Origin: Ruminococcus albus 7 = DSM 20455
Lineage (GTDB): Bacteria > Bacillota > Clostridia > Oscillospirales > Ruminococcaceae
Assembly: GCF_000179635.2 (NCBI RefSeq)
Contig: NC_014824.1
Coordinates: 90,001 to 122,000 of the forward strand
Length of the DNA stretch: 32,000 nt
Reading direction: 5' to 3'
Part shown: positions 1 through 32,000 of the stretch, one piece after another
Position numbering within the stretch: the first letter of the stretch is position 1
Layout of the letters: every line of letters starts with the position of its first letter
Notes under the pieces: generated by a model
The model's database searches: none
What the model saw: the letters and a program-made list of their open reading frames with translations, nothing else
Told to the model about the DNA's origin: nothing
Made by a program: the position numbers and the translations under genes

Positions 1-504
1 GTTTCAAAAGAAAAAACAGCCCTGCAGCACTTTCTGACAACACTAATATAAAAATACCGTATAGTATTATTTTAGACAGCTTTGTTGATTATTTTGATTG
101 TATCAAAAAAGTTCTTACGTATACTTCTTTTATCGCTCTTTTGAATGCGGTCAACTTTTTATCCGTACAGCCCCCAAAAAAATAAAAGGGGAGCATTCCT
201 CATACCTTTCCTTCAATTATCCTTTTAGACACTTTTTACTGACATTTTGTTTTTCACGAAATAATGCATTGAACCTAGTAATAACCGTTATCCTTCTTTT
301 TTACCCTCTCTTTTCACTTTTTCTTTTTTAGACAGTTATATATTGTATTTTGAAATCATCAAAAAAAGGCCAAAATACTCCTTCCGACCTTATGGCACCT
401 TTTTCATTCTTCCGCCTCTCAATCCTTTTATCAAATTTTTTTCATTCAAACATCTTTCTCGCTTCCCGTTTTTTATAAACATCCGTTCTATCATCTTCCG
501 GTAC

Positions 505-650
505 ATCATTCCCACAAAAACAACTATATATAATTTCCCGCTTAAAGATTATATATAGTTGAGAATCAAAATTGCATGCTCTTAATTTTTCCTGAATACT
601 TCATTTTGTTTTACTTATAGTGTTTTTTTTCTTTTCATATACTCCGTTAT
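505..650. repeat. Copy A of a ~145-bp AT-rich intergenic repeat (copy B 3293-3440; partial copy C 8052-8108)
   Basis: Alignment by eye. Shared blocks include the exact 20-mer tttttcctgaatacttcatt and cttttcatatactc. Contains a perfect 14-bp inverted repeat: caactatatataat (521-534) / attatatatagttg (548-561). Confidence 0.7.
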
Positions 651-892
651 TTTTTCCGTATAAAAGAAAAGACCCCGCATAATGCGAGGTCAATCGTGCG
701 TGCCAATGCAAGACGCTGACGTTCAGATAATTGATAATGGTCGCCGATGAACCGTGTGGTGCTTGTGACGGGATAACCACGGTTCAGCAAAAAATAGACC
801 TCCTCAGCCGCTTTATGCAGCTTTGGGAGTGCCTTTTCGGAAAAATCACGTTAATCTGTGGGCATAAAGCATCGTTTAGCATTTTGAGCCAT
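647..892 (-). pseudogene. DUF434-like N-terminal gene fragment, interrupted and truncated
   Basis: Minus-strand frame from ATG 892 reads MAQNAKRCFMPTD*RDFSEKALPKLHKAAEEVYFLLNRGYPVTSTTRFIGDHYQLSERQRLALARTI..., with an in-frame TAA at 851-853. The frame then runs into the repeat/hairpin at 671-691. The family assignment is recalled from the motif LLnRGY..L..RQR and was not searched. Confidence 0.3.
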
Positions 893-1029
893 ATTTTCAC
901 CTCATGGACAGTTTTAACGCCTGTCTGATATCAGAAGATAGTCTGTTTTTTTGGATAGCATTAGTATATCATGCTCAATCTGAAAAGTCAAGCTTCGGGC
1001 ATAGACCCGAATGAATCTCAGTGTGAGCT

Positions 1030-1066
1030 AAAAAGAGGAACAGCTGAAAATACTGTCCCTCTTTTG
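1030..1066. terminator. Bidirectional hairpin terminator downstream of the minus-strand LRR gene
   Basis: agaggaacag (1034-1043) pairs with ctgtccctct (1053-1062) at 9/10 bp. An A-run lies on the left and a T-run on the right. Confidence 0.5.
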
Positions 1067-1098
1067 GATATTATGAAATATGTTTTTAAGCGGATAAA

Positions 1099-2625
1099 TT
1101 ATTTAATGGTTATCGTGAATGATCGTTTATCCAGGTCTCTTGTATCCCACTTGCCGTTTATCTTGGCGCATATCACGACTTTGTATTTGTCTCCGGGAGT
1201 CAGCCTTGGGGTGGTGTAAGATGTCTTTTCAGTGTATTCTACAACTTTCCATTTGTTTGCGATTTTTACTGCAATGCCGTACTCGGTGGCATTCTTGATG
1301 CGCTCCCATCCGAAACTGTACTGGTGAGTTGTCGGGGAGTATACGCTCCAAGTTTCGGAAGGCTGCCATTCATCTATCACAACGAGCACCGGATTCGAGA
1401 AGTTCATGTCCCACTTGCCGTTATACATTGCGAAGACAGCTACCCTATATTTAGATATGAAGTTCAGACCGCGCAGTGTGTATGAATTGTCTGTTGTCTT
1501 TTCAACAAGCTTCCACTTATCATTCTGATAGACTGCGATGGCGTACTTTTCTGCGTTTTTATCAGCTTTCCAGCTGAGTTCTGCATAACCTGCACCGGGA
1601 ACAAATGTTATGTCGGTCTTATTTTTATTGCCGATATATTCGTACTGGACATTATACTTTTTTGCATACTTCTCGCCTTCGCTGTCAGGATAGCAGTATA
1701 TCTTTAATTCTTTGATCTTTATCTCGTCAAAGCCGATAGCATAATAATAACCGAAAGCCTTTTGGCCGATACTTGTAACGGAGGCAGGAATAGTTACGTT
1801 CAGGAGACTGTTACAGCCATAGAAAGCATCTGAACCGATGGTCTTTACACTGTCGGGGATAGTTATGCTTTTAAGGCTTCTGCAGTCCTGGAAGGTGCAA
1901 TCGTTGATGGCTGTGATACCGTCAGGGATATTTGCGCTTATAAGATTTCTGCAGCAGTCAAAAGCTCCGCCGCCTATCTTTGTAACACTGTCAGGGATAG
2001 TTATGCCGGAAAGGCTTGTACAGTTTTTAAAAGCATGGACACCGATACTTGTAACGCTGTCGGGGATATTTATGTCAGTAAGGTTCGTACAGCCAAAGAA
2101 AGCATCTGTGCCGATGTCTGTGATACTGTCAGGGAGAGTTATACTTTTAAGACCCGAGCAGTTCTGGAAAGCTCTGGTGGAAATGGCTGTAACACCGTAG
2201 GGGATAGTTATGCTCGTAAGACTTTTGCAGTTACGTATAGCATCAATGCCGATGCTCTTTACGCCTGTGGGGATAGTTACGCTTGTGATATTATTACAGT
2301 TGATGAAAGCGCGTTCACCGATGCTTTCTGTGCCTTTTGAGATGACTACCTTCTTGATGTCATCTTTGAATGGGTACCAGGGAGCTTTTACTTTCTCCCA
2401 TGAAGCCACAGTGTAATCGTCCATATTGCCTGAGCCGCTGATAGTCAGGGTGCCCTCACTATCCAGCTTCCATGTGAGTTTTTCGCCGCAGGTGCCCTGC
2501 TCTGCGATGGTTGCTGCACTTGCAGTGATCTCAGAATGCATAATGACTGCATTTCCGAGAGCTGTTCCGCCCATAGATGCAGTGAGCACTGCTGCTGCAA
2601 GTCCGCAGATGATTTGTTTTTTCAT
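1099..2625 (-). CDS. Secreted BspA-type leucine-rich-repeat (LRR_5-like) surface protein with two C-terminal Fn3-like modules
   Basis: 508-aa ORF with signal peptide MKKQIICGLAAAVLTASMGGTALG. About 23-aa repeats of the form IP.SVTSIG..AF..C.SL.SITIP. The C-terminus carries two copies of a ..W....A..Y.IAV...GKW.. module related to the tails of the genes at 3620, 5184 and 27163. Confidence 0.85.
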   Translation of the reverse strand: MKKQIICGLAAAVLTASMGGTALGNAVIMHSEITASAATIAEQGTCGEKLTWKLDSEGTLTISGSGNMDDYTVASWEKVKAPWYPFKDDIKKVVISKGTESIGERAFINCNNITSVTIPTGVKSIGIDAIRNCKSLTSITIPYGVTAISTRAFQNCSGLKSITLPDSITDIGTDAFFGCTNLTDINIPDSVTSIGVHAFKNCTSLSGITIPDSVTKIGGGAFDCCRNLISANIPDGITAINDCTFQDCRSLKSITIPDSVKTIGSDAFYGCNSLLNVTIPASVTSIGQKAFGYYYAIGFDEIKIKELKIYCYPDSEGEKYAKKYNVQYEYIGNKNKTDITFVPGAGYAELSWKADKNAEKYAIAVYQNDKWKLVEKTTDNSYTLRGLNFISKYRVAVFAMYNGKWDMNFSNPVLVVIDEWQPSETWSVYSPTTHQYSFGWERIKNATEYGIAVKIANKWKVVEYTEKTSYTTPRLTPGDKYKVVICAKINGKWDTRDLDKRSFTITIK

Positions 2626-2805
2626 GAGATCTACCCCTTATTCCTTAATATGTTATGCGGCAGATAACATTAACGCCGCCAAAAATGTATTATACCACGA
2701 AAATCCGAAATATACAAGGGCAAAGCTAAACAAAGATATATAGGCGGTTTAGTGCATATCGGGAAATTAAATTGGTTTGATCGTATGATTTTAAATTATC
2801 GTAAG

Positions 2806-3245
2806 GTAAGCGCCAACCAAACCCAGCCCCTAAAGAGAAAAGCCGAGGCTTCCAATGAAACCTCGGCTTTGATCATTAGAGCCATCTACTTGTACTTTAC
2901 TACCGGTTACTATACTTCTCTACCAACGGCTGTAACTCTACTTTACAGCCAATTACTTTACCTCACTGTAAGTTTGCTTACAGTATGATGGAAGTGCCAT
3001 GCTCCAAGGCATTACCGATTTAAGCTGTGTTTCAGTTGGATCCGCCCCCCACTTGGGCAGGACGGTCAGCAGATAGAGCATATACCCATAGACATCAAGC
3101 TCATTTCTTTTTGCTGTTTCGATGATGCTCATAACTGCTGCGCTTGCAGCGGCTCCCTTTTCCGTGTCGCTAAAAAGGAAATTCTTTCGGTTGATGCCAT
3201 CCCCATTATCATCCTTTTCTTCTTTTATCCCTTTGAGTTCATTCT
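2806..3245 (-). mobile_element. IS66-family right-end remnant: terminal GTAAGCG plus the 3' fragment of the transposase gene
   Basis: Minus-strand translation reads ...GINRKNFLFSDTEKGAAASAAVMSIIETAKRNELDVYGYMLYLLTVLPKWGADPTETQLKSVMPW...*, with its stop at 2953-2955. This parallels ...GRKNWLFSNTANGARSSATLYSIISTAQA of the intact IS66 transposase at the window end. The terminus gtaagcgcc at 2806 resembles the IS66 ends at 7976 and 29679. The coding part has no N-terminal region. Confidence 0.7.
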
Positions 3246-3292
3246 CTCATCCACCTCATTATCAACAGACGCATCATTTACCCTTTCCTTAT

Positions 3293-3440
3293 TTCTCATC
3301 ATTCAAAAAAAAACAACTATATATAATTTTCACTTATGAATTTATATATACTTGCAATCTAAAATCATTCGCTTATTATTTTTCCTGAATACTTCATTAT
3401 ATTTCCTAATAGTACATTTTCTTTTCATATACTCTGTTTA
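3293..3440. repeat. Copy B of the ~145-bp AT-rich repeat
   Basis: Aligns with 505-650. Its palindrome is degenerate: caactatatataa 3314-3326 / tttatatatacttg 3341-3354, about 12/14 bp. Confidence 0.7.
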
Positions 3441-3541
3441 TTTGACGGTTATCTTAGTTTCACTTTCCGTCAATAGTATAAACTAATAATATTTTCTAAT
3501 ATAAAAATTGACGAATGGTCAAGAAAAACGGAACGATATTA

Positions 3542-3570
3542 TTGACATTGATGGTCATGTGTGCTAACAT
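3542..3570 (+). promoter_or_regulatory. Sigma-A type promoter of the DUF285 LRR gene
   Basis: TTGACA, 17-nt spacer, TAACAT. Homologous to the promoter block at 27073-27101 (attattgacattgat...atgtg.ta..atatt). Confidence 0.5.
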
Positions 3571-3619
3571 ATTATTGATATATTGCCGTTTCGGCACTAG
3601 AATTCAGGAGGACATAAAT

Positions 3620-5065
3620 ATGAAGTTAAAAAAAGTTTTAGCAGTAGTGATGTCACTTTGTATGGTGGCAGGAACTGTCAGCTACGGCGCACCTGTTATA
3701 ACACAGAGCATAACTGCGCAGGCGGCTGATTCAGCAACAAGCGGCTTTTCATTTAACCAAACAACAGGTATGCTTACGCTTAGCGGTACTGTTGATGGTG
3801 ATGCTTTACGTAAATTTAACAATACCTATCGCGATAACGTTTGGTCTGTCATAGTTTTGGAAGGAACTGTTCTTCCTGAAGACTGCAGCAAGCTTTTTTG
3901 CGAATATCCTTGTTATTCCATCGACCTTTCAAATGCGGATACAAGTAATGTAAAAAATATGAGCAGAATGTTCGATAACTGTTGCAATCTTAAATCGCTC
4001 AATTTAAGTGGATTTGATACAAGCAATGTTACTGATATGAGCTATATGTTCAACGAGTGTGGCAAACTTTATTCTATCGATGTAAGCGGATTTGATACAA
4101 GCAACGTTACAGATATGGGTGATATGTTCTCTCTTTGTGACCAATTAACATCGCTTGATGTAAGCAGATTTAACACAAGCAAAGTTACAGATATGAGTGG
4201 TATGTTCAATTCCTGTCTTAGCTTGTCAACGCTTGATGTTAGCGGTTTTGACACAAGCAATGTTACAGATATGTGTGATATGTTCTGGGGCTGTGCAAAA
4301 TTGACGTCACTTGATATTAGCAAATTTGACACAAGCAAAGTTACAAATATGGGTGGTATGTTCTGTGCCTGTAATAAATTGACTACACTTGATGTAAGCG
4401 GATTTGATACAAGCAAAGTAACCGATATGTCAGGAATGTTCGCTTCAACTAACTTATCAACACTTGATGTAAGCGGATTTGATACAAGCAAAGTAACCGA
4501 TATGATGGCAATGTTCTCTTCAAGAAATTTGACCGAACTTGATCTGAGCTCGTTTGATACAAGCAAAGTTACAAAGATGAACTGGATGTTCTCTTCTAAT
4601 CTACGTTCCCTTACTCTTGGCGAGAATTTCAAAAATGTTCCCGAAGAAGCAGAACTTTATAATGACAAAGGCTGGGTAAATTCCAAAGACATCGCGACTG
4701 TAGTCAGCGGTAACGGAGAGTATGCAGTTATCGAAAACACCGGCAAGAACACCTATAAGCGCTTACCTATCGTTGAAGAAACCAAGCTTACCTACCCTAC
4801 TAACATCAAAGTCGAGTACATAAAAAAATACCACCAGGTAAGATTCACATGGGATAAGGTCGAAAGTGCTGACAAATACAGCATTGCTGTTTTCCTTGCA
4901 GGCAAGTGGAGAGTTCAGAAACAGGATATCACCGGCACTGTTTATACATCTCCCAAAAATCTCACCCCGGGGAAGTCATACAAAGTCGCTATCGCTGCCA
5001 GAGTTGACGGAAAATGGGACACAGCAAATGCTATAAAACATTCGGGTACTGTTACTATAAGGTGA
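3620..5065 (+). CDS. Secreted DUF285/BspA-family LRR surface protein with C-terminal Fn3-like module
   Basis: SD aggagg, then ATG 3620. Signal peptide MKLKKVLAVVMSLCMVAGTVSYG. About 11 tandem 26-aa units of the form LDVSGFDTSNVTDMS.MF..C..LT. Tail KVEYIKKYHQVRFTWDKVESADKYSIAVFLAGKWRV...SGTVTIR. Confidence 0.85.
   Translation: MKLKKVLAVVMSLCMVAGTVSYGAPVITQSITAQAADSATSGFSFNQTTGMLTLSGTVDGDALRKFNNTYRDNVWSVIVLEGTVLPEDCSKLFCEYPCYSIDLSNADTSNVKNMSRMFDNCCNLKSLNLSGFDTSNVTDMSYMFNECGKLYSIDVSGFDTSNVTDMGDMFSLCDQLTSLDVSRFNTSKVTDMSGMFNSCLSLSTLDVSGFDTSNVTDMCDMFWGCAKLTSLDISKFDTSKVTNMGGMFCACNKLTTLDVSGFDTSKVTDMSGMFASTNLSTLDVSGFDTSKVTDMMAMFSSRNLTELDLSSFDTSKVTKMNWMFSSNLRSLTLGENFKNVPEEAELYNDKGWVNSKDIATVVSGNGEYAVIENTGKNTYKRLPIVEETKLTYPTNIKVEYIKKYHQVRFTWDKVESADKYSIAVFLAGKWRVQKQDITGTVYTSPKNLTPGKSYKVAIAARVDGKWDTANAIKHSGTVTIR
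3925..4600 (+). repeat. In-frame 78-bp tandem repeats encoding the 26-aa LRR units
   Basis: Periodic tttgatacaagcaa(t/a)gt.ac.gatatg motif every 78 nt. Confidence 0.8.
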
Positions 5066-5183
5066 CAGTTCAAAATTGATTCGATTTGATAAATGCAAAA
5101 CGGGACTGTTTCAACTAAGCAACAGCTCCTTCAAATTTGTCTCAACAAGAACAAGCTCTTTATTCTTAAAGGAGGAGGATCAT

Positions 5184-7859
5184 ATGAAAATTTTCAAACG
5201 CTTGACCGCTCTGTTTTGTACCGGTGGAATGCTCCTTATGTCAGCACCACACTGTGTTCTCACCTCTCATGCGGCACAAACAGTCAAGCTGTCACCGGAT
5301 AATACTTTTACCATAAACAATGGCGAATTTGAGGGCTGGGGTACATCTCTTTGCTGGTGGGCCAATCGCCTCGGCTATTCTGACTCGCTGGCACAGCAGG
5401 CAGCGGATGTGTTCTACGGTGATGAAGGTCTACGTCTTAATATTGCTCGCTTTAATATCGGCGGCGGTGATGATCCAAGCCACAATCATATCACACGAAC
5501 CGATTCCAATATGCCGGGATATACTAAGTATAGCAACGGAAAAATTACCTATGATTGGAGTGCTGATGCCAATCAGCGCAATGTGCTTATGCGGTCTATT
5601 CAGGCTGCCGGAGATGATATGATTGTGGAAATGTTCTCCAATTCGCCGCCCTATTACATGACGAAGAGCGGCTGTTCGTCAGGATCGGCAGATGCCAAAA
5701 GCAACAATCTGAAGGACGACCAATACGATGATTTTGCGCGGTATTTCGCGGAGGTTTGCTATCACTATCAGCACGACTGGGGCGTGAAGATCCAGAGCGC
5801 GGAAGCTATGAATGAGCCGTATACCAACTTCTGGAAGGCCAACAGCTACAAGCAGGAGGGCTGTCACTTCGATCAGGGAAGCTCGCAGTCAACCATGATC
5901 GTGGAGCTGCAAAAGGCGATGCGTGACAAGGGAATGGGCGATGTTATTCTTTGCGGTACGGATGAGACCTCCATTGACACGCAGATTAGCTCTTTTAACA
6001 AGCTCTCTAATGATGCCAAAAAAGCGATCGGTCGTATCGACACCCACACCTACGGCGGCAGCAAACGTGCCGAGCTAAAAAATATTGCCCTGTCCAACGG
6101 AAAAAATCTCTGGATGAGCGAGGTGGACAGCAGCGGCACGGCCGGGACGAATGCAGGTGAAATGAGTGCGGCACTCTGGCTGGCACAGCGTATCACGACC
6201 GATGTCAACGACATGAACGCATCGGCGTGGATCATGTGGCAGGTGATCGACAGCCACATTTCAAAGAACGGCTACAACGGCCGAAAGGATACCGGTATGG
6301 TGGACACGCAGAAGGGCTACTGGGGCGTGGCAGTTGCCAACCATGATGCAAATAAGATCGTTCTGACGAAGAAATACTACGCTTTCGGACAGTACTCGCG
6401 CTATATTCGCCCCGGTATGATTATGCTGAACTCCTCCGGCAATACTGTTGCCGCTTATGATCCTGAGACGGGACAGATCGTGGCTGTTTCCTACAATACA
6501 AGCGGCAGCAGTGCTGACATAACTTTCGATCTTTCAGACTTTGCTGAGGTTGGCAGCACGGCAAATGCGATCCGCACGAGCAAGAATGAGAACTGGAAGA
6601 ATGTGGGCACTATCAATCTAAACGGCAAAACGCTGAATGCAACCTTGCCCGGCAATTCCATCACAACGTTTGTCATTGAGGGAAATGGCAGTATAGGCGG
6701 CAATGAGATCAAGGTGCAGGCTGACAAGCTAAGCGGCTCTGACTCGTGGAAGCAAAATGCAGATACCGATTTCCACAAGGCTTTTGACGGCGACAACGCA
6801 ACATACTTCGACGGCACGAGAGTCGGCTGGGTACAGGCAGATCTGGGTGCGGTCTACGATCTGAGCGCACTTGCTTACTGCCCTCGTCAGAACTATGAAT
6901 ACCGTATGGTGGATGGCTATTTCGAGGTGTCGATGGACGGCACAGACTGGCAGAGCATACACACAATTAGTGAGAATCCCACATTTGCCATGCACAAAGT
7001 GAAACTTGAAAAGCCGATCACGGCACGTTATATCCGCTATGCAGTACCAGAGGGCAAGCCGCGCAACAGCTACAACACAAATGATGTTTATTGCTGTAAT
7101 GTAGCGGAAATCAAGCTCTATGGCACGCTGAATCCGGAGACGAGCTTTACAAAATTAGCGCCCGAAGCAACAAGCGGTACAGATTCGTGGAAGCAGCAGG
7201 AAGGCTACAATTACGGAAAGGCGTTTGATGGCGATACTGCAACCTACTTTGACGGTGTGGGTGCAGGCTGGGTACAGGCTGGTCTTGGGAAAATATGTGA
7301 GCTGAATGCGATCGCCTACACTCCCCGTAAGGGCTACGAAGCACGAATGGTGGACGGCTATTTCAGCGTTTCCGAGGATGGCACAAGCTGGCAGACGGTA
7401 CACACGATCGGCAGGATGCCCACATCGGACACACAGACCGTTATGCTCGATGCATCGGTGAAAGCAAGGTATATCCGCTACGCTGTTCCGGAGGGAAAGC
7501 CGAATAACGGCGTGAATACCGATGATGTGTACTGCTGCAATATTGCGGAGCTTGCGTTCTATGGCGCTGTACTGCCGAATGCGGTAATCAGCAACACTAT
7601 AAAAGTTGAATACAGCGAGAAATATCACCAGGTAAGATTCACATGGGATAAAGTCGAAGGCGCCGACAGATATGGAATTGCTGTATATCTTGCCGGCAAG
7701 TGGAGAGTTCAGGCGCAGAACATCACCGGTACGGTTTATACATCTCCCAAGAACCTGACACCCGGTAAGAAATACAGAGTCGCAATCGCTGCAAGGGTGA
7801 ACGGCAAATGGGATACCGCAAACGCTATCAAACATTCAGGTACCGTCACCATAAGATAA
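5184..7859 (+). CDS. Secreted glycoside hydrolase family 30 (clan GH-A) enzyme with two F5/8-type-C (CBM32-like) domains and a C-terminal Fn3-like module
   Basis: SD aaggagg, then ATG 5184, followed by a signal peptide. Motifs FEGWGTSLCWWANRLG, EAMNEPY (acid/base Glu) and LWMSEVD (nucleophile Glu). Two ~140-aa repeats: SWKQ...KAFDGD.ATYFDG...GWVQA.LG...ARYIRYAVPEGKP. Tail KVEYSEKYHQVRFTWDKVEGADRYGIAVYLAGKWRV...SGTVTIR. Confidence 0.9.
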   Translation: MKIFKRLTALFCTGGMLLMSAPHCVLTSHAAQTVKLSPDNTFTINNGEFEGWGTSLCWWANRLGYSDSLAQQAADVFYGDEGLRLNIARFNIGGGDDPSHNHITRTDSNMPGYTKYSNGKITYDWSADANQRNVLMRSIQAAGDDMIVEMFSNSPPYYMTKSGCSSGSADAKSNNLKDDQYDDFARYFAEVCYHYQHDWGVKIQSAEAMNEPYTNFWKANSYKQEGCHFDQGSSQSTMIVELQKAMRDKGMGDVILCGTDETSIDTQISSFNKLSNDAKKAIGRIDTHTYGGSKRAELKNIALSNGKNLWMSEVDSSGTAGTNAGEMSAALWLAQRITTDVNDMNASAWIMWQVIDSHISKNGYNGRKDTGMVDTQKGYWGVAVANHDANKIVLTKKYYAFGQYSRYIRPGMIMLNSSGNTVAAYDPETGQIVAVSYNTSGSSADITFDLSDFAEVGSTANAIRTSKNENWKNVGTINLNGKTLNATLPGNSITTFVIEGNGSIGGNEIKVQADKLSGSDSWKQNADTDFHKAFDGDNATYFDGTRVGWVQADLGAVYDLSALAYCPRQNYEYRMVDGYFEVSMDGTDWQSIHTISENPTFAMHKVKLEKPITARYIRYAVPEGKPRNSYNTNDVYCCNVAEIKLYGTLNPETSFTKLAPEATSGTDSWKQQEGYNYGKAFDGDTATYFDGVGAGWVQAGLGKICELNAIAYTPRKGYEARMVDGYFSVSEDGTSWQTVHTIGRMPTSDTQTVMLDASVKARYIRYAVPEGKPNNGVNTDDVYCCNIAELAFYGAVLPNAVISNTIKVEYSEKYHQVRFTWDKVEGADRYGIAVYLAGKWRVQAQNITGTVYTSPKNLTPGKKYRVAIAARVNGKWDTANAIKHSGTVTIR

Positions 7860-7895
7860 CAGGCGGCATTGATATTTGATCTTATTGAAGACGTA

Positions 7896-7940
7896 ACACC
7901 CACGTGGATACTAAATGTGAGTATCTACGTGGGTGCTTTA
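7896..7940 (+). terminator. Hairpin terminator after the GH30 gene
   Basis: cacccacgtggatact ... agtatctacgtgggtg forms a long stem. The T-tract that follows is weak (cttta). Confidence 0.5.
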
Positions 7941-7975
7941 CATCTTATCCTGACATAATCAAAATGATAATTAGG

Positions 7976-8056
7976 GTAAGCGTATAAACCTCCGCACCTA
8001 CCCCACCAATATCTAAAGAAGTATAATAAACTCCAAACAACTCCATAGATCAAATA
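7976..8056 (+). mobile_element. Solo IS66 left-end fragment (~80 bp)
   Basis: gtaagcgtataaacctccgcacctaccccaccaa...agtataataaactccaaacaac aligns with the left end of the complete IS66 at 29679-29760. No IS66 ORFs follow it. Confidence 0.65.
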
Positions 8057-8337
8057 TACTTTGTATATTTTTCTGTATAAAAAAAGACCCCACATAAAAG
8101 TGAGGTCAGATAAGTTGGATCATGCGGGAGTAAATGTGCAGCCGACTCTTTCACAAGCAGCCTTCATTTTTTCAATCTCTTTTTCTTCTTCAATACTCTT
8201 CATAATAGAGTTTAATATGCATATAATAATCAAAACTTTAGTTTTACATAACGCTTGACTTTGAATTGCAATTATGTTATACTTTGAATTACAGTAACTT
8301 AAAACTTTGAAATTTCGTTTTTTGAGGAGGCATTATT

Positions 8338-9507
8338 ATGCTGAACAGAATAGCACAAAAAGCGCTGCTTCGTCTTGCAGAGCAGTTCCCGATAGTAGGA
8401 ATCACAGGTCCAAGACAGAGTGGCAAATCTACGCTTACAAAGATCACCTTCCCCGACAAAAAGTATGTAACTTTTGATGATAAAAATATGCGTGAACTTG
8501 CAAAATCAAACCCCGCCGACTTTATTATGGCATTTCCAAATGGTGCCGTTATTGACGAAGCTCAAAAGGTGCCTGAGATATTTGATGCGCTTAAGCTTCA
8601 TGTTGACAGCGCTCCTTTCACACCGGGAAAATTCATTCTCACCGGTTCAAGCCAGTTCAGGCTTAGAAAGAATATGTCCGACAGCCTTGCAGGAAGGGCT
8701 GCTTTTCTGAAACTGCTCCCTTTTTCCATTAAAGAGCTTAAAGATGCTGACCTTCTGCCAAAGAACGCTTACGACCTTATTTTCGTAGGACAGTATCCTC
8801 CGCTTTTTGACAGTGAAAAGCATTATATTGCAGAAGACTGGTTTGAGAGCTATATCGACACTTATCTTGATCTAGATGTTAAAGACCAGATCAATGAGAG
8901 CAATCTGTCAACATTCAGAAAGTTCATTCAGATATGTGCTATATACAGCGGTCAGCTTCTTTCAATGGACAGCATAGCTAAGCAGATAGGTATTTCCCAA
9001 CCCACAGTAAAAAGCTGGCTGTCTATTCTTGAAAACTCATATATCATTCATTTGCTGGAGCCTGATACGAACAATCTTGGGCGTTCGATAGTAAAGACAC
9101 CAAAGCTGTATTTCGTCGATTCGGGACTGCTGTGTCATTTGTTAAGGTTGGAGAGCAAAGAAGATCTGCTTCTGAGCAAGTACAAGGGTGCTGTTGTTGA
9201 GACCTGTGCAGTAGCAGAGATGCTGAAAAACAGAATGAATCAGGCAAAAAAGCCGAATCTGACATTTTACAGAGACAGCAACGGTTTTGAGGTAGACACC
9301 ATAGCCGACTGGAAACACACATTTGCAGTAGAGATAAAAAGCTCAAGCGATGCGGAAGCAAAGCTGTCTGCAAACACTAAAAAGTATCTTACACTGCGAA
9401 ATGACGACAATGCCCATAATGCAGTATTCTATCTCGGTGATATCAGCATGACGATCAATGATACAATGTATGTCAGCTGGAAGGATTGGGGAGATCACCT
9501 TAATTAA
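8338..9507 (+). CDS. AAA+ ATPase with DUF4143 C-terminal domain (AAA_14/DUF4143 family)
   Basis: 389-aa ORF with SD gaggagg. Walker A GPRQSGKST and Walker B-like AVIDEAQ. The overall pattern is typical of the ATP-binding protein/DUF4143 family (from memory). Confidence 0.85.
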   Translation: MLNRIAQKALLRLAEQFPIVGITGPRQSGKSTLTKITFPDKKYVTFDDKNMRELAKSNPADFIMAFPNGAVIDEAQKVPEIFDALKLHVDSAPFTPGKFILTGSSQFRLRKNMSDSLAGRAAFLKLLPFSIKELKDADLLPKNAYDLIFVGQYPPLFDSEKHYIAEDWFESYIDTYLDLDVKDQINESNLSTFRKFIQICAIYSGQLLSMDSIAKQIGISQPTVKSWLSILENSYIIHLLEPDTNNLGRSIVKTPKLYFVDSGLLCHLLRLESKEDLLLSKYKGAVVETCAVAEMLKNRMNQAKKPNLTFYRDSNGFEVDTIADWKHTFAVEIKSSSDAEAKLSANTKKYLTLRNDDNAHNAVFYLGDISMTINDTMYVSWKDWGDHLN

Positions 9508-9638
9508 TCTGATCGAAATTTATTAAGGTTTAGATCCAACTCTACTCCATGTTATCAAGTAATAGAGCTGTTTTTATTATAGAAGGAATTTTTACGTGAT
9601 ATAAGCACTCTATAATAAAAAATATACCTACGGTTTAC

Positions 9639-9667
9639 TTGATTTTTTCTTGTAGATATGATATAAT
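9639..9667 (+). promoter_or_regulatory. Promoter of tRNA module 1
   Basis: TTGATT, 17-nt spacer, TGaTATAAT (extended -10). Confidence 0.65.
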
Positions 9668-9699
9668 GACCACAACATCAAAGAAAGGAGAAAACCGAG

Positions 9700-9828
9700 A
9701 TGAATAAGTTCACTGTTTCATATCTGTATAGCGAATCATTATTGAGCCTCGTCCTCGAATCGGAAGAGACTTCTTTTGTGCTGCGTACAGATAAAGTGGA
9801 TGAACATTTCGGGATTTCTTGTTTCTAA
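9700..9828 (+). CDS. Mini-ORF 1 (42 aa), candidate leader peptide: MNKFTVSYLYSESLLSLVLESEETSFVLRTDKVDEHFGISCF
   Basis: SD aaaggag lies 8 nt upstream of the ATG. The ORF lies between a consensus promoter and an intrinsic terminator. Codons 7-23 are almost exclusively Ser/Tyr/Leu/Glu. Confidence 0.6.
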   Translation: MNKFTVSYLYSESLLSLVLESEETSFVLRTDKVDEHFGISCF

Positions 9829-9851
9829 GTATTATTGATCCTTGTAAGTGA

Positions 9852-9886
9852 AACACCGTCTGTTTGCAGCAGGCGGTGTTTTTGTT
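9852..9886 (+). terminator. Intrinsic terminator / attenuator 1
   Basis: aacaccgtctg (9852-9862) pairs with caggcggtgtt (9870-9880). Loop tttgcag, followed by tttgtt. Confidence 0.75.
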
Positions 9887-9888
9887 AT

Positions 9889-9983
9889 GCCCATGTGTAT
9901 GAACGTTATCACCATAGTTGATAACTGGCATACATTTATGTTTTAGAAACAGGCTTTTTGGGGTTCGAGTCTCCCCACGGGTA
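9889..9983 (+). other. tRNA-like element (95 nt) with a canonical T-arm and acceptor end but no canonical anticodon arm; possibly a degenerate class-II tRNA
   Basis: T-arm tgggg-TTCGAGT-ctccc. Acceptor gcccatg/cacgggt has one A-C mismatch. Possible D-stem tatg/cata. I could not fold a 5-bp stem with a 7-nt anticodon loop. Confidence 0.3.
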
Positions 9984-9991
9984 TTATTTTT

Positions 9992-10066
9992 GCGGGATTG
10001 GCGGAACAGGCATACGCGACGGTCTCAAATACCGTTTTATTCAGGGTTCGACTCCCTGATTCCGCA
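9992..10066 (+). tRNA. tRNA with anticodon CAA (Leu) but a short (~6 nt) variable region
   Basis: Acceptor GCGGGAT/ATTCCGC plus A73. Leu-type D-arm TGGCGGAACAGGCATACGC. Anticodon stem ACGGT/ACCGT with loop CTCAAAT. T-arm CAGGG-TTCGACT-CCCTG. Total 75 nt. Confidence 0.7.
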
Positions 10067-10073
10067 TTTATAT

Positions 10074-10146
10074 GCTCTCGTAGACCAACGGCAGAGTGAA
10101 CGGACTTAAACCCCGTGTAGTGTGAGTTCGAATCTCACCGGGAGCA
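10074..10146 (+). tRNA. tRNA with anticodon UAA (Leu), class-I length, weak D-stem
   Basis: Acceptor GCTCTCG/CGGGAGC plus A73. Anticodon stem ACGGA/CCCGT with an A31-C39 mismatch, loop CTTAAAC. T-arm GTGAG-TTCGAAT-CTCAC. Only 2-3 bp of D-stem could be drawn. Confidence 0.55.
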
Positions 10147-10181
10147 TCAGGATCAATATACTTAGAAAGGAGATGTTTTCA

Positions 10182-10406
10182 ATGCCGGTGATAGACGTCA
10201 AAGCAACAGGAGCGAATATTAAAGCTATAATGAAAATGAAGGGCTTCAAGATCGCTGATGTTCAGGCAAGGTGCGGTTTCAATACTCCGCAGGCTATTTT
10301 CAAGTGGCTGCGTGGAGACGCTGTGCCAACTATAGATAATATGATAATCATAGCCGATATGTTCGGCGTGACTATCGATCAGATAGTTATAATCAAGAAG
10401 ATCTGA
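10182..10406 (+). CDS. Small XRE-family helix-turn-helix protein (74 aa), embedded between tRNA genes
   Basis: SD aaaggag, then ATG 10182. Sequence MPVIDVKATGANIKAIMKMKGFKIADVQARCGFNTPQAIFKWLRGDAVPTIDNMIIIADMFGVTIDQI. Roughly half of its residues match the protein at 11429-11659 by eye. Confidence 0.8.
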   Translation: MPVIDVKATGANIKAIMKMKGFKIADVQARCGFNTPQAIFKWLRGDAVPTIDNMIIIADMFGVTIDQIVIIKKI

Positions 10407-10430
10407 CTGTTATTGCGGTAACAGTCATAA

Positions 10431-10502
10431 GGCTGCATCGTCTAATGGTCAGGACACAAGGTTTTCAACCTTGAAACGTGGGTTCAACTCCCACTGCGGT
10501 CA
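10431..10502 (+). tRNA. tRNA-Glu (UUC)
   Basis: Acceptor GGCTGCA/TGCGGTC. D-arm GTCTAATGGTCAGGAC. Anticodon stem CAAGG/CCTTG with loop TTTTCAA. T-arm GTGGG-TTCAACT-CCCAC. Confidence 0.8.
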
Positions 10503-10567
10503 TTAATTCATCCGTATATGACATCAGCTATATTATAAGTATTCAAAAAAAATATTTCCATCCTTAA

Positions 10568-10596
10568 TTGACTTTTCGGGGATTTTCTTATATAAT
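10568..10596 (+). promoter_or_regulatory. Promoter of the gene at 10648-11094
   Basis: TTGACT, 17-nt spacer, TATAAT. Confidence 0.55.
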
Positions 10597-10647
10597 TAAA
10601 TAAGAATATTGTATTACTTATTTGAGATAATGAAAGGATGTTTTCTT

Positions 10648-11094
10648 ATGTCCATAGATAAAAGAACCGAAATGATCCTAAAAAAAGAGTCATTGACTAT
10701 ATTCAATCAGTTTTGTTCAAAACTGCCATCGGAGTCTTTAGGTCTGTTAATGATGTATCTGCAAAAGTTCAATGACGATAATCCTGATAACGGAACCATT
10801 GTTTTTACTAAAAAAGAATATGAAAAGAAGCTGGGAAATGAAGAAATATCAATCGATGAAATTCAGGACGGCATTCCAGATTTACTAGGTCCGGTAAGAT
10901 TTAAAGGCGATATTCAAATAATGTTTTCTATGTTCATAAGCATTAATATCAGGAAAATAAGCAATGAATATTCAATATTTATGACCTGCAGTGATATTGC
11001 AAAGGATTATATCTTTACCGATCCAAATGTTGCAAAGTATAATTTTATAGACGAGATAAAGAGAAGAATAGACGAGTTAACAAGTATAATGTAG
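10648..11094 (+). CDS. Hypothetical protein (148 aa); only a vague resemblance to winged-helix replication-initiator N-terminal domains
   Basis: SD aaagga, then ATG 10648 (MSIDKRTEMILKKESLTIFNQF...). No motif I can name with confidence. Confidence 0.55.
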   Translation: MSIDKRTEMILKKESLTIFNQFCSKLPSESLGLLMMYLQKFNDDNPDNGTIVFTKKEYEKKLGNEEISIDEIQDGIPDLLGPVRFKGDIQIMFSMFISINIRKISNEYSIFMTCSDIAKDYIFTDPNVAKYNFIDEIKRRIDELTSIM

Positions 11095-11107
11095 CTTACA
11101 AAGCTAC

Positions 11108-11136
11108 TTGACAATTCTCTTTATGAGTGTTATAAT
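11108..11136 (+). promoter_or_regulatory. Promoter of tRNA module 2
   Basis: TTGACA, 17-nt spacer, TGtTATAAT (consensus, extended -10). Confidence 0.7.
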
Positions 11137-11196
11137 CAGTTACAACAAGAGGGGAGCAACGATCTCCCGAAATTATATTACGAAAGGGTGAAAACA

Positions 11197-11334
11197 ATGA
11201 ATTCTATCATGAACAATACTGTTGTCAGATCATATGATGATTACCAGTGCTTCTTTAGCTTTAGTTTTGATTGGCAAGACGAAGGCTTATTTGTGCTGCA
11301 TACGAACACCGGTAATTGTTCAGTTCAAAGATAG
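11197..11334 (+). CDS. Mini-ORF 2 (45 aa), candidate leader peptide: MNSIMNNTVVRSYDDYQCFFSFSFDWQDEGLFVLHTNTGNCSVQR
   Basis: SD aaagggtg. The ORF lies between a consensus promoter and an intrinsic terminator. Codons 13-28 read YDDYQCFFSFSFDWQD. Confidence 0.6.
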   Translation: MNSIMNNTVVRSYDDYQCFFSFSFDWQDEGLFVLHTNTGNCSVQR

Positions 11335-11366
11335 AGTTTATTGACCATCTTCTGAGAGAATATGAC

Positions 11367-11407
11367 CGCCTGTATGTAGTGCAAACTCATACAGGCGATT
11401 TTTTATT
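11367..11407 (+). terminator. Intrinsic terminator / attenuator 2
   Basis: Perfect 10-bp stem cgcctgtatg / catacaggcg with an 11-nt loop, followed by attttttatt. Confidence 0.8.
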
Positions 11408-11428
11408 CTATCGGAAGGTGGTATTATT

Positions 11429-11659
11429 ATGACTGAAGAGATGCCTGTCATAAATATGACAGCGACAGGTTCCAATATAAAGACTCTTATAAAAGCAAAA
11501 GGTTTTAAAGTGACAGAGCTTCAGAACATTCTGGTGTTCAACACACCTCAGTCCATATTCAAATGGATGAGAGGGGAGTCCATACCCTCTATCGACAATC
11601 TGGTGATTCTGGCACATATACTGAATGTCACCATTGATGAGATAATAATCCTTAACTAA
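11429..11659 (+). CDS. Small XRE-family helix-turn-helix protein (76 aa), paralog of 10182-10406
   Basis: SD aaggtgg. Sequence MTEEMPVINMTATGSNIKTLIKAKGFKVTELQNILVFNTPQSIFKWMRGESIPSIDNLVILAHILNVTIDEI. Confidence 0.8.
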   Translation: MTEEMPVINMTATGSNIKTLIKAKGFKVTELQNILVFNTPQSIFKWMRGESIPSIDNLVILAHILNVTIDEIIILN

Positions 11660-11684
11660 TACGTCCTGTTCATTCAGGACACAC

Positions 11685-11758
11685 GGCTCCGTAGTTTAAC
11701 CGGCTAAAACACCGGCCTGTCACGTCGGAGAGCGCGGGTTCAAGTCCCGCCGGAGTCG
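11685..11758 (+). tRNA. tRNA-Asp (GUC)
   Basis: Acceptor GGCTCCG/CGGAGTC plus G73. Anticodon stem CCGGC/GTCGG with loop CTGTCAC. T-arm GCGGG-TTCAAGT-CCCGC. Confidence 0.85.
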
Positions 11759-11764
11759 TCATAA

Positions 11765-11835
11765 TTCCGTTTCGTCTAGTGGTAGGACATCGGTTTCTGA
11801 CACCGAAAACGGGAGTTCAAATCTCTCAGCGGAAA
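11765..11835 (+). tRNA. tRNA-Gln (CUG)
   Basis: Acceptor TTCCGTT/AGCGGAA (U1-A72). Anticodon stem TCGGT/ACCGA with loop TTCTGAC. T-arm GGGAG-TTCAAAT-CTCTC. Confidence 0.8.
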
Positions 11836-11841
11836 TAATTT

Positions 11842-11912
11842 GACTGTGTAGCCAAGTGGAAAGGCTGTCGGCTGCAACCCGACGAGCGTAGGTTCGATCC
11901 CTATCACAGTCT
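11842..11912 (+). tRNA. tRNA-Cys (GCA)
   Basis: Acceptor GACTGTG/CACAGTC plus U73. Anticodon stem GTCGG/CCGAC with loop CTGCAAC. T-arm GTAGG-TTCGATC-CCTAT. Confidence 0.85.
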
Positions 11913-11922
11913 TTAATCACAT

Positions 11923-11995
11923 GCCTCTGTAGCTCAGTTGGTAGAGCGTATGCCTGAAGAGCATAGCGTCGCAAGTTCGATTCTTGCCGGAGGCA
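11923..11995 (+). tRNA. tRNA-Phe (GAA)
   Basis: Acceptor GCCTCTG/CGGAGGC. D-arm TAGCTCAGTTGGTAGAGC. Anticodon stem TATGC/GCATA with loop CTGAAGA. T-arm GCAAG-TTCGATT-CTTGC. Confidence 0.9.
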
Positions 11996-12017
11996 CTTGT
12001 AAAAGTACAAATGTTTT

Positions 12018-12046
12018 TTGAATATCACAAATGTTATCTGTACTAA
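12018..12046 (+). promoter_or_regulatory. Possible internal promoter between tRNA-Phe and tRNA-Gln(UUG)
   Basis: TTGAAT, 17-nt spacer, TACTAA. A weak hairpin ttgta-aaag-tacaa plus a T-run (11997-12019) precedes it. Confidence 0.3.
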
Positions 12047-12048
12047 AT

Positions 12049-12120
12049 TTCCGTTTCGTCTAACAGGCAGGACAACAGACTTTGACTCTGTCAATGGGAG
12101 TTCGATCCTCTCAACGGAAG
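12049..12120 (+). tRNA. tRNA-Gln (UUG)
   Basis: Acceptor TTCCGTT/AACGGAA plus G73. Anticodon stem ACAGA/TCTGT with loop CTTTGAC. T-arm GGGAG-TTCGATC-CTCTC. Confidence 0.85.
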
Positions 12121-12127
12121 CTAATAA

Positions 12128-12204
12128 GTCTCTATTACAAATTATGTATTGAAATTCTATCGGGTATCATCTTTAGAATTCAAGGAGTAGTTTGTAATAG
12201 AGAT
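12128..12204. repeat. 77-nt bipartite hairpin in the spacer between tRNA-Gln(UUG) and tRNA-Trp
   Basis: Outer arms gtctctattacaaa (12128-12141) / tttgtaatagagat (12191-12204). Inner arms aattcta / tagaatt. Confidence 0.6.
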
Positions 12205-12213
12205 GATAGAAAT

Positions 12214-12285
12214 AGGAGAATAGTTCAATGGCTAGAATGACGGTCTCCAAAACCGTAGATCTCAGTTCGACTCTGAGTTCTCCTG
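12214..12285 (+). tRNA. tRNA-Trp (CCA)
   Basis: Acceptor AGGAGAA/TTCTCCT plus G73. Anticodon stem ACGGT/ACCGT with loop CTCCAAA. T-arm CTCAG-TTCGACT-CTGAG. Confidence 0.85.
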
Positions 12286-12302
12286 TCTATACTACAGGTT
12301 TA

Positions 12303-12331
12303 TTGAAATCTGTACTAAGTTATGTTATAAT
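12303..12331 (+). promoter_or_regulatory. Promoter of tRNA module 3
   Basis: TTGAAA, 17-nt spacer, TGtTATAAT (extended -10). Confidence 0.7.
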
Positions 12332-12363
12332 GTCATTAAAGAAATCAAGAAAGGAAGTTCATT

Positions 12364-12456
12364 ATGAAAAACACAGTATTTGCATTCTCATATTCATATA
12401 GTTATTCAAGCGTTGTTCAGAAGAATAAGGCTCGTTTGGCTATGCGTGAATGTTGA
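12364..12456 (+). CDS. Mini-ORF 3 (30 aa), candidate leader peptide: MKNTVFAFSYSYSYSSVVQKNKARLAMREC
   Basis: SD aaaggaag lies 7 nt upstream of the ATG. The ORF lies between a consensus promoter and an intrinsic terminator. Codons 9-16 read SYSYSYSS (tca tat tca tat agt tat tca agc). Confidence 0.6.
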   Translation: MKNTVFAFSYSYSYSSVVQKNKARLAMREC

Positions 12457-12482
12457 TACTGCTTGATGATAAGCTTCAGCAT

Positions 12483-12520
12483 ATACCGTTTGGCTTTCGG
12501 GTCAGGCGGTATTTTTATTT
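12483..12520 (+). terminator. Intrinsic terminator / attenuator 3
   Basis: ataccgtttggc pairs with gtcaggcggtat (12 bp including G-U pairs). Loop tttcgg, followed by ttttatttgtt. Confidence 0.75.
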
Positions 12521-12527
12521 GTTATTC

Positions 12528-12613
12528 GGGAGAGTCACCCAGCGGCGAGGGCAGCGGTCCGTAAAACCGTGACATTAGAAACATCGAAGGTTCGAGTCCT
12601 TCCTCTCCCACCA
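12528..12613 (+). tRNA. tRNA-Tyr (GUA), class II, CCA encoded, C at position 33
   Basis: Acceptor GGGAGAG/CTCTCCC, then A and CCA. Anticodon stem GCGGT/ACCGT with loop CCGTAAA. Long variable arm. T-arm GAAGG-TTCGAGT-CCTTC. Confidence 0.8.
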
Positions 12614-12617
12614 ATAT

Positions 12618-12703
12618 GAGCAGGTACAGAGAATCGGCAAACTCGGCGGTCTGTAAAACCGTTGCTTTATGCGTAGTGGGGTCGGCACCCACCCTGCCCA
12701 CCA
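12618..12703 (+). tRNA. Second tRNA-Tyr (GUA), divergent (A2-C71 mismatch, non-canonical T-loop), CCA encoded
   Basis: Acceptor GAGCAGG/CCTGCCC, then A and CCA. Anticodon loop CTGTAAA. T-arm GTGGG-GTCGGCA-CCCAC lacks the TTCRA signature. Confidence 0.6.
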
Positions 12704-12706
12704 TAT

Positions 12707-12798
12707 GTTGGCATAACCCTAACTGGTAAGGGATCGTCTTGGAAAGGCGAGAGTAATCGGAGTTTTCCGATGTTTCGGTTCGAATCCGAATGCCGACG
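12707..12798 (+). tRNA. tRNA-Ser (GGA)
   Basis: Acceptor GTTGGCA/TGCCGAC plus G73. Anticodon stem TCGTC/GGCGA with loop TTGGAAA. Long variable arm atcgga-gttt-tccgat. T-arm TTCGG-TTCGAAT-CCGAA. Confidence 0.85.
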
Positions 12799-12804
12799 TT
12801 ATGC

Positions 12805-12890
12805 GCTGTGTTAGTGTAATTGGTAACACACTGCTCCCGAAAAGCAGCGTCCTTTTGGACTTACAGGTTCGAGTCCTGTACACAGCGCCA
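12805..12890 (+). tRNA. tRNA-Ser (CGA), CCA encoded
   Basis: Acceptor GCTGTGT/ACACAGC, then G and CCA. Anticodon stem CTGCT/AGCAG with loop CCCGAAA. Variable arm gtcc-tttt-ggac. T-arm ACAGG-TTCGAGT-CCTGT. Confidence 0.8.
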
Positions 12891-12893
12891 TAT

Positions 12894-12988
12894 GGTCACA
12901 TAAGCCTAATTGGTAAGGCAGCGGTTTGCTAAACCGTGAGTAATCGGGTTATTCTGATGTCCGAGTTCAAATCTCGGTGTGGCCGCCA
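12894..12988 (+). tRNA. tRNA-Ser (GCU), CCA encoded
   Basis: Acceptor GGTCACA/TGTGGCC, then G and CCA. Anticodon stem GCGGT/ACCGT with loop TTGCTAA. Long variable arm. T-arm CCGAG-TTCAAAT-CTCGG. Confidence 0.85.
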
Positions 12989-12991
12989 TCT

Positions 12992-13078
12992 GCCGTGTAT
13001 GCAGGCTGGCTCTGCAAACTGTCTTGAAAACAGTATACCGTAAAAAACGGTACGTGGGTTCGATTCCCTCACGCGGCG
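12992..13078 (+). tRNA. tRNA-Ser (UGA)
   Basis: Acceptor GCCGTGT/ACGCGGC plus G73. Anticodon stem ACTGT/ACAGT with loop CTTGAAA. Variable arm taccg-taaaaaa-cggta. T-arm GTGGG-TTCGATT-CCCTC has one mismatch. Confidence 0.8.
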
Positions 13079-13123
13079 CTATAATAAACTATATTCATTA
13101 GAATGTGATTTTAGCAAAAAGAA

Positions 13124-13560
13124 AGGGGGCTACCACGCAGTAGCCCCACGATCTTTGAGCCGAAGCTCAATTGTCCATTGCCTTATACCGTCTCGCCTTA
13201 CGGTATTGCCCAAATTATAGTATATCACTTCGGGCGATTGTTGTCAAGTGTTTTGCTTTAAGAAAGATAATATTTTCTGTTTTGGGGTATATTACAATCA
13301 AAGGGATACCAATGACCTTTATCCTCTTTCAGCAAGAAGACTCCCACCTCTTAGGTGGGAGATGAATTGCGTTTCTTACTCACTGGACTTTTCACTATGC
13401 TCATAGCATAAAATATTCAGTCGAATAAAATGTAGAGGCTAAAATACAGTTGATTTGGATAATAAAGCATATTCTTGCTTTACAAGAGGAGCGATTTTTT
13501 TAACAGGGCGAGAACACACGCTACTTTAGCTGTGGGATGAAGCCCTGTTTTTTATTTTTT
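13124..13560 (+). other. Hairpin-rich non-coding stretch containing orphan IS200/IS605-type end hairpins
   Basis: Hairpins: gggggctac/gtagcccc (13124-13147), ataccgt/acggtat (~13186-13206), ctcccacc-tctta-ggtgggag (13341-13361) and aacagggc...gccctgtt plus a T-run (13502-13560). The last encloses a degenerate cacgct-actt-tagc-tgtg hairpin. Confidence 0.4.
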
Positions 13561-13678
13561 ATAAATTTTCTTGTATAATAATATTGTAGATAATAATTAA
13601 TAACTGGAGGTCAGACAGATCAAATAATACTACTAATATAACACTATGGAACATAAAGCCATAAAAGGAGTGAACACT

Positions 13679-14797
13679 ATGGCAAACAAAGCATTTAAAT
13701 TCAGAATATACCCAAATAACGAGCAAAAGGTTTTGTTTGCCAAAACCTTCGGCTGTGTGAGATTGGTATATAACTATTGGTTATACAAAAAGATCAAGCA
13801 GTATAAAGAATATGAGACAACTTTAAATTACAATGCTTGTGCCAAAGAAATGGCTGAACTTAAGAAAATGGAGAAATACTCATTCTTACGGGAAGTGGAC
13901 AGCGTATCATTGCAGCAGTCGCTTCGACACCTGGATACAGCGTTTCAGAACTTCTATAAACAGCCTAAAACAGGATTTCCCAGGTTCAAATCAAAAAAAT
14001 GTAAAAAGAACAGCTATTCTACCGTTTGTATCAATGGTAACATAGCCATATCCAATGGATACTTGAAATTACCTAAAGTCGGACAAGTCAAAGTAAAACA
14101 GCACAGGAACATTCCTAATGAATATGTTCTCAAGTCTGTGACAGTAAGTCAGACTCCAAGCGGAAAATACTATGCAAGTATTCTGTATGAGTACGAAAAC
14201 CAAGTACAGGAACAGGAACTGCATGACTTCTTAGGGCTTGACTTTTCGATGCACGAGCTGTACAAAGACAGCAACGGCAATGAACCGGCTTACCCCGGAT
14301 ACTACAGAAGAGCTGAAAAAAAGCTAAAAAGAGAACAAAAAAAACTTTCTCTTATGCAGAAAGGCTCTAAAAACCGTGATAAACAACGTATCAAGGTTGC
14401 TAAAATGCATGAGAAAGTTGCAAATCAACGAAAGGACTTTCTACATAAACAGTCAAGACAGATAGCCAATGCCTATGATTGTGTATGTATAGAAGATCTA
14501 AACATGCAAGCAATGTCTCAGGCACTTAAATTCGGCAAGTCGGTTTCAGATAACGGCTGGGGAATGTTTGTAACATTCCTGAAGTACAAACTGGAAGAGC
14601 AAGGCAAAAGGCTTGTAAAGATAGATAAATTCTTTGCGAGCAGTCAGACTTGTTCGTGCTGTGGATACATCAATAAGGAAACAAAGAACCTTGCTATAAG
14701 AGCATGGGACTGTCCCGAATGCGGAACTCACCATAACAGAGATGTAAATGCTGCAATAAATATAAGAAATGAAGGTATGCGTATAGCATTAGCGTAG
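13679..14797 (+). CDS. tnpB: TnpB RNA-guided endonuclease (IS200/IS605 OrfB family), apparently intact
   Basis: SD aaaggag, then ATG 13679 (MANKAFKFRIYPNNEQ...). RuvC residues are present: LGLDFS (D), CIEDLN (E), HNRDVNAAINI (D). Zinc finger CSCCG...CPECG. Confidence 0.9.
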   Translation: MANKAFKFRIYPNNEQKVLFAKTFGCVRLVYNYWLYKKIKQYKEYETTLNYNACAKEMAELKKMEKYSFLREVDSVSLQQSLRHLDTAFQNFYKQPKTGFPRFKSKKCKKNSYSTVCINGNIAISNGYLKLPKVGQVKVKQHRNIPNEYVLKSVTVSQTPSGKYYASILYEYENQVQEQELHDFLGLDFSMHELYKDSNGNEPAYPGYYRRAEKKLKREQKKLSLMQKGSKNRDKQRIKVAKMHEKVANQRKDFLHKQSRQIANAYDCVCIEDLNMQAMSQALKFGKSVSDNGWGMFVTFLKYKLEEQGKRLVKIDKFFASSQTCSCCGYINKETKNLAIRAWDCPECGTHHNRDVNAAINIRNEGMRIALA

Positions 14798-14930
14798 CCT
14801 TAAATCATAAAAACCGTGGGACACACGGGGTTAGCTCGCTTATGCTTAGTGCATTAGTACTATCGAACGAGAACCGAACTCGCTGAGGTCAGGGGAAGCC
14901 CCCGCCTCTTTAGGCGGGGGAGGATGTCAC
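14798..14930 (+). ncRNA. Probable omega-RNA (reRNA) scaffold 3' part of element 1
   Basis: Structured sequence directly after tnpB, ending in the hairpin cccccgcc/ggcggggg plus aggatgtcac at the element end. The position matches the known TnpB omega-RNA layout. The 5' boundary probably lies inside the tnpB 3' end and was not determined. Confidence 0.5.
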
Positions 14931-15243
14931 CCTTGTATACTACAGGAATAAGCTCATTTGTATTCTTGACCTGTATCAGAAGTGAACGTCCGCTCATGCT
15001 GTATTCATCATCTACATATCTTATTATAACAGTGCTGTCGGGAATCAGTTGTTGTAGTATTTTTTCATAAACCTTTCTGTCGAAGATGAAATCAGAATCC
15101 GTTGCTGACGTGAAAACCTCGATAGCATAACAAAGACTGTCGAGTTCTTCTTCAGATTCAGCACCTGCAATATAGTCATCATACGCGACCTTGATGAAGA
15201 ACCCATACTCGTTGTTATCATAATACTCTACTTTCATGGACAA
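14860..15243 (-). CDS. Hypothetical protein (127 aa as read); the last ~24 codons are read from the IS element right end
   Basis: ORF MSMKVEYYDNNEYGFFIKVAYDDY...VVYKG, followed by DILPRLKRRGLPLTSASSVLVR, which overlaps 14860-14930 (the IS hairpin). Its start lies 18 nt after the upstream PTP-like gene. Confidence 0.55.
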   Translation of the reverse strand: MSMKVEYYDNNEYGFFIKVAYDDYIAGAESEEELDSLCYAIEVFTSATDSDFIFDRKVYEKILQQLIPDSTVIIRYVDDEYSMSGRSLLIQVKNTNELIPVVYKGDILPRLKRRGLPLTSASSVLVR

Positions 15244-15260
15244 TTCCTCCGAAAATAAAA

Positions 15261-15578
15261 TTACAAATATTCACTTACGCTGCTATCAAGCAAAGCGATA
15301 AGTTCCTCGTCCATAAACCCATATTCATCGGGAATGTTTAAGCAGATAACCTTTTTGTTCGAAAGTGACGAACTGTATTTATCCTTTATTCTACGAAGAT
15401 GTTTCTTTTCCATACAAAAGATCATGTCGGCCCAGCCGATAAGACCTTCCGTGACTTTCACACGAGAATTGTTTTCCGTTCCTGCAGAACGTACCTGATG
15501 TCCATTGTATCCGTCGAAGTATTTCTCGGCTGTAAGACTTCGGCGTTTGTTTTGACTACATAGAAATAGTATTTTCAT
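15261..15578 (-). CDS. Low-molecular-weight protein-tyrosine-phosphatase-like protein (105 aa)
   Basis: N-terminal MKILFLCSQNKRRS contains the C-X5-R(S/T) P-loop. The size and the later D-containing loop fit the LMW-PTP/ArsC-like fold (from memory). Confidence 0.65.
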   Translation of the reverse strand: MKILFLCSQNKRRSLTAEKYFDGYNGHQVRSAGTENNSRVKVTEGLIGWADMIFCMEKKHLRRIKDKYSSSLSNKKVICLNIPDEYGFMDEELIALLDSSVSEYL

Positions 15579-16123
15579 GGAGTTCCTTTAGTTGTCATTC
15601 ATTCCGAATTTTTTGCTTAATAATCTGGCTTTCCACTTGTTCTCGATTTTGACGATTTAGCCGCCGCACGCTCGTGACTTTAGTCATGAGCGTGCGGCGG
15701 CATTTCTTGACATTCTGTTGAGCATGGTCGAGGGTATGTATATTCATTGTAATACCATATCGTAAGAGCTACCAAATACAGGAAGTCCTGATCATATACT
15801 TCGTCTTGTAAACTGTAAGCCTCAATTAAGAACGTCAGATACTATAATTCTTAAGTGAAAGACAGCTAAGTGAGTAAGATTAGCTGTCTTTCTGCATCTT
15901 AAACCTCATAAAAAGAAAAATTGAATTCTGTTTTTGTCACGCGTGACACAAACACAGAACAACTTTTAAGTATATAAAATTTTAAATTCTTAAAAAAATC
16001 TACTATAATAAATATATATGGAAACCATCGTATTTTGTAGCAACTGTAAGCGACAGAAGTCTTAAACAGGTAACAGATTACATTAATTCTCAAAAAACCA
16101 AGTAGAAGGAGGGAGTCTGCAGT

Positions 16124-17449
16124 ATGCAGATATATACGACTTACAGCGTTAAGATCAAGCATTACAACAACATCTTTAAAGATACCGTTATCGTATACAG
16201 ACATGCTGTAGATTACCTTATCAGCGTTTGTCTGGATCATTGGGATAACATTGTTACATTCAAAGGGGTGAGTAGACTCACATATATTGAAACACTGATC
16301 CATGCTACAAAAGATAATCCCGATCCAATTTATGATTTTGATGCCAAATTCTATAAGATGCCAAGCTATCTGCGCCGTGGTGCAATCAACGAGGCTATAG
16401 GCAAGGTATCATCTTACAAAAGCAATCTCGATAACTGGATCAAAGATCCGGTCGGAAGAGAACCATCGCATCCAAAAGCAGGTTATTCATTCCCGTCTAT
16501 GTATCGTACAGGAATGTACAATCAGACCGGTGATTATACTGCCCAGATCAAAGTCTACATCCGTAATACATGGGACTGGATAACGATAAACCTTAAAAAG
16601 TCTGATATGGATTATATATACAGACATTGCCGCTTACGCAAACAATGCGCTCCAACACTTCAAAAACGAGGCAAGGAGTGGTTTTTGGACTTTCCGTTTG
16701 AGGAAAAGGTCAAACTTGCAGATATATCTGTGTATGAACAGACCATTGTTGCTGTAGATCTTGGTATCAACACTGCCGCTACGGTTTCCGTAATGCGTTC
16801 AGATGGCACTATTCTTGGAAGGCATTTTTGTAAGCTTACCAAAGAAACAGACCATCTGATGCATAGCATTAACCGTATAAAAAAAGCTCAGCAGCATGGT
16901 AACTATAAAACACCAAGGCTTTGGGCAAAAGCCAAAGGCATCAATCACGACATTGCCATAAAAACTGCGAACTGCATCGTAAATATAGCTGTTCTTTATA
17001 ATGCAGATGTTATTGTATTTGAGCATTTAGACAAGAACGGTAAGGTCCGCGGTTCTAAAAAGCAGAAACTCAAGCTGTGGCGCAGTCAGGAAGTTCAGTC
17101 TATTGTAACGAATAAAGCTCACAGACTGGGTATGAGAGTAAGCCATATCTGTGCATGGAATACGTCACGCCTTGCCTACGATGGCAGTGGTTTTGTACTT
17201 CGTGGTAAATTCGGTGGTTTCAATACCTATGAGCTATGCAAATTTCAAAATGGCAAGTCCTACAACTGTAATCTATCTGCTTCGTATAATATTGGGGCAA
17301 GATATTTCATACGTGAAATATTAAAATCCTTGGATGAGAATTCAAGGTTGCTCATTGAGGCAAAAGTACCTCAATGCAGTAAGAGAAGCACCTGCACGTT
17401 CTCTACCTTAGTTAACCTGAATGCGGAAATTATTGCTCAAACAGCATAA
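16124..17449 (+). CDS. TnpB-related protein (441 aa) with an atypical RuvC-III / zinc-finger region
   Basis: SD ggaggga, then ATG 16124. RuvC-I IVAVDLGIN and RuvC-II DVIVFEHLD are present. The position aligning to RDVNAAINI reads CNLSASYNI (Asn instead of Asp). The CxxC...CxxC cysteines are replaced by LAYDGSG ... CKFQNGKSYNC. Confidence 0.75.
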   Translation: MQIYTTYSVKIKHYNNIFKDTVIVYRHAVDYLISVCLDHWDNIVTFKGVSRLTYIETLIHATKDNPDPIYDFDAKFYKMPSYLRRGAINEAIGKVSSYKSNLDNWIKDPVGREPSHPKAGYSFPSMYRTGMYNQTGDYTAQIKVYIRNTWDWITINLKKSDMDYIYRHCRLRKQCAPTLQKRGKEWFLDFPFEEKVKLADISVYEQTIVAVDLGINTAATVSVMRSDGTILGRHFCKLTKETDHLMHSINRIKKAQQHGNYKTPRLWAKAKGINHDIAIKTANCIVNIAVLYNADVIVFEHLDKNGKVRGSKKQKLKLWRSQEVQSIVTNKAHRLGMRVSHICAWNTSRLAYDGSGFVLRGKFGGFNTYELCKFQNGKSYNCNLSASYNIGARYFIREILKSLDENSRLLIEAKVPQCSKRSTCTFSTLVNLNAEIIAQTA

Positions 17450-17556
17450 TTTTCTGAGTTCAGGCTGTATGGTAGAAACGTAGTCCGCCTGCCTAAAGTG
17501 GGCGTGTCCGCTAGACACTATAGGAAGCACGCGACTTTAGTCGTGTGAGGCTTCAC
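17450..17556 (+). ncRNA. Probable omega-RNA-like scaffold 3' part of element 2
   Basis: Structured tail after the tnpB-like stop, ending in the hairpin at 17528-17547 plus aggcttcac. Confidence 0.4.
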
Positions 17557-18300
17557 AACGTCTTCTGTGATGATTGTTTTCGGGAGAATTTGCAGTGTCG
17601 AAAACTGGAAAGCATGGTATCTTTCAGGGTAGTAACAGATAAGTTCTTTCATCTTTTTGTTGTATCCGTGATGTGAATTTACATAGCAGCACCATCTGCC
17701 AAATAAACCATCTTCACCGTAAGCCGAGCCGCCATATTGCTTTCCTGTTTCCGTGTCAACGATAAGATAGATGGCATTTACGGATTTGAGCGCAATGTGC
17801 CATGCTTCGTATATCTCTTTGTTATCCACGATTTCTTTAAGCTGGTCATAGGAAAGCAACGCTTCATCATATCCCATAAATACTTTCTTCTGGTCGGGCA
17901 TTATTGAGATAACAGGCTTTTCTGTCGTTCCTTTTTGATCCCACTTACGAGTAGACGGACCCCAATCAATGGTCAGTTTGCCTTCGTATTCTTTTAGCAG
18001 ATCAACTTTTGTTAGCTCGTATATTGCATTATCGCCTTTATAGCATTCCGCTTCTTTTTCAGGCATTCCTTCGGGAAGCATATCTGGAGTGTCAGAAACA
18101 TAATCACCAACTTTGTATATGGCATAAAGCTGAGCTAAAGTGCCTTTACCACTTATAAATACGACCCAGTATTCATAAACTTTTCCATTGTCAGCACACT
18201 CTTTGAAAACCTTATCAGAAAGTGCGTGTCTTATTAGCTTAACTTTTTTGGGATCCAGTCCTACTTTTTTCAGAATATCAGAAAAATACAGTATTACCAT
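17518..18300 (-). CDS. GIY-YIG nuclease-domain protein (260 aa); the last ~13 codons are read from the IS element 2 end
   Basis: Start MVILYFSDILKK at 18300. C-terminal GIY-YIG-like block AIYLIVDTETGKQYGGSAYGEDGLFGRW. The tail VVKPHTTKVACFL overlaps 17518-17556. Confidence 0.7.
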   Translation of the reverse strand: MVILYFSDILKKVGLDPKKVKLIRHALSDKVFKECADNGKVYEYWVVFISGKGTLAQLYAIYKVGDYVSDTPDMLPEGMPEKEAECYKGDNAIYELTKVDLLKEYEGKLTIDWGPSTRKWDQKGTTEKPVISIMPDQKKVFMGYDEALLSYDQLKEIVDNKEIYEAWHIALKSVNAIYLIVDTETGKQYGGSAYGEDGLFGRWCCYVNSHHGYNKKMKELICYYPERYHAFQFSTLQILPKTIITEDVVKPHTTKVACFL

Positions 18301-18301
18301 A

Positions 18302-18532
18302 TTATTCCAGCCTCTCAAATCTCCTGAATGACTTTCCGTCCTTTTCAACTAACTCATTCCACATCTCAGCGGGGCGCACCCATACACCGTGTTCGCCGTA
18401 AAGCGCACGATAAACGACCATAGGTTCAAGTGTTTCCGAGTGCTGTGCTATTTCAAGAACTTCATATTCGTTACCTTTGTAGTGACGGTATTTGCCTTTT
18501 GGAATAGTGTTTAATGCTTCTTTATAGGTCAT
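18302..18532 (-). CDS. DUF1653-like small protein (76 aa)
   Basis: The pattern KGKYRHYKGNEYEVLEIAQHSETLEPMVVYRALYGEHGVWVRP is typical of DUF1653 (from memory). The gene is tightly packed with both neighbours. Confidence 0.7.
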   Translation of the reverse strand: MTYKEALNTIPKGKYRHYKGNEYEVLEIAQHSETLEPMVVYRALYGEHGVWVRPAEMWNELVEKDGKSFRRFERLE

Positions 18533-18783
18533 TCAGTATCATCTCCGGTTATAAAGCTCTCTATAACTGCCATTATTTCATCAAGTCGCTTTTCGCCGAT
18601 ACCGTTGATTTTACCTATCGCATTACGCAGATCGGTCAGGTCAACATATGTACTTTCGGCGCTTGCAACGCCTTGATTGTATATATTTCTGAGTACAGAC
18701 TGCATCTTCTCTCGGCTCATTTTCTTGACCTCTTTGTATAGGGAACGTGGCAGTTCAAATGAATTATCTTTTTCTTCTGACAT
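18529..18783 (-). CDS. Hypothetical small protein (84 aa), first gene of the minus-strand operon
   Basis: SD aaaggag, then ATG 18783 (MSEEKDNSFELPRSLYKE...). Its stop overlaps the next start by 4 nt. Confidence 0.6.
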   Translation of the reverse strand: MSEEKDNSFELPRSLYKEVKKMSREKMQSVLRNIYNQGVASAESTYVDLTDLRNAIGKINGIGEKRLDEIMAVIESFITGDDTE

Positions 18784-18943
18784 TATATGGATACTCCTTT
18801 CATTATAAAGAATATAACAATTATACCATACCAAAATTCGATAGTCAATAAATTTGTTGGCAAAATGCCCTGAAATTCGAACTTTAAGGCTTATTATCAT
18901 ATAAAAGATTCTTCCATCTTTTGGAATTATCATTTGAATCTAA

Positions 18944-18972
18944 TTGACTTTTTTAAAATTCTTGTGTATAAT
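18944..18972 (+). promoter_or_regulatory. Consensus promoter
   Basis: TTGACT, 17-nt spacer, TGtATAAT-like region (gtgTATAAT). Confidence 0.6.
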
Positions 18973-19006
18973 TTACTTGAATGACTTTTCAGAAAGGATG
19001 ATTATA

Positions 19007-19186
19007 ATGCATAAACGTACACAGGAAGAAAGAATCTTCGGAACTTGGGTCGTAGTAGTTGAAAATTCCAATCTTAAATGGTTTTTTCACAATAAAGACG
19101 CTAAGGAATATAAACAATTTTGTGAAAACAATGGCATAAACGCTTATATCTGTAAAAATATAACTGATTCAGAGAATGATAACTAG
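19007..19186 (+). CDS. Hypothetical small protein (59 aa)
   Basis: SD aaagga, then ATG 19007 (MHKRTQEERIFGTWVVVVENSNLKWFFHNKDAKEYKQFCENNGINAYICK...). Confidence 0.5.
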   Translation: MHKRTQEERIFGTWVVVVENSNLKWFFHNKDAKEYKQFCENNGINAYICKNITDSENDN

Positions 19187-19200
19187 GAATAATATTTTGA

Positions 19201-19626
19201 ATGACGAGAGGATTATTTTATGAGAAAAATATAGTTACAGTTATAATTACTGCATGCTGTCTTACTGCCTGCGGTTCAGTTACAAACCCAGAACATGATA
19301 ATACATCTACCCAGAGTGAAACAACAGCAACGACCACTACAACTACCGAATCATCACGTCATAAGGGCGTAACTAAAATAATTGAGATCTCGGAACCTGA
19401 AGCCAAGACGACTTCCGACGAAGAATGGCATCGTCGTGATACGTACCACTCGACGATCGGGCTCGATACTTACGTCTATGCAGAACCTTCAGAAGATTTC
19501 GAGCAGATAGGTGAACTTAAAATAGGGGATGTAGTTGTGGATATCGGCGATGCAAATGTCGATAATTGGATAGTTATTGAATGGAATGACGGTATTGGTT
19601 TTGTTAATAGAGACTATATATGGTAG
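19201..19626 (+). CDS. Lipoprotein with C-terminal SH3b-like domain
   Basis: Lipobox LTAC|G after a hydrophobic segment, then a Thr-rich linker. C-terminal YVYAEPSEDFEQIGELKIGDVVVDIGDANVDNWIVIEWNDGIGFVNRDYIW. Confidence 0.7.
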   Translation: MTRGLFYEKNIVTVIITACCLTACGSVTNPEHDNTSTQSETTATTTTTTESSRHKGVTKIIEISEPEAKTTSDEEWHRRDTYHSTIGLDTYVYAEPSEDFEQIGELKIGDVVVDIGDANVDNWIVIEWNDGIGFVNRDYIW

Positions 19627-19653
19627 AATTTTCATAGACATATGTTGAATTTA

Positions 19654-19686
19654 GAAGAACTTGAGCTTTCAAGTTCTTTTTTATTT
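19654..19686 (+). terminator. Intrinsic terminator
   Basis: gaagaacttga / tcaagttctt stem followed by a T-run. Confidence 0.7.
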
Positions 19687-20239
19687 TCCCGAATTTTCTT
19701 CTATCATTACATCAAAGAACCCATCATCAGATAAAGAGGTGTCTGATATGCACAAAATCGAATTGTATTTTTTGATGACGGTGTTTTTTAATGTTTTTCA
19801 CAATAGCCCGAAAATACGGGAACTTAGCGCTTTTTATTTAAAGCTGTTTTGCATAGCTTTTAATGGGTTTTAATAACCTATAATGACCAATATTATGGTG
19901 TGTTCCGAATAAATTAGTGTCAGATAGGATTTGCAGCATATTGTTTATATTATCTGTTCTGCTTTTTTCTTCTTGTTGCTTGATAAAACAATTTATATGA
20001 TATATTTGCTGTTTTTTATCATTTATGATAAGACAGCAAAAATCACATTCGTACATCTTCGGGCAGCTTCATATAACTTTGTTGACCAAAAGTTGTCCAA
20101 GACAGACTAAGACAGCGGAATATATCGTAATCAAAAAAGGCAGGCTGAGCGTTCTCCTCACCCTGCCCCAATTTTACCCGCCGCATTTGTCACTATCGCC
20201 AAACATTTAGTTAATAAAGATAATAACCGACACATTTTC

Positions 20240-20268
20240 TTGACGAATCTGCCAAAACGTGTTATAAT
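20240..20268 (+). promoter_or_regulatory. Consensus promoter of the surface-protein gene
   Basis: TTGACG, 17-nt spacer, TGtTATAAT. Confidence 0.6.
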
Positions 20269-20371
20269 GCCAATTAGTTGTAAAGATTTTTTTCAAAATA
20301 GTAACAGAAGCTTTCTCTTGAGGTGTCTTTCCCCGAAAGGCTTGCTTTTGTAAAAAACAGGAGGTATTTAT

Positions 20372-21775
20372 ATGACTATCAGAAATTCATGGAAGAAGCT
20401 TATAGCAGGCACACTGGCTGTGCTCGTTGTTGCAGGTGCGGCGCCTGCGGCTCTCGGCGGCGGCGTGAAGCTGTTTGATACGGCGATAGTGGCGAGCGCG
20501 GACAGCAGTACAATAACTGTTGTATCGACCACCGATGAACTGTATGCCGCTTTGGATGACAGCTCCGTTTCGTATATTCTGTTCGCCGGTGATATTACCA
20601 TTGGCTCTTCCATATATATCAACAGAGATCTGACAGTAGACCTTAACGGTTATACCTTGTCCCATTCGGCGTGGATACTGTTCAATGCTGACTGTAAAGT
20701 AACGTTTCAGAACGGTACGATAAACAAGGGATCGGGTAGTGGCTATTTTTACGGTTATGCTACAGTTAAACTGACATTGAAGGATCTTAATCTGTATACA
20801 TCGTATAGTGTTGTTAATATTGCTAATTCAGCAAGCAGTGTCACACTGGATAATGCATATTTTGAGTCAGCGTATGACTATTCTTTTGCATACAACGATA
20901 ACGAAGCCACGGTAAACGGCACTTCGAGGGATACACCTGTCTCGACATTTACCAGAAATGTGACCGGAGTGACGCTTGACAAGACCGAAATGGAGCTGAC
21001 CTACGGCGAGAGCGATACTGTATCGGTAACTTTGCTCCCGTTTGATGCCGAGAACAAGCGTCTTACCGTTCTGGTCGGTGACACCGATATTGCTGATTAT
21101 GAGTTTGATCAGACCAATCCCAATGGAATTATTGTAACAGGCAAGAAGGCTGGGACAACGACTATAACATTTACCGGTGACAGCTGGACAGATACGATCG
21201 ATGATGACATATCTGCCGTACTGACCGTGACCGTAAACAAGGCTGACAGCACCGTTACCGTAGCCCCCACAGCCAACGAGCTGACCTACACAGGCAGCGG
21301 ACAGGATCTTGTAGCAAAGGGTGAGACCGAGGACGGAACGATCGTATATGCTATCGGCGAGAGCGCAGATACCGCACCTAATGCCGATGCATTCTCCGAG
21401 AATATCCCGGGCGGCACCGAAGCAGGCGATTACTATGTATGGTACAAGGTCATCGGTGACGAGAACCACAACGACAGCGAGCCTGTATCTGTAAAGGTAA
21501 CGATCGCAGAGCCCGAAGACAGCAGCACTCCCGACAGCTCCGAGACCGACAGCAGCACAGTTGACAGTAGCGAAGCTGAAAGCAGCGAAGCAGAGAGCAA
21601 GGCAGATGAAAGCAAGGCAGACAGCAAGTCTGATTCGACCAAGACTGACAGCTCTTCAAAGGCAGCCTCAGCAGCAACGACCTCTAACCCTGCAACAGGC
21701 TCAGCCGCAGCAGGAGTAAGCGCAACAGCCCTCGCAGCCGCAGCACTTATCGTTTCAAAGAAGAAAGACGAATAA
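20372..21775 (+). CDS. Cell-wall-anchored surface protein with Big_2 (bacterial Ig-like) domain, acidic Ser-rich stalk and an NPATG sortase-type sorting signal
   Basis: SD aggagg plus a signal peptide. Big_2-like VTGVTLDKTEMELTYGESDTVSVTLLP...GTTTITFTG. C-terminus NPATG, a hydrophobic stretch, then KKKDE. Confidence 0.8.
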   Translation: MTIRNSWKKLIAGTLAVLVVAGAAPAALGGGVKLFDTAIVASADSSTITVVSTTDELYAALDDSSVSYILFAGDITIGSSIYINRDLTVDLNGYTLSHSAWILFNADCKVTFQNGTINKGSGSGYFYGYATVKLTLKDLNLYTSYSVVNIANSASSVTLDNAYFESAYDYSFAYNDNEATVNGTSRDTPVSTFTRNVTGVTLDKTEMELTYGESDTVSVTLLPFDAENKRLTVLVGDTDIADYEFDQTNPNGIIVTGKKAGTTTITFTGDSWTDTIDDDISAVLTVTVNKADSTVTVAPTANELTYTGSGQDLVAKGETEDGTIVYAIGESADTAPNADAFSENIPGGTEAGDYYVWYKVIGDENHNDSEPVSVKVTIAEPEDSSTPDSSETDSSTVDSSEAESSEAESKADESKADSKSDSTKTDSSSKAASAATTSNPATGSAAAGVSATALAAAALIVSKKKDE

Positions 21776-21800
21776 TGATCTGATATTGATCTGACACAGC

Positions 21801-21829
21801 AGACCGCCCCAAGTGGGCGGTCTGTTTTT
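21801..21829 (+). terminator. Intrinsic terminator
   Basis: agaccgccc / gggcggtct stem followed by gtttttg. Confidence 0.8.
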
Positions 21830-22033
21830 GTCATGCAGAAGTTAAACCACCTAAAGATAGACTGGAAGGAAAAAAATACAGAAAAACTACAAGAACGAAG
21901 AAAGCTGTTTGAGAAAAAAAGAGAGGTGTTATTCACCATTAGAGAAAAAGCGTTTGGTAAGTTATACTAAGCGCTTTTTCATTAAAAGAATATGTTTCTT
22001 AAGAAAAATCATTCTATGCCAAAACTTGTTTTT

Positions 22034-23002
22034 TCATATATTCTCTTTTTTGTATATTTTAAGTTTATCAGAAATAGCACTAATTTCTTTTCTGTATTTT
22101 TCTCCCCAAACAAAAATATTGCCATTGTTTGATATCCAACCCCAGGAGCTATCCCAATCTACTATAATAGTAAAATCATGCAAAGGCGATATCTGTAAAG
22201 AATTATTTCTGTTTTTATCTCTTTCGATACAATAATTGTAGAATACACCGTCCGTAAAAATCCGCACATTTGAAATATCTGTTACACTATTTTCCATAAC
22301 ATTCACGAACAATTTATATAAGTCATCTGAATAGGGCACATCATCAGAAGGGTGATATGTATATACATCATATGGCATCGGCGGTACAAAGCGGTGTTCT
22401 TTCAGCGAAAAGGAAAACCGTCTTTCCCAATCCGAGGTGAAGTTTTTCACAAATACTTCTTTGAATACAGTGTACGGATCATCCAGCTTATCTTGTATTT
22501 TAACCATGTAATTGTATTGACCAATAATACATTCGGTAAATGTATGACGTTTCAAACTCAATATATCGGTGCTGTTTGAATCAAGATAATATACTTTCGG
22601 GTCGTCACCATCACCAAACCTAAAGAAGTTGATACATTCTGTCGCGTGAGACTTGAAGAAAAAACAATCGTCGATATCAAATCCAAATTTGCAGAAATTC
22701 TCTGTAAGTTGTTTATCATACAATATATCTTTCTTTATATCCAAAAACGAGAGCGAACCATCTTTATTATGGACTATTTGTTTATAATCATCACCGTCCC
22801 ACATACCAAAATTCTGTCCTGCATTTCTCAGGAAATCGATATATGCTTTCGGCATGATTTTGGGGCTTACTCTGCCTATTAATGTTGATATATCAGTTTC
22901 ATTCATCGGCTCACACTTCATCGTTGTATTCGCTTTAATGAAATCAAAGAAATCCTGAATGTCGATCCGTTCTTCGTATATACATGGATATTTACTTTTC
23001 AT
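22034..23002 (-). CDS. SMI1/KNR4 (SUKH-1)-like protein, 322 aa
   Basis: The N-terminal block ISTLIGRVSPKIMPKAYIDFLRNAG resembles the SUKH motif (ie..lg..lP..y..fl...ng) from memory. The remainder is not recognised. Confidence 0.5.
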   Translation of the reverse strand: MKSKYPCIYEERIDIQDFFDFIKANTTMKCEPMNETDISTLIGRVSPKIMPKAYIDFLRNAGQNFGMWDGDDYKQIVHNKDGSLSFLDIKKDILYDKQLTENFCKFGFDIDDCFFFKSHATECINFFRFGDGDDPKVYYLDSNSTDILSLKRHTFTECIIGQYNYMVKIQDKLDDPYTVFKEVFVKNFTSDWERRFSFSLKEHRFVPPMPYDVYTYHPSDDVPYSDDLYKLFVNVMENSVTDISNVRIFTDGVFYNYCIERDKNRNNSLQISPLHDFTIIVDWDSSWGWISNNGNIFVWGEKYRKEISAISDKLKIYKKENI

Positions 23003-23436
23003 AATTATCCCTCCTCAAAATATCTTGTAAAATCTCGTAAATACTCGCGAAATCTCAGTATTTCATAATGATAAGTTCAAGAAATGAACCAAGTTATGGA
23101 TGATCCAAAGCATTGAATGCCGGATTTAACGTTATCAGGGTATAGCAAACAAAACGTCTTGAGAGATCTGTTTTGACAGCCTTGATGCGACCCATATCCG
23201 TTACGGCAGCAAATCTCCTCTGTCCAACGGGATCATTCGTCACGCGAAGTCCCAACTTCCTTCGTTCTGCCTATCCATAACAGGGCGTCGGCGCAGCTCC
23301 TTTGCGAGGTCTTGCCCCTTGGTAATAATTCCTGCCGACTGCCGGCTCATCCTTTGTTGTTTTCTTAATGTTGCTTCCTCTGCAGCACCTTTCGGCGGAC
23401 GCTGCCTGCAGTTTCAGCTTGTAGGTCTTACACCCG

Positions 23437-24593
23437 TTAAGCTGCTTGCGGCTCTTCGGGACGCCTGATGTCTCTTAACAGTTTTTCCGGCTCATAGTCA
23501 GCACCGCTTTTCAGTATGGCATAAAACACTCGTATCAGCTTGTTTGACAGTACCATTAGCGACTGTTTCTTTTTCAGCGGATTCGTTTTTCTGCCTGTGT
23601 AATAGTGATGTATTTCCTTGAATTCCGGATTTGTCGCTGTCAGTGATAAGACTGCCTCAAACAGAAGAAACCTAAGCCGCTTCCGCCCTCGCTTACTTAT
23701 CCTTGACTGCCCTTTATCTGCATCAGCTTCTTTGCATAAGGCACCTTACTGACCAGTGTTTCGATCAGTTCCATTATCTGTTCAAGTCGGTTTTGAAGTC
23801 TGTCGTAGTCCTCAAGCAGCAGAAATATCTCCAACCTCGCAGTTTCATGTCCCTCGGTATGACCGATGCTTCGCCTTGCAGCCTCTACCAGGGTCTTAGC
23901 CCTCTTTTTACCGACTGCTCTCAGCTTGGCTTCACGCCATATCTCATTGATCTTTTCCTCTCCGAGCGCTATGATGTCACACGGCAGTGCGGCTTTTTTC
24001 AGTATCATCATACTGCTGACTGCACTGAAACTACCGTAAACGTCTTTATACTCCGGAAAGTATATCGTAAACCAGCGCTGTATGCGATTTTTGATCCGTG
24101 TGAGTTCTGCCTCTGCCTGAAACCTAAGAACGGTTGCATTTCTTAGCTCGGCGTATATACACTCAGGCATATACGGATAAGCGTATCTGCCTTCGATGAC
24201 GAGTTTCGCAATTGTTTTGGGATCCTTCCTGTCGTTCTTGCTGGGAAGGTGATCATCAAGTTCTTTGCTTCGCTTAACGTGGAGCGGATTGACCAGTACC
24301 GGCTGCATTCCGTTATCCTGAATAAACTTAGCGAGATCGAACCAATAATGTCCTGTCGGCTCCATAGCCGGCATAACGGTTTCTTTTCCGCTCTTTTCCA
24401 TGATCCCGGTGATCCATTCAAAAAAGCCTGCGAATCCTTCTGCGTCATTTGTGAACACATAGGCCTTCTTTGAATATTCCATCCCTCTCCAGTCAAATGC
24501 TCTGGCATGGTGCTTTTCGCTGCCTACATCGATCCCGACAATTATTTTTTCTTCTCCTACTTGCAAAATCTTTTCATTTTGTGTATAATACAT
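23437..24593 (-). pseudogene. IS110-family transposase gene with an internal deletion and frameshift
   Basis: The N-terminal DEDD domain ORF (IVGIDVGSEKHHA..., 24593-23697) stops after ...KKLMQIKGSQG*. The C-terminal domain continues in another frame: ISKRGRKRLRFLLFEAVLSLTATNPEFKEIHHYYTGRKTNPLKKKQSLMVLSNKLIRVFYAILKSGADYEPEKLLRDIRRPEEPQAA*, with its stop at 23437-23439. Confidence 0.75.
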
Positions 24594-25001
24594 ATAGGGG
24601 ACACCTTTCTGTAGTTTGTATTACTAACTTTCGCATCGTCAGTATTTACATTCTACACTGAGGTGTTCTTTTTTGCAACCCCTTGATTTGTTTGGTTACA
24701 GGAAGCTCCTTAATTTATTTATAAAACAATCACACTGCTTTGTACTGCATTTGAGGACTAGTATTTTTGTGTAATCAATACTTAGATACTATTCCGTTAT
24801 GTATTGTTGTAATTCCACCAGTCCCATCATAAACTGTAATTTTTATACATGGAAAATTCAAGCTAAAGGCTCACTTTCTTATAGTGGACAAAGTCTCCAA
24901 ATTATCTACTCACTTACTGGTTGCAACAACTACAAGATTAGTAAGCTTAATCGCATTAGGAACAAGGCAAGCATTCCACTCCTCTGACCGTTAAAATTCA
25001 G

Positions 25002-25035
25002 AAAAAGACCTCACCGGTAAAGTGAGGTCTTTTCT
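25002..25035. terminator. Bidirectional intrinsic terminator
   Basis: aaaaagacctcac-cggtaaa-gtgaggtctttt. Confidence 0.7.
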
Positions 25036-25890
25036 AATTGTTTTCCCCAAAAAAATTTTAGGAGGATTAGTGATTGATGATTCGAAATTATTATATCATA
25101 AACAGCGCTCGATGTCAAGCAGTTTATACACGACCTAAAGGTTGCTACATATGACAACTTTTTTTGTAAGTCAGTTTTCTGACACTACTGAGCATCCGAG
25201 TGTTTGATTTATGCTGCTCTTCTAGACAGTATCCTCCAGACAAAAAACTATTCAGAAATTTCTTCAAATAAAACCTTCATCTTTGATTTCATGCGAAGAA
25301 AAAACAAAAGGCATATCTACGATGCACTAAACGAAATCAAAAAACCAAGTTCAAAATAAAACAGCAGGGAAGTGCTAAGAAAATCAAACGTGAAAATAAA
25401 AAAATAGTGCTTTGAAAAAAATTTTTATTCCAAAATAAAAAAAATAATTTAATTTCTATATCCCCTAAAACCACGTATTTTCGGGATAAATCAGCCTTTT
25501 GCATTTATTAATATAACATTTACAAAAACTTTATAAAAGAATTTATATGGAATTTCAATATTCAGAAAAGTCCGAAAACAAGCCATTTGACGGTAATTCA
25601 CTATTTAAAAAAGGCAAAAAAACAATAAAAAAAATAGTTTTTTCCTTTTTTATCTAAATAAATTTTCTTATATAATACTTGTAGTGATAATGATTGATAA
25701 TTTGGAGTCTAGTGATCGTCTTATAAAATAAGCTTATGTAATATATAATGAAGCACTTAATGAAATAAATAATGAATGATTCAGTAGGACATAAATGTAC
25801 GTATGAAATATTTTTTGAATCTGTAGTTATACTCAGTATCGTAGAAATGAAAAATCCAGTAAGAGCTTATACAAGATGATCTAATTATGC

Positions 25891-25923
25891 CGGACTCGGA
25901 ATAAACTGAGTCCGTTTTTTTTT
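25891..25923 (+). terminator. Orphan intrinsic terminator in AT-rich non-coding DNA
   Basis: cggactc / gagtccg stem followed by nine T. Confidence 0.65.
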
Positions 25924-26050
25924 GTTGAAATCAAAATTTCAGGTTTTCATTTTGAACGTAAATACAATAACAGTAATGAATAATTACAAACTAATAGTAC
26001 GGGCGGGTCCGTATAGAAACGGATCCGCCCTATTTTCATTATATTTCGTT

Positions 26051-26566
26051 TTAATCTTCCAGATCCAGTGGCAGATACATGGGTATGCATCTTTTTTCAC
26101 CGTCATTTTTAGCCATCTTCATGTCATCCTCTAATTCTTCAAACCCATTGCGTTTATAAAGATAGTAGCCTTCCTCGGTAGATGACAATGTTATGAAGGT
26201 AAAACCAACATAGTTGTCCTGCAGGTGCAACACACGGTTAAAACAATCGCCCAGCAGAAAATCAGAAACATAGCCTTCTTCATCAAATTTCACCTTATGG
26301 TATTCCTGATCAAGTGCGAGGTAGTTTATGTAAATTGTTCCACCCATTCGGATACTTTGATCATCTTCGATATGTCCTGTACTTATATTGTAGTAGCCAA
26401 CAATAGCATCTTCCGAAATCAGCACATAGGTCTTGCCAAACAATGGATCGAGGGAAATGCTGTCACGCAGGAACATATTGATCGCTTCATTGCCACAGTC
26501 GAATTTAGAAGCGAATTGCTTTTGAAGTTCTTTTGTGTAGGGGATGGTGTGAAATGTATCAGTCAT
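26051..26566 (-). CDS. GNAT acetyltransferase of the AtaT/TacT-like (tRNA-acetylating toxin) type
   Basis: 171 aa. The N-terminal FDCGNEAINMFLRD motif matches FDCGEEALNLFL / FDCGDADLNQFL of AtaT/TacT (recalled). It is followed by KTYVL..., and the size is similar. Confidence 0.65.
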   Translation of the reverse strand: MTDTFHTIPYTKELQKQFASKFDCGNEAINMFLRDSISLDPLFGKTYVLISEDAIVGYYNISTGHIEDDQSIRMGGTIYINYLALDQEYHKVKFDEEGYVSDFLLGDCFNRVLHLQDNYVGFTFITLSSTEEGYYLYKRNGFEELEDDMKMAKNDGEKRCIPMYLPLDLED

Positions 26567-26726
26567 CAGTTTTTACCATAATGATCTTATTGTTCTTTTT
26601 ATCTAAGAACATTTTGGATCCGCGCAACATGGCAGCATTTCTGTCAAGTCTTGACTTGCAGCGAGTCCTTTTGACCTTGCCACCTGTTCTGAAAGGCTTA
26701 TCTCCTGGCATTGAATATGCTCCCAT
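26559..26726 (-). CDS. Small basic ORF (55 aa) translationally coupled to the GNAT gene; possible short or degenerate antitoxin
   Basis: SD aaggag, then ATG 26726. Sequence MGAYSMPGDKPFRTGGKVKRTRCKSRLDRNAAMLRGSKMFLDKKNNKIIMVKTDD. Its stop overlaps the GNAT start by 8 nt. The ORF track omits it because it is under 60 aa. Confidence 0.4.
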   Translation of the reverse strand: MGAYSMPGDKPFRTGGKVKRTRCKSRLDRNAAMLRGSKMFLDKKNNKIIMVKTDD

Positions 26727-27072
26727 GAAAATCATCTCCTTACAATTTGGTCGAGTTTTTTCTCAATAATATTATATCACATCTTGGTCGAATAATCAAG
26801 CTATCTTAAAAATTTCATATTCACTCGGCTCTATGCGATAGTTCTAATTTCGTTTATGATACCAAGGCATCTGTTACAACATCAAAAGTGCCGGATGATC
26901 TTTTTCTAGATTTTGTAATTTTCATATATGATAATTTCAGTACCAGTACATCTAACAGGAATGAGAAAATCAACCAGCAAATGAACGACACATAGTTACT
27001 GTCAAAATATACATTAATATAATTTTCTAATATGAATTAGCAACAAATAATTAAGAAAATATATCGAAATTA

Positions 27073-27101
27073 TTGACATTGATAATTATATGTGATATCA
27101 T
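27073..27101 (+). promoter_or_regulatory. Promoter of the large DUF285 LRR gene
   Basis: TTGACA, 17-nt spacer, TATCAT. Homologous to 3542-3570. Confidence 0.5.
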
Positions 27102-27162
27102 ATTTTGGGAAATATTGATATTTATTACGATTTTCAACACGATAATTTAGGAGGTCATTAAA

Positions 27163-29547
27163 ATGAAGATGAAAAAAGTATTAGCGGTAGTGATGGCGTT
27201 TTGTATGGTGGCAGGTGCGGTTAGCTTTGGAGCGCCTGTTATTGCACAAAGTATAACCGCTGAGGCAGCTAATGCAAGCTGTTGTTCAATGAATTATAAT
27301 ACAGGTGTGCTTACACTTAGTGGTGAAGTTGACGCTAGTGCTGTAAAGGCATATGCTAATAATAAGAATGTAAAATCCGTTGTAGCCGAAGAAGAAACTG
27401 TTTTTCCTGAAAACTGCAGTAAGCTGTTTTATAATTTCAAATACTGCACTTATATGGATCTTTCAAAAGCGGATACAAGCAAAGTAACAAATATGAGTTA
27501 TATGTTTAGCTCGTGTAATGCATTGAAAACTCTCAATATTAGCGGTTTTAAAACGAGCAAGGTTACAGATATGAGCCATATGTTTTATTGGTGTAATAAA
27601 CTAACAACTCTTGATTTAAGCGGATTTGATACAAGCAATGTTACAGATATGAGTTATATGTTTAATTGGTGCATTGACCTGACAACTCTTGATTTAAGCA
27701 GATTTAACACGAGCAATGTCACAGATATGAGCTATATGTTTTATTGGTGTAATAACCTGCCAACTCTTGATTTAAGCAGATTTGATACAAGCAAGGTTAC
27801 AGATATGAGTGGTATGTTTGGCGGTTGTTACAGTTTAGCTACTTTAAATACTAGAGTGTTAAATACAAGCAAAGTTACAAATATGAGCAGTATGTTCTAT
27901 TCCTGTGCCGGTTTGACTACAATTGATCTGAGTAGATTTAATACAAGCAATGTAACAGATATGAGTGGTATGTTTAATATCTGTTCAGGTTTGACCACGA
28001 TTGATCTGAGTAGGTTTAATACAAGCAATGTAACAGATATGAGTGCTATGTTTGGTTCTTGTTCTGGTTTGTCTACAATTGATCTGAGTGTATTAAATAC
28101 TAGCAAAGTAACAAATATGGCCAATATGTTTAGCGGCTGTTCAGGTTTGACTGAACTTGATCTGAGTGGGTTTGATACAAGCAATGTAACAAATATGAGC
28201 AGTATGTTTAACGGCTGTTCAGGTTTGACTGAACTTGATCTGAGTGGGTTTGATACAAGCAATGTAATAAATATGAGCAGTATGTTCAGTTACTGTACCG
28301 GTTTTACATCATTAGACCTAAGCGGATTTGACGCAAACAGTGTTACCGATATGAAATATATGTTCTCGGGCTGTTCTAACCTGACCTCGCTTGATCTGAG
28401 CGGATTTGATACCGGTAATGTCACCAATATGTGGAGTATGTTCGGGTATTGCACCTCTTTGTCTAAACTTGATGTAAGCAGTTTTGATACAAGCAATGTT
28501 ACAGAAATGACATATATGTTCACTGGTTGTAACAAGCTTACAGAACTTGATTTGAGTAATTTTGATACAAGCAATGTTTGGCAAATGAGTAATATGTTTT
28601 CCGGCTGTTCAGGTTTAACTTCGCTTGATGTTAGCAGCTTTGATACTAAAAAAGGCTATAATATGTCTAATATGTTCAAGAATTGTTCCAGTCTGACTTC
28701 ACTTGATGTAAGTGGATTTGATGTAAGCGAAGCTTCATTTATGGATGGTATGTTTGAGGGCTGTTCCGGTTTGACTGAACTTGATATCAGCGGTTTCAAA
28801 ACAAACAATGTTACCAATACGTACAATATGTTTGCTGGTTGTTCGGGTCTGAGATCACTTGATCTGAGCGGTTTCAATACCAGCAAGAATCTGACCATGT
28901 ACAATATGTTCACCGGTTGTTCAAGTTTGATGTCCCTTGACCTGAGCAACTTTGATACTACTAAAATCACAGATATGAAAGAAGTGTTCAAGGGTTGTAC
29001 TGATCTTACTACACTTGATATCAGCAACTTCGATACAAGCAAGGTAACAAATATGAGTGCTATGTTCGGCGATTGTAATAATCTGAAAACCATTAAAATT
29101 GGCGAGAATTTCAAAAACATAAAAGAAGCTGCAAAGCTTCCTAACGGTGAGGGCTGGGTGAATGAAAATGCGCCTTCAACCATTATCAGCGGCAGTGATG
29201 AATTTGCTGTTATTGAAAACAGCGGCAACAACACCTTCAAGCGTTTCACACCGGTTGAAGAATACGTGCCCACATATCCCAGAAATATCAAGGTAGAATA
29301 CAGCAAAAAATATCACCAGGTCAGATTTACTTGGGACAAAGTCGAAGGTGCTGATAGATACGGCATAGCAGTATATCTGGCAGGAAAGTGGAGAGTTCAA
29401 GCGCAGAATATCACCGGAACGGTTTACACTTCTCCCAAAAATCTCACCCCGGGCAAGACCTACAAAGTGGCTATCGCCGCAAGAGTTAACGGCAGATGGG
29501 ATACAACAAACGCTATCAGACATTCGGGTACTGTTACTATCAGGTGA
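27163..29547 (+). CDS. Secreted DUF285/BspA-family LRR surface protein (794 aa, ~22 repeats) with C-terminal Fn3-like module
   Basis: SD aggagg. Signal peptide MKMKKVLAVVMAFCMVAGAVSFG. 26-aa units LDLSGFDTSNVT.MS.MF..C..LT. Tail KVEYSKKYHQVRFTWDKVEGADRYGIAVYLAGKWRV...SGTVTIR. Confidence 0.9.
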   Translation: MKMKKVLAVVMAFCMVAGAVSFGAPVIAQSITAEAANASCCSMNYNTGVLTLSGEVDASAVKAYANNKNVKSVVAEEETVFPENCSKLFYNFKYCTYMDLSKADTSKVTNMSYMFSSCNALKTLNISGFKTSKVTDMSHMFYWCNKLTTLDLSGFDTSNVTDMSYMFNWCIDLTTLDLSRFNTSNVTDMSYMFYWCNNLPTLDLSRFDTSKVTDMSGMFGGCYSLATLNTRVLNTSKVTNMSSMFYSCAGLTTIDLSRFNTSNVTDMSGMFNICSGLTTIDLSRFNTSNVTDMSAMFGSCSGLSTIDLSVLNTSKVTNMANMFSGCSGLTELDLSGFDTSNVTNMSSMFNGCSGLTELDLSGFDTSNVINMSSMFSYCTGFTSLDLSGFDANSVTDMKYMFSGCSNLTSLDLSGFDTGNVTNMWSMFGYCTSLSKLDVSSFDTSNVTEMTYMFTGCNKLTELDLSNFDTSNVWQMSNMFSGCSGLTSLDVSSFDTKKGYNMSNMFKNCSSLTSLDVSGFDVSEASFMDGMFEGCSGLTELDISGFKTNNVTNTYNMFAGCSGLRSLDLSGFNTSKNLTMYNMFTGCSSLMSLDLSNFDTTKITDMKEVFKGCTDLTTLDISNFDTSKVTNMSAMFGDCNNLKTIKIGENFKNIKEAAKLPNGEGWVNENAPSTIISGSDEFAVIENSGNNTFKRFTPVEEYVPTYPRNIKVEYSKKYHQVRFTWDKVEGADRYGIAVYLAGKWRVQAQNITGTVYTSPKNLTPGKTYKVAIAARVNGRWDTTNAIRHSGTVTIR
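27470..29080 (+). repeat. In-frame 78-bp tandem repeats, including near-identical adjacent copies (28135-28212 / 28213-28290)
   Basis: The unit ggctgttcaggtttgactgaacttgatctgagtgggtttgatacaagcaatgtaa.aaatatgagcagtatgtt occurs twice in tandem with very few differences. Confidence 0.85.
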
Positions 29548-29582
29548 CAGGATGATGCTGAAAAAATGATCTGAAAAATACG

Positions 29583-29624
29583 AAACGGATAGACCGTCAT
29601 TATCTGGCGACTATCCGTTTTTTG
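29583..29624 (+). terminator. Intrinsic terminator after the LRR gene
   Basis: aaacggatag / ctatccgttt stem followed by a T-run. Confidence 0.8.
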
Positions 29625-29819
29625 TGCTACGATTTTCATGCAATTGTAATCATTTACGCCTTCACTTGCTGTAAAAAAGTAAGCGTATAACCACACGCAC
29701 CTACCTCACCAAAGTCTAATGAAGTATAATAAACTCCAAACAACACCATGAAGTAAATTGAATAATCCAAATTGATCCATGGAGTTCATTGGAGACGATT
29801 AGACAAGGAGGTAACAGGT

Positions 29820-30137
29820 ATGGACAAAACAACATCCATCACAACAATCAAAAAAGAAATGCAGCTTCAGGAATGGTCTGCGCAGATCAAAGCACAGCAG
29901 GCAAGCGGTCTGACGATCCGGGAATGGTGCAAAGAAAATGGGATCAAGCCAAACACGTATTACAACCGCCTAAGAAAAGTGCGTGAAAAGTATATCGAAA
30001 ATTCTCCGACCATCGTTCCTGTATCAGTTCCTTGCTCAAACGAAAATATCCGCATTGAGAAAAACGGACTTCAAATATCTCTTCCGGCAGATATATCTGC
30101 GGACACTCTGACCGCTTTGGTGCATGAGCTATGCTGA
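29820..30137 (+). CDS. IS66 orf1 (small HTH accessory protein)
   Basis: SD aaggagg, then ATG 29820 (MDKTTSITTIKKEMQLQEWSAQIKAQQASGLTIREWCKENGIKPNTYYNRLRKV...). It overlaps orf2. Confidence 0.8.
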   Translation: MDKTTSITTIKKEMQLQEWSAQIKAQQASGLTIREWCKENGIKPNTYYNRLRKVREKYIENSPTIVPVSVPCSNENIRIEKNGLQISLPADISADTLTALVHELC

Positions 30138-30487
30138 ATGATCTGGCAGCGGACGCACAGGTCTATCTTGTTACGGGATACACCGACCTTCGACGCGGGA
30201 TAGACGGACTTGCGACTATCGTTCAGGCTCAGCTTCGACTTGACCCGTTCTCGAAAGCATTGTTTTTGTTCTGCGGCAGACGTTGTGACCGCATCAAAGG
30301 TCTGCTGTGGGAGGGCGATGGTTTTCTGCTGTTGTACAAGCGCCTTGACAACGGAAGATTCCAGTGGCCGCGCAGTGAGACCGAAGCAGTAATGCTCACA
30401 TCTCAGCAAATTCGCTGGCTTCTGGAAGGCTTGAAAATAGAGCAGCCGAAGGCTATCCGTGAGGGAAAGCCGGGGGCGCTGTATTAA
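30131..30487 (+). CDS. IS66 Orf2-type accessory protein
   Basis: The pattern YLVTGYTDLRRGIDGLATIVQAQLRLDPFSKALFLFCGRRCDRIKGLLWEGDGFLLLYKRLDNGRFQWPR is typical of IS66 Orf2. Confidence 0.9.
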   Translation: MLNDLAADAQVYLVTGYTDLRRGIDGLATIVQAQLRLDPFSKALFLFCGRRCDRIKGLLWEGDGFLLLYKRLDNGRFQWPRSETEAVMLTSQQIRWLLEGLKIEQPKAIREGKPGALY

Positions 30488-30579
30488 GGCAATACTTACC
30501 GAATATTCAGAATATGTGCTTGAAAAGCCCCTCTTTTCGTGGTATCATTAAAGTATCATAACGAACGGAGGGGTGCTTT

Positions 30580-32000
30580 ATGTCCGAACCAAATATGACA
30601 TCGGAAATTGTATCGCTCCGTAATGAAAACGCTGTTCTCAAGGAAGAACTAGCACTTGCCAATCAGCAGTTAGCGTGGTTCAGAAAGCAGATATTCGGAA
30701 GAAAAACAGAGCAGACATCTGTTGTTATGGAAAAGGAGTTCGGTGTTCAGCTTTCCATGTTCGGAAACAATGAAGAAAAATCCGCAGCTAAATCTGCCGA
30801 AACAATTACTGTTCCCGAACACAAGCGCAAGAAAAAACGCACTCACGATGAATGGATGAACAATCTGCCTGTAAAAGAAGAACATCACAAAATTGACAAC
30901 CCGGTATGCGAAATATGCGGCGCCGAAATGGAAGAACTGACTCCCGAAAAGGCTTACGATGAACTTATATTTACGCCGCCAAAATATCATATCCGCAGGC
31001 ATATAGTACATAAGTACAAGTGTCCCGAGTGCGGAGAAAAGCCCGAAGAAAGGGACGAACCTTGTCATATCATCCGTGCGCCATATCCTCACGCTATGAT
31101 CCCGGGAAGCTATTGCTCTCCCGAACTTCTGGCTCATATCATCTACGAAAAATATGCAAAGTCAGTACCTCTGCACCGTCAGGAAAAGGACTTTAATTCC
31201 AAAAACATACCTCTGCTCAAAGCGACTATGTCTAATTGGGTAGGCACTGCTGCCGAAAAATGGTGTTTGCCGATTGTGGAGAAAATGCATGAGACGCTTA
31301 TCGCAGGGCAGATGATCCATGCCGATGAAACGACCGTTCAGGTGCTTCACGAGGAAGGCCGAAAGCCTACCACGACATCAAGAATGTGGGTCTACTGCAA
31401 CGGCAAAATGAATGACAGGAGCATCATCATTTTCGATTATCAGCCGACACGAAAGGGTGAGCACGCCTCGAATTTCCTGAAAGGATTTATCGGCTATCTT
31501 ATCTGTGACGGATACGATGCCTACAATGCAGTCGAGGGTGCTAAGCGATGCGGCTGTATGACTCATGCAAGGCGTGGTTTTATTCAGGCTCTTCCGAACG
31601 ACCAAAAGCTGCACAGCACTTCTGTTGCGGCAAAGGCAGTAGAATATTTCAACAAGATATATCACGAAGAAAATCTGCTTGCCGACAGCTCCACAGAATA
31701 CAGATATAAACAGCGCCTTGTGAAGGTAAAGCCTTTGCTTGACGAGTTTTTTGCGTGGCTTGAAAATGTTCAGGTCAGTGGTAAGGGCAAGCTGACAGAT
31801 GCAGTAAGATATGCGTTGAATGAACGGAAATATCTTTACACGTTTCTTGAAAACGGAGACGTGCCTATCGACAACAACAGAGCCGAAAACGCAATAAGAC
31901 CGTTTGCGTTAGGCCGAAAAAATTGGCTGTTTTCAAATACAGCAAACGGAGCCAGATCAAGTGCAACGCTGTATTCGATCATTTCAACTGCACAGGCGAA
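30580..32000 (+). CDS. IS66 transposase (tnpC-type), 3'-incomplete at the window edge
   Basis: ATG 30580 follows SD ggagggg. N-terminal coiled-coil LRNENAVLKEELALANQQLAWFRKQIFGRKTE. Zinc-finger CEICG...CPECG. ...HADETTVQV...GRKNWLFSNTANGARSSATLYSIISTAQA. The frame stays open to nt 32000. Confidence 0.9.
   Translation, partial: MSEPNMTSEIVSLRNENAVLKEELALANQQLAWFRKQIFGRKTEQTSVVMEKEFGVQLSMFGNNEEKSAAKSAETITVPEHKRKKKRTHDEWMNNLPVKEEHHKIDNPVCEICGAEMEELTPEKAYDELIFTPPKYHIRRHIVHKYKCPECGEKPEERDEPCHIIRAPYPHAMIPGSYCSPELLAHIIYEKYAKSVPLHRQEKDFNSKNIPLLKATMSNWVGTAAEKWCLPIVEKMHETLIAGQMIHADETTVQVLHEEGRKPTTTSRMWVYCNGKMNDRSIIIFDYQPTRKGEHASNFLKGFIGYLICDGYDAYNAVEGAKRCGCMTHARRGFIQALPNDQKLHSTSVAAKAVEYFNKIYHEENLLADSSTEYRYKQRLVKVKPLLDEFFAWLENVQVSGKGKLTDAVRYALNERKYLYTFLENGDVPIDNNRAENAIRPFALGRKNWLFSNTANGARSSATLYSIISTAQA

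Follow-up and report, generated by a model that had tools for sequence, protein, structure and literature searches.

We have identified an island of tRNA genes in Ruminococcus albus 7 that is built from three modules, each of which is probably a ribosome-mediated transcription attenuator whose sensor codons form an index of the tRNAs that it controls. The island lies within a window of 32,000 nucleotides (contig NC_014824.1, positions 90,001 to 122,000), in which every module is laid out as a promoter, a mini-ORF led by a Shine-Dalgarno (SD) sequence, a strong terminator and then the cargo; the island holds 14 tRNA genes overall. All coordinates below are window positions on the + strand. An initial annotation had proposed that leader peptides attenuate tRNA genes here. 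That proposal is strongly supported by comparison of related loci, in which leader codons match the cargo and an exclusive antiterminator is conserved, but its account of the cargo was incomplete. The codon-tRNA match in many gut bacteria points to an undescribed feedback switch that would respond to slowed decoding of these codons by supplying additional tRNAs or an RNA ligase.

ARAGORN called 14 tRNAs in the region with the anticodons first assigned to them, and Rfam backs all of these: 13 score as tRNA, and the remaining one, Ser-UGA, gives a match below threshold that resembles tRNA-Sec. Module 1 contains tRNA-Leu(CAA) and tRNA-Leu(UAA) (9991-10148) and tRNA-Glu(UUC) (10431-10502). Module 2 contains tRNA-Asp(GUC), Gln(CUG), Cys(GCA), Phe(GAA), Gln(UUG) and Trp(CCA) (11684-12287), and module 3 contains tRNA-Tyr(GUA), Ser(GGA), Ser(CGA), Ser(GCU) and Ser(UGA) (12528-13079). 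The second Tyr tRNA of the initial annotation (12618-12703) is probably degenerate, as it has a poor D-arm and T-loop and is called only at 85% of the ARAGORN threshold, neither ARAGORN at default settings nor Infernal at E<=1 giving a call. The window has one other degenerate tRNA-like sequence, of the Leu(UAG) type (9911-9982), which is seen only with ARAGORN -ps85, aligns to Leu(CAG/UAG) genes of relatives and is probably a pseudogene. An ORF of 148-161 aa with its own promoter, overlooked initially, lies between the first two modules.

Three near-consensus extended -10 promoters had been described, and their sigma-70 matches are 10/12 (TTGATT, 9639-9667), 12/12 (TTGACA, 11108-11136) and 11/12 (TTGAAA, 12303-12331), each with a 17-nt spacer and TG-n-TATAAT. 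A match of at least 10/12 together with an extended -10 is present in 65/73 unique related upstream regions. Operator-like palindromes abut the -35 of promoter 1 (TATACC-TAC-GGTTTA(C), 9623-9638) and of promoter 3 (TATACT-ACA-GGTTTA, 12288-12302), and a perfect palindrome of another sequence (GTAGCTT-ACA-AAGCTAC, 11091-11107) directly adjoins promoter 2 on its upstream side. The operator-like motif immediately upstream of the -35 is kept in nearly all modules and occurs at 114 of the 212 fetched loci. It is a candidate binding site for a co-encoded XRE helix-turn-helix (HTH) protein.

Each promoter is followed by a mini-ORF with an SD of the AAGGAG/AAAGGGTG type, and the ORF lengths and peptides quoted in the initial annotation agree with ours. 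Leader ORF 1 (9700-9828, 42 codons) has its regulatory codon run at about 9721-9771 (YLYSESLLSLVLESEET), leader ORF 2 (11197-11334, 45 codons from the ATG) at about 11230-11286 (SYDDYQCFFSFSFDWQDEG), and leader ORF 3 (12364-12456, 30 codons) has the run SYSYSYSS at 12388-12411. Variable-region codons that can be read by the module's own tRNAs number 6/17, 12/19 and 8/8 in leaders 1, 2 and 3, against background rates in the window's long ORFs of 5.7%, 17.6% and 13.6% (P = 2.5e-4, 1.3e-5 and 1.2e-7, respectively). Leader 2 has a cognate codon for all six of its cargo tRNAs, with CAG and CAA covering the Gln pair. Leader 1, whose peptide is identical in R. albus AR67, fits poorly, and the tRNAs matching three of its Leu codons are lost or degenerate in the window. 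In relatives, the full Leu(CAG, UAA, CAA, AAG) cargo corresponds to its CUG, UUA, UUG and CUC codons, and Glu(UUC, CUC) to its GAA and GAG codons.

The comparison of mini-ORF composition with downstream anticodons against shuffled controls, suggested at the outset, was carried out on over 200 related loci (212 fetched) of gut and rumen Firmicutes, and the match held at the amino-acid, codon, frame, replication and cross-lineage levels. The variable middle of the mini-ORF tracks the downstream tRNA set throughout these loci. Among 58 unique leaders, the fraction of cargo-cognate residues was 0.283, compared with 0.196 when permuted (z = 9.8, 0/20000), and 12 cluster representatives gave 0.309 versus 0.214 (z = 4.9, 0/20000); these permutation statistics, like those that follow, are partly affected by shared ancestry. 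For each of L, E, H, Q, C, F, D and W, the variable region contains more of the residue if the cargo includes the corresponding tRNA (P = 1e-6 to 1e-10). The codon-level match was 0.453 versus 0.251 permuted (0/5000) and was specific to the reading frame, as shifted frames and the opposite strand gave 0.09-0.12. The result was replicated with 29 further leaders (z = 7.1, 0/10000). In 13 modules drawn from at least five divergent lineages with quite different tRNA sets, 92% of cargo tRNAs had a cognate codon in their own leader, versus 68% permuted (0/50000).

Individual loci illustrate this correspondence. Solobacterium L077 has a 16-tRNA array, and its leader contains the matching rare codons AUA, AGA, CUA and CCU. 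In a pair of Anaerovoracaceae loci, the run of L064 carries an additional AGA codon (N-R-F, versus N-F in L074), and of the two only L064 includes tRNA-Arg(UCU) in its cargo. Four Lys codons are found in the leader of L081, which precedes Phe, Lys, Glu and Asp, and a ICKQHRHEEKRFWFCQERQF leader in L083 precedes Trp, Gln, Lys, Glu, Glu, Phe and Cys. Module 2 of L083 (Asp, Pro, Ile) is a poor fit and is without a clear codon run. Ser and Tyr codons occur in every leader irrespective of the cargo, a further point on which the initial proposal was incomplete.

Behind each mini-ORF lies a strong hairpin (stem energy -16 to -19 kcal/mol) with a U-tract, as initially described. These putative terminators are located at 9852-9886 (13-bp stem, hairpin 9852-9880), 11367-11407 (hairpin 11367-11397) and 12483-12520 (hairpin 12483-12512), in a region with 14 terminator-like sites versus 2.9 expected. 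The tRNA-Tyr gene begins 8 nt past the U-tract of terminator 3, leaving no space for a further promoter, and the SD of an HTH gene sits just past terminator 2. Thus, expression of the cargo must cross the terminators.

An alternative to each terminator can be recognized. In leader 1, region 2 (9782-9799, UGCGUACAGAUAAAGUGG, LRTDKV codons), the predicted 5' strand of the antiterminator, is the best complement in the leader to the terminator 5' arm (dG -12.2, z -2.8). The equivalent strand in leader 2 (11288-11305, UAUUUGUGCUGCAUACGA, LFVLHT codons) forms a 13-bp helix with the terminator 5' arm that is 90.5% paired across 42 sequences, compared with at most 63% in slid registers. The conserved VLHT codons would accordingly double as the 5' strand of the antiterminator, and in the leaders the conserved peptide segment coincides with this RNA helix strand. 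Support for the predicted helix comes mostly from conserved sequence, with one clearly compensatory pair in the Ruminococcus alignment (CG in 30 and UA in 10 of the 42 sequences). Upstream of terminator 2, an anti-SD strand (11344-11362, ACCAUCUUCUGAGAGAAUA) is predicted to form an outer stem with 11404-11422, the site of the HTH SD. The region 2 predicted for leader 3 (12430-12455) is weaker than those of leaders 1 and 2 (dG -8.8, z -1.7); the modelled probability that the 5' arm is paired is 0.72 with the ribosomal A site at codons 8-21 and falls after codon 22.

When the RNA downstream of a stalled ribosome was modelled, the antiterminator appeared only with the A site inside the codon run. 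The best complement to the terminator 5' arm lies right behind the codon run in nearly all of 76 leaders, with one clear exception (L018), and cognate codons cluster at codons -18 to -2 ahead of region 2. The sequences at this site are unlike between lineages. Full leaders fold far below shuffled sequences (z = -4.0 to -7.6). Equilibrium predictions favour the terminator in every case, so the attenuation model rests on co-transcriptional kinetics.

The initial annotation regarded tRNAs alone as the cargo. The related loci almost always carry a small XRE HTH gene in the cargo too, and two such genes, paralogous and previously overlooked, are present in the window: HTH gene 1 (10182-10406, 74 aa; Pfam HTH_3, E = 9.5e-10) inside module 1, whose placement between Leu and Glu tRNAs is conserved, and HTH gene 2 (11429-11659, 76 aa) inside module 2. 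Modules without an HTH gene are also found (window module 3, L002 and L030). At six loci the leader-terminator-HTH unit drives an Rnl-type RNA ligase in place of tRNAs, and at several Lachnospiraceae loci the HTH gene is followed by neither tRNA nor ligase.

We propose the following mechanism. Transcription would start at the strong sigma-70 promoter, where the XRE protein of the module probably binds the palindrome abutting the -35, and a ribosome would read the leader ORF. With an ample supply of all the charged tRNAs needed for the codon run, the ribosome would move over or past the VLHT segment and keep region 2 from the terminator 5' arm, allowing the terminator to form and transcription to stop. 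Slow decoding of any run codon would stall the ribosome 2-18 codons upstream of region 2, which could then pair with the terminator 5' arm as the antiterminator, also freeing the SD of the HTH gene. RNA polymerase would continue past the terminator to transcribe the HTH gene and spare tRNA genes, or in some genomes the Rnl-type RNA ligase instead. Decoding would recover with the new tRNAs, completing a negative feedback circuit. If the leader is not translated at all, region 1 would pair with region 2 and the terminator would form. Coupling of transcription and translation is reportedly poor in Bacillus subtilis, according to a 2020 report by Johnson et al., so leader-peptide attenuation in a Firmicute would need RNA polymerase pausing.

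In nature the switch most likely responds to specific tRNAs being lost or damaged, or to translational stress in general, rather than to starvation for amino acids, because more tRNA or RNA ligase would help in the former and not in the latter. Conceivably, yet with low probability, the same attenuator senses uncharged tRNA during starvation, the signal of trp and his leaders, and its output is an XRE regulator of a starvation programme, with the tRNAs serving, for example, to raise uncharged-tRNA signalling via T-boxes and the stringent response. A stalled ribosome cannot tell an uncharged from a missing tRNA, and the HTH gene is the most constant cargo, standing without tRNA or ligase in the Lachnospiraceae loci above. 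However, the runs mix up to 13 amino acids with isoacceptor-specific codons (CAG/CAA; CUG/UUA/UUG/CUC; AUA; AGA) and mirror the cargo tRNA species, not a biosynthetic pathway. No amino-acid biosynthesis or transport genes were seen as cargo, some modules lack the HTH gene, and the alternative RNA ligase cargo points to RNA damage.

Less probable still is a role of the leaders as general detectors of translational stress or of antibiotics that target the ribosome, comparable to the erm, cat, bmrB and vmlR leaders, with the spare tRNAs as a stress regulon and the codon match secondary. Any slowed elongation inside the run would give read-through, and antibiotics that inhibit translation induce the Anabaena trn array with rtcB (PMC8421152, PMC10272220). 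In drug-sensing leaders the arrest peptide is conserved, whereas here the sensing segment is the most variable and varies with the cargo, which contains no resistance gene; such sensing is compatible with attenuation by tRNA shortage, as an added input and not in its place. Chance readily yields small ORFs, and T-boxes rather than leader peptides are usual in Firmicutes, but it is highly improbable that the mini-ORFs are non-regulatory (small proteins or chance ORFs, with hairpins ending upstream transcripts) or that the leader RNA binds tRNA in a T-box-like manner, given that the SD, ATG and ORF are kept across families, most gaps within the ORF in alignment A2 have, as assessed by eye, a length divisible by three, the conserved peptide segment is an RNA helix strand, the codon match is frame-specific, the terminator-cargo gap is too short for a promoter, and no T-box or other Rfam family matched the leaders at E<=1.

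Leader-peptide control of tRNA genes was not found in the literature searched. The closest concept is the stress-induced trn operon of Anabaena, a translational-stress regulon composed of a tRNA array and rtcB (PMC8421152, PMC10272220). The tRNA or RNA ligase cargo of the leader units parallels this regulon, whereas Anabaena uses a protein repressor for its control.

ARAGORN called 14 tRNA genes on the plus strand of the window between 9991 and 13079, and Rfam backed all 14: 12 at the gathering threshold, Ser-GGA as an additional tRNA match in an E-value search, and Ser-UGA as a near-threshold, tRNA-Sec-like match. The island thereby packs 14 called and two degenerate tRNAs into 3.1 kb. One of the degenerate copies is a tRNA-Leu(UAG) at 9911-9982, where relatives have Leu(CAG) or Leu(UAG). 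The other is a tRNA-Tyr-like sequence at 12618-12703 that was recovered only with a relaxed ARAGORN threshold and was absent from the Infernal results, so it is probably degenerate; the initial annotation had listed it as a second tRNA-Tyr, and its other 14 tRNAs stand. Read by eye, tRNA-Tyr(GUA) at 12528-12613 has the anticodon loop C-C-G-U-A-A-A, with C33 instead of the near-universal U33, and the degenerate copy has U33. This altered loop might matter if island tRNAs evade an anticodon nuclease.

The division of the island (9639-13078) into three modules of promoter, short leader ORF, terminator and tRNAs was confirmed. The near-consensus promoters 1, 2 and 3 scored 10/12, 12/12 and 11/12, each with the TG of an extended -10, and are the top three extended -10 promoters on the plus strand of the region. 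The leader ORFs translate into the peptides originally reported, and 23-32 nt past each lies a strong 13-14 bp hairpin (stem energy between -16 and -19 kcal/mol) that leads into a U-tract. Apart from the second tRNA-Tyr, the earlier description was accurate for the elements that it named but overlooked the degenerate tRNA-Leu(UAG), an ORF between modules, and two genes for XRE-family HTH proteins (Pfam HTH_3), a paralogous pair at 10182-10406 in module 1 and 11429-11659 in module 2. The inter-module ORF of 148-161 aa (10609/10648-11094), inserted between modules 1 and 2, is without a Pfam or NCBIfam match and has its own promoter at 10568-10596 (11/12); related loci, among them L001, L002, L005 and L025, have only ~100 nt at this position.

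Neighbors of the island include LRR/DUF285 surface proteins, an AAA/DUF4143 ATPase, TnpB genes and an IS110 transposase, surroundings that look like bacterial chromosome. Near and distant searches of the island DNA against phages returned tRNA-level matches only. A TnpB/IS605 OrfB gene (13646-14797) lies immediately downstream, and a second OrfB-like gene and the IS110 transposase (minus strand) follow farther on (listed positions 16124-17449 and 23697-24593), placing the island in a transposon-rich stretch flanked by LRR/DUF285 surface-protein genes.

Close relatives of the HTH protein were confined to rumen and gut Firmicutes, R. albus and R. flavefaciens among them. Near-identical modules occur in the R. 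albus strains AR67 and KH2T6 (L019, L020, L055 and L073). Scanning GTDB species genomes with an HTH alignment recovered 79 loci. Most have a tRNA cluster within ~30 nt after the HTH gene, and most have a strong terminator ~65 nt ahead of the HTH start with an SD-led ORF of 30-55 codons just before it. The leader ORF opens with a conserved N-terminus (MNAIMNNA... or MKKFTM...); its highly variable middle, hereafter the codon run, leads into a conserved (F)VLHT or VLLRT segment. An SD-led ORF between promoter and cargo is kept in more than 70 unique leaders, and 65 of 73 unique upstream regions contain a sigma-70 promoter of at least 10/12 with an extended -10. Membership of the leader family was assigned by explicit curation, as a strict peptide-motif filter discards true leaders. 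In Anaerovoracaceae, an upstream ORF beginning MEGIYTTSV... was ruled out as a leader, since no terminator follows it and it resembles a real small protein; the true leaders sit farther upstream. Five loci of this family (L060, L062, L064, L065 and L079) have a conserved ORF of 50-68 aa (MEGIYTTSVSTATLDEAPMAYKSLEDIIDVIEESVDVIEVLRPIFNYKAS) between the leader terminator and the HTH gene (L064 9780-9932, for example), which resembles a genuine small protein and would be an additional component in that lineage. Many Ligilactobacillus salivarius megaplasmids encode an HTH homologue of 46% identity. The single such locus inspected (L080; megaplasmid NZ_CP089851, 124218-124499) has a hairpin and U-tract upstream of the gene and no detectable leader ORF or tRNAs; the HTH family is therefore wider than the attenuator system.

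The initial annotation had asked whether leader composition tracks the downstream anticodons better than permuted controls, and it does. Across 58 unique leaders, the fraction of residues cognate to the cargo was 0.283 compared to 0.196 after permutation (z = 9.8, 0/20000), and the signal persisted when leaders were collapsed into 12 clusters by single linkage at 60% identity (0.309 compared to 0.214; z = 4.9, 0/20000). It was replicated in 29 new leaders drawn from metagenome and IMG/VR scans (0.274 compared to 0.171; z = 7.1, 0/10000). At the codon level, 0.453 of variable-region codons are readable by cargo anticodons, compared to 0.251 when permuted (0/5000) and 0.09-0.12 in the +1 and +2 frames and on the opposite strand, so the match is frame-specific. 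Cognate codons cluster at positions -18 to -2 ahead of the conserved segment. Each of L, E, H, Q, C, F, D and W is far more numerous in the variable region of leaders whose cargo includes the corresponding tRNA (P = 1e-6 to 1e-10); the effect is weaker for Y and S because these residues are present in every leader.

For leaders 1, 2 and 3 of the window, tRNAs of the same module can read 6/17, 12/19 and 8/8 run codons, against backgrounds of 5.7%, 17.6% and 13.6%, and 38 of the 44 are readable by some island tRNA (background 37%). The match extends to isoacceptors: leader 2 has both CAG and CAA, matching its two Gln tRNAs, and the Leu codons of leader 1 (CUG, UUA, UUG and CUC) correspond to the four Leu isoacceptors of the complete module 1 in relatives.

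Divergent lineages follow the same rule with other sets of tRNAs. In L077, a Solobacterium locus, the leader MKVRMIRTLNYCMHEPQLSISFDHDFFSTYSASVLIRQ is followed by a terminator, an HTH gene and 16 tRNAs, 13 of whose anticodons have a cognate codon among leader codons 2-32, including the rare AUA, AGA, CUA and CCU. Two Anaerovoracaceae loci, L074 and L064, share the run ...ICVQNFICEQDLHIIDKEN... ahead of Asn, Glu, Gln, Gln, Asp, Trp, Ile, Glu, His, Cys, Phe and Ile tRNAs; the L064 run has an extra AGA codon, and its cargo has a tRNA-Arg(UCU) that L074 lacks. A second leader in L074, also found in L072 of the same family (MLYL.F..K..N.E.KPQG.DLMGR), precedes Gly, Leu, Pro, Tyr, Ser, Arg, Lys, Thr and Met. 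On L083, an IMG/VR contig, module 1 (LSSSYVLYLSLLLD) precedes Tyr, four Leu and two Ser, and module 4 (ICKQHRHEEKRFWFCQERQF) precedes Trp, Gln, Lys, Glu, Glu, Phe and Cys; no clear codon run was found in module 2 (Asp, Pro, Ile). The contig carries 24 tRNAs and at least three leader modules, and encodes a 500-aa DUF2828/DUF7788/vWA protein amid the tRNA clusters (4874-6376). The leader of L081, a phage-labelled human faecal scaffold, has four Lys codons ahead of Phe, Lys, Glu and Asp. Over 13 divergent modules, the leader contains a cognate codon for 92% of the tRNAs in its own cargo, compared to 68% when permuted (0/50000), and the fraction of cognate codons is 0.43 compared to 0.29 (0/50000).

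Full leaders fold far below shuffled sequences (z = -4.0 to -7.6), and their minimum-energy structures pair the codon-run region with the conserved segment and form the terminator. Equilibrium folding with a ribosome mask gave the terminator in every case, as is expected for attenuators, and a single-ribosome mask on the whole leader left a 5'-3' closing helix in place. Since the equilibrium fold always gives the terminator, we restricted the fold to RNA that lies past a stalled ribosome and ends at the terminator loop, a state in which the 3' arm has yet to be transcribed. Under this model, a long-range helix between the conserved segment and the terminator 5' arm is predicted for A-site positions within the codon run, and is lost when the ribosome arrives at codon 27-31 (leaders 1 and 2) or ~22 (leader 3).

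Conservation points to the same helix. In a 42-sequence alignment, the 13-bp antiterminator (UGCUGCRYACAG with CUGURUGCAGUA) is 90.5% paired compared to at most 63% in slid registers, with a single compensatory pair (CG in 30 sequences, UA in 10). Terminator and outer stem are 87.5% paired, and nine pairs have changed on both sides. The site best complementary to the terminator 5' arm falls right after the codon run in nearly all of 76 leaders, L018 being the one clear exception, and the pairing sequences vary by lineage (GAUAUAAGUGGA in Lachnospiraceae, GAAAUGAAUAAAC in L081 and CACCC/GGGUG in L143). As the complementary site keeps its place though its sequence differs between lineages, the conserved VLHT motif in the peptide is best interpreted at the RNA level, as region 2, which would be the 5' strand of the antiterminator. 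The outer stem is predicted to hide the HTH Shine-Dalgarno (AAAGGUGGU) against ACCAUCUU, and the antiterminator fold to free it. In module 3, tRNA-Tyr starts 8 nt past the terminator, leaving no space for a separate promoter, so the cargo would be expressed only by read-through. As modelled, the modules share the region 1, 2, 3, 4 logic of the trp and his attenuators.

A palindrome, TATACY-N3-RGTTTA, adjoins the -35 of promoters 1 and 3 and recurs in 114 of 212 fetched loci, modules without an HTH gene included, at a distance of ~100 nt upstream from the leader ATG. It is the obvious candidate for the operator of the co-encoded XRE protein, for which the near-consensus promoters suggest repression, as reset or feedback. 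The -35 of promoter 2 adjoins a different perfect palindrome, GTAGCTT-ACA-AAGCTAC (11091-11107), which overlaps the stop codon of the upstream ORF; it occupies the place of TATACC-N3-GGTTTA in the other modules and could be a diverged operator or a mere hairpin.

The cargo is not always tRNA. The HTH gene is the sole cargo in several Lachnospiraceae loci, and in a set of six loci (L009, L018, L023, L049, L051 and L057) a 351-aa RNA ligase replaces the tRNAs after the leader-terminator-HTH unit. The ligase matches the Pfam PHA02142 OB-fold and RNA_ligase families and, below the trusted cut-off, TIGR02306 (DRB0094 type); it is of Rnl/DRB0094 type, and the L049 copy is at 10243-11298. Codons for Asn, Ile, Asp, Ser, Gln and Lys abound in the leaders of the ligase loci; Ruminococcus islands lack tRNAs for most of the amino acids in this set other than Ser. 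Adjoining the L049 module on the minus strand is a 509-aa protein (11456-12985) whose HipA_C match (E = 1.5e-4) falls short of the Pfam cut-off. Kinases of the HipA type inactivate aminoacyl-tRNA synthetases, from which codon-specific stalling would result, but this match is too weak to build on.

Taken together, the comparative codon-tRNA match and the conserved predicted antiterminator strongly support the hypothesis of leader-peptide attenuation of the tRNA modules, as originally proposed from the DNA alone. The outputs would be spare tRNAs and the XRE regulator, with an RNA ligase in some genomes. As the natural trigger we favor tRNA loss or damage over general translational stress or starvation, on account of the ligase cargo and the isoacceptor-level codon match. 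A broader reading, which we advance tentatively and consider somewhat short of an even prospect, is that the modules form a codon-addressable tRNA-damage response. Each leader peptide would monitor a defined set of tRNA species as a multiplexed sensor, and depletion of any one of them by a tRNase toxin, an anticodon-nuclease defense system or a bacteriocin would fire the switch; the fired switch would express replacement tRNAs or the repair ligase, together with the XRE regulator that resets the promoters. As a cassette of immunity or counter-defense, the system would move by horizontal transfer between gut and rumen anaerobes and also onto phage-like contigs.

If attenuation is confirmed, this would be the first case for tRNA genes and for an RNA ligase; no report of either was found in full-text literature searches, whose coverage is incomplete, so that this absence is no proof. 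Decoding speed at given codons would feed back directly on the supply of the tRNAs concerned, bacteria could keep inducible, individually addressed sets of spare tRNAs, and supernumerary tRNA arrays would have a mechanism for silencing and waking. Backup and repair of tRNA would be joined in one regulatory family, converging with the TrcR regulon of Anabaena, and ribosome-mediated attenuation would reach Clostridia and their relatives. In practical terms, the leader peptide reads out its cargo and could help to annotate such islands, and the modules may be natural, compact biosensors of the availability of chosen tRNAs.

Among known leaders, the drug-sensing ones (erm, cat, bmrB, vmlR) have a conserved arrest motif and a resistance gene as cargo, whereas variation in the leaders studied here is greatest in the sensing segment, which covaries with the cargo, in which Pfam searches of HTH genes and ligase cargo identified no resistance gene. 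T-box riboswitches are likewise found in Firmicutes, read tRNA status through codon-anticodon logic and choose between terminator and antiterminator. They bind one uncharged tRNA directly, without a ribosome, and control synthetase or amino-acid genes, whereas the elements described here contain an SD-led ORF, and their signal is frame-specific and spans many codons. The T-box covariance model (RF00230) had no match in 9500-13300 at the gathering threshold or at E<=1, nor did any Rfam leader family (His, Trp, Leu, Thr and others) match this interval; for the leaders, no match to any Rfam family was obtained even at E<=1.

Known ribosome-mediated attenuators control amino-acid operons (trpL, hisL, leuL, thrL, ilvL, pheL) and pheST (pheM), and the modules show no relationship to them in sequence or in Rfam. 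Like them, the modules have a promoter-proximal, SD-led short ORF with a regulatory, cargo-cognate codon run and then an intrinsic terminator before the cargo; in silico only, they also have a mutually exclusive antiterminator, favored when the ribosome stalls in the run and blocked by an advanced ribosome, and region 1:2 pairing that would lead to termination without translation. They differ in that the genes behind the terminator are for tRNAs, a small XRE regulator or an RNA ligase rather than for biosynthetic enzymes or a synthetase, in that the run mixes many amino acids and isoacceptor codons to mirror 2-16 tRNAs, and in that the ORF usually extends 10-17 codons past region 2. Their hosts are Clostridia, Erysipelotrichia and related Firmicutes, in which ribosome-mediated attenuation is uncommon. 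We consider the modules best filed as ribosome-mediated attenuation in a new form, with sensor codons that index a tRNA set.

The island shares with mycobacterial and phage tRNA array units and L-arrays a dense set of extra tRNA genes tied to mobile DNA. By the definition of an array unit in Tran et al. 2016 (20 or more tRNA genes at no fewer than two per kb; PMC4758250), it is dense enough but, with 14 tRNAs, too small. It would also differ in being divided into separately switched modules. The excerpts of the array literature covered here describe no leader-peptide attenuator for such arrays, and an anti-defense role has been suggested for the mycobacterial ones (PMC12803027).

The nearest concept looks to be the trn operon of Anabaena sp. 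PCC 7120, a silent array of 26 tRNA genes that is induced by translational stress and co-regulated with rtcB by the RHH repressor TrcR, which acts on tandem 9-nt direct repeats over the -10 and transcription start site (PMC8421152, PMC10272220). No mention of a leader peptide or attenuator was found there. Both systems comprise horizontally spreading supernumerary tRNAs, here proposed to be silent by default and on when translation is impaired; both have co-regulation with an RNA ligase thought to repair tRNA (PMC8421152, PMC10272220), strong sigma-70-type promoters and a small DNA-binding protein, which in our case is a presumed repressor. The regulator here is an XRE HTH_3 protein with a palindrome upstream of the -35 instead of the RHH TrcR, the ligase is of Rnl/DRB0094 type instead of RtcB, and codon-addressed modules take the place of a single 26-gene array. 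The two systems look convergent in function and are different in mechanism.

Follow-up and report, generated by a model that had tools for sequence, protein, structure and literature searches.

Organization of module 1 and its tRNA genes

The stretch of DNA analyzed here, referred to as the window, spans 32,000 nt of Ruminococcus albus 7 = DSM 20455 (NC_014824.1, positions 90,001–122,000, forward strand). Within 3.2 kb of it lie 14 called tRNA genes plus two degenerate ones, arranged in three modules. Module 1 (9639–10502) consists of a sigma-70-type promoter, a Shine-Dalgarno (SD) sequence, a 42-codon ORF, a terminator, tRNA genes with anticodons CAA, UAA, and UUC, and an XRE-type helix-turn-helix (HTH) gene. 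Its features, except for the RNA segments given further below, and the other two modules are as follows.

9622–9638, + strand: operator-like element immediately next to the −35 hexamer, the imperfect inverted repeat ATATACC-N4-GGTTTAC
9639–9667, + strand: sigma-70-type promoter, TTGATT, 17-nt spacer, TATAAT, with TG extension (10 of 12 matches, with the TG, in the promoter scan)
9685–9692, + strand: SD sequence of the leader ORF, AAGGAGAA
9700–9828, + strand: leader ORF, 42 codons plus stop, MNKFTVSYLYSESLLSLVLESEETSFVLRTDKVDEHFGISCF; ORF and SD kept in 85 + 88 homologous elements
9718–9768, + strand: putative regulatory codon run, codons 7–23 (5 Leu, 4 Glu, 5 Ser, 2 Tyr, 1 Val)
9889–9984, + strand: element derived from tRNA-Leu(UAG), its D arm interrupted by a ~20-nt hairpin insertion and its acceptor stem containing an A:C mismatch
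9991–10067, + strand: tRNA(CAA), short, class-I-shaped, discriminator A73 (ARAGORN; Rfam 51.5 bits)
10073–10148, + strand: tRNA(UAA), short, discriminator A73 (ARAGORN; Rfam 43.1 bits)
10182–10406, + strand: XRE/Cro-type HTH protein, 74 aa, within the tRNA operon (Pfam HTH_3, E = 9.5e-10)
10431–10502, + strand: tRNA-Glu(UUC), accessory isodecoder (ARAGORN; Rfam 66.2 bits)
11108–12287, + strand: module 2, with promoter, leader MNSIMNNTVVRSYDDYQCFFSFSFDWQDEGLFVLHTNTGNCSVQR (11197–11334), terminator, HTH gene, and tRNAs Asp, Gln, Cys, Phe, Gln, Trp
12303–13079, + strand: module 3, with promoter, leader MKNTVFAFSYSYSYSSVVQKNKARLAMREC (12364–12456), terminator, tRNA-Tyr, a degenerate Tyr-like element, and four tRNA-Ser

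The three modules are paralogous: when aligned, their flanks are conserved and the central codon run is variable. The position of the module 1 promoter is kept in this alignment and across homologous loci. The promoter scan detected no promoter-like sites between the terminator and the module 1 tRNA genes, and the terminator T run is only 3 nt from the first tRNA-like gene, too short a gap to accommodate a promoter. An HTH gene is missing from module 3; the HTH protein of module 1 is 54% identical to its paralogue in module 2 (11429–11659). A 148-aa ORF between modules 1 and 2 had zero matches in Pfam and PHROG searches.

ARAGORN called the CAA, UAA, and Glu(UUC) tRNAs that an earlier note on this DNA had proposed, and the Rfam tRNA model matched all three. 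Our reading of the acceptor stem would place the mature tRNA(UAA) at 10075–10147. The CAA and UAA genes (76–77 nt, variable loop of 5–6 nt) do not have the long arm of a canonical class II tRNA (~85–90 nt). The possibility that they are pseudogenes, raised in the same note, does not hold, but they are atypical short Leu tRNAs. In the family of short tRNAs with Leu anticodons (n = 38, including the tRNA(UAA)), 18 of the 20 pairs of the cloverleaf are maintained by compensatory changes, and every member has A73. The Leu tRNAs called in modules of the genome loci are all 73–78 nt long, and short tRNA-Leu genes about 80% identical to those of the window are found in Lactobacillus phages. The tRNA(CAA) aligns end to end with a 91-nt class II tRNA-Leu(CAA) from a phage locus (L080), minus the variable arm. 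The two short tRNAs carry Leu anticodons and A73, and their putative charging identity is leucine.

The 95-nt element that comes first in the cluster, which had been considered uninterpretable, can be interpreted: it aligns with a 76-nt tRNA-Leu(UAG) from L002 and with tRNA-Leu(CAG) from five other loci. Neither ARAGORN nor Rfam, even at E ≤ 1, called a tRNA at 9889–9984. The D-arm insertion is shared with L001 (R. albus AR67), and the element is possibly a decaying gene. L027, L035, and L036 have an invariant housekeeping tRNA-Glu(UUC) beside their modules, from which the Glu tRNAs of the modules diverge strongly.

Leader and tRNA modules accompany the HTH gene in one phage array and in 79 genome and 80 metagenome loci. 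The inverted repeat at 9622–9638 is a candidate binding site for this protein; TATACC-N4-GGT(T/A)TA is found directly 5′ of TTGAC in most homologous promoters, and as a full palindrome in L059, L062, and L063. The HTH protein probably binds the repeat beside the −35 hexamer and adds a second, promoter-level feedback.

Leader composition follows the downstream tRNA set

Translation of 9718–9768 gives SYLYSESLLSLVLESEE for codons 7–23, as first described, with the adjacent TTA and TTG as codons 14–15 (9739–9744). Five Glu codons had been attributed to this leader. That total is right, but only four are within codons 7–23; the fifth, E35, is further downstream. Together, Leu and Glu make up 9 of the 17 core codons, vs. 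10.8% across the long ORFs of the window, for which we calculate a binomial probability of ~2e-5, with the run having been picked post hoc. For the remaining eight core codons (Ser, Tyr, Val), the operon itself supplies no cognate tRNA. The match was previously described as looser in module 1, for which there are explanations. CTG and CTC would be read by the UAG anticodon of the 95-nt element, as a tRNA-Leu(UAG) derivative. The Ser/Tyr pairs reported for all three window leaders are present as a common TCATAT. In module 1 the Ser and Tyr codons may be explained by segment 1 of the attenuator RNA (see below), which is formed by the S-Y-L-Y-S codons. The Tyr and Ser tRNAs are in the same operon as Leu and Glu in the phage and in many relatives; here they are in module 3.

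The leader has about 170 homologues: 85 from 79 Ruminococcus/Oscillospiraceae genome loci, and a further 88 from metagenome loci. The SD and ORF are retained in almost all of them, nearly all have GAAAGGAG 7–9 nt 5′ of the ATG, and the order promoter-SD-ORF-terminator-tRNA is conserved. The comparative test of leaders against tRNA sets that they allow is stronger than the Leu/Glu enrichment of a single leader. The fraction of cognate codons was 0.36, compared to 0.196 ± 0.029 when tRNA sets were shuffled among 22 leader clusters, and none of 10,000 shuffles reached the observed value. The p-values here and below overstate the number of independent events, since the homologues belong to a few ancient module types. 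Mean codon counts in leaders with vs. without the cognate tRNA were 6.1 vs. 1.1 for Leu, 4.0 vs. 0.17 for Asp, 3.6 vs. 0.26 for Gln, 1.0 vs. 0.02 for Trp, 1.0 vs. 0.1 for Cys, and 1.7 vs. 0.3 for His. Trp codons are present in all eight leaders that precede a tRNA-Trp and in two of 54 others; the difference holds within the module-2-like family alone (Fisher p = 0.0006). A tRNA whose amino acid is absent from its own leader was found in only three cells of the comparison (10 amino acids, 62 modules), and in one cell among 31 new metagenome modules. In the variable part of the leader peptide, composition rather than sequence is kept, in step with the tRNA set. Counts of Ser and Tyr codons show no such discrimination among modules. 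The codon-anticodon match for Leu is imperfect, in that the leaders of some operons with tRNA-Leu(UAA) alone contain mostly CTN codons, and we do not claim codon-level specificity for the Ruminococcus modules.

The phage locus (L080) contains 26 tRNAs in 3.8 kb adjoining a tail sheath gene, with the same HTH gene and block order. Its three leader ORFs each cover all amino acids of their own tRNA block, and the correct assignment of leaders to blocks scores 1.68, compared to at most 1.09 for the five alternatives. By our reading of the sequence, the core of the leader for the Leu block (SLYLHSELSESLYSSL) uses only codons readable by the tRNAs behind it: Leu(UAG/CAA/UAA), Glu, His, Ser(UGA/GCU), and Tyr. 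By a published definition, a tRNA array unit has 20 or more tRNA genes at a density of no less than 2 per kb (PMC4758250). The phage locus falls within this definition, and the window, with its 14 called and two degenerate tRNAs, does not. A second viral scan with the phage HTH protein added nothing to the two contigs already found except one HTH relative that has no tRNAs. Among cultured phages there were no close relatives, with matches limited to individual tRNAs; the tRNA cluster of Lactobacillus phage Semele has short tRNA-Leu genes but no leader ORF with a terminator.

RNA segments and the proposed attenuation mechanism

The leader RNA of module 1 contains the following predicted segments, which by sequence give the region the four-segment anatomy of a ribosome-mediated transcription attenuator.

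9721–9732, + strand: segment 1 (TATCTGTATAGC), anti-antiterminator strand, pairing with segment 2 if the ribosome is absent (seen in MFE structures)
9778–9793, + strand: segment 2 (GTGCTGCGTACAGATA), inside the ORF and encoding the conserved FVLRT; alternative partners are segments 1 and 3; conserved in all modules
9800–9835, + strand: anti-SD segment, complementary to the SD/start region 9676–9703 (duplex −23.4 kcal/mol)
9850–9886, + strand: intrinsic terminator from the terminator scan, comprising segment 3 (5′ arm, 9852–9867), segment 4 (3′ arm, 9868–9882), then TTTTTGTT

The terminator hairpin has 15 pairs, and duplex energies are −13.5 (1:2), −15.5 (2:3), and −20.7 (3:4) kcal/mol. Over 51 distinct homologous sequences, the antiterminator helix 2:3 is 93% paired, with compensatory changes in five of its 10 pairs; none of 500 shuffles reached the observed value, and in controls, shifting the 3′ partner by one to three columns left 13–62% of cells paired. 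The terminator helix 3:4 is 92.8% paired over the 51 homologues, also with compensatory changes. The anti-SD complementarity has a z of about −3 to −6 in module-1-type homologues and is absent from the module-2 type; the segment may have a role in limiting translation to one round. An Rfam search of 9550–13150, with the gathering score and with E ≤ 1, returned only tRNAs and neither a T-box nor a leader family, on which basis a T-box or other known leader RNA family was rejected.

In folds of the ribosome-free leader, segment 2 takes an upstream partner (0.83) and 2:3 does not form. For a ribosome at codons 7–23, with the downstream RNA folded alone, the probability of the antiterminator 2:3 is ~0.6–0.7, and it drops to 0 by codon 27–28 as the ribosome reaches segment 2. 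For these predictions the transcript was ended before segment 4 and only RNA downstream of the ribosome was folded, which is a modeling choice and not a result. Masking the ribosome footprint in equilibrium folds of the full leader produced no switch, with the terminator probability staying at ~0.95 wherever the ribosome was put; if RNA on either side of the ribosome could pair, a clean switch was predicted for module 3 only. Because equilibrium folds favor the terminator everywhere, the attenuator model depends on kinetic, co-transcriptional folding.

Under the proposed mechanism, transcription would start at the promoter at 9639–9667, and a ribosome would occupy the 42-codon leader while RNA polymerase nears the terminator at 9850–9886. 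If the Leu and Glu codons in 9718–9768 (ancestrally also Ser and Tyr) were decoded quickly, the ribosome would pass through segment 2, which would then be ribosome-covered or re-paired with segment 1 behind the ribosome; the 3:4 terminator would form, and no tRNAs would be made. If charged cognate tRNA were scarce, a ribosome stalled in the run would hold segment 1 off segment 2, leaving the latter to pair with segment 3 upon its emergence. The terminator would be blocked, and polymerase would read into the tRNA-Leu genes, the HTH gene, and the tRNA-Glu gene. The new tRNAs would relieve the stall, forming a negative-feedback homeostat of decoding capacity.

We assign a probability of about 0.8 to the reading of module 1 as a ribosome-mediated leader-peptide transcription attenuator that gates a small accessory tRNA operon. 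The original proposal, that the leader acts as a codon-matched sensor of the downstream tRNAs, was supported by every in silico test (architecture, compensatory changes, covariation with the tRNA set, and recurrence in a phage). The anatomy, its conservation, the covariation in both helices, and the match between leader and tRNA set are established in silico. Stalling and read-through are inferred, as are the charging of the short Leu tRNAs and the part played by the HTH protein; the most likely function would be demand-driven read-through, with slow decoding of cognate codons inducing the tRNAs. Also against the attenuator model, transcription in Bacillus subtilis runs ahead of translation, and leader-peptide attenuators specific for an amino acid are uncommon in Firmicutes (PMC2965389); the model would need the two processes to be sufficiently coupled in Ruminococcus.

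Alternatives, known systems and possible role

It is unlikely, although it would be compatible with codon-specific sensing, that the leader senses translation stress in general, such that any slowing of the leader ribosome (antibiotics, ribosome damage) causes read-through and codon content is not the signal. Parallels would be erm/cat-type leaders and the stress-induced trn operon of Anabaena, and translational stress is known to induce accessory tRNA operons (PMC8421152). The architecture would answer any stall within codons 7–25, and Ser/Tyr codons are found in all leaders whatever the tRNA set. A non-specific sensor does not predict the observed correspondence of leader cores and tRNA sets for individual amino acids, down to the rare Trp and Cys, which holds within and between families and in the phage. 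The same correspondence, together with the retention of composition but not sequence in the variable part of the peptide, counts against a mini-ORF that is either spurious or encodes a functional small peptide, followed by an ordinary end-of-transcript terminator, with the tRNAs transcribed elsewhere or by constitutive leak-through. The C-terminal half of the peptide (FVLRT…) is conserved at the peptide level, as such a peptide would be; however, the FVLRT codons are segment 2 and covary with the 5′ arm and loop of the terminator, and the constraint is therefore on the RNA. With the 3-nt gap and no promoter-like site ahead of the first tRNA-like gene also opposed to it, we consider this explanation improbable.

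We give equally little credence to a leader RNA that senses tRNA directly, like a T-box riboswitch, or through a protein (the HTH protein or another antitermination factor), with translation uninvolved. T-boxes are the usual solution in Firmicutes for aminoacyl-tRNA-related genes, and an HTH gene is always nearby. Against this, searching the leaders against Rfam gave no T-box or other family even at E ≤ 1, one T-box reads one tRNA while these leaders match 2–9 amino acids, the SD and ORF are conserved, module 3 has no HTH gene, and HTH_3 is a DNA-binding fold. Least probable of all, at a very low level, is a resemblance between leader and tRNA set that arose by chance or plain co-inheritance. 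The run was noticed post hoc, there are few module types, and in the window alone a best-match test over the 3 × 3 assignments has a chance level of 1 in 6; but the association survives all controls that were run (shuffling, presence/absence tests, within-family switches, and independent replication in metagenomes and the phage).

The attenuator reading can be compared with several known systems. Classical attenuators of Proteobacteria (trp, his, leu, thr, ilvGMEDA, pheA) have a translated leader with regulatory codons, the alternative pairings 1:2 + 3:4 vs. 2:3, and a terminator; the thr and ilv leaders are multivalent, sensing several amino acids. The modules share the codon-rich translated leader, the four exclusive segments, and the terminator before the genes, with helix energies in the plausible range. 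Unlike the classical examples, their targets are tRNAs, a product that would act directly on the sensed step, with up to 5–9 amino acids per leader; the leaders are long (30–55 codons), with ~60 nt between segments 2 and 3, have no Rfam leader match, and occur in Clostridia and a phage. The pheM-pheST attenuator and the hisS/hisZ His-leader of Bacilli, the latter of which shows that such leaders exist in Firmicutes (PMC2965389), likewise apply leader-peptide attenuation to the translation apparatus, in the form of aminoacyl-tRNA synthetase genes. Those are protein genes and involve one amino acid, whereas here tRNA genes themselves and several amino acids are involved. T-box riboswitches, also Firmicutes leaders, sense a specific tRNA pool and choose between terminator and antiterminator, but they bind uncharged tRNA directly and without translation, through one specifier codon, and control aaRS, biosynthesis, and transport genes.

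A further parallel is the trn operon of Anabaena sp. PCC 7120, a long accessory tRNA array that is silent until translation is impaired (PMC8421152), with a small DNA-binding repressor at its promoter (PMC10272220). Both systems have accessory tRNAs distinct from the housekeeping set and a small DNA-binding protein (here the HTH protein, in a predicted role). In Anabaena, this is the ribbon-helix-helix repressor TrcR on repeats over the −10 box, and the signal, unlike that proposed for the modules, is not codon-resolved; searches of PMC8421152 and PMC10272220 turned up no leader, attenuation, or terminator. Phage tRNA clusters (T4, T5, Herelleviridae, and others) are similar in that extra tRNAs are clustered on a mobile genome. 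We know of no codon-matched leader described as regulating them. Leader-peptide attenuation is a known mechanism, and its use on tRNA genes would be new; we found no earlier report of it in the literature searched, with most subscription journals outside coverage.

Bacterial tRNA genes are usually viewed as growth-rate-controlled housekeeping genes, and the regulation and purpose of extra tRNA arrays on phages and mobile elements are still debated. If the attenuator reading is correct, tRNA supply would be under direct feedback, with the product restoring decoding speed at given codons and a different codon set for each operon, and Clostridia, in which amino-acid-specific leader-peptide attenuators were believed to be rare, would have a large conserved family of them. 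The module tRNAs differ from the housekeeping ones, including Leu tRNAs without a variable arm, and so could serve as a backup supply. We tentatively suggest, as a possibility that we consider less likely than its converse, that rumen Ruminococcus and at least one large phage carry accessory tRNA sets with codon-resolved sensors of decoding capacity, each block being transcribed only upon stalls at its own codons, as a backup when housekeeping tRNAs are destroyed or depleted. Triggers could be anticodon nucleases, tRNA-targeting toxins, or phage-host conflict, and phage and bacterial tRNA arrays would thereby gain a defined regulatory logic and a role in counter-defense. The leaders are short, modular, and naturally varied in specificity, and they are present in cultured strains (R. 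albus AR67 and KH2T6; R. flavefaciens FD-1, 007c, and ATCC 19208), which makes the case testable.

Layout of the leader–tRNA modules

The window contains three paralogous modules, each with a leader, a terminator and tRNA genes, for which ribosome-mediated attenuation of the tRNA operons is the best-supported reading of the sequence comparisons and folding models presented here.

Features of modules 1–3 (window coordinates, all + strand; segments are the attenuator RNA strands)
9622–9638, imperfect inverted repeat ATATACC-N4-GGTTTAC
9639–9667, sigma-70-type promoter TTGATT-17-TATAAT with TG extension (promoter scan)
9685–9692, Shine-Dalgarno (SD) site of the module 1 leader
9700–9828, leader ORF of 42 codons, MNKFTVSYLYSESLLSLVLESEETSFVLRTDKVDEHFGISCF
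9721–9732, segment 1, TATCTGTATAGC, Y-L-Y-S codons
9778–9793, segment 2, GTGCTGCGTACAGATA, within the ORF and coding for conserved FVLRT
9850–9886, terminator, a GC-rich 15-bp hairpin followed by TTTTTGTT
9852–9867, segment 3, terminator 5' arm and loop
9889–9984, tRNA-like element of 95 nt, beginning 3 nt past the terminator
9991–10067, tRNA(CAA) (ARAGORN, Rfam)
10073–10148, tRNA(UAA) (ARAGORN, Rfam)
10182–10406, XRE-type HTH gene, 74 aa (Pfam HTH_3, E=9.5e-10)
10431–10502, tRNA-Glu(UUC) (ARAGORN, Rfam)
11108–12287, module 2: leader ...SYDDYQCFFSFSFDWQDEG..., then tRNAs Asp, Gln, Cys, Phe, Gln, Trp
12303–13079, module 3: leader ...FSYSYSYSS..., then tRNA-Tyr and four tRNA-Ser

An alignment of the three leader regions shows conservation of the promoter, the start (ATGAA), the TCATAT and TTTGTGCTGCrTAC motifs and the terminator (ACCGyCTG...CAGGCGrT-T5); the variable part is the codon run inside these flanks. 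An earlier note had matched codons 7–23 of leader 1 (9718–9768) to the downstream tRNAs; its codon statements hold on re-reading the ORF, except that only four of the five Glu codons it counted fall within this run.

Between modules 1 and 2, a near-consensus promoter (TTGACT-17-TATAAT, 10568–10596) precedes an ORF of 148–161 aa (10609/10648–11094) that had no match in Pfam and PHROG searches. Module 2 also has a stable 5'-UTR hairpin, GGGAG-N7-CTCCC (11152–11168), between transcription start and SD; such a hairpin is common to many leaders, including those of R. flavefaciens (ACAGGAACGGTCG...CGACC.CTGT), and is missing from modules 1 and 3. The neighbors of the modules are BspA-type LRR/DUF285 surface proteins, two TnpB/IS605-type genes and one IS110 transposase (1099–7859, 13646–17449, 23697–24593, 27163–29547), and these surroundings resemble a variable region rich in mobile elements more than they do a core tRNA locus.

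Leader codons and downstream tRNA sets

Searching one-genome-per-species bacterial assemblies with the HTH protein yielded 79 loci. They come without exception from rumen Ruminococcus or Oscillospiraceae; several R. flavefaciens strains are among them, as is R. albus AR67 (100% identity). A profile built from the three window leaders identified 85 leader elements across the 79 loci, each of them upstream of tRNA genes. With few exceptions they carry GAAAGGAG or GAAAGGGTG 7–9 nt ahead of the ATG and an ORF of 30–55 codons.

Examples of leader cores and the tRNAs downstream of them
...VYLYSEHYEESFYHESEE...: Glu, His, Tyr, Glu, Ser
...NNLYSHSEYYLLSLYLEE...: four Leu, Glu, Tyr
...RQYVFFAQQFQFRFFRQWQ...: Trp, Phe, Gln
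...SFNDYQCDFSFDFAWQQD...: Asp, Gln, Phe, Gln, Cys, Trp

The variable leader core follows the downstream tRNA set. The cognate fraction was 0.36, vs. 0.196 ± 0.029 when tRNA sets were permuted among the 22 leader clusters. Mean codon numbers with vs. without the cognate tRNA were 6.1 vs. 1.1 for Leu, 4.6 vs. 1.8 for Glu, 1.7 vs. 0.3 for His, 4.0 vs. 0.17 for Asp, 3.6 vs. 0.26 for Gln, 1.0 vs. 0.1 for Cys, 4.3 vs. 0.75 for Phe and 1.0 vs. 0.02 for Trp; Tyr and Ser counts hardly discriminated. For ten amino acids in 62 modules, only three cells had a tRNA whose amino acid was absent from its own leader. A Trp codon occurs in all eight leaders ahead of tRNA-Trp vs. 2 of 54 others; restricted to the module-2-like family, this gives a Fisher p of 0.0006, although p-values here overstate independence because the elements belong to a few ancient types. 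Gains and losses within families are more telling evidence. Metagenomes contributed 88 further leaders in 80 loci, and the 31 modules new to the set obey the rule with one exception.

Predicted attenuator and its folding

In module 1, the computed energies are −13.5 kcal/mol for pairing of segments 1:2 (anti-antiterminator), −15.5 for 2:3 (antiterminator) and −20.7 for 3:4 (terminator). In an alignment of 51 distinct homologs, 93% of cells are paired in the 2:3 helix (terminator pairing, 92.8%), 5 of 10 pairs vary at both bases, and three central positions alternate among AU, GU, GC, UA, and CG. None of 500 shuffles reached the observed 2:3 values, and sliding the partner by one to three columns left 13–62% of cells paired. 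In variants with a short stem, segment 2 pairs with bases located in the terminator loop, a complementarity that the terminator itself cannot explain.

In the ribosome-free fold of module 1, segment 2 is paired upstream (0.83) and 2:3 is absent. With the ribosomal A site at codons 7–23, exactly the run flagged in the earlier note, the probability of 2:3 is about 0.6–0.7, falling to zero by codon 27–28; modules 2 and 3 behave alike. These folds include only RNA downstream of the ribosome, up to the end of segment 3. The equilibrium fold of the complete leader always prefers the terminator, and the decision would have to be kinetic, as it is in classical attenuators.

Slow decoding of cognate codons would hold segment 1 off segment 2, letting the antiterminator form and the operon's tRNAs and HTH protein be produced; rapid decoding would end in termination at about 9886. 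The main caveats are that this reading hinges on kinetic folding and on transcription–translation coupling, which is uncertain for this lineage. In module 1, 9800–9835 is also complementary to the SD/start region (9676–9703, −23.4 kcal/mol), a feature conserved only in module-1-type leaders (z −3 to −6) and absent in the module-2 type. By analogy with trpL, for which restriction to one pioneer round of translation has been proposed, this pairing could limit translation to such a round.

Leader-peptide attenuation is a known mechanism, and its application to tRNA genes appears to be new: leader regions had no match to Rfam leader and T-box families even at E ≤ 1, full-text literature searches turned up no description of tRNA genes controlled by a leader peptide, and amino-acid-specific leader peptides are reported to be rare in Firmicutes (PMC2965389). 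The nearest functional analog is the stress-induced Anabaena trn operon (PMC8421152), where a ribbon-helix-helix repressor acts at the promoter (PMC10272220).

Module tRNAs, putative operators and a phage tRNA array

The CAA and UAA tRNAs of module 1 are 76–77 nt long and lack the long variable arm of bacterial tRNA-Leu. A set of 38 distinct short Leu-anticodon tRNAs from related loci (CAG, CAA, UAA, AAG, UAG) shares a cloverleaf in which compensatory changes keep 18 of 20 pairs, with a canonical T loop and an invariant A73. The genes at 9992–10146 are not pseudogenes; had they been, the earlier note would have counted this as a refutation. A73 is a major identity element for LeuRS in E. coli, which makes leucine acceptance plausible. 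Short tRNA-Leu with anticodon AAG occur in L003, L005–L008, L014, L015, L018, L019, L025, L056, L057 and L065 (loci from the HTH search). A34 in a tRNA-Leu is unusual among bacteria, and its presence in many related modules implies either that A-to-I editing extends beyond tRNA-Arg or that A34 decodes directly.

Neither ARAGORN nor Rfam, even at E ≤ 1, called a tRNA at 9889–9984. This element, previously described as uninterpretable, can be aligned along its full length with the tRNA-Leu(UAG) of 76 nt that occupies the equivalent position in L002, and with tRNA-Leu(CAG) genes from five further loci; it differs from them by an inserted hairpin of ~20 nt in the D arm. The insertion is also present in R. 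albus AR67. The window copy may be decaying, given an additional A:C mismatch in its acceptor stem. Its anticodon loop is UUUAGAA; if functional, its UAG anticodon would read the CTG and CTC codons of leader 1, making it a candidate reader for Leu codons that had seemed to have no cognate tRNA.

Module tRNA-Glu genes diverge strongly from the invariant tRNA-Glu(UUC) just outside the modules (three loci), and tRNA content varies from strain to strain, which makes the module tRNAs accessory isodecoders. In module 3, a second tRNA-Tyr-like element (12614–12703) lies between tRNA-Tyr and the first tRNA-Ser. Its anticodon loop is CUGUAAA (GUA) and a 3' CCA is present, but its T loop (GTCGGCA) is aberrant and the acceptor stem contains a mismatch. 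The element received no ARAGORN call or Rfam call at E ≤ 1 and is probably a decaying duplicate. The tRNA at 12991–13078, Ser(UGA) per ARAGORN, scores higher with the Rfam tRNA-Sec model (43.6 bits; gathering score 47) than with the general tRNA model, and is most likely an odd tRNA-Ser because its anticodon is UGA, not UCA.

An inverted repeat abutting the −35 hexamer is conserved among module promoters (9622–9638, 11090–11107, 12288–12302 and homologous loci). Promoters of the module-1 and module-3 types have TATACC-N4-GGTWTA; those of the module-2 type in R. albus have another palindrome, GTAGCTT-ACA-AAGCTAC. These repeats are likely operators for the two HTH paralogs, the two types fitting two operator specificities.

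Two IMG/VR contigs (55 and 253 kb) encode an HTH homolog (68% identity) within a 26-tRNA array adjoining a tail sheath gene. The array contains three short ORFs with SD sites, and behind each of them a hairpin with a T run can be read by eye.

Leaders and tRNA blocks of the phage array
Leader A, MRSYEIINNTTVMNKPATSGFGFVCSFALVDPDAIATGRTGWNRKVAKYIGYRRR: Ala, Val, Arg, Gly, Arg, Thr, Asp, Pro, Met
Leader B, MTTFRSLYLHSELSESLYSSLAFQFACADNGKI: Leu(UAG), Leu(CAA), Leu(UAA), HTH, Glu, His, Ser(UGA), Tyr, Ser(GCU)
Leader C, MMLQSISNRIKSIRSQFCNKNWFNCDESIDCST: Phe, Ile, Lys, Lys, Trp, Gln, Cys, Asn, Arg

All three leaders contain every amino acid of their own block, and the correct assignment scores 1.68 vs. 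≤1.09 for the other five permutations. By eye, the tRNAs behind leader B can read every one of the 16 codons in its core. Given the homology between leader B and module 1 (nhmmer E=0.009) and their identical block order, the window modules look like fragments of a phage-like tRNA array. The array's 91-nt class II tRNA-Leu(CAA), minus its variable arm, aligns end to end with the window CAA tRNA. Tyr and Ser tRNAs lie within the Leu/Glu block in the phage and many Ruminococcus loci, but form the separate module 3 in the window genome; this accounts for the seemingly unmatched Ser/Tyr codons of leader 1, together with the role of those codons as segment 1. The array locus (L080) also has gaps of about 300–400 nt (2229–2641, 2716–3014) without tRNAs or convincing ORFs, and four direct repeats of CTTGCAACTAA (4427–4470) ahead of the leader B promoter.

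Follow-up and report, generated by a model that had tools for sequence, protein, structure and literature searches.

A 14-mer shared by two tRNA operon leaders of Ruminococcus albus 7 is a probable antiterminator strand of leader-peptide attenuators

Two short open reading frames (ORFs) in the 32,000-nucleotide stretch of Ruminococcus albus 7 DNA analyzed here (the window) contain nearly the same 14 nucleotides, and each of them is followed by an intrinsic terminator and a group of tRNA genes. As the original prediction had it, the sequence TTTGTGCTGCGTAC at 9775 to 9788 and the sequence TTTGTGCTGCATAC at 11290 to 11303 are identical at 13 of 14 positions, and both are read in the frame of their ORF as F-V-L-(R/H)-T; outside this motif, leader ORFs 1 and 2 have diverged beyond recognition. 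When up to one mismatch was allowed, these were the only two matches to the 14-mer on both strands of the whole window, compared with a mean of 0.01 expected from dinucleotide shuffles of the window, and none of 100 shuffles gave two. What, then, keeps these 14 nucleotides alike? We conclude, with a probability of about 0.8, that a ribosome-mediated (leader-peptide) transcription attenuator gates each of these tRNA operons and that the 14-mer serves as its antiterminator strand, region 2.

Results

Two modules with leader ORFs, terminators, and tRNA genes

The first module consists of the following parts, all on the plus strand.

9639 to 9667, +, promoter-like site, TTGATT-17-TATAAT with an extended TG, inferred from a consensus scan
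9686 to 9690, +, Shine-Dalgarno (SD) sequence AGGAG, 9 nt 5' of the ATG, from reading of the sequence
9700 to 9828, +, leader ORF 1, 42 codons, MNKFTVSYLYSESLLSLVLESEETSFVLRTDKVDEHFGISCF
9721 to 9732, +, region 1, UAUCUGUAUAGC, the Y-L-Y-S codons, a candidate anti-antiterminator with its partner at 9780 to 9793, from the minimum-free-energy (MFE) fold of the untranslated leader
9775 to 9792, +, region 2, the 14-mer (9775 to 9788) plus 4 nt, putative 5' strand of the antiterminator, from pairing, covariation, and MFE
9858 to 9871, +, region 3, the target of region 2, from RNAduplex and MFE
9850 to 9886, +, intrinsic terminator 1, a 15-bp stem (9850 to 9864 with 9868 to 9882) followed by a U-tract, −18.9 kcal/mol
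9991 to 10502, +, genes behind terminator 1: tRNA-Leu(CAA), tRNA-Leu(UAA), an HTH_3 protein (10182 to 10406), and tRNA-Glu(UUC)

Codons 7 to 23 of leader ORF 1 form a run rich in Leu, Glu, and Ser. The ORF is identical in R. albus AR67 (L079), and in R. albus 7 its annotation is hypothetical protein Rumal_3363 and nothing more; leaders of this kind are at present annotated as hypothetical proteins or not at all. The pairing core of region 2 is 9779 to 9792, and region 3 is made up of the upper 5' arm of terminator 1, its loop, and the first 4 nt of its 3' arm.

The second module, also on the plus strand, has these parts.

11108 to 11136, +, promoter-like site, TTGACA-17-TATAAT, a 12/12 match, from a consensus scan
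11185 to 11191, +, SD-like AGGGUGA, from reading of the sequence and the alignment
11197 to 11334, +, leader ORF 2, 45 codons, MNSIMNNTVVRSYDDYQCFFSFSFDWQDEGLFVLHTNTGNCSVQR
11290 to 11304, +, region 2, the 14-mer plus 1 nt, putative 5' strand of the antiterminator, from RNAduplex and the nascent-RNA MFE
11371 to 11385, +, region 3, from RNAduplex and MFE
11367 to 11407, +, intrinsic terminator 2, a stem at 11367 to 11397 followed by AUUUUUUAUU, −18.8 kcal/mol
11429 to 12287, +, genes behind terminator 2: an HTH_3 protein (11429 to 11659) and tRNA-Asp, tRNA-Gln(CUG), tRNA-Cys, tRNA-Phe, tRNA-Gln(UUG), and tRNA-Trp

Leader ORF 2 bears a run of Asp, Tyr, Gln, Cys, Phe, Ser, and Trp codons, and in the alignment its SD-like AGGGUGA is kept throughout the leaders of the Gln/Cys/Phe class. 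Region 3 of this module is made up of the upper 5' arm of terminator 2, the loop, and the first nucleotide of the 3' arm. We infer the promoters, the translation of the leader ORFs, and the action of the terminators in both modules from their sequences. The leader runs, SYLYSESLLSLVLESEE and SYDDYQCFFSFSFDWQD, match the identities of the tRNAs encoded downstream.

Each 14-mer can pair with its own terminator

The original prediction held that the 14-mer is complementary to the 5' half and loop of each terminator, and this complementarity is present in both modules, where each 14-mer takes the central part of a longer helix whose other strand comes from the upper 5' arm and loop of the terminator in the same module. 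The pairings first drawn by hand for module 1 (TGCTGC with GCAGCA and ACAG with CTGT) are literally there but are only fragments of a 13-bp helix with one U·U mismatch and an energy of −20.2 kcal/mol (RNAduplex and MFE), in which 9779 to 9785 pair with 9865 to 9871 (7 bp, one G·U), the mismatch falls at 9786 and 9864, and 9787 to 9792 pair with 9858 to 9863 (6 bp, one U·G). Likewise, the pairing of TGCTGCATAC with GTATGTAGTG proposed for module 2 can be found as drawn, but the true helix is longer, with 15 contiguous pairs (11290 to 11304 with 11371 to 11385), four of them G·U, and −18.7 kcal/mol. The terminator hairpins, for comparison, are predicted at −18.9 (module 1) and −18.8 kcal/mol (module 2). 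Because the helix between regions 2 and 3 (2:3) overlaps the upper 5' arm and loop, it is mutually exclusive with the terminator (3:4).

We folded the RNAs of both modules, as the original prediction had proposed. In the nascent RNAs that end with region 3 (9767 to 9871 and 11275 to 11385), both the MFE structure and the centroid were the 2:3 helix, with z scores of −2.2 and −3.7, respectively. When the 3' arm of the terminator was added, the MFE structure changed to the terminator in both modules.

The original prediction had extended this to a trp-like scheme of 1:2, 2:3, and 3:4 helices. Its 2:3 and 3:4 helices stood, whereas the candidate 1:2 helix lacks covariation and is not conserved in the class of module 2. 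The proposed pairing of CTGTAT with GTACAG is literally present, conserved, and complementary in module 1's class only, and in module 1 it extends to 9721 to 9729 with 9785 to 9793 plus 9730 to 9732 with 9780 to 9782. Of the sequences upstream of the motif, region 1 pairs with it best in the Leu/Glu and Glu/His/Tyr classes. In module 1's class, the 1:2 helix is 90.9% paired over 23 rows, but its columns are invariant and show no covariation (contingency of the Tyr wobble position against codon 4, 10/6/5/2). In the Gln/Cys/Phe class, RNAalifold returned a trivial 3-bp stem and no conserved region 1.

The 2:3 helix is conserved and covaries in a family of leaders

Rumen Ruminococcus and other Oscillospiraceae have homologous units at about 75 loci, in the order SD, leader of 34 to 66 codons, motif, terminator, small HTH gene, and tRNA genes; the HTH gene is part of nearly every module. 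The family core is CUGCRYACAG (in the window, UGCUGCGUACAGAU and UUUGUGCUGCAUACG), and the terminator arm and loop complementary to it lie 55 to 85 nt downstream. When leaders were divided into windows of 20 nt, the one with the strongest pairing to the terminator arm overlapped the motif in every homologous unit (75 of 75), and the duplexes of motif and terminator have a mean of −20.5 kcal/mol, compared with −8.4 ± 3.1 kcal/mol for shuffled motifs.

The core helix CUGCRYACAGR/YCUGURUGCAG has 11 bp and is paired in 92.1% of the alignment cells (52 distinct rows), compared with 11 to 61% in slid registers. The covariation sought by the original prediction was found: compensatory double changes occur at 5 of the 11 pairs, in 30 cells, where a shuffled control gave 10.9 ± 5.4 and reached 30 in 0 of 500 trials. 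These cell counts overstate the independent events, of which we counted at least 5, because changes at the main pair (U-A in 25 rows and C-G in 22) largely separate a few leader clades. Applied to an unanchored alignment, RNAalifold recovered the same helix, the 2:3 core being the only one predicted (8 pairs, 4 of them compensatory). Furthermore, motifs bind their cognate terminators better than permuted ones (−20.56 versus −18.70 ± 0.29, matched in 0 of 5,000 permutations).

Searches for an origin by megablast gave matches only to a tRNA-Asp segment among phage records and none among PLSDB plasmids. The pattern GCTGCRYACA-N58-88-CCGTCTGT had 56 matches in viral contigs; 55 of them are without a terminator-like continuation and look like chance, and a single one (L113) is a real module.

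Ribosome position and the proposed switch

We modeled the effect of a ribosome in 66 distinct leaders, giving it a footprint of 28 nt and limiting folding to the RNA 3' of it. The predicted probability of the 2:3 helix was 0.7 to 0.9 for A-sites up to the last codon of the run and 0 beyond it; in modeled nascent RNA, the helix is dominant with the ribosome in the codon run and gone once the ribosome has reached the motif. The favorable values presuppose, as is standard, that RNA 5' of the ribosome has no influence. Folding of the whole transcript at equilibrium with a 28-nt unpaired mask gave 2:3 probabilities of about 0 at most stall positions in both window modules; there the 5' untranslated region pairs across the ribosome with the tail of the ORF, and we judged that model physically unrealistic. 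We made no use of the spacing between the helix and the last cognate codon, because the motif contributes Phe and Leu residues of its own that confound this measure.

At full-length equilibrium, the terminator is favored in most units, both window modules included, and the switch would therefore have to be kinetic rather than governed by equilibrium. The terminator of the classical trp attenuator is likewise favored at full-length equilibrium. The original prediction had staked itself on the proposed helices being competitive with the terminators: in nascent RNA they are, the 2:3 helix being favored, but at full-length equilibrium the terminator wins. Thermodynamic competitiveness is the wrong test with which to refute a switch of this kind.

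A link between leader and operon is also seen across the family, where leader composition agrees with the downstream tRNA set at 0.353, compared with 0.208 ± 0.015 for permuted pairings (0 of 2,000 as high). Leader-peptide attenuators are known to respond to the amount of tRNA; loss of one tRNA-Phe gene derepressed pheA 6- to 7-fold (PMC3082878).

Each module has an SD-preceded short ORF, a promoter-like site, a codon run, an intrinsic terminator, and an exclusive 2:3 helix, and in the footprint model a stalled ribosome would expose region 2 while a later one would mask it. The proposed mechanism is as follows. Behind the promoter and SD, the codon run matching the downstream tRNA genes would come first in the short ORF, with the core of the 14-mer a few codons 3' of it and still inside the ORF. 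When the cognate aminoacyl-tRNAs are scarce, the ribosome would stall in the run, and region 2 would capture region 3 as it emerges; with the terminator blocked, RNA polymerase would read through into the HTH and tRNA genes. When supply is adequate, the ribosome would pass over region 2, which in module 1's class would then be recaptured by region 1 (the Y-L-Y-S codons), and the terminator would form. On balance, the supply of tRNAs would feed back negatively on the transcription of their genes. With such a switch, Ruminococcus appears able to activate tRNA genes when the same tRNAs are scarce. The arm of the mechanism that terminates when tRNAs are replete is not fully explained: the leader ORFs of modules 1 and 2 continue for 12 to 14 codons beyond the motif, which a ribosome that has reached the stop codon leaves uncovered.

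RNA pairing, peptide, or another trigger

The original prediction itself named an alternative, that F-V-L-(R/H)-T is a functional or arrest peptide acting as a nascent chain, as in erm and cat leaders, with complementarity to the terminator secondary or coincidental. It is true that the motif keeps one reading frame in the two window leaders and most homologs and that its positions 1 to 3 remain hydrophobic, but the third positions of its codons are almost invariant where synonymous codons would serve a peptide equally: Leu has the codon CTG in 70 of 71 cases, Thr has ACA in 65 of 68, and Val has GTG in 50 of 53, compared with 40%, 30%, and 11%, respectively, in the remainder of these leaders, and Arg is encoded by CGY exclusively. 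Codon 4 exchanges the chemically unlike R, H, Y, and C, which share the nucleotide pattern YRY. Changes of amino acid are compensated in the terminator, as with T to P in L009 (CUGUG to CUGGG), T to A in L005 (CUGCAC), and H/R to C in L062 (GUACA). One leader (L008) encodes S-C-T-R and yet retains complementary RNA, and three others (L010, FVLHD; L011, LVLRS; L024, VLLRI) break the peptide and keep most of the pairs. Conservation therefore does not lie on the peptide rather than the nucleotides, as it would for an arrest peptide. We consider a peptide-level function very improbable; judging from the aligned leaders, the shared F-V-L-(R/H)-T is a by-product of a constraint on the RNA.

We give just as little credence to the idea that the two 14-mers are alike through paralogy of the leaders or because they are sites in DNA, such as paired HTH operators, that by chance are inverted copies of the terminator arm. 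The modules are clearly related, with paralogous HTH genes that are 54% identical and similar terminator cores, yet the remainder of the leader ORFs is unrecognizable, whereas the motif persists in many species and in three leader classes, and its place and direction with respect to the ORF, terminator, and U-tract are fixed. Where the motif changes, its partner carries a compensating change and not a copy of the same one, which marks pairing strands and not a shared consensus for protein binding. There are as many as 29 cells of the A·C type, which would be acceptable in a reading of the minus strand or of DNA, but G·U cells exceed them (52), and the 92.1% of cells paired on the plus strand, against 88.1% on the minus strand, show a mild preference for the former. 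Somewhat less improbable, though still unlikely, is that the RNA folds are real but answer to something other than a ribosome stalled on cognate codons, for instance the HTH protein, a tRNA, or a further RNA-binding factor bound directly to the leader, and that the ORF is translated only incidentally. In its favor are the HTH gene in almost every module, a terminator arm (CGUCUG) conserved beyond what pairing strictly requires, and the incomplete replete-state arm of the ribosome model in module 2. HTH_3 domains, however, are as a rule DNA binders. The SD, start codon, and reading frame are kept in very divergent leaders, in whose alignment indels are multiples of three; leader composition follows the tRNA set; and the run ends just far enough 5' for a stalled ribosome to spare the helix. 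In addition, a scan of 9560 to 12530 with Rfam 15, at the gathering score and at E ≤ 1, returned tRNAs only, with no match to the T-box covariance model or to any other family. A ribosome-mediated attenuator with the 14-mer as its antiterminator strand accordingly remains our preferred reading.

Discussion

Bacterial tRNA genes are controlled mainly at their promoters, via growth rate and the stringent response, and we know of no species-specific feedback on their transcription. Our search of the literature found no leader-peptide attenuator upstream of tRNA genes. As a candidate precedent, pheV of E. coli MG1655 was set aside: its promoter lies directly upstream, without a leader ORF.

Beyond the 14-mer itself, we lean, if only slightly, toward the broader view that leader-peptide attenuators gate tRNA genes in these bacteria, forming a closed loop for each tRNA set from a modular 2:3:4 core with exchangeable codon runs (Leu/Glu; Glu/His/Tyr/Ser; Gln/Cys/Phe/Asp/Trp; Tyr/Ser). 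The transcription of an array would then depend on the ease with which ribosomes translate a test string made of the codons that its own tRNAs serve. More speculatively, the modules might be an emergency response to depletion or damage of tRNAs, an extension suggested because at one locus an RNA ligase gene replaces the tRNAs behind the same kind of leader.

If the modules work as proposed, classical attenuation fits the transcription of at least 10 tRNA families (Leu, Glu, His, Tyr, Ser, Gln, Cys, Phe, Asp, and Trp) to decoding demand in a clostridial lineage, and the 14-mer would be the mechanistic linchpin, the strand that converts a stalled ribosome into read-through. The covariation makes the model testable by a few point and compensatory mutations, and CUGCRYACAG...CCGUCUGURUGCAG offers a compact search pattern for such leaders.

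T-box riboswitches, which occur in Firmicutes, the same phylum, resemble these modules in that competition between terminator and antiterminator reports tRNA status. They differ in binding uncharged tRNA directly with no need for translation, in their specifier and T-box sequences, which are absent from the Ruminococcus leaders (no Rfam match), and in their targets, which are synthetase, biosynthesis, and transporter genes. In the ermC, cat, and mef/msr leaders, as proposed here, a ribosome stalled in a short ORF remodels the RNA downstream, but there the stall comes from a specific nascent peptide together with a drug, and in Ruminococcus the peptide motif is not the conserved entity.

The pheM-pheST operon of E. 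coli has a leader-peptide attenuator that adjusts part of the translation machinery to the supply of charged tRNA, as we propose here; it differs in controlling Phe-tRNA synthetase instead of tRNA genes, in sensing a single amino acid, and in being unrelated in sequence. The attenuators of amino acid operons, trpL, hisL, leuL, thrL, ilvL, and pheL of Enterobacteria and ilvB of Corynebacterium and Staphylococcus, share with the Ruminococcus modules an SD and a short ORF with regulatory codons, a region 2 that competes with the 3' arm of the terminator for its 5' arm (region 3), an intrinsic terminator in front of the genes under control, a switch that would be kinetic and not one of equilibrium, and, in module 1's class only, a candidate 1:2 helix. 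The Ruminococcus modules, for which we found no sequence or Rfam relationship to them, differ in their clostridial host and in that tRNA genes and a small HTH gene, not biosynthetic enzymes, would be regulated. In addition, their run mixes the codons of several amino acids, matching a mixed tRNA set; region 2 lies inside the ORF, 4 to 14 codons before the stop; and a single core, CUGCRYACAG/CUGURUGCAG, serves leaders for different sets of amino acids.

Three leader/terminator units precede tRNA genes in the window

Three tandem units lie on the + strand of the window, and in each a sigma-70-like promoter is followed by a Shine-Dalgarno sequence (SD), a short open reading frame (ORF), a strong intrinsic terminator and tRNA genes.

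Features of the three modules
9700-9828, +, module 1 leader ORF, peptide MNKFTVSYLYSESLLSLVLESEETSFVLRTDKVDEHFGISCF
9850-9882, +, module 1 terminator; past it, tRNA-Leu(CAA), tRNA-Leu(UAA), a 74-aa HTH_3 protein and tRNA-Glu
11197-11334, +, module 2 leader ORF, peptide MNSIMNNTVVRSYDDYQCFFSFSFDWQDEGLFVLHTNTGNCSVQR
11367-11397, +, module 2 terminator; past it, a paralogous HTH_3 protein, then tRNA-Asp, Gln, Cys, Phe, Gln and Trp
12303-12331, +, module 3 promoter
12364-12456, +, module 3 leader ORF (MKNTVFAFSYSYSYSSVVQKNKARLAMREC, including ...FSYSYSYSS...)
12483-12512, +, module 3 terminator; past it, tRNA-Tyr and four tRNA-Ser

Nearly every module has a small XRE/HTH_3 gene, directly past the terminator or between the tRNA genes; the window copies (10182-10406 and 11429-11659) are 54% identical, and one guess is that the protein autoregulates the module promoters. 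Just downstream of the tRNA arrays is a TnpB/IS605 OrfB-type gene (13646-14797; matches to Cas12f1-like_TNB, OrfB_IS605 and HTH_OrfB_IS605), with a second, weaker OrfB_IS605 match beyond it at 16124-17449. The only exact database match to the leader 1 peptide was ADU23823.1, "hypothetical protein Rumal_3363 (plasmid)", from the 420,706-bp replicon of R. albus 7, and the tRNA arrays therefore appear to be megaplasmid borne; the replicon had no match in the PLSDB copy searched.

A conserved 14-mer can pair with the terminator 5' arm

The 14-mers at 9775-9788 and 11290-11303, which encode FVL(R/H)T, sit toward the 3' ends of leader ORFs 1 and 2, directly past runs of codons for the amino acids of the downstream tRNAs. 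They are identical at 13 of 14 positions, as originally predicted, and are the only window matches at ≤1 mismatch (shuffle average, 0.01). Four short pairings had been found by eye; all were present, each as a fragment of a longer helix. The module 1 helix (-20.2 kcal/mol) joins 9779-9785 to 9865-9871 and 9787-9792 to 9858-9863, the two stretches being interrupted by a U.U mismatch. The module 2 helix (-18.7 kcal/mol) is an unbroken series of 15 pairs between 11290-11304 and 11371-11385, including four G.U pairs. The terminator hairpins are of equal stability (-18.9 and -18.8 kcal/mol, respectively).

Module 3 (12303-12525) is without the FVLRT motif. The best complement of its terminator 5' arm, 12429-12448 (GGCUCGUUUGGCUAUGCGUG, -17.8 kcal/mol), also lies within the ORF and downstream of the codon run, which argues for the same logic with a different antiterminator sequence. 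A homologous locus, L002, has the same leader as module 3.

The pairing covaries across homologous loci

Using an alignment of both window HTH proteins to scan one genome per species, we found 80 loci, all in rumen Ruminococcus (R. albus and R. flavefaciens) and other Oscillospiraceae. Transfer RNA genes adjoin the HTH gene at nearly all of them, and a terminator and leader scan placed a leader/terminator unit upstream at ~75. Every homologous leader carries a version of the motif in its C-terminal part (FVLRT, FVLHT, IVLHT, VLLRT, VVLHT, FVLYT, IVLCT, FVLRA or IVLHP), and conservation is also strong in the terminator 5' arm, which reads ..CCGTCTGT(A/G)TGCAG...

When 20-nt windows were searched over the whole leader, starting 30 nt upstream of the start codon and ending at the terminator, the best partner of the terminator 5' arm and loop overlapped the motif in 75/75 units; the cognate duplex averaged -20.5 kcal/mol, versus -8.4 ± 3.1 for shuffled motifs. 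We then aligned 52 rows at fixed offsets in two segments, one of 20 nt at the motif and one of 18 nt starting from the terminator arm's invariant CG(T/C)(C/T)TG. An 11-bp core (CUGCRYACAGR/YCUGURUGCAG) was paired in 92.1% of cells, versus 11 to 61% in slid registers. Both sides had changed at five core pairs in 30 cells, a value reached in 0/500 column shuffles (10.9 ± 5.4); the wobble base of codon 4 and the R of GURUG, for example, form U-A in 25 rows and C-G in 22. For 36 contiguous, unanchored sequences running from motif to terminator loop, RNAalifold returned the motif/terminator-arm helix as the sole consensus structure (8 pairs, 4 with compensatory changes). Cognate motif/terminator combinations were also more stable than permuted ones (-20.56 versus -18.70 ± 0.29 kcal/mol; 0/5,000 permutations).

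The constraint is on the RNA rather than the peptide

The alternative allowed for in the original prediction was that homologs would keep the peptide and lose the complementarity, which would point to a peptide-level function. The opposite was found. Synonymous sites of the motif are frozen: Leu at codon 3 is CTG in 70/71 leaders (CTG makes up 40% of these leaders' other Leu codons), Thr is ACA in 65/68 (30% elsewhere in leaders), Val is GTG in 50/53 (11% elsewhere) and Arg is CGT or CGC only, never AGR. The residues at codon 4 (R, H, Y or C) share nothing chemically, and their codons are all Y-R-Y, as pairing with G-U-R demands. Departures from the motif are matched in the terminator of the same locus: ACA to CCA (T to P) by CUGUG to CUGGG in L009, ACA to GCA (T to A) by CUGCAC in L005, and CRU to UGU (to Cys) by GUACA in L062. 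A Ruminococcus metagenome-assembled genome (MAG) locus, L008 (3718-3867), keeps the terminator-arm complement UCAUGCACACGGG in a leader without an FVLRT-type peptide, where its codons read S-C-T-R; the DNA retrieved for this locus showed no tRNA gene past the HTH gene. We therefore conclude from these sequences that constraint on the RNA gives rise to FVL(R/H)T as a side effect, and a peptide-level function is disfavored.

Folding suggests that any switch would be kinetic

Whether the helix between motif (region 2) and terminator 5' arm and loop (region 3) could compete with the terminator (3:4) had been posed as a folding question. Before the terminator 3' arm exists, the 2:3 helix is both the minimum-free-energy (MFE) and the centroid structure in modules 1 and 2 (nascent RNA 9767-9871, z = -2.2, -26.7 kcal/mol; 11275-11385, z = -3.7, -31.1 kcal/mol), and adding the 3' arm switches the MFE to the terminator (-37.3 and -33.6 kcal/mol, respectively). 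Together with the covariation, this nascent-RNA folding supports the predicted role of the 14-mer as an antiterminator strand. At full-length equilibrium the terminator is favored in most units, so any switch must be kinetic rather than at equilibrium. In the trp attenuator, too, the 2:3 helix is less stable than the 3:4 helix.

We modeled ribosome position in 66 distinct leaders by folding only the nascent RNA 3' of the ribosome, with the footprint ending 12 nt past the A-site codon. The core helix had a probability of 0.7 to 0.9 at all A-site positions through the end of the run, which fell to 0 one or two codons beyond it. With no ribosome, the whole leader sequestered the motif in 18/22 units tested. 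When 5' RNA was allowed to pair across the ribosome, support was much weaker for the window modules.

The original trp-like scheme included a 1:2 helix that would sequester the motif. Folded without translation, the module 1 leader has an MFE structure in which 9721-9732 (UAUCUGUAUAGC, Y-L-Y-S codons) pairs with 9780-9793. This segment is the motif's best upstream partner across the Leu/Glu and Glu/His/Tyr classes of leader (-13 to -20 kcal/mol versus about -9 for shuffles); 90.9% of cells are paired, in nearly invariant columns that give no covariation evidence. In the Gln/Cys/Phe class, which includes module 2, no conserved upstream partner was found. The support thus differs by module: the complete 1:2/2:3/3:4 scheme is plausible for module 1, and only its 2:3/3:4 part is supported for module 2. 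The stop codon lies 28 to 44 nt beyond the motif, where a ribosome would no longer cover the motif, so the scheme does not fully account for termination behind a nonstalled ribosome in module 2.

In the same module 1 fold, the leader ORF's 3' end (9805-9835) pairs with the 5' untranslated region, including the SD (9677-9700), an interaction that could block reinitiation once the first ribosome has passed. Gln/Cys/Phe-class leaders (L003-L038 spacers, columns ~85 to 110 of alignment A3; window 11346-11366) have a conserved CCATCTTCTGATAGAAC immediately 5' of the terminator, and many have a hairpin around the stop codon of the leader (GCCCTGACAGGGTGAGC); polymerase pausing is a possible function.

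Leader composition follows the downstream tRNA genes

Codon runs vary with the tRNA genes past each terminator.

Codon runs and downstream tRNA genes
...YLYSEHYEESFYHESEE...: Glu, His, Tyr, Ser
...QYVFFAQQFQFRFFRQWQ... (L009): Trp, Phe, Gln
Module 2 run: Asp, Gln, Cys, Phe, Trp

Among 61 units, the fraction of premotif residues whose cognate tRNA gene lies downstream was 0.353, versus 0.208 ± 0.015 when permuted (0/2,000). A poorly decoded run would allow read-through and yield more of exactly the tRNAs concerned, a negative feedback. The amount of tRNA can drive leader-peptide attenuators: in E. coli, loss of one of two tRNA-Phe genes derepresses pheA 6- to 7-fold (PMC3082878).

One Oscillospiraceae MAG locus (L015, 254-1836; also L040) has the same leader type, with an Ile-rich run (..AIIIID..) and the motif SLLHT, a terminator and an HTH gene, followed by an RNA ligase gene (781-1836; Pfam RNA_ligase, 4.6e-17; PHA02142 OB-fold, 9e-34) instead of tRNA genes. 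Speculatively, this may connect the modules with damage to tRNA or its repair.

Comparison with known attenuators

A scan of 9560-12530 against Rfam 15 gave tRNA and no other family even at E ≤ 1, which rules out a T-box. A full-text search, with subscription journals mostly outside its scope, found no leader-peptide attenuator ahead of tRNA genes; E. coli pheV, examined as a possible precedent, is without a leader. Promoter use, leader translation, termination and a response to tRNA supply are what we infer for the modules from sequence. The mechanism would be like that of classical ribosome-mediated attenuation, all of whose testable sequence-level defining features are present apart from the 1:2 helix, which has partial support; what differs is the target, since tRNA operons are unusual in this role. 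The evidence thus supports reading the modules as putative ribosome-mediated attenuators of tRNA operons, in which one switch core is common to all and the codon runs are interchangeable.

Follow-up and report, generated by a model that had tools for sequence, protein, structure and literature searches.

Atypical tRNA genes behind putative leader-peptide attenuators in a Ruminococcus albus tRNA island

Our analysis of a 32,000-nt stretch of DNA from Ruminococcus albus 7 (contig NC_014824.1; hereafter the window) points to a tRNA island of three transcription units in an R. albus-like chromosome. The island is probably one member of a family of extra tRNA arrays that is widespread, mobile, and related to phages, and in which an array and usually a small XRE-type helix-turn-helix (HTH) gene are placed behind a ribosome-stalling attenuator. 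This explanation is based on architecture, codon-to-tRNA matching, covariation, and conservation, all read from sequence; from these we infer that stalling leads to transcription, that cells charge and use the island tRNAs, and what may deplete the housekeeping tRNAs. A first-pass annotation had reported six structural oddities among the tRNA genes, all of which held up with only small coordinate corrections, and had explained them as either decaying duplicates or selected variants. Both explanations appear to apply, to different features. Selected or inherited traits include the class I form of the Leu tRNAs, an A/C opposition at positions 31-39 of tRNA-Leu(UAA), recurrent C33, and two tRNA-Tyr genes more conserved than their spacers. 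Decay is represented by a D-arm insertion and stem mismatches in tRNA-Leu(UAG) and by private pair-breaking substitutions at 9893, 10098, and 12619.

In each module, a promoter-like site came first, then a short leader ORF, then a terminator and its covarying antiterminator, and finally a tRNA group. The regulatory features were as follows.

9639..9667, + strand: promoter-like site of module 1 (TTGATT-17-TATAAT, TG extended; consensus scan)
9700..9828, + strand: leader ORF 1 (MNKFTVSYLYSESLLSLVLESEETSFVLRTD...), Leu and Glu codons matching the downstream tRNAs
9778-9791, + strand: antiterminator strand of leader 1 (GUGCUGCGUACAGA)
9854..9885, + strand: intrinsic terminator 1 (CACCGUCUG...CAGGCGGUG and a U-run)
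11108..11136, + strand: promoter-like site of module 2 (12/12 match)
11197..11334, + strand: leader ORF 2 (...DDYQCFFSFSFDWQD...FVLHTN), codons matching the downstream Asp, Gln, Cys, Phe, Gln, and Trp tRNAs
from 11293, + strand: antiterminator strand of leader 2
11366..11405, + strand: intrinsic terminator 2 (read from sequence and fold)
12303..12331, + strand: promoter-like site of module 3 (consensus scan)
12364..12456, + strand: leader ORF 3 (MKNTVFAFSYSYSYSS...), Ser and Tyr codons matching the downstream Tyr and Ser tRNAs
12484..12517, + strand: intrinsic terminator 3

Of the window features, a consensus scan recovered the promoter-like sites as well as terminators 1 and 3, and a leader with a terminator was found at 59 places. 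In a set of 42 non-redundant leaders, the leader's own array read 46.9% of the final 16 codons, compared to 27.7 ± 2.4% when leaders and arrays were paired at random, and none of 5,000 shuffles reached the observed value. The antiterminator helix was paired in 93.7% of cells, with compensatory change at four pairs and a covariation score matched by none of 500 shuffles; the terminator helix was 97.7% paired. When the three window leaders were folded minus the terminator 3' arm, the antiterminator was the lowest-energy structure. Viral contigs carried the same design, with a leader (MLCNTVNVMSYEYSYEYSEFMSFERSF...) preceding HTH, Glu, Phe, Tyr, Glu, Ser, and Ser genes.

The leader ORF is rich in exactly those codons that the downstream-encoded tRNAs read. 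Rapid reading of these codons would allow the ribosome to mask a conserved segment, GUGCUGCRUACAGA, so that the terminator folds. If cognate charged tRNAs were scarce, the ribosome would stall upstream of this segment, which would then pair with the terminator 5' arm and let transcription enter the tRNA genes. The match of leader codons to downstream tRNAs, the terminator, and the covarying antiterminator together lend good sequence support to the earlier suggestion of an inducible back-up tRNA set. Classical attenuators (trp, his, leu, pheA, and pheST; model in PMC1183508) likewise combine a short leader ORF and clustered regulatory codons with mutually exclusive antiterminator and terminator hairpins, ribosome position being the signal. 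The island differs in that its products are tRNAs and an HTH protein rather than biosynthetic enzymes or synthetases, and in that a single leader combines codons for several amino acids, a reflection of the mixed tRNA array. T-box riboswitches, also of Firmicutes, similarly read tRNA charging status to control terminator read-through. However, they bind uncharged tRNA directly and control synthetase or amino acid genes, whereas the island would use the translating ribosome as sensor and tRNA as output; no T-box was matched by Rfam in the window. Our literature search found no paper describing leader-attenuator control of tRNA genes.

The genes of the three modules were as follows.

9889..9983, + strand: tRNA-Leu(UAG), class I, disrupted by a ~20-nt D-arm insertion (~9897-9916)
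9992..10066, + strand: tRNA-Leu(CAA), class I, Leu-type D-arm, A73; Rfam tRNA model 51.5 bits
10074..10146, + strand: tRNA-Leu(UAA), class I; Rfam tRNA model 43.1 bits
10182..10406, + strand: XRE-family HTH gene (paralog 1), lying within the tRNA operon
10431..10502, + strand: tRNA-Glu(UUC), island lineage, loop UUUUCAA, A38
11429..11659, + strand: XRE-family HTH gene (paralog 2), module 2
11685-11758, + strand: tRNA-Asp(GUC), canonical by covariance model
11765-11835, + strand: tRNA-Gln(CUG), canonical by covariance model
11842-11912, + strand: tRNA-Cys(GCA), canonical by covariance model
11923-11995, + strand: tRNA-Phe(GAA), canonical by covariance model
12049-12120, + strand: tRNA-Gln(UUG), canonical by covariance model
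12214-12285, + strand: tRNA-Trp(CCA), canonical by covariance model
12528..12613, + strand: tRNA-Tyr(GUA) copy 1 (Tyr-1), class II, C33 at 12560, CCA encoded; 46 bits
12618..12703, + strand: tRNA-Tyr(GUA)-like copy 2 (Tyr-2), T-loop GUCGGCA (12681-12687), A2xC71, CCA encoded
12707-12798, + strand: tRNA-Ser(GGA), class II
12805-12890, + strand: tRNA-Ser(CGA), class II, C33 at 12837, CCA encoded
12894-12988, + strand: tRNA-Ser(GCU), class II, CCA encoded
12992-13078, + strand: tRNA-Ser(UGA), class II

With HTH paralog 2 as the anchor, we located homologs at 80 genome loci, and + strand tRNA arrays came next in ~70 of the 80, an association that is partly ascertainment because the HTH gene itself served to find the loci. 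The repertoire of these arrays was restricted to Leu, Glu, His, Tyr, Ser(GCU), Asp, Gln, Cys, Phe, and Trp, with Ser(GCU) dominating. Islands were spread over numerous Ruminococcus species, and a genome often had several (e.g., L019 and L069 in R. albus AR67). TnpB and IS elements adjoin the window island, and the genes flanking it match the candidate defence proteins PDC-S01 and UzuA. Like the island, whose genes, Leu and Tyr included, are presumably supernumerary, the trn operon of Anabaena sp. PCC 7120 (PMC8421152) is a horizontally spread set of supernumerary tRNA genes apart from the housekeeping set, silent by default, with induction on impaired translation proposed or shown and with some pseudogenes. 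It differs in that a ribbon-helix-helix repressor (TrcR; PMC10272220) controls its single array of 26 genes, whereas the island has units of three to six genes, each behind a codon-matched leader-peptide attenuator, with an XRE HTH gene inside the operon. The words attenuation and leader are absent from the Anabaena trn paper (PMC8421152).

The short variable arm noted for tRNA-Leu(CAA), alongside a Leu-type D-arm and A73, was confirmed as the 6-nt UUUAUU, the D-arm being GCGG-AACAGGCAUA-CGC. tRNA-Leu(UAA) was likewise of class I size, with A31xC39 at 10104/10112 and a D-stem weakened by G10xG25 (G25 at 10098), as first described. All 61 Leu tRNAs in the 80 related Ruminococcus loci had a variable loop of 4 to 6 nt (5 nt in nearly all; 6 nt in the window and L069 Leu(CAA) genes), A73, and a Leu-type D-arm. 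RNAalifold recovered a class I cloverleaf with double, compensatory changes in 18 of 20 pairs (32 sequences). Because this architecture is present in 61 of 61 genes and is accompanied by compensatory changes, the short-arm Leu tRNAs are not products of decay. Selection has probably kept the class I form along with the Leu identity elements A73, A14, A15-U48, G18G19, and a 3-bp D-stem, as well as the 31-39 A/C opposition, by sequence comparison a family trait of tRNA-Leu(UAA), and an occasional C33. By the same comparison, G10xG25 is a private mutation of the window strain.

Class I Leu tRNAs are known elsewhere. Streptomyces coelicolor has a type I tRNALeu(CAA) (PMC6614811) that likewise combines a Leu anticodon with A73 and a short variable loop, but it comes from one chromosomal gene and its leucylation has been demonstrated, whereas the island family has whole sets of predicted tRNA-Leu (CAA, UAA, UAG, AAG, and CAG) on mobile arrays. 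Among the prokaryotic LeuRS enzymes tested in one study, only that of Streptomyces charged type I tRNALeu (PMC6614811), so leucylation by Ruminococcus LeuRS is not assured. Phage tRNA arrays (Herelleviridae LP65 and Semele; PMC10264068, PMC11555353, and PMC11464382) include homologous class I Leu genes of 73 to 74 nt, and the 73-nt Leu genes of Lactobacillus Herelleviridae phages were ~81% identical to window tRNA-Leu(UAA). Related arrays were present in viral contigs, where 28 of 35 unique Leu sequences were class I. The island and the anti-defence phage tRNAs also have in common that their anticodon loops deviate from those of host tRNAs, although PMC10264068 does not mention C33. Unlike phage arrays, the island sits in the chromosome behind an attenuator. 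The presence of a related class I gene on a Mycobacterium plasmid may point to a common mobile pool.

On covariance-model checking, tRNA-Leu(CAA), tRNA-Leu(UAA), and Tyr-1 matched the Rfam model and Tyr-2 and tRNA-Leu(UAG) failed; the oddities are real. The region 9889-9983, in which only the T-arm and acceptor had looked tRNA-like, gave no RF00005 match, and its acceptor, T-arm, and UUUAGAA anticodon loop could be aligned to the intact 74-nt class I Leu(UAG/AAG/CAG) genes that occupy this position in other loci. Only R. albus AR67 shared the D-arm insertion, the gene at this position being intact in ten other loci. Its anticodon stem in the window has an A28xG42 mismatch as well, and A5xC68 (9893) is a private mismatch; the window gene is a probable pseudogene. 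For Tyr-2, A2xC71 (A2 at 12619) and the T-loop were borne out, but the proposed start at 12616 had included two spacer bases. Tyr-2 was missed by default ARAGORN and by RF00005, even when a 111-nt stretch was searched at E ≤ 10, and was detected only by ARAGORN at a relaxed threshold; its A2xC71 reads as a private point mutation in the alignments. Nevertheless, between the window and L002, two species-level genomes, Tyr-1 had 3 differences in 86 positions and Tyr-2 had 2 in 88, versus 25 in 118 for the spacers (Fisher P = 2e-4 and 4e-5).

The unusual C33 of Tyr-1 (12560; loop CCGUAAA) was verified, and a second, in tRNA-Ser(CGA) at 12837, had been missed. C33 occurred in 14 of 337 island tRNAs (4%) and in 47 of 291 unique viral-array tRNAs (16%), the viral set being dominated by one clade from one sample; there it marked 116 of 121 Asn(GUU), 71 of 71 Ser(AGA), and 43 of 47 Gly(UCC) genes. 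Certain genes of the related arrays had C33 fixed while 27 other positions varied. Anticodon loops of the island and flanking housekeeping genes were equal for Asp and Cys, and only Glu differed (A38 versus C38). Housekeeping tRNA-Glu(UUC) was identical in four genomes, unlike the island Glu genes, which varied with compensating changes. The island tRNAs probably look odd because they come from a separate lineage and not from the housekeeping set. Strain-level damage, namely the Leu(UAG) insertion, Leu(UAA) G10xG25, and Tyr-2 A2xC71, would lie on top of this inheritance, as expected if the genes are rarely used.

Pure decay, in which a redundant, horizontally acquired cluster drifts to pseudogenes and its odd features are neutral or slightly harmful lesions, seems quite improbable. 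The state of tRNA-Leu(UAG), the RF00005 failures of it and Tyr-2, and private pair-breaking substitutions in the window and in AR67 at about the rate of the surrounding sequence are consistent with it. So is the presence of at least one stem mismatch in 41% of island tRNAs (31% of flank tRNAs, a small sample and not clearly different), which fits weak selection. Decay does not explain the compensation that maintains the class I Leu cloverleaf and accompanies variation in other island isotypes, the conservation of both Tyr genes over adjacent spacers, the fixed C33, or an attenuator itself conserved with covariation.

The evasion of nucleases or toxins proposed by the first-pass annotation, with C33, position 38, the 31-39 mismatch, and long-arm loss selected for resistance and a tRNA-cleaving or tRNA-modifying toxin depleting housekeeping tRNAs and so triggering the attenuator, is possible but doubtful. 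The design would make sense only if tRNA, not amino acid, were limiting. Phage tRNAs have been proposed to resist host tRNases (PMC10264068). Enriched and fixed C33 in mobile arrays, the flanking defence-protein matches, Ser(GCU) dominance as in mycobacteriophages (PMC10264068), and Glu A38, given the importance of C38 to one known Glu-tRNA nuclease (PMC2275089), also point this way. However, the Asp and Cys loops are unchanged, U33 is present in most of the island tRNAs, the U33C change made no difference to the one nuclease on which we found data (PMC2275089), loss of the Leu variable arm leaves the anticodon loop untouched, and we identified no tRNase gene within the window. Phage ancestry by itself, in which the features are drawn from a phage pool where compact tRNAs are common and serve no specific purpose in Ruminococcus, and the island is what is left of a prophage or another mobile element, appears rather unlikely. 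Its evidence is the Herelleviridae identity, HTH homologs within arrays of 12 to 29 tRNA genes in IMG/VR contigs, the adjoining TnpB and IS elements, and unrelated sequence upstream of leader 1 in the window and AR67 (65% identity). The window ORFs, however, included no phage structural genes that we could see, and the spread of islands over many species and their multiplicity per genome oppose it, as do leaders tuned to each array's content, which imply ongoing selection in the host.

Encoding of CCA in just four genes was also correct (4 of 16: Tyr-1, Tyr-2, and the CGA and GCU tRNA-Ser genes), only the two Tyr genes lying within 9889-12703. Since 51% of family members encode CCA, partial encoding is ordinary, and CCA status is uninformative.

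Using mainly ARAGORN for tRNA calls, we detected 14 tRNA genes between 9991 and 13079 with default settings, every one on the + strand. The second tRNA-Tyr gene (Tyr-2) and a Leu(UAG) call inside 9889-9983 were found only when ARAGORN was relaxed to an 80% threshold. The island comprises 16 genes in three units for 10 amino acids, and each of the three tRNA groups lies behind a promoter-like site, an ORF of 30-45 codons, and an intrinsic terminator. The features relevant to our analysis are as follows.

9889-9983: tRNA-like stretch, broken Leu(UAG) gene
9992-10066, + strand: Leu(CAA) gene
10074-10146, + strand: Leu(UAA) gene
10182-10406: XRE-type HTH gene inside the first tRNA group
11429-11659: XRE-type HTH gene inside the second tRNA group
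12528-12613, + strand: first tRNA-Tyr gene (Tyr-1)
12618-12703: second tRNA-Tyr gene (Tyr-2)

Twelve genes reached the gathering score (29 bits) of the Rfam tRNA covariance model RF00005, at 43.1-69.5 bits. Ser(GGA) scored 42.4 bits against RF00005 in E-value mode, and the best match of Ser(UGA) was tRNA-Sec at 43.6 bits, below the tRNA-Sec threshold of 47. Overall, 14 of the 16 genes were counted as scoring as canonical tRNAs against RF00005; Tyr-2 (111-nt search) and 9889-9983 (121-nt search) gave no RF00005 match even at E<=10. The first-pass annotation had described several of these tRNAs as structurally atypical, and all six of its observations are correct. Its interpretation of the odd tRNAs, as either decaying duplicates or variants selected to differ from the housekeeping set, was partly right. 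The insertion in the Leu(UAG) gene, G25 of Leu(UAA), and A2 of Tyr-2 are recent damage, whereas the class I form of the Leu genes, C33, and the 31-39 opposition appear to be maintained lineage traits common to phage-type arrays. This distinction sorts genuine biology from decay in a cluster of tRNA genes, about half of which annotation pipelines would be expected to overlook. CCA is encoded in four of the island genes, as had been noted, and we rejected missing CCA as an anomaly because only 173 of 337 family tRNAs encode it.

These comparisons used loci collected with the HTH gene as anchor. The HTH protein of the window has approximately 90 homologs, all from Ruminococcus or Oscillospiraceae, and a scan of species-representative genomes yielded 80 loci, including those of R. 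albus AR67 and KH2T6, many R. flavefaciens strains, and rumen MAGs. In approximately 70 of the 80, a + strand tRNA array directly follows the HTH gene, with a restricted repertoire of Leu(CAG, CAA, UAA, AAG, UAG), Glu(UUC, CUC), His, Tyr, Ser(GCU), Asp, Gln(CUG, UUG), Cys, Phe, and Trp. Over module 1, the window and locus L069 of R. albus AR67 share 98.5% identity, and the window must therefore derive from R. albus or a very near relative. Upstream of leader 1, the sequences of the two strains are unrelated. HTH homologs at 45-55% identity also occur inside arrays of 12-29 tRNA genes on IMG/VR viral contigs, a set dominated by one clade (L081-L160; examples at 5202 and 6692 of viral contig L095). 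We found no plasmid homologs of the whole island, with plasmids returning single-tRNA matches only.

Leu(CAA) has the Leu-type D-arm and A73 described previously, and its variable region is 6 nt; that of Leu(UAA), which is likewise of class I size, is 5 nt. Both lack the long arm (>10 nt) of type II tRNALeu. This form is universal in the family, with a variable region of 4-6 nt and A73 in 61 of 61 Leu genes of the related loci. The island Leu genes fall into two sequence families. Members of the first (AAG, CAG, CAA, UAG) carry U8-G9, and their D-arm, for example GCGGAACAGGCAUACGC, is similar to the canonical Leu D-arm of E. coli tRNALeu (GCGGAAUUGGUAGACGC). The second (UAA and some CAG) has GCUCUCG-UA-GCCCAACGGCAGAGGC. 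Both families keep A14, A15 with a U-ending variable loop, G18G19, and a 3-bp D-stem, and by inspection of standardised sequences their T-loop is UUCRANU. A14, A15 with a variable-loop U, G18G19, and a 3-bp D-stem are listed among Leu identity elements, and those of E. coli are A73, A14, A15-U48, G18G19, and U54-A58 (PMC6614811); by inspection, the island Leu genes carry the E. coli elements.

For 32 distinct Leu sequences, RNAalifold predicted a class I cloverleaf in which 18 of 20 pairs had changes on both sides. Because these pairs are retained through two-sided changes, the short arm cannot be due to decay, and on covariation and universality we rejected the view that the class I genes are Leu genes that have been truncated and are dying out. 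The second Leu family shows approximately 81% identity to annotated tRNA-Leu genes, 73-74 nt long, in the Lactobacillus Herelleviridae phages Semele and LP65 and has single-gene relatives on actinobacterial plasmids. Bacterial and phage class I tRNA-Leu represent a conserved mobile lineage, more than one genome's oddity. The island genes share with the type I tRNALeu of S. coelicolor a Leu anticodon, a short variable loop, A73, and a bacterial host. The S. coelicolor tRNA is the only experimental precedent for charging of such a tRNA, and the other bacterial LeuRS enzymes tested are reported to have left a type I tRNALeu uncharged (PMC6614811). A relative of the Leu(UAA) family, again of class I, stands alone on a Mycobacterium riyadhense plasmid (NZ_OY970457, L163, 2504-2581), with an 8-nt anticodon loop, UUCAAAAA, and a 4-base anticodon, CAAA, according to ARAGORN.

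The two stem defects noted in Leu(UAA) have different histories. At 31-39 (10104/10112 in the window), A31xC39 corresponds to C31xA39 in a gene at 5016 of related locus L001; both sides have changed and the opposition is still unpaired. A/C or C/A occupies these positions in 7 of 32 sequences, and the unpaired 31-39 opposition is either tolerated or favoured in the Leu(UAA) family. G10xG25, which weakens the D-stem, involves a G25 (10098) that is C in AR67, making this defect a private substitution. Damage is most evident at 9889-9983. Ten other loci have an undamaged 74-nt class I Leu(UAG, AAG, or CAG) gene in first place behind the terminator. An insertion of approximately 20 nt, present only in the window and AR67, takes the place of the 5' portion of the D-loop, A14 and A15 included. 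An A28xG42 mismatch is also common to these two strains, and a G5-to-A change at 9893 is private to the window. As aligned, 9889-9983 is a broken Leu gene and the clearest decaying duplicate of the island. The Rfam matches here were at chance level. We considered a D-armless tRNA, a tmRNA-like piece, and an intron-bearing tRNA for this stretch and rejected all three because the ten-locus alignment reveals a plain 74-nt class I Leu gene with a 20-nt insertion.

Tyr-2-like genes were found in two loci only, the window and L002, which is from another species-level genome. Between these loci, Tyr-1 differs at 3 of 86 positions, all within the variable arm, and Tyr-2 at 2 of 88, compared to 25 of 118 in the four neighbouring spacers combined (Fisher P = 2e-4 for Tyr-1 and 4e-5 for Tyr-2 versus spacers). 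This low divergence indicates that even Tyr-2, with its G54/G58 T-loop (GUCGGCA), has been constrained. The A2xC71 mismatch reported for Tyr-2 is private to the window, with L002 having G2-C71.

The anticodon loop of Tyr-1, CCGUAAA, places C at position 33 as originally read. Among 48 Tyr genes, Tyr-1 shares C33 with L002 only, and C33 is found in 14 of 337 island tRNAs, which span eight isoacceptors and cluster in some arrays (three of them in L014 and two each in L076 and the window). We therefore rejected C33 in Tyr-1 as a private mutation. In viral arrays, 47 of 291 distinct tRNAs (16%) have C33, which is essentially fixed in Asn(GUU) (116 of 121), Ser(AGA) (71 of 71), and Gly(UCC) (43 of 47); the viral Asn(GUU) genes vary at 27 other positions. 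Such recurrence and near-fixation are compatible with long-term maintenance, and C33 represents a departure at one of the most invariant tRNA positions that is nonetheless stably kept in some mobile-array tRNAs. Ser(CGA) (12805-12890), which lies outside the range first described, also has C33 (at 12837; loop CCCGAAA), and this had been missed. Other unusual genes accompany the viral relatives. A tRNA-like gene of 76 nt at 1847 of L095, which recurs at this position in many viral loci, is assigned a 2-base anticodon, '???(ca)', by ARAGORN, reflecting a shortened anticodon loop. In Lactobacillus phage Semele (L161, 346-551), genes of approximately 90 nt called Tyr(AUA) and Ile(UAU), of unusual anticodons and lengths, adjoin an HNH homing endonuclease.

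Housekeeping tRNA genes in the flanks of the 80 loci comprised only Glu, Asp, Cys, Met, Gly, Val, Lys, and Ser. Housekeeping Glu(UUC), present in the flanks of four loci, is identical across genomes with the loop CUUUCAC. Island Glu genes vary mutually, with compensating changes, and differ from this housekeeping gene in the acceptor, D-arm, anticodon stem, and position 38 (A38 versus C38). In contrast, the anticodon loops of island Asp and Cys are those of the flanking housekeeping copies. The island tRNAs appear to be a lineage separate from the housekeeping set. Divergence between the window and AR67 is approximately 1.3%, alike in the tRNAs and in the surrounding leader and HTH sequence, and several of the differences within tRNAs disrupt base pairing in one of the two strains. 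The pattern fits rarely used genes under weak short-term selection whose structure is nevertheless maintained over the long term.

We predicted leader ORFs with terminators at three places in the window and 59 in the related loci, with codon runs that echo the genes downstream.

Leader motifs and the tRNA genes downstream
...SYLYSESLLSLVLESEE...: Leu, Glu (in other loci, Tyr and Ser-GCU too)
...DDYQCFFSFSFDWQD...: Asp, Gln, Cys, Phe, Gln, Trp
...YLYSEHYEESFYHESEE...: Glu, His, Tyr, Ser(GCU), with AGY as the Ser codons
...FSYSYSYSS... (window leader 3): Tyr, Ser

In 42 non-redundant leaders, the leader's own array reads 46.9% of the 16 codons leading up to a conserved motif, compared to 27.7 +/- 2.4% for shuffled leader-array pairings (0 of 5000 reached 46.9%). 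The conserved motif, GUGCUGCRUACAGA, encodes VL(H/R)TD and complements the 5' arm and loop of the terminator. The resulting antiterminator helix overlaps the leader ORF, excludes the terminator, and is 93.7% paired over 34 sequences, with compensatory change in four pairs (one is U-A in 21 sequences but C-G in 7) and a covariation score reached by 0 of 500 shuffles. Pairing in the terminator helix is 97.7%. When the three window leaders were folded without the terminator 3' arm, the antiterminator was the lowest-energy structure. Rfam returned only tRNA matches for the leaders. Viral contigs display the same design, with a leader MLCNTVNVMSYEYSYEYSEFMSFERSF... followed by a terminator, an HTH gene, and Glu, Phe, Tyr, Glu, Ser, and Ser genes.

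On sequence grounds, this architecture is that of classical ribosome-mediated attenuation in what would be a new application, to tRNA genes. The regulated genes are tRNAs and an XRE-type HTH gene rather than genes that make or charge the sensed amino acid. Since an extra tRNA is useless if its amino acid is lacking, the logical signal would be tRNA shortage itself. We found no description of tRNA genes behind leader-peptide attenuators in the full text of the literature searched, which covered few subscription journals. Leader codons mirroring downstream tRNA genes would couple decoding speed directly to tRNA supply in a feedback loop, and this control logic offers both a testable route to the purpose of phage and island tRNAs and a compact sensor-actuator design for synthetic biology. 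The match of leader codons to array and the terminator with its covarying antiterminator support the earlier suggestion of an inducible back-up tRNA set, which the island looks like.

Inducible supernumerary tRNA arrays are known in Anabaena (PMC8421152), where they are under a ribbon-helix-helix repressor (PMC10272220); the words attenuation and leader are absent from the Anabaena tRNA-array paper. Arrays of the L-array/trn-operon type are single arrays of approximately 20-43 genes for most amino acids, in contrast to the smaller, three-unit island with its narrower repertoire, and the related viral arrays reach 12-29 genes. Loop changes in phage tRNAs have been put forward as a means of withstanding host anticodon nucleases (PMC10264068), and phage tRNAs have been shown to rescue phages from tRNA-targeting defences (PMC11555353, PMC11464382). 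Evasion of nucleases by the island tRNAs would be plausible. U33C left cleavage unchanged in the one nuclease study found. A joint reading, possible although we consider it rather doubtful, is that the island and its Ruminococcus and gut or rumen viral relatives form a self-sensing tRNA-damage response with evasive tRNAs that serves phages in counter-defence. A ribosome stalled on leader codons would report depletion of specific tRNAs, for example by tRNases of phage defence or bacterial competition, and the stall would switch on replacement tRNAs. Through C33, altered 31-39 and 38, and loss of the long arm in Leu, these replacements would be poor substrates for the attacking enzymes, and phages may deploy the same module as counter-defence only when needed.

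The surroundings of the tRNA island resemble a defence or mobile island. The neighbouring features are as follows.

8338-9507, + strand: AAA_14/DUF4143 ATPase matching PADLOC PDC-S01 (E = 1.7e-93), candidate anti-phage defence
10648-11094, + strand: 148-aa ORF between tRNA-Glu and leader 2
13646-14797 and 16124-17449, both + strand: two IS605/TnpB-type ORFs just downstream of the island
17518-18348, - strand: 276-aa protein matching UzuA (E = 1.1e-72), candidate anti-phage defence
23697-24593, - strand: ORF that is IS110-like by translation

The 148-aa ORF has its own strong promoter-like site at 10568-10596, had no match in Pfam, PHROG, or PADLOC, and is missing from the corresponding place in L001 and L002. 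From translations alone, ORFs at 1099-2625 (- strand), 3515-5065 (+ strand), 5076-7859 (+ strand), and 27163-29547 (+ strand) share a nearly identical C-terminal module, ...KVEYSKKYHQVRFTWDKVEGADRYGIAVYLAGKWRV...; several of these proteins are large and leucine-rich-repeat-like, and one is enzyme-like with tandem C-terminal repeats.

Follow-up and report, generated by a model that had tools for sequence, protein, structure and literature searches.

A probable leader-peptide attenuator whose codons match the downstream tRNA genes in Ruminococcus albus 7

Results and Discussion

Organization of the tRNA modules

The window, that is, the whole 32,000-nt stretch of Ruminococcus albus 7 DNA analysed here, carries 14 tRNAs within 3.1 kb, arranged in three modules. 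In module 2, a leader region with a short ORF and an intrinsic terminator precedes the gene of a helix-turn-helix (HTH) protein and six tRNAs, each of which was detected by both ARAGORN and Rfam. The features of this module are as follows:

11091-11107, plus strand: inverted repeat GTAGCTT-ACA-AAGCTAC, candidate operator, abutting the -35 hexamer
11108-11136, plus strand: sigma-70-type promoter TTGACA-17-TATAAT with TG extension, 12/12 consensus
11152-11168, plus strand: 5′-UTR hairpin GGGAGCAACGATCTCCC, inside a 40-nt stretch missing from modules 1 and 3
11183-11191, plus strand: Shine-Dalgarno (SD) sequence of the leader ORF, AAAGGGTGA, nearly invariant in 40 aligned leaders
11197-11334, plus strand: leader ORF, ATG at 11197, 45 codons and a TAG stop; peptide MNSIMNNTVVRSYDDYQCFFSFSFDWQDEGLFVLHTNTGNCSVQR
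11236-11280, plus strand: regulatory codon run, DDYQCFFSFSFDWQD, codons 14-28 of the leader ORF
11257-11287, plus strand: hairpin P1 in the regulatory codons, then a U-rich stretch (minimum-free-energy fold)
11290-11303, plus strand: antiterminator 5′ strand (segment 2), TTTGTGCTGCATAC, encoding the conserved FVLHT
11345-11362, plus strand: conserved box CCATCTTCTGAGAGAATA, anti-Shine-Dalgarno element, nearly invariant across leaders
11367-11407, plus strand: intrinsic terminator, 14-bp stem (11367-11397) and T-run, -18.8 kcal/mol; its 5′ arm is segment 3
11429-11659, plus strand: XRE-family HTH gene, 76 aa (PF01381, E 8e-9), with its own SD at 11413-11421
11684-11760, plus strand: tRNA-Asp (GUC)
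11765-11835, plus strand: tRNA-Gln (CUG)
11842-11912, plus strand: tRNA-Cys (GCA)
11923-11996, plus strand: tRNA-Phe (GAA)
12049-12121, plus strand: tRNA-Gln (UUG)
12213-12287, plus strand: tRNA-Trp (CCA)

The anticodons given in the original prediction agree with the ARAGORN assignments, and the Rfam tRNA model finds all six genes with scores of 54-70 bits. The HTH gene is the first gene of the proposed read-through transcript. Its product has 91 homologues, named as Ruminococcus, and searches of PDB and NCBIfam gave weak generic XRE/RstR-like matches and no more precise name. The promoter architecture is common to all related modules, and a conserved 16-nt element lies immediately upstream of the -35 hexamer in about 60 of them. 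The repeat at 11091-11107 is a candidate operator that the module's own XRE-HTH protein may bind, as suggested by the correspondence between operators and recognition helices: the AAGCTAC operator class occurs only with HTH proteins whose recognition helix has PQS (8/8), and the GGTTTAC class pairs with a PQA helix in 39/40.

Two paralogues of module 2 flank it:

9623-10502, plus strand: module 1, with a leader ORF at 9700-9828 that contains SESLLSLVLESEE
9623-9638 and 9639-9667, plus strand: operator and promoter of module 1
9721-9732, 9780-9793 and 9853-9879, plus strand: segment 1, segment 2 and terminator of module 1, followed in order by Leu-CAA, Leu-UAA, the HTH gene (10182-10406) and Glu-UUC
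12288-13079, plus strand: module 3, with its operator at 12288-12302 and promoter at 12303-12331
12364-12456, plus strand: leader ORF of module 3, containing SYSYSYSS, 8/8 codons cognate
12483-12512, plus strand: terminator of module 3, followed by Tyr-GUA, Ser-GGA, Ser-CGA, Ser-GCU and Ser-UGA

The three modules share TCATAT, TTTGTGCTGC and the terminator and differ in codon run and cargo, and each of them matches its own cargo.

The codons of the leader match the downstream tRNAs

Codons 14-28 of the module 2 leader read, as originally reported, gat gat tac cag tgc ttc ttt agc ttt agt ttt gat tgg caa gac, and the cognate match claimed between this run and the six tRNAs stands, since 12 of the 15 codons are decodable by their anticodons, the three outside this set being tac (Tyr) and agc and agt (both Ser). 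Among the 32,110 stop-free 15-codon windows in all six frames, the one starting at 11236 scores highest. Given a background frequency of 0.178 for cargo-decodable codons, about 0.009 windows with at least 12 matches are expected per 32 kb, so that the match of the run exceeds chance.

By comparison of sequences, the match between run and tRNAs is backed much more strongly by related loci than by the window alone. The HTH family led to 79 such loci in rumen Firmicutes (Ruminococcus, Oscillospiraceae, Lachnospiraceae and Anaerovoracaceae); 71 of the 88 HTH copies have a leader and terminator upstream, and in 64/88 a tRNA starts at most 200 nt downstream. The related modules retain a leader ORF of 28-58 codons in this place, and the 46 type-B leaders, from which 40 were taken for the leader alignment, conserve the ORF together with its SD. 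In 31 leader clusters, 61.1% of the 17 codons preceding segment 2 specify cargo amino acids, compared with 35.0 +/- 3.0% when cargos are permuted (z 8.7; the observed value was reached in 0/100,000 permutations), and 95.7% of the cargo amino acids are represented in this 17-codon window, compared with 64.7% under the null; the related modules are of common ancestry, so these permutation statistics overstate their independence. The signal is specific to the reading frame, with 58.3% of the triplets decodable by the cargo anticodons in frame and 13.9% and 16.1% in the other two frames. It is also limited in position: enrichment occurs only at codons -20 to -4 relative to the antiterminator strand, the zone in which the run of module 2 lies. 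Orthologous and paralogous leaders thus match their own cargo, as the original prediction required. Examples include FFAQQFQFRFFRQWQ with Trp, Phe and Gln cargo (locus L018), SERYSEHHESFSHEGEE with Glu, His and Ser (L060), RLICAQINRFEQDFHIIDWEND with Asn, Glu, Gln, Arg, Asp, Trp, Ile, His, Cys and Phe (L071) and, on metagenome contigs, a leader MKQFTM..LYSEHYEESFYHESEE with Glu, His, Tyr, Glu and Ser. The peptide sequence of the leaders is unconserved outside the RNA-pairing segments; ORF length and stop position are conserved.

The idea at the core of the prediction, that the leader is enriched in codons of the downstream tRNAs and forms the sensing part of an attenuator, is upheld by these comparisons, and its finer points fared less well. 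The order of the codons was said to be nearly colinear with that of the genes. This is true of module 2, where the first appearances run D, Q, C, F, W (tau = 1 at the amino-acid level), but it is not conserved in relatives: over 24 independent leader/cargo pairs, the mean Kendall tau between leader order and gene order is -0.10 (p = 0.39), no better than chance, so colinearity as a property of these modules was rejected. It is confined to close relatives of module 2 (tau 0.8 in L032, 0.6 in L027 and 0.4 in L012) and is absent or reversed elsewhere (-0.33 in L018, -1.0 in L022 and -0.6 in L013). The proposal that cag and caa sample the two Gln isoacceptors finds no backing, as about 86% of the Gln codons in leaders are CAG either way (CAG:CAA 102:17 with both Gln tRNAs in the cargo, 18:3 with Gln-CUG alone). 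The Tyr and Ser residues of the run had been described as served by module 3, which does have Tyr-GUA and four Ser tRNAs; this is plausible as history but not as design. Tyr and Ser tRNAs end the same module in the relatives L013, L012 and L032. Ser is the sole amino acid whose count in the leader does not track the cargo (p = 0.15), and the two Ser codons of the run sit in the 5′ arm of a conserved hairpin.

Terminator, antiterminator and hairpins of the leader RNA

The three leaders of the window fold far better than shuffled sequences (z -5.0, -5.1 and -4.3). The terminator has 11 consensus pairs, with compensatory changes at two of them, and the best duplex partner of its 5′ arm is segment 2 (-18.2 kcal/mol, z -3.3); in the resulting antiterminator, 11290-11303 pairs with 11368-11384, which is mutually exclusive with the terminator. 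The best partner of the terminator 5′ arm is found at the same leader position in nearly every family (mean z -3.3), and the pairs differ in sequence from family to family (TGCTGCACCCAAGG with CCGTCTGGGTGCAG, AATATGAGATGAG with CGCTTGTCTCATAT and GATATAAGTGG with CCGCTTATGC). In the 40 close leaders, 85.7% of antiterminator cells are paired, compared with 13-61% when the partners are slid. Compensatory changes are found at 4/15 antiterminator pairs of the close family, a low number because both strands are strongly conserved within it. The conserved box pairs with the SD in 38-40 of the 40 sequences (consensus fold, 11185-11190 with 11346-11351); as the box is invariant, this pairing lies beyond confirmation by covariation.

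The P1 hairpin, which is also found in L010, L012, L021, L026 and L032, may serve as an RNA polymerase pause site and as a partial anti-antiterminator. Segments 1 and 2 pair clearly in module 1 and in several relatives (E -12 to -17, z -2 to -5). Their pairing in module 2 is weak (z +0.2) and amounts to P1 with a 6-bp extension; a segment 1-segment 2 helix was sought there and no convincing one was found. Equilibrium folding with a ribosome footprint placed at each codon, on full-length and truncated transcripts, did not separate an ON from an OFF state: once the full terminator is present, its hairpin always wins, and when the transcript is cut before the terminator 3′ arm, the module 2 antiterminator forms even with the ribosome at the stop codon, which lies about 10 codons beyond segment 2. 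Hence the decision would have to be kinetic, the OFF state resting on kinetics and on the refolding of P1, and we do not take these folding results as support.

A model for control by ribosome-mediated attenuation

Module 2 is likely a ribosome-mediated (leader-peptide) transcription attenuator, with an XRE-type regulator and six tRNAs as its products in place of biosynthesis enzymes. The analysis establishes the anatomy of the module, the frame-specific covariation of codons with cargo and the conserved complementarity of terminator and antiterminator, and from these we infer leader translation, stalling and read-through and, further, which way the switch works, what the HTH protein does and what the physiological trigger is. 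A transcript starting from the near-consensus promoter at 11108-11136 would encode the 45-codon leader in its first 140 nt, and codons 14-28, nearly all of them Asp, Gln, Cys, Phe and Trp codons, would be the sensing zone. When these are decoded fast, the ribosome would move on and the upstream RNA refold, so that the hairpin at 11367-11397 and its T-run end transcription ahead of the HTH gene. With any one of these aminoacyl-tRNAs in short supply, the ribosome would stall in the run, keeping P1 open and segment 2 (11290-11303) free to pair with the emerging terminator 5′ arm, and RNA polymerase would read into the HTH gene and the tRNAs. Given the position of the enriched codons at -20 to -4, segment 2 would stay exposed when a ribosome stalls on them. 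Repression of the promoter by the HTH protein, probably bound to the repeat at 11091-11107, would add negative feedback as a second layer. In short, these spare tRNAs are probably produced only once the decoding of their own codons becomes slow. Since the output is tRNA, the loop would correct a shortage of tRNA and not of amino acids.

We consider it unlikely that the same attenuator responds to amino-acid starvation, as trp, his and phe do, which would make the induction of tRNAs incidental or one element of a general response to starvation. The layout of the leaders resembles the classical ones, and it is established for leader-peptide attenuation that a stalled ribosome is blind to whether the amino acid or the tRNA is missing; however, an amino-acid shortage would not be relieved by more tRNA, and the sampling of up to 10-12 cargo-matched amino acids by one leader (L071, L084) fits no biosynthetic logic. 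Moreover, the RNA ligases RtcB and Rnl lie under the same leaders, and no amino-acid biosynthesis gene is found downstream of any module examined.

An opposite polarity, in which smooth translation leads to read-through and stalling to termination, so that tRNAs are made only when plentiful (feed-forward), is improbable. The cognate codons end at codon -4, and a ribosome stalled on them leaves segment 2 free instead of covering it; in module 1, it is segment 1, which the stalled ribosome would cover, that pairs strongly with segment 2. This polarity would account for an ORF that runs well past segment 2 and for the antiterminator that the equilibrium model forms in module 2 with the ribosome at the stop codon, but Lachnospiraceae and L060-type leaders have their stop codon at segment 2, the classical layout, in which a terminating ribosome blocks the antiterminator.

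That an untranslated leader RNA senses the tRNAs directly through codon-like triplets, as a T-box with several specifiers might, is very unlikely: although a structured leader ahead of a terminator does hold a cluster of cognate triplets, these are specific to one frame (58% versus 14-16%), behind a strong, conserved SD and ATG, in an ORF of conserved length and stop position, and the leader has no T-box or other Rfam family match, even at E <= 1. Finally, the comparative data already exclude, in our judgement, a functional small peptide or chance ORF with a coincidental tRNA match, an extremely improbable reading that the run in the window, with a chance of about 0.009 per 32 kb, would not by itself overwhelm, but which is countered by covariation over 31 leader clusters (z 8.7 to 9.0), by three paralogous modules that each match their own cargo and by a leader peptide that is unconserved outside the RNA-pairing segments.

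Comparison with known systems

In pheST, a component of the translation apparatus is the regulated product of attenuation. The leaders of pheST (pheM) and of amino-acid operons (trpL, hisL, pheL, leuL, thrL and ilvL) likewise have a short translated ORF with a regulatory codon run, an intrinsic terminator and an overlapping antiterminator, through which the supply of aminoacyl-tRNA is sensed by ribosome stalling (for a general description of leader-peptide attenuators, see PMC1183508). In contrast to the amino-acid leaders, what is regulated here is tRNA genes together with an HTH regulator, and RNA ligases in relatives; each run combines 2 to 12 different amino acids tailored to the cargo and not one or two; an operator and HTH protein would form a second control layer; and, unlike in trpL, the stop codon is placed about 10 codons beyond segment 2. 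No sequence similarity to these known leaders was found. Leader-peptide attenuators are rare in Firmicutes, the lineage of the host (PMC2965389). The Rfam Trp, His, Leu, Thr and Phe leader families gave no match, and 9600-12530 gives tRNA matches only.

T-boxes are likewise terminator/antiterminator leaders that report the charging of specific tRNAs in Firmicutes. They bind uncharged tRNA directly, without translation, and regulate genes for aminoacyl-tRNA synthetases, biosynthesis and transporters, whereas the leaders here have a frame-specific signal and no T-box motif (RF00230, no match at the gathering score or at E <= 1).

As proposed for these modules, the trn operon ('L-array') of Anabaena PCC 7120 keeps extra tRNAs silent and turns them on when translation is impaired, and it also has a genomic and regulatory linkage to RtcB and a dedicated small DNA-binding repressor, TrcR (PMC8421152, PMC10272220). 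There, control is at initiation, through a ribbon-helix-helix protein on 9-nt direct repeats over the -10/TSS, and a leader peptide or attenuator is mentioned in neither PMC8421152 nor PMC10272220; here, by contrast, each module has a codon-matched attenuator, the regulator is an XRE HTH_3 protein, not a ribbon-helix-helix protein, with an inverted repeat upstream of -35 in place of direct repeats, and 14 tRNAs are split over three modules instead of forming one long operon. L-arrays (PMC8421152) or 'tRNA array units' (PMC4758250) comprise at least 20 tRNA genes at two or more per kb, a size above the 14 tRNAs of the window that relatives do reach, as L071 has 28. The linkage to RNA-repair genes, a trait of L-arrays, is also found in relatives (L066-L073, L086 and L030).

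Clusters of extra, fast-diverging tRNAs, as those here appear to be, also occur in phages and on mycobacterial plasmids, and we know of no leader-peptide control described for them. They are proposed counter-measures to tRNA-targeting defences and may replace host tRNAs lost to nucleases (PMC12803027). The loci here differ in being chromosomal, in rumen bacteria, with no relatives found in the phage and plasmid collections searched.

In the literature covered (including PMC3082878, PMC2965389 and 10.1101/2022.04.22.489220; subscription-only papers lay outside the coverage), we found no prior description of leader-peptide attenuation of tRNA genes, and its application to such genes is thus what appears new here, as a control logic without a prior description found. 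It would extend textbook leader-peptide attenuation to a new class of output and to many-amino-acid leaders. The usual view is that growth rate and the stringent response control bacterial tRNA genes globally. Control of individual tRNA species by decoding speed would represent a direct supply-and-demand loop for tRNAs. The paralogous modules, with the same scaffold and other codon runs and cargo, form a natural design series and could serve as codon-specific biosensors of tRNA availability.

Accessory tRNAs, RNA ligases and a possible role in tRNA surveillance

The tRNA cargo is gained and lost between strains. Array tRNA-Asp copies from the window, L010, L012, L026 and L032 (Ruminococcus and related Ruminococcaceae/Clostridia) are 68-77% identical, two closely related pairs standing apart at 90% and 93%, and identities fall to 61% over all array loci compared. 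The array tRNAs hence appear to be accessory, fast-evolving copies, which suggests as their likely role a demand- or damage-driven backup of specific tRNA species. Some array tRNAs have unusual anticodon loops, such as U37 in the tRNA-Asp of L012, L071 and L084. In L066-L073 and L086, RtcB sits between the terminator and the HTH gene, and in L030 an RNA ligase follows the HTH gene; the window itself has neither rtcB nor another RNA ligase. In Anaerovoracaceae, rtcB-HTH follows the same leader and terminator, at three loci where no downstream tRNAs were found.

We therefore propose, tentatively and as a somewhat less than even prospect, that the modules provide a codon-resolved surveillance of tRNA integrity, in which the loss of a tRNA causes stalling and the production of replacement tRNAs and the HTH protein resets the promoter, making them a defence or counter-defence module of a new type. 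Each leader peptide would continuously sample the decoding of the codons of its own cargo. The loss could stem from anticodon nucleases of toxin-antitoxin, contact-dependent-inhibition, bacteriocin or phage-defence origin, the replacement tRNAs, which diverge fast, may be nuclease-resistant, and in some lineages the same switch would turn on RtcB or Rnl to repair damaged tRNAs. If surveillance of this kind takes place, these would be the first known tRNA genes regulated by translation of their own codons, and the link to RtcB/Rnl offers a testable answer to how cells outside the RtcR/sigma-54 paradigm sense tRNA damage.

A phage origin of the modules was rejected, as INPHARED gave isolated tRNA matches only, IMG/VR held no HTH relative and, among the operator-pattern matches in viral contigs, 1/12 was genuine; a plasmid origin was rejected as PLSDB gave no match. 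Such modules are common in the main fibre degraders of the rumen (R. albus and R. flavefaciens), for which tRNA-targeting warfare or an unusual demand for certain codons may be of ecological importance.

The Codon Run of Module 2 Matches the tRNAs Downstream

The mini-ORF of module 2 is followed by six tRNA genes, which ARAGORN identifies as Asp-GUC, Gln-CUG, Cys-GCA, Phe-GAA, Gln-UUG and Trp-CCA, the same set of anticodons as in the original prediction, and all six score 54-70 bits with the tRNA model of Rfam. They are part of a group of 14 tRNA genes called by ARAGORN on the + strand between 9991 and 13079 of the window. The sequence reported for codons 14-28 of the mini-ORF (11236-11280) was identical on re-reading, and 12 of these 15 codons are readable by the six anticodons under standard wobble rules. 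One Tyr and two Ser codons make up the remainder. Among the 32,110 stop-free 15-codon windows in the six frames of the whole window, this run is the top scorer. From a binomial estimate, about 0.009 windows of this kind would be expected in 32 kb. The match of the codon run to the tRNAs is real. The features of the module and the leaders of its two paralogues are as follows:

11108-11136, + strand: module 2 promoter, TTGACA-17-TATAAT with TG extension (12/12 consensus)
11197-11334, + strand: module 2 mini-ORF (ORF reading)
11367-11407, + strand: module 2 terminator, a 14-bp GC-rich hairpin and T-run (fold)
11429-11659, + strand: module 2 XRE-family HTH gene, 76 aa (PF01381)
9700-9828, + strand: module 1 leader, containing ..SESLLSLVLESEE..; cargo Leu-CAA, Leu-UAA, a second HTH gene and Glu-UUC
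12364-12456, + strand: module 3 leader, ..SYSYSYSS.., 8/8 codons cognate; cargo Tyr-GUA and four Ser tRNAs

A strong Shine-Dalgarno (SD) sequence lies between the module 2 promoter and the mini-ORF, and the first tRNA starts 25 nt past the HTH gene. This layout is repeated in modules 1 and 3, and the three putative leaders are paralogous. Common to them are the SD context, TCATAT, TTTGTGCTGC and a terminator CCGnCTGT...CAGGCGG-T5; they diverge mainly in the codon run, and their folds are far stronger than those of shuffled controls (z -5.0, -5.1 and -4.3). In a comparison of the three-module leader region with Rfam, tRNA was the sole family matched, even at E <= 1.

Several irregularities were seen among the tRNA genes. 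In module 1, a tRNA-Leu(UAG) gene (9887-9985) is broken by an insertion of ~20 nt in the D-arm region and is not called by ARAGORN; the related locus L008 has an intact Leu(UAG) to which it aligns, and R. albus AR67 (L062) has the same broken form. This disruption may be why the ctg codons of the module 1 leader are no longer cognate. A second Tyr-like tRNA remnant lies between Tyr-GUA and Ser-GGA of module 3 (12614-12705), with anticodon loop CUGUAAA, a 3' end CCACCA and an aberrant T-arm; it was picked up by neither ARAGORN nor Rfam and folds no better than shuffles (z -0.14). The spacer between Gln-UUG and Trp is unusually long and holds a perfect 13-bp inverted repeat, TCTCTATTACAAA / TTTGTAATAGAGA (12129-12141 and 12191-12203, enclosing ~50 nt), which may serve as a processing hairpin or mark a small insertion.

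Leader Composition Corresponds to Cargo in Related Loci

An alignment of the HTH homologues was used to search species-representative genomes, which yielded 79 loci, mostly labelled as rumen- or herbivore-gut-derived and including R. albus, R. flavefaciens, other Oscillospiraceae, Lachnospiraceae, Anaerovoracaceae/Mogibacterium and Solobacterium. A same-strand tRNA starts <200 nt downstream in 64 of 88 HTH copies (six more end at a contig edge), and a leader ORF with terminator lies upstream in 71 of the 88. The cargo, meaning the genes downstream of leader and terminator, ranges from Gln-Cys-Phe-Gln to 28 tRNAs (L071).

We clustered the leaders at 80% similarity (31 clusters) and located in each cluster segment 2, the antiterminator 5' strand, by finding where the terminator 5' arm forms its best duplex. 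An excess of cargo-cognate residues is seen solely at codons -20 to -4 upstream of segment 2, with per-position cognate frequencies of 0.43-0.83 vs 0.26-0.42 for permuted cargo; at other positions they match the null. Across the clusters, which share descent and so are not 31 independent events, cargo amino acids make up 61.1% of the residues in this 17-codon window vs 35.0 +/- 3.0% permuted (z 8.7; reached by 0/100,000 permutations), and 95.7% of the cargo amino acids are present in it vs 64.7% permuted (z 6.6). The correspondence on which the original prediction depended is thus found in related leaders, and despite common descent, many separate cargo changes were accompanied by matching leader changes. 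By residue, an association with cargo was found for D, W, E, H, L, F, Q, Y, I, P, K, G, N, C and R; Ser shows none in this per-amino-acid test of the leader clusters. Triplets readable by the cargo anticodons amount to 58.3% in frame vs 13.9% and 16.1% in the two other frames (z 9.0), which argues that the leader ORF is read by ribosomes.

Examples are L018 (leader FFAQQFQFRFFRQWQ; cargo Trp, Phe, Gln), L060 (SERYSEHHESFSHEGEE; Glu, His, Ser) and L013 (QYVFEYQQYSFFQYQEE; Glu, Gln, Phe, Gln, Tyr, Ser), while in L071, two leaders divide nearly all amino acids over two modules, each fitting its own tRNAs. A scan of metagenome contigs by operator and promoter pattern found the known families again and one more, LYSEHYEESFYHESEE with Glu, His, Tyr, Glu, Ser.

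The finer details of the match did not hold across the relatives. For the proposed colinearity of codon order with tRNA gene order, Kendall tau averaged -0.10 (n=24, p=0.39), with positive values (first appearance vs gene order) only in close relatives of module 2. As for the pairing of cag and caa with the two Gln isoacceptors, leader Gln is ~86% CAG with or without Gln-UUG in the cargo. Both features of module 2 are incidental. The non-cognate Tyr and Ser codons had been tied to module 3, and this tie is best read as history: in relatives, Tyr and Ser tRNAs are the last genes of the same module, and in the lineage of the window, a new promoter and leader, those of module 3, now stand ahead of them. 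The Ser codons of the run fall inside a conserved hairpin.

Nine loci (L038, L056, L016, L064, L074, L076-L078 and L085) have an intact-looking leader, terminator and HTH gene, with no tRNA or ligase detectable downstream; Asn, Asp and Ser are abundant in the leaders of L038 and L056. Such tRNA-less modules may be orphaned sensors or carry another kind of cargo.

The Leader RNA Has Predicted Terminator and Antiterminator Pairings

Segment 2 of module 2 (11290-11303, TTTGTGCTGCATAC) can form 13-14 pairs (-18.2 kcal/mol) with the 5' arm and loop of the terminator (11368-11384). The best 5'-arm partner lies at the equivalent place in nearly all leaders (mean z -3.3 vs shuffled arms), including families with quite different strand sequences (L018, L071, Lachnospiraceae). 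In 40 aligned close leaders, 85.7% of the cells are paired vs 13-61% in slid registers, four antiterminator pairs show two-sided changes, and the terminator stem also has compensatory pairs. In the consensus fold, the SD is paired with a nearly invariant box just 5' of the terminator (11346-11351), and codons 2-4 with the stop-codon region, again with compensatory changes; such RNA pairing constrains, and so explains, the conserved N-terminal MNxIMNN and the FVLHT peptide motifs.

The helix between segment 2 and the upstream segment 1 is clear in module 1 (9721-9732 with 9780-9793) and several relatives. It is weak in module 2, where the antiterminator is rivalled only by P1, a hairpin within the regulatory codons (11257-11287), with a 6-bp extension. 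The switch was not recovered by equilibrium folding that included a ribosome footprint, so its direction is argued from geometry: since the last regulatory codons are at -4, a ribosome stalled on them would not cover segment 2. As in trpL, some families have their stop codon on segment 2. Four of five sequence-level criteria of a leader-peptide attenuator were found in module 2, which, judged at this level, is mechanistically such an attenuator; a leader matched to its tRNA cargo within the predicted attenuator has good support from the comparison of related loci.

The HTH Protein Is a Candidate Repressor

A 16-nt inverted repeat adjoins the -35 hexamer in essentially all Ruminococcus/Oscillospiraceae-type modules. 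The candidate operators, kept in about 60 related modules, are:

9623-9638, + strand: inverted repeat of module 1
11091-11107, + strand: inverted repeat of module 2
12288-12302, + strand: inverted repeat of module 3

The repeats form two classes, TATACCnnnGGTTTAC (modules 1 and 3) and TAGCyTACAAAGCTAC (module 2), which covary with one recognition-helix residue of the HTH protein, Ala (PQA, 39/40) or Ser (PQS, 8/8), respectively; in genomes with both, each class stays with its own module. Since the promoters are near consensus, the HTH protein is more likely a repressor, which would exert negative feedback after read-through.

The Modules May Report tRNA Supply or Integrity

As tRNA output cannot remedy an amino-acid shortage, we argue that the loop reports tRNA supply or integrity, not amino acids. 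Three further lines of evidence point to this reading. The first is accessory behaviour, seen in cargo gain and loss, as R. flavefaciens strains with unchanged leaders differ in having Phe or a second Gln-CUG, and in the disrupted Leu(UAG) of module 1.

The second is that the array tRNAs appear to diverge much faster than expected of housekeeping tRNAs. Array tRNA-Asp identity is 68-77% among the window, L010, L012, L026 and L032 (Ruminococcus and related Ruminococcaceae/Clostridia), except for two closely related pairs (90% and 93%), and falls to 61% over all array loci compared; the array copies are unlike a conventional Asp tRNA present in L018, and some of them have unusual anticodon loops. 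Position 37 is a purine nearly universally; the tRNA-Asp of L012 (6255), L071 (8549) and L084 (2489) has the loop CUGUCUA, with U at this position.

The third is the presence of RNA ligases downstream of the same leaders. In Anaerovoracaceae/Mogibacterium, the same kind of promoter, leader and terminator precedes rtcB (PF01139; about 4720-5930 in L066-L073 and L086), an HTH gene and a tRNA array; L068, L072 and L073 have no tRNAs downstream, and only a C-terminal rtcB remnant is left in L079 (5756-5926) and L081 (5830-5922). In L030 (254-1836; also L058), an Ile-run leader (..SAIIIIDQ..), terminator and HTH gene are followed by an Rnl-type RNA ligase (PF09414 plus a PHA02142 OB domain), with no tRNA in the module, which is possibly a tRNA-Ile damage sensor driving a repair enzyme.

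Among known systems, the Anabaena tRNA array, which is inducible, is functionally the closest. It is expressed only once translation is impaired, shares its regulation with rtcB and is kept off by the RHH protein TrcR, which acts at direct repeats over the -10 (PMC8421152, PMC10272220). Neither a leader peptide nor an attenuator is mentioned in these papers. Leader peptides are rare in Firmicutes (PMC2965389), and the full-text literature searched contained no report of leader-peptide attenuation of tRNA genes.

Genomic Neighbourhood

The HTH protein and gene order are identical in the assembly GCA_000621285.1, and close HTH homologues are labelled Ruminococcus albus by their source records. 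The phage and plasmid collections searched contained no relatives. A 161-aa ORF (148 aa in the NCBI assembly annotation) is inserted between modules 1 and 2 (10568-11094), with its own near-consensus promoter (10568-10596) and without a Pfam or NCBIfam match; in L008 and L009, the equivalent position is too short to hold an ORF of this kind. Directly upstream of the tRNA modules lies an AAA_14/DUF4143 ATPase gene (8338-9507), as in one distant relative (L038, 4284-5606); it may be there by chance. On the flanks of the tRNA region are two IS605-family TnpB-like genes and an IS110 transposase (13646-14797, 16124-17449 and 23697-24593(-)), and the other neighbours include BspA-like LRR and DUF285 surface proteins, the remainder of the window being rich in BspA-type LRR, DUF285 and F5/8-type-C surface proteins.

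Follow-up and report, generated by a model that had tools for sequence, protein, structure and literature searches.

The 32,000-nucleotide stretch of Ruminococcus albus 7 DNA analysed here (the window) carries on its forward strand three tRNA modules of one design, i.e. a promoter, a short leader ORF, an intrinsic terminator and a group of tRNA genes. tRNA genes were called with ARAGORN at default settings and compared with Rfam, and ARAGORN -ps90 was used for relaxed calling. The cluster comprises 14 default-called tRNAs in 3.1 kb, with spacers of 2-6 nt within the blocks, which places it below the size of at least 20 genes given as the definition of a tRNA array in PMC4758250. The product of the leader ORF of module 3 is identical to a hypothetical protein, Rumal_3367, annotated on a plasmid of R. 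albus 7; because the leader peptides are identical to ORFs annotated on that plasmid, the array looks plasmid-borne. BLAST of positions 9600-13100 against phage and plasmid collections returned matches to individual tRNAs only, and a 148-aa ORF at 10648-11094 has no PADLOC or Pfam match. Over 9500-13300 Rfam finds tRNAs only, even at E<=10, with no Trp, His, Leu, Thr or Phe leader and no T-box. The features of module 3, the main subject of this analysis, are:

12303..12331, + strand, promoter: -35 TTGAAA, 17-nt spacer, extended -10 TGtTATAAT
12350..12357, + strand, Shine-Dalgarno sequence aaaggaag, 6 nt 5' of the ATG at 12364, invariant in the six-sequence alignment A4
12364..12456, + strand, leader ORF of 30 codons plus stop: MKNTVFAFSYSYSYSSVVQKNKARLAMREC
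12374..12418, + strand, region 1, 5' strand of a predicted anti-antiterminator hairpin (minimum-free-energy fold), which holds the S/Y run
12388..12411, + strand, candidate regulatory codon run SYSYSYSS, codons 9-16: tca tat tca tat agt tat tca agc
12423..12461, + strand, region 2, predicted partner of region 1, with the antiterminator 5' strand inside it at 12438-12456
12476..12495, + strand, region 3, predicted antiterminator 3' strand, UCAGCAUAUACCGUUUGGCU, overlapping the terminator 5' arm 12483-12495 (z = -2.25)
12483..12520, + strand, intrinsic terminator: 13-bp stem 12483-12495 / 12500-12512, loop UUUC, T-tract 12513-12520
12528..12613, + strand, tRNA-Tyr(GUA) with C33 in the anticodon loop (ARAGORN default; Rfam 46 bits)
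12618..12703, + strand, tRNA-Tyr(GUA)-like gene (ARAGORN at -ps90 only)
12706..12799, + strand, tRNA-Ser(GGA) (ARAGORN default)
12805..12890, + strand, tRNA-Ser(CGA) (ARAGORN default, Rfam)
12894..12988, + strand, tRNA-Ser(GCU) (ARAGORN default, Rfam)
12992..13079, + strand, tRNA-Ser(UGA) (ARAGORN default; best Rfam model tRNA-Sec, 43.6 bits, below threshold)

Upstream lie the two sister modules, whose leaders, rich in Leu/Glu and in Asp/Gln/Cys/Phe/Trp, respectively, match their own tRNAs:

9639..10502, + strand, sister module 1: promoter 9639-9667; leader ORF 9700-9828, containing SYLYSESLLSLVLESEE; region 2 at 9781-9791 (+), CTGCGTACAGA; terminator 9851-9881; decayed tRNA-Leu(UAG) 9911-9982, tRNA-Leu(CAA), tRNA-Leu(UAA), HTH gene 10182-10406, tRNA-Glu(UUC)
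11108..12287, + strand, sister module 2: promoter 11108-11136 (12/12 consensus matches); leader ORF 11197-11334, containing YDDYQCFFSFSFDWQDE; region 2 at 11291-11304; terminator 11367-11397; HTH gene 11429-11659; tRNA-Asp, Gln(CUG), Cys, Phe, Gln(UUG), Trp

The modules were compared with 79 Ruminococcus/Oscillospiraceae loci (85 modules) and 80 IMG/VR contigs, i.e. ~160 loci in two lineages. The promoter of module 3 (TTGAAA-17-TATAAT) agrees with the consensus at 11 of 12 positions, includes the TG of an extended -10 element and is kept in loci L002, L076, L077 and L079. A preliminary description of this DNA had placed a mini-ORF with eight Ser/Tyr codons (codons 9-16) between a consensus promoter and a terminator, and both the ORF and its flanking signals are borne out by the sequence; the reading frame is, moreover, unbroken in all six known copies of this leader (the M3 copies). 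That such a run is improbable by chance also holds, as S/Y runs of at least eight residues are expected 0.007 times in the window and SYSYSYSS is the single two-amino-acid run of at least eight residues in its six frames. A YSYSY run at 19230 was dropped, being out of frame with every listed ORF of at least 40 aa, including 19201-19626.

The end of the terminator stem lies 15 nt, corresponding to the T-tract, before tRNA-Tyr at 12528, so that transcription of the tRNAs would be possible solely via read-through, which we infer to occur at this terminator; no promoter-like site was found between the terminator and tRNA-Tyr. Variants in the terminator stem of L076, L077 and L078 turn G-U into G-C or A-U and retain pairing. 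In all six sequences the M3 leader precedes Tyr and Ser tRNAs, and within the run a synonymous change of tca to tcg occurs. In L078 the run reads SSSYSYSYSS (tcg tcc tca tat tca tat agt tat tca agc), and its serine codons (tcg, tcc, tca, agt/agc) match the four Ser anticodons of that locus. As the leader in the window is devoid of UCC, UCU and UCG, tRNA-Ser(GGA) and tRNA-Ser(CGA) would here be without direct sensing.

The complete serine set of the preliminary description (anticodons GGA, CGA, GCU and UGA) is recovered by ARAGORN at default settings, and Rfam concurs on four of the five default-called tRNAs of the module, the exception being tRNA-Ser(UGA). Of the two tRNA-Tyr(GUA) genes reported there, the first stands, while the second does not qualify as a canonical gene: there is no ARAGORN default call and no Rfam match at 12618-12703 even at E<=10, its T-loop is aberrant (GTCGGCA, or GUCGGCA in RNA), and it carries an A2-C71 mismatch found in the window copy only. 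It is conserved in five sequences, though sub-threshold. The first tRNA-Tyr has C at position 33 in the window and in L002, L077 and L079, whereas L076 and L078 have T there. The spacers between the six genes are, in order, 4, 2, 5, 3 and 3 nt.

An alternative to the terminator, which had escaped inspection by eye, emerges from folding: the segment 12438-12456 (GGCUAUGCGUGAAUGUUGA), with the UGA stop (12454-12456) inside it, is predicted to pair with 12476-12495 and thereby to use the terminator 5' arm. The predicted energies of the 1:2, 2:3 and 3:4 helices are -29.1, -16.8 and -16.2 kcal/mol, and the leader RNA is more stable than its shuffles (z = -4.87, with -8.09 and -4.90 for the sister modules). 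To represent a stall, only the RNA 3' of the ribosome was folded, ending before the terminator 3' arm, and a footprint of -15 to +14 nt was assumed. With the A-site at codons 8-21 the terminator 5' arm is then sequestered (mean pairing probability ~0.7), and from codon 22 onward its pairing is 0.2-0.4. Under the assumed footprint this profile is alike in 6 of 6 M3 copies, all of which have the stop codon within the antiterminator strand, and in the sister modules the permissive range of A-site positions ends exactly at the last cognate codon (E23 in module 1, D28 in module 2).

The full-length RNA at equilibrium retains the terminator at any ribosome position, its probability being 0.97 or higher when the stall is at S/Y codons; hence the model requires a kinetic decision, as in trp. 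Equilibrium folding with a masked ribosome and the admission of pairs across the ribosome were both tried, and neither resolved the switch. The 8-mer cgtttggc, to which the preliminary description had drawn attention, is indeed present in the ORF (12433-12440) and in the terminator 5' arm (12487-12494), both on the + strand. The idea that the terminator 3' arm has two partners on that account was given up in favour of the 2:3 helix: the ORF copy is not conserved in L002, L076, L078 and L079, where relatives read CGTTCAGC, CGATTGGC and CGAATCGT, and the terminator stays at 0.97 or above.

Among the six M3 sequences, 97% of cells of the 2:3 antiterminator are paired. Changes in the module 3 helices are one-sided only, without double (compensatory) changes in these six copies, which are ~93% identical on average, and shuffle controls do as well as the real alignment. 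The antiterminator of the larger leader families does show compensatory changes: their terminator 5' arm pairs with the segment coding for 'FVLHT' in 52 of 53 unique leaders, and over 42 distinct sequences 89.6% of the antiterminator cells are paired and both sides change in 7 of 13 pairs (at one pair, 19 sequences have C-G and 18 have U-A), values that none of 500 shuffles matches. This predicted RNA pairing with the terminator arm accounts for the peptide motif conserved in the sister families.

The composition of the leaders was compared with the identity of the tRNAs downstream. Across the 85 modules of the 79 loci, cognate residues make up a fraction of 0.42 of the regulatory segment; with the tRNA sets permuted the value is 0.25. 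For 25 cluster representatives no permutation reaches the observed value (p<5e-5), relatedness between leaders being only partly removed in these statistics. L, E, H, Y, S, D, Q, C, F and W are each enriched in leaders that have the corresponding tRNA downstream, and codon and anticodon agree for TTA/UAA, TTG/CAA, CTG/CAG, CAA/UUG, CAG/CUG, GAA/UUC, GAG/CUC, TCA/UGA and AGY/GCU. Losses occur jointly as well: tRNA-Asp has gone from L002, L077 and L079 along with most Asp codons (1 left, against 4 in the window), and L011 is missing both the Cys codon and tRNA-Cys. Single leaders hold codons for 2 to 8 amino acids, in line with a cargo of several tRNAs. Ser and Tyr are the least discriminating residues, since they are frequent in nearly all leaders of the family (Ser 3.9 vs 3.2 per segment, p = 0.04), and the leader of module 1 contains codons for both, yet module 1 has no tRNA for either.

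The IMG/VR contigs form an independent lineage, with an HTH protein just 43-56% identical. Here the leader NKQNKLQKLWSNWNL is followed by tRNAs Gln, Lys, Asn, Leu, Asn, Leu and Trp, the leader SYEYSYEYSEFMSF by Glu, Phe, Tyr, Glu, Ser and Ser, and the leader ISNRIKSIRSQFCNKNWFNC by Phe, Ile, Lys, Lys, Trp, Gln, Cys, Asn and Arg. The cognate fraction in the best segment is 0.69, against 0.43 permuted, and 0 of 5,000 permutations are as high. As judged from the sequences of ~160 loci, leader composition tracks the identity of the downstream tRNAs to the level of codon and anticodon.

Module 3 combines an ORF with a ribosome-binding site, a cluster of codons, a terminator without a later promoter, mutually exclusive helices and, under the assumed footprint, a matching stall geometry. 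Sequence comparison and modelled folds lead us to consider it probably a transcription attenuator that works through a leader peptide and the ribosome, as those of trp and his do, and whose cargo consists of the tRNAs for its own regulatory codons. The attenuation reading of the preliminary description is thereby supported in silico, both by an antiterminator that appears to be gated by ribosome position and by the co-variation of leader and tRNAs. We infer leader translation, stalling, a kinetic decision on the outcome and the physiological trigger along the following lines. Transcription would start at the sigma-70 promoter 12303-12331, and a ribosome would load onto the 30-codon leader. When Tyr and Ser codons are decoded fast, the ribosome would reach the stop codon at 12454-12456 and cover region 2, because the stop codon lies inside that region, and the terminator (12483-12512) would form; in an untranslated leader, region 2 would be held by region 1 and the terminator would form likewise. 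In either case transcription would end 15 nt short of tRNA-Tyr. When charged cognate tRNAs are scarce, slow decoding of UAU, UCA or AGY would stall the ribosome in SYSYSYSS and mask region 1, upon which the freed region 2 (12438-12456) could pair with 12476-12495 and sequester the terminator 5' arm, and RNA polymerase would read into tRNA-Tyr, the tRNA-Tyr-like gene and the four tRNA-Ser genes. Decoding capacity would in this way be under negative feedback, each module serving one amino-acid group, and recoding SYSYSYSS to AGAGAGAA should, if the module is such an attenuator, abolish induction.

What the attenuator senses by nature can be specified further. The same device may be a sensor of tRNA damage or depletion, in which particular tRNAs are cleaved or lost through anticodon nucleases (of toxin-antitoxin systems, of competitors or in phage conflicts), ribosomes stall on the matching leader and the response consists of replacement tRNAs and, in some genomes, an RNA ligase; this refines the attenuator reading by naming its signal, and we regard it as a serious possibility, if somewhat short of an even chance. 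In 20 of 80 sequences (the 79 loci and the window) the type-2 operon is ordered as leader, terminator, HTH gene, 0-5 tRNAs and a gene for an Rnl5-type RNA ligase (matches to Pfam PF21189 and PF09414, and to PDB 5cot at E = 2.8e-47), and in L021, L047 and L049 the operon consists of HTH gene and ligase without any tRNA. The presence of this ligase in the same operon points to a response to tRNA damage. The inducible tRNA operon of Anabaena, co-regulated with the ligase gene rtcB (PMC8421152), the non-canonical tRNAs of the array (the C33 tRNA-Tyr, the Tyr-like gene with its odd T-loop, the decayed tRNA-Leu), its apparent plasmid location and the DarT/Macro and HipA-like genes close to L047 fit the same signal. 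On the other hand, the window has no RNA ligase, no nuclease partner was identified, and a stalled ribosome is blind to whether a tRNA is missing or uncharged.

This last point is shared with amino-acid starvation as the natural signal, i.e. with uncharged tRNA acting on the same attenuator and the tRNAs being merely co-regulated with starvation. The mechanism does not distinguish charging from abundance, and the architecture is that of the trp, his and pheST leaders; yet extra tRNA gives no relief from amino-acid starvation, none of the modules was found to contain a biosynthetic or transport gene, and matching at the level of the anticodon together with a ligase as cargo fits tRNA supply better, so that we consider starvation an unlikely trigger. 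A little more doubtful still is a main role for the XRE-type HTH protein of the operon as a repressor acting at the promoter, with the leaders doing no more than fine-tuning. Its gene is present in most modules, ~30 nt 5' of the first tRNA, and for the tRNA operon of Anabaena the involvement of a repressor has been suggested, but module 3 has a leader and no HTH gene of its own, and elsewhere the gene sits 3' of the terminator, which would put the HTH gene itself under control of the leader. A mini-ORF that is there by accident or makes a small peptide with a function, next to a hairpin that either terminates constitutively but leakily or marks a processing site, and with an S/Y run of no regulatory role, would agree with the annotation as a hypothetical protein only, with the frequency of S and Y in related leaders regardless of cargo and with the one-sided changes in the module 3 helices, but is very improbable given the rarity of the run, a composition that follows tRNA identity in two lineages, the sister-family peptide motif accounted for by pairing with the terminator arm, and the stop codon inside the antiterminator strand in every M3 copy.

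The attenuator proposed here resembles the enterobacterial trpL, hisL, pheL, leuL, thrL and ilvL attenuators in its short promoter-proximal ORF with a regulatory codon run and in its four regions (1:2, 2:3, 3:4) with an intrinsic terminator, where region 2 is released by a stall and blocked once the ribosome stands at the stop codon. Those systems control enzymes of amino-acid biosynthesis, whereas the module 3 type would control tRNA genes cognate to the leader codons, with codons for 2 to 8 amino acids per leader and in a Gram-positive host group (Oscillospiraceae). Closer in logic is pheST of E. coli, where a Phe-codon attenuator (the pheM leader) acts on a component of translation specific to the same amino acid. 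Its cargo is an aminoacyl-tRNA synthetase, a protein, whereas that of module 3 is the tRNAs themselves, so that the product would act back directly on the stalled codon. In Gram-positive bacteria T-boxes also make read-through of an intrinsic terminator depend on the state of a single tRNA species, but they bind uncharged tRNA without translation and control genes for synthetases, biosynthesis or transport, whereas sensing here would proceed via the ribosome. In ermCL, the cat leaders and the topAI uORF (cf. PMC12121999) a ribosome stalled on a short upstream ORF likewise remodels the RNA downstream; there the stall is brought about by a drug and the nascent peptide and the cargo consists of resistance or toxin genes, in contrast to the supply of cognate tRNA in the module 3 type. 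With the L-array (trn operon) of Anabaena sp. PCC 7120 (PMC8421152) the modules share supernumerary, horizontally spread tRNA arrays linked to an RNA ligase gene. That array is silent until translation is impaired, and its regulation was explained by direct promoter repeats together with a hypothetical repressor, with leader ORFs, attenuators and terminators unmentioned (PMC8421152); its response is global, whereas that of the module 3 type would be specific to each amino acid.

Full-text literature searches returned no description of leader-peptide control of tRNA genes. The mechanism is classical; what is new is the kind of genes that would be regulated, and the logic of the feedback. To our knowledge, the prevailing view places the control of bacterial tRNA genes chiefly at their promoters, via growth rate and the stringent response. 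Attenuation of cognate tRNAs by a leader peptide would, if true, constitute a direct feedback loop on decoding capacity for each codon group. The rule that leader codons predict the cargo can be read from sequence; it could help in the annotation of tRNA arrays and in forecasting the tRNAs whose loss a bacterium anticipates. An attenuator would also offer a mechanism for the inducible tRNA subset of Anabaena, and the modules, as compact sensors of the availability of single tRNAs, could serve as reporters. The ligase of the Rnl5 type, as part of the cargo, would tie the tRNA arrays to RNA repair and to conflicts with tRNA-cleaving toxins. We tentatively propose, with confidence just below the midpoint, that the tRNA arrays of the Oscillospiraceae, on a Ruminococcus plasmid as well as on many IMG/VR contigs, are self-sensing modules, each with a leader ORF composed of the codons of its own tRNAs. 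Such modules may detect at the ribosome the depletion or cleavage of a given tRNA species and give a codon-resolved response to tRNA damage, in which replacement tRNAs are transcribed, in some lineages together with an Rnl5 ligase, which would make them the first case of a direct feedback of decoding capacity on the transcription of tRNA genes.

Of the three modules that the window carries in one orientation, module 3 comes last; its parts (promoter, mini-ORF, Ser/Tyr run, terminator and downstream Tyr and Ser tRNA genes) were all found as the preliminary description had them:

12303-12331, + strand: promoter TTGAAA-17-TATAAT with extended -10 TG, strong, sigma-70-type
12350-12357, + strand: Shine-Dalgarno sequence
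12364-12456, + strand: leader ORF of 30 codons, MKNTVFAFSYSYSYSSVVQKNKARLAMREC
within 12364-12456, + strand: regulatory codons 9-16, tca tat tca tat agt tat tca agc (SYSYSYSS)
12483-12520, + strand: terminator (terminator call), 13-bp hairpin and T-tract
between 12528 and 13079, + strand: tRNA-Tyr(GUA) and tRNA-Ser GGA, CGA, GCU and UGA (ARAGORN; Rfam in large part concordant)

The distance from the terminator end to the first tRNA is 15 nt. The run had rightly been considered improbable by chance: it is the sole two-amino-acid run of at least eight residues in the six frames of the whole window, for which the expected number of S/Y runs this long is 0.007. The codons UCC, UCU and UCG are missing from this leader.

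The identities proposed for the six downstream tRNA genes stand except for that of the second tRNA-Tyr, a tRNA-Tyr(GUA)-like gene (12618-12703) that ARAGORN detects only when its threshold is relaxed (no call with default settings, and no Rfam match at E<=10). Its T-loop reads GUCGGCA (DNA GTCGGCA) instead of the canonical UUCGAAU-type. The gene is kept in five sequences, i.e. the window and four relatives; an A2-C71 mismatch occurs in the window only, the relatives having G2-C71 and a perfect acceptor stem. Candidate readings for this gene are a non-canonical tRNA, a decoy and a pseudogene. In the tRNA-Tyr(GUA) at 12528-12613 (anticodon loop CCGUAAA), position 33, a near-universal U in tRNAs, is C; among the six module 3 copies it is polymorphic: L076 and L078 carry T, the window and the other three (L002, L077, L079) C. 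A34 is in bacteria normally restricted to tRNA-Arg(ACG), other A34 anticodons being unusual; the arrays of related loci include Leu-AAG (L002, L005, L023, L024, L028, L055, L067, L072), Ser-AGA (L086-L159) and Phe-AAA (L084, L085).

The sister modules and the associated genes are organized as follows:

Module 1: promoter, leader with …SYLYSESLLSLVLESEE…, terminator, decayed tRNA-Leu(UAG), tRNA-Leu(CAA), tRNA-Leu(UAA), XRE-type HTH gene, tRNA-Glu
Module 2: 12/12 consensus promoter, leader with …YDDYQCFFSFSFDWQDE…, terminator, paralogous HTH gene, tRNA-Asp, Gln(CUG), Cys, Phe, Gln(UUG), Trp
10182-10406 and 11429-11659, + strand: XRE-type HTH genes (74-76 aa, paralogous, 54% identical), inside the tRNA operons and 3' of the attenuators
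10648-11094: 148-aa ORF between modules 1 and 2; separate 11/12 promoter at 10568-10596

The decayed tRNA-Leu(UAG) (9911-9982; ARAGORN call only at -ps75) is intact in the related loci L001 and L079, and a ctg codon is still present in the module 1 leader. This leader also holds S and Y codons, yet there is no Ser or Tyr tRNA in module 1. The 148-aa ORF has no match in Pfam or PADLOC; L160 has it too, called as a gene in the same place. Module 2 may end in a weak terminator, a small hairpin with TTTATT after it (12282-12298) that overlaps the tRNA-Trp 3' end just 5' of the -35 box of module 3; module 3 could therefore also receive read-through transcription.

The preliminary description proposed an attenuator but had found no clean antiterminator by eye. 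The leader RNAs fold much better than shuffled controls (z = -4.9 for module 3, -8.1 and -4.9 for the sister modules). In the equilibrium fold of the whole module 3 leader the terminator is retained at every ribosome position; in the trp leader the terminator is likewise kept at equilibrium, the decision being kinetic. The switch was examined by limiting folding to RNA that lies 3' of the stalled ribosome (assumed to cover -15 to +14 nt about the A-site) and is already made when the terminator 3' arm has yet to be transcribed. A structure competing with the terminator then appears, acting through the terminator 5' arm: the predicted antiterminator (2:3) is formed between GGCUAUGCGUGAAUGUUGA (12438-12456, stop codon included) and UCAGCAUAUACCGUUUGGCU (12476-12495, terminator 5' arm included). 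The mean pairing probability of the terminator arm is ~0.7 with the A-site at codons 8-21 and 0.2-0.4 from codon 22 on, a profile identical in all six known module 3 sequences. Predicted energies are -29.1 kcal/mol for the anti-antiterminator (1:2), -16.8 for 2:3 (helix z = -2.25) and -16.2 for the terminator (3:4). Without a stall, region 2 would be bound by region 1, which holds the S/Y codons, or masked by a ribosome at the stop codon; with the A-site at codons 8-21, it would be open for pairing with the terminator 5' arm. The same holds for modules 1 and 2, in which the last cognate codon (E23 and D28, respectively) closes the permissive window. The duplicated 8-mer that had been offered as a second partner is real in both copies, but the ORF copy is not kept in relatives and is ruled out as the competing element.

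In module 3 the helix pairs are kept in 95-97% of cells with one-sided changes only, the six copies being too alike to inform. In the type-1/type-2 leaders (window 9700-9828 and 11197-11334, and related loci), a conserved motif [FIL]V[LV][HR]T is present, and in 52 of the 53 unique leaders the terminator 5' arm has its pairing partner in the 'FVLHT' codon segment. The corresponding 13-bp helix is 89.6% paired over 42 distinct sequences, with seven pairs changed on both sides, and one pair is divided between C-G (19 sequences) and U-A (18). In 500 shuffles, neither the observed percentage paired nor the observed covariation score was ever reached. The 'FVLHT' peptide motif is RNA region 2: the peptide is conserved because its codons (GUGCUGCAUAC) form this antiterminator strand, which co-varies with the terminator arm.

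Homologues of the HTH protein encoded in these operons are limited to Ruminococcus and relatives, where a scan of one genome per species yielded 75 loci, nearly all with tRNAs within ~30 nt 3' of the HTH gene. A metagenome peptide scan added four module 3-type loci, and an IMG/VR scan 80 loci whose HTH protein is more remote (43-56% identity), tRNAs being present at 74 of these; the family is tightly linked to tRNA arrays. Frame and SYSYSYSS are intact in all six module 3 leaders, always with Tyr and Ser tRNAs downstream; in L078, which has all four Ser anticodons, the run reads tcg tcc tca tat tca tat agt tat tca agc. Across 85 modules, leader composition mirrors the cargo, and the IMG/VR leaders follow the same codon-cargo rule with other amino acids.

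Examples of leaders and their tRNA cargo (first two, Ruminococcus and relatives; last three, IMG/VR)
MRQFTMIYLYSEHYEESFYHESEE: Glu, His, Tyr, Glu, Ser
…YVFFAQQFQFRFFRQWQ: Trp, Phe, Gln (neither Cys codon nor tRNA-Cys)
NKQNKLQKLWSNWNL: Gln, Lys, Asn, Leu, Asn, Leu, Trp
ISNRIKSIRSQFCNKNWFNC: Phe, Ile, Lys, Lys, Trp, Gln, Cys, Asn, Arg
SYEYSYEYSEFMSF: Glu, Phe, Tyr, Glu, Ser, Ser

Module 2 variants without tRNA-Asp retain one Asp codon versus four in the window. The cognate fraction is 0.42 versus 0.25 permuted (25 cluster representatives; p<5e-5, observed value never reached), and the best-window fraction in IMG/VR is 0.69 versus 0.43 (reached by none of 5,000 permutations), relatedness inflating both statistics. 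Ten amino acids are each enriched in the leader when their own tRNA is downstream, and the match holds at the codon/anticodon level. Ser is the weakest correlate (p = 0.04), Ser and Tyr being frequent in these leaders generally.

An Rnl5-type RNA ligase gene, not present in the window, ends the same operon in 20 of 80 sequences (79 loci and the window), in the order leader, terminator, HTH, 0-5 tRNAs, ligase:

L047:7252-8298: Rnl5-type RNA ligase gene, PF21189 OB domain and PF09414
Other loci with an operon ligase: L008, L009, L020-L022, L025, L027, L030-L033, L036, L038-L043, L049

The ligase matches the Naegleria gruberi RNA ligase structure (PDB 5cot, E = 2.8e-47), and the ligase operons of L021, L047 and L049 have no tRNA at all. 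HipA_C-like, metallophosphatase, DarT and Macro-domain (DarTG-like) genes (L047:8456-12653) adjoin the operon in L047 and make its surroundings look like a defence or toxin island. The array in the window is flanked by LRR/BspA and DUF285 surface proteins, an AAA_14/DUF4143 ATPase and TnpB. The ATPase (8338-9507), immediately 5' of the array, has a hit (E = 1.7e-93) to PDC-S01, a candidate defence family in PADLOC; the IS200/IS605-type TnpB (13646-14797; OrfB_IS605 and Cas12f1-like TNB domain) lies ~570 nt 3', and a second, weaker OrfB-like ORF lies at 16124-17449. The array looks plasmid-borne, and the leader peptides of modules 3 and 1 have exactly the sequences of Rumal_3367 and Rumal_3363, hypothetical proteins on a Ruminococcus albus 7 plasmid; the window probably belongs to this plasmid or to a replicon nearly identical with it.

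The leader ORFs are annotated as hypothetical proteins only, and no account of tRNA genes controlled by a leader peptide came up in full-text literature searches. In function, the tRNA operon of Anabaena comes nearest: it is induced by translational stress and co-regulated with rtcB (PMC8421152), no leader is described for it and no sensor is known. The ligase in related operons, the plasmid-borne look and the non-canonical tRNA features favour tRNA depletion or damage as the physiological trigger, a possibility we advance tentatively as somewhat short of probable. The proposed mechanism is classical attenuation; what is new is the tRNA cargo and the feedback logic. Judging from sequence and modelled folds, module 3 would most likely serve to supply tRNAs under feedback control by decoding capacity.

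Follow-up and report, generated by a model that had tools for sequence, protein, structure and literature searches.

A zinc-finger-less TnpB of Ruminococcus albus 7 with Asn at the RuvC-III catalytic position is most likely a recently inactivated copy of an active transposon family

We analysed a 32-kb stretch of Ruminococcus albus 7 DNA, hereafter referred to as the window, in which an intact tnpB open reading frame of 441 aa (16124..17449; ADU23831.1 / WP_013483381.1) lies within a 1.9-kb IS200/IS605 element (15654-17556) on a 420.7-kb replicon of this organism (all coordinates are window positions, and all features described lie on the plus strand). The left end (LE; 15654..15713) carries an imperfect hairpin at 15660-15701, whose 20-nt arms (15660-15679 and 15682-15701; inverted repeat I1) are 95% complementary, and the right end (RE; 17523..17556, GGAAGCACGCGACTTTAGTCGTGTGAGGCTTCAC) contains a second hairpin at 17528-17547, in agreement with the IS605-like hairpins that a first-pass annotation had described on both sides of the gene. 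The two hairpins have a common core, CGYGACTTTAGTCRYG, which occurs only twice in the window against 0.06 occurrences expected by chance, and the left-end core CGTGACTTTAGTCATG is also present in the right end. Homology of the left end to related loci (L001-L003, L008, L009 and L016) begins at 15648/15649, and the sequence further to the left is unrelated. The right end is a sharp element boundary, as homology in at least 25 loci ends at 17556-17558 with unrelated sequence beyond in every locus; its 34 nt are 100% identical even between elements whose overall identity is only 75%. On its left side, the element is directly preceded by TTGAC (15649..15653). In at least 12 independent insertion contexts, the left ends otherwise diverge but have either TTGAT or TTGAC just before them. 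By analogy with ISDra2, whose transposon-adjacent motif (TAM) is TTGAT, TTGAC would act as the target motif of the present element.

Upstream of tnpB, we detected a decayed pseudogene of the Y1/HUH transposase gene tnpA (15714..16102). A tblastn search with the intact 142-aa TnpA of locus L013 recovered this remnant in three pieces that lie in three separate frames and contain in-frame stops. Nothing corresponds to residues 37-67, and HILRL stands in place of the HUH motif HIHLL. Intact tnpA genes are found at the same position in L012, L013, L016 and other loci. More than 25 related copies were located in unrelated contexts, many of them with an intact tnpA, and another R. albus strain carries two tandem copies of the element. 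Many family matches fall on contigs 1.5-2.3 kb long, close to the length of the element itself, a sign of mobility typical of multi-copy repeats. An all-against-all comparison of the flanking ORFs of 25 loci revealed no conserved flanking gene, with no protein common to more than two loci. The scan of GTDB genomes returned 30 loci, R. albus 7 not being among them, and a megablast search of PLSDB with the whole element gave no match. Judged by its conservation and these signatures of mobility, the family to which the R. albus 7 copy belongs is most likely an active transposon family.

By curated HMM scores, this TnpB family is divergent. The 441-aa protein matches Pfam PF27142 ('Aq_aa04'), which covers the N-terminal part where HTH_OrfB_IS605 does not, and shows a weak match to OrfB_IS605 (PF01385) that falls below the cut-off (23.7 vs 30.5). 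The NCBIfam model guided_TnpB (NF040570) also scores below its cut-off (64.1 vs 100 bits), and Pfam Cas12f1-like_TNB has no match in the protein, although RefSeq still names WP_013483381.1 TnpB despite these sub-cut-off scores. We further modelled the protein with AlphaFold2 (pLDDT 87, pTM 0.71) and compared the model with PDB structures using Foldseek, in which the top 50 matches were all Cas12f, TnpB, Fanzor2 or other Cas12 proteins and the best were Cas12f and TnpB (full-chain TM-scores 0.48-0.63; E-values down to 1.7e-15). A family profile aligned all three RuvC motifs with Cas12f and TnpB sequences of the PDB (E = 2e-16). The model thus assigns the protein a TnpB/Cas12f-type fold with a split RuvC domain. 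Cas12f (type V-F; PDB 8J12, 8DZJ, 9NZQ) gave the best structural and profile matches; unlike Cas12f, the present gene has no CRISPR array, sits inside an insertion sequence with tnpA and encodes no zinc finger. Two of the catalytic residues are in place, as the first-pass annotation had noted from the motifs VAVDLGIN and VFEHLD: the RuvC-I Asp (D212, codon 16757..16759) aligns with the GVDLG motif of Cas12f/TnpB and is kept in 76/79 distant sequences and all 121 close ones, and the RuvC-II Glu (E300, codon 17021..17023) aligns with the catalytic Glu of these enzymes and is kept in 78/79 and 121/121 sequences, respectively.

The protein has no CxxC pair between RuvC-II and RuvC-III. This absence of both CxxC pairs had been recorded in the first-pass annotation and was confirmed here, but it is a property of the whole family, given that only one of the 79 family sequences has any CxxC in the zinc-finger segment (absent in 78/79). 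In place of the C4 zinc finger, residues 347-382 (17162..17269) form a segment of the pattern TS..A.DGSG...R...F..GK.Y, which aligns with the TSQxCxxCG...CxxCG region of solved Cas12f/TnpB structures. Within this segment, D353 (79/79 family members) and G354 are invariant, and T347, S348, A351, S355, G356, R360, F374, G377, K378 and Y380 are at least 90% conserved. We also considered a non-canonical Zn site formed by H341, C343, C372 and C382, which was ruled out because all four residues lack conservation within the family. The family is therefore best described as a very large TnpB clade, mostly of gut and rumen Firmicutes, with a cysteine-free segment and an invariant DGSG motif. Some TnpB branches are known to do without the C4 zinc finger (PMC10691335), and in being a large branch of this kind the family resembles the zinc-finger-less or 'rearranged' clades in the TnpB tree of Altae-Tran et al. 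2023 (PMC10691335). Membership of one of these clades, RIIIr-4, was rejected: the hallmark of RIIIr-4 is a conserved His in place of the RuvC-III Asp (PMC10691335), and while the loss of the zinc finger fits, the RuvC-III consensus of the family (NCDLSASYNI) keeps Asp. Zinc-finger loss is unrelated to inactivation; it is common to thousands of members with a complete D-E-D triad and clear signs of mobility. No report of any tested member of this clade was found in the literature. More speculatively, members of such a clade, with DGSG where the zinc finger would lie, might cleave in an unusual manner.

What sets the R. albus 7 copy apart lies in RuvC-III. Its C-terminal motif reads NCNLSASYNIGARYF, and the codon of residue 383 is AAT (17270..17272), a G>A transition relative to the GAT of its relatives, including loci L001-L006. 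N383 falls on the catalytic Asp of xxDxNAAxNI in each of three independent alignments: a phmmer match to the PDB TnpB 9nzp_A ('naDrNAsfNI' opposite 'ncNlSAsyNI'), a profile alignment to Cas12f and TnpB structures, and an hhalign comparison with the neighbouring canonical TnpB ('HNRDVNAAINI' opposite 'YNCNLSASYNI'). The Asn reported at this position by the first-pass annotation is thus real in the alignment, whereas its suggestion of a distinct lineage with a relocated Asp does not hold, since the family has its Asp at the canonical position and the alignments to Cas12f/TnpB leave the RuvC-III Asp at position 383 rather than elsewhere. Asp occupies position 383 in all 120 of the closest relatives (80-97% identical), in 11/11 full-length members of the same 90% cluster, in 75 of 79 distant representatives and in all six metagenome matches. 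The exact Asn-bearing protein was found on one contig only, and the R. albus 7 copy carries three substitutions absent from close relatives, of which D383N alone falls in a column that is invariant.

A single-base difference at an otherwise invariant site, present on one contig and never in metagenomes, might also come from a sequencing or consensus error or from a mutation of the laboratory stock, in which case the natural allele would be GAT and the gene an ordinary active TnpB. We regard this as improbable: the two further substitutions absent from close relatives and the decayed tnpA fit real divergence, and the source assembly is, we presume, a finished genome. Single-base substitution errors are rare in finished genomes.

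The D-E-D triad is consequently incomplete in the R. albus 7 copy (D212, E300, N383), in contrast to the family, where D212, E300 and D383 are each at least 95% conserved and the triad is complete. With Asn in place of a catalytic Asp that is nearly invariant, this copy is, on sequence grounds, probably nuclease-dead. By analogy with other nucleases of the RuvC/RNase H fold, D383N should eliminate metal-dependent cleavage or lower it severely, whereas binding of RNA and DNA should be unaffected. The allele might instead still encode an at least partly active nuclease if D353 or metal binding mediated by the Asn itself compensated for the change. D353 is present in every family member and its segment adjoins RuvC-III, rearranged TnpB catalytic sites have been documented (PMC10691335), and a small independent branch with Asn at position 383 (P0139 and P0400, 87% identical to each other) has persisted through 13% divergence. 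However, D383 is itself about 95-100% conserved alongside D353, so that D353 is no substitute for it, and according to Wiegand et al. TnpB loses its nuclease activity when any one of the D-E-D residues is mutated (PMC10705468). Residual activity is therefore very unlikely. The independent Asn branch shows that a D>N change is able to persist for some time in this zinc-finger-less family, a point that speaks against simple recent loss.

The element also retains a putative RNA component of a TnpB system. A guide-RNA (omega-RNA-like) scaffold was delineated by covariation at 17349..17556, where it takes in the 3' part of tnpB together with the right end. Its long-range pairing joins GAAGC (17385-17389) to GCTTC (17550-17554), and the hairpin at 17528-17547 is terminal. 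RNAalifold analysis of 24 loci predicted 58 pairs, 29 of which show compensatory changes; 94.6% of cells were paired, compared with 32-45% when the partners were slid, and none of 500 shuffles matched the observed value on any measure. The region would be transcribed as RNA. An Rfam search at gathering thresholds detected only 12 tRNAs and no guide-RNA family. By eye, compensatory changes are also visible in a further hairpin, at about 17499-17517, in a part of the alignment where gaps preclude a clean count. Directly 3' of the conserved scaffold end, and placed by this position, lies the flank AACGTCTTCTGTGATGATTG (17557..17576), which by analogy with ISDra2 TnpB would be read through and serve as the guide.

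An intact guide-RNA scaffold next to an otherwise intact ORF with one catalytic residue changed to Asn recalls the TldR proteins, which are likewise TnpB-derived, have a replaced RuvC residue and have a guide-RNA scaffold beside the gene. The first-pass annotation had accordingly proposed a nuclease-dead RNA-guided DNA binder, and under a TldR-like exaptation the gene would be kept by the host as a nuclease-dead, RNA-guided repressor. TldRs with a single mutated residue do exist; the initial screen of Wiegand et al. was limited to proteins with at least two mutated residues (PMC10705468). Overall purifying selection also appears compatible with such a role, as the dN/dS of the R. albus 7 tnpB against its nearest copies is 0.18-0.25, but this low ratio mirrors the history shared with Asp-bearing copies and not selection on the Asn allele. 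TldR mutations are conserved within clades (PMC10705468), whereas Asn is found in 0/120 close relatives, 0/11 full-length cluster members and 0/6 metagenome matches. TldR loci have lost identifiable transposon ends and the association with tnpA (PMC10705468); in contrast, the left end, the right end, the target motif and a tnpA remnant are all kept here. The genes for TldRs occur in association with fliC, oppF or csrA (PMC10705468), and no gene association is conserved over the 25 loci of the present family. Finally, TldR guides match a host promoter or 5' UTR (PMC10705468), whereas the putative guide here would simply be the insertion flank, with no second match at three or fewer mismatches within the 32-kb window. 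Exaptation of this copy is hence extremely unlikely. Of the original proposal, the relationship to TnpB and the probable inactivity of a single copy stand, while the exapted binder does not, Asn being confined to this copy; the fallback offered at the same time, an inactive copy, fits the evidence.

The element as a whole is closest in organization to ISDra2 and other IS200/IS605 elements, a type without terminal inverted repeats. It shares with ISDra2 TnpB (PDB 8H1J, 8EXA) the overall fold (Foldseek TMq/TMt 0.50/0.59 to 8h1j) and the RuvC-I, RuvC-II and RuvC-III motifs in the same order, and with the ISDra2 element a Y1 tnpA partner (intact in relatives, a pseudogene in the R. albus 7 copy), hairpins in subterminal position at both ends, TTGAY as the 5' target motif and a structured RNA, here supported by covariation, that runs over the 3' end of tnpB and finishes at the right end. 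Unlike ISDra2 TnpB, the protein lacks the C4 zinc finger and has the invariant DGSG segment instead, is longer (441 aa) with PF27142 rather than HTH_OrfB_IS605 in its N-terminal part, and in the R. albus 7 copy has Asn for the RuvC-III Asp. By analogy with ISDra2, Y1 TnpA would excise the single-stranded element and insert it beside TTGAY, and TnpB would bind a scaffold RNA of about 200 nt that is transcribed from the 3' part of tnpB together with the right end. Read-through into about 16-20 nt of flank would supply the guide, and TnpB would then cut empty sites flanked by TTGAY, from which the element could be restored by recombination. The R. albus 7 copy is most likely a decaying, non-autonomous member of this system, in which tnpA is a frameshifted remnant and tnpB is full-length and unaltered apart from a single G>A change at 17270 that turns the RuvC-III Asp into Asn.

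Together, these findings favour, with a probability of roughly 85%, a loss-of-function allele of recent origin in a selfish element, carried by a non-autonomous member of an active transposon family, over an exapted regulator. A more speculative possibility, which we consider highly doubtful, is that D383N and the Asn branch of P0139 and P0400 reflect 'dead' TnpB-guide RNA complexes that are tolerated or favoured in still-mobile elements, rather than mere decay. If so, dead complexes might bind TTGAY-flanked empty donor sites or the sites of sister copies without cutting them and thereby moderate the toxicity of the element, and the R. albus 7 copy might represent an early, still transposon-borne stage toward TldR-type domestication.

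For the biology overall, an inactivated copy of this kind carries little weight. One 'dead' catalytic residue from a single sequence is no evidence of exaptation, a point that Wiegand et al. also made by limiting their initial screen (PMC10705468). Of wider use may be the family itself, a very abundant TnpB clade of the gut and rumen with a clear TTGAY motif, a sharp right end and a covarying RNA scaffold of about 200 nt. Together with its Asp-bearing relatives, which are about 96-97% identical to it, the N383 allele may offer a natural pair, predicted to be dead and active, respectively, for characterising this clade.

The ORF at 16124..17449 (+) is open across 441 codons, and its product is identical to a protein on record from Ruminococcus albus 7 (ADU23831.1 / WP_013483381.1; 420,706-bp replicon), named [quoted passage not shown] in RefSeq. 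Curated models detect this protein weakly: Pfam OrfB_IS605 (23.7 bits, cut-off 30.5) and NCBIfam guided_TnpB (64 bits, cut-off 100) were both below threshold, the curated-model search gave no match to Cas12f1-like_TNB (zinc ribbon) or HTH_OrfB, and a newer Pfam family, PF27142 "Aq_aa04", is annotated on homologues in a large protein collection. We further obtained a confident AlphaFold2 model with 63 homologues as input (pLDDT 87, pTM 0.71). Because its best solved-structure matches are Cas12f and TnpB complexes (AsCas12f, OsCas12f, ISDra2 TnpB 8h1j and ISFba1 TnpB; full-chain TM-scores 0.48-0.63, E-values as low as 1.7e-15; lower TM-scores for partner chains and 8exa), we conclude that the protein has the TnpB fold.

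Sequence and profile alignments agreed with the first-pass annotation on the state of the catalytic motifs. RuvC-I (VAVDLGIN, D212) and RuvC-II (VFEHLD, E300) are kept, and near its C-terminus the protein reads ...CKFQNGKSYNCNLSASYNIGARYF. Three mutually independent alignments place N383 at the position of the catalytic RuvC-III Asp: phmmer against the solved TnpB 9nzp_A ("gnkmnaDrNAsfNIa" / "gksyncNlSAsyNIg"), a family profile of 67 sequences set against Cas12f and TnpB structures (family "YncDLnAsyNI" paired with "naDfNAsqNI", "naDyNAarNI" and "naDrNAsfNI"), and hhalign against the canonical upstream TnpB ("YNCNLSASYNI" / "HNRDVNAAINI"). In the same alignments, the zinc-finger CxxC pairs fall on "...TSRLAYDGSG..." and "...CKFQNGK...", which lack cysteine pairs, confirming their suspected loss. 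Zinc-finger loss, unlike Asn at 383, is common to the whole family: any CxxC between RuvC-II and RuvC-III was present in only 1/79 sequences. A cysteine-free conserved segment (17162-17269, residues 347-382) replaces the finger; D353 and G354 of its DGSG motif are invariant, and T347, S348, A351, S355, G356, R360, F374, G377, K378 and Y380 are conserved at ≥90%. This invariant D353-G-S-G motif leaves the verdict on the window copy unchanged. The absence of a zinc finger is not new, since several large TnpB branches have lost theirs (PMC10691335).

We then compared residue 383 across this very large family: at the 90% identity level, over 6,900 clusters among the candidates examined scored E ≤ 1e-3, and at 50% there are 1,472. 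Asp was found in 120/120 of the closest relatives (80-97% identical; NCDLSASYNI), in all 11 full-length sequences read from the 90% cluster to which the query belongs, and in 75/79 full-length representatives (identity as low as 31%, the query among them). A scan of metagenome contigs, using the codon context as query with R at the variable base, returned G in 6/6. The nearest DNA copies (L001-L006, loci in other genomes or metagenomes; ~95% identical) carry GAT where the window carries AAT (17270-17272), a single G>A transition. Only three substitutions in the window protein are shared by none of the 120 close relatives; L171 and S379 sit in variable columns, and D383N is the sole one in an invariant column. 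dN/dS against the nearest copies is 0.18-0.25. The ORF therefore reflects the purifying selection experienced by its Asp-bearing relatives and shows no further decay. The proposal of a nuclease-dead protein therefore probably holds for this one copy and fails as a property of the lineage. Asn also occupies this position in a small independent branch of two metagenomic clusters that share 87% identity, P0139 (11 members) and P0400, with Asp in all more distant relatives, including the next ones. Since this branch keeps Asn through some divergence, D>N alleles can survive for some time in the family; the branch leaves the verdict on the window copy unchanged.

Blastn against copies in other genomes and metagenomes delimited the element, with homology running from 15648/15649 to 17556-17558 and unrelated sequence outside. 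The putative target motif TTGAC (15649-15653) lies directly 5' of the left end, and TTGAT or TTGAC directly precedes otherwise diverging left ends in at least 12 independent insertions; this TTGAY-type pentanucleotide is the same as the ISDra2 target/transposon-adjacent motif. The IS605-like flanking hairpins noticed earlier are real (left, 15660-15701, 20-nt arms, 95% complementary; right, 17528-17547), and share a core, CGYGACTTTAGTCRYG, found at no other site in the 32-kb window (0.06 matches expected by chance). The right end, GGAAGCACGCGACTTTAGTCGTGTGAGGCTTCAC, terminates at 17556 and is 100% identical even among elements with 75% overall identity. Between the left end and tnpB lies a Y1/HUH tnpA pseudogene (15714-16102, +), broken into three fragments that each occupy a different frame. 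It contains in-frame stops, has lost aa 37-67, and reads HILRL at the HUH motif instead of HIHLL. Strong Y1/HUH tnpA matches occupy the equivalent position in 11 other loci (L012, L013, L015, L016, L019, L024, L027-L030 and L036), with an intact 142-aa ORF confirmed in L013 and L016. The tnpA matches in the nearest relatives (L001-L006, L008) are similarly fragmented, and thus a tnpA-less sub-lineage exists in at least three different contexts.

The 3' region (~17349-17556) is predicted to form a structured RNA. RNAalifold on 24 loci predicted 58 pairs, 29 with compensatory double changes, including a long-range helix of GAAGC (17385-17389) with GCTTC (17550-17554). By explicit count, 94.6% of cells pair versus 32-45% with slid partners, the covariation score is 0.273 versus 0.03-0.06 in slid versions, and all 500 shuffles fell short of the observed value on every measure. 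Another short hairpin, located 5' of the terminal one (17499-17517; aligned in L009-L026), clearly carries compensatory changes when loci are compared (GCAGCCGCAAGGCTGC, GGTGCCGCAAGGCACC, GGTGTCGTAAGACACC) and is absent from the RNAalifold result because of alignment gaps. When the element is removed in silico, the minus-strand ORF 17518..18348 gains 22 codons; the insertion therefore hit the 3' end of a gene and replaced its native C-terminus. This ORF encodes a hypothetical 276-aa protein with no Pfam match, and its end lies inside the right end of the element.

At least 25 related copies, from Lachnospiraceae, Oribacterium, Roseburia, Eubacterium, Erysipelotrichaceae and other R. albus strains, have unrelated flanks, and an all-against-all comparison of flank ORFs revealed no protein common to more than two loci. 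Many matches lie on short contigs (1.5-2.3 kb) close to the element in length, as expected because repeats break assemblies. A second R. albus strain (L038, GCA_000526775.1, JAGS01000005.1) carries two copies 2.2 kb apart (3001-4326 and 5164-6489; 97.5% protein identity to each other), both with Asp at 383; their homology to the window begins only at 15935, so their left-end region is either missing or diverged. Elsewhere in the window are genes for surface proteins, an array of 12 tRNAs and a second TnpB, and no gene in this neighbourhood is recurrently linked to the window tnpB. The tRNA array (9992-12985, +) is just upstream of both TnpB elements, on a 420.7-kb replicon per the protein record. 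The second TnpB (13646-14797, +; 383 aa), unrelated and in the same orientation ~1.3-2.5 kb upstream of the window tnpB, is fully canonical (NF038281 IS200_TnpB, 432 bits; HTH, OrfB_IS605 and zinc-ribbon domains; RDVNAAINI).

Compared with known systems, the window protein is a divergent TnpB: it has the fold, the transposon context and a predicted guide RNA, whereas it and its whole clade lack the zinc finger, and the window copy lacks a complete triad. The alternative of an exapted RNA-guided binder or a distinct lineage is not supported, given that the Asn is private, the transposon ends are kept and no gene is linked. [quoted passage not shown] RIIIr-4 was also rejected, although it likewise lacks the zinc finger, as a conserved His in RuvC-III is what defines that clade (Altae-Tran et al., PMC10691335).

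The window copy is an ordinary, slightly broken representative of a known kind of mobile element. ISDra2 and IS608 are the established models from which the family mechanism is drawn. By analogy, Y1 TnpA would carry the single-stranded element to sites 3' of TTGAY, and TnpB would bind RNA from its own 3' end, the last 16-20 nt being flank, and cleave TTGAY-flanked empty sites, restoring the element via recombination. In the window copy, tnpA is dead and the third catalytic carboxylate is an amide. In E. coli RuvC, Asp-to-Asn changes at the corresponding carboxylates eliminate cleavage and leave binding intact. Wiegand et al. (PMC10705468) state that TnpB loses its nuclease activity when any one of the D-E-D residues is mutated. 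On the simplest reading, the copy is non-autonomous and its tnpB has recently acquired a loss-of-function mutation; its protein may retain RNA and DNA binding, with a guide that, by the same analogy, would be merely the local flank 17557-17576.
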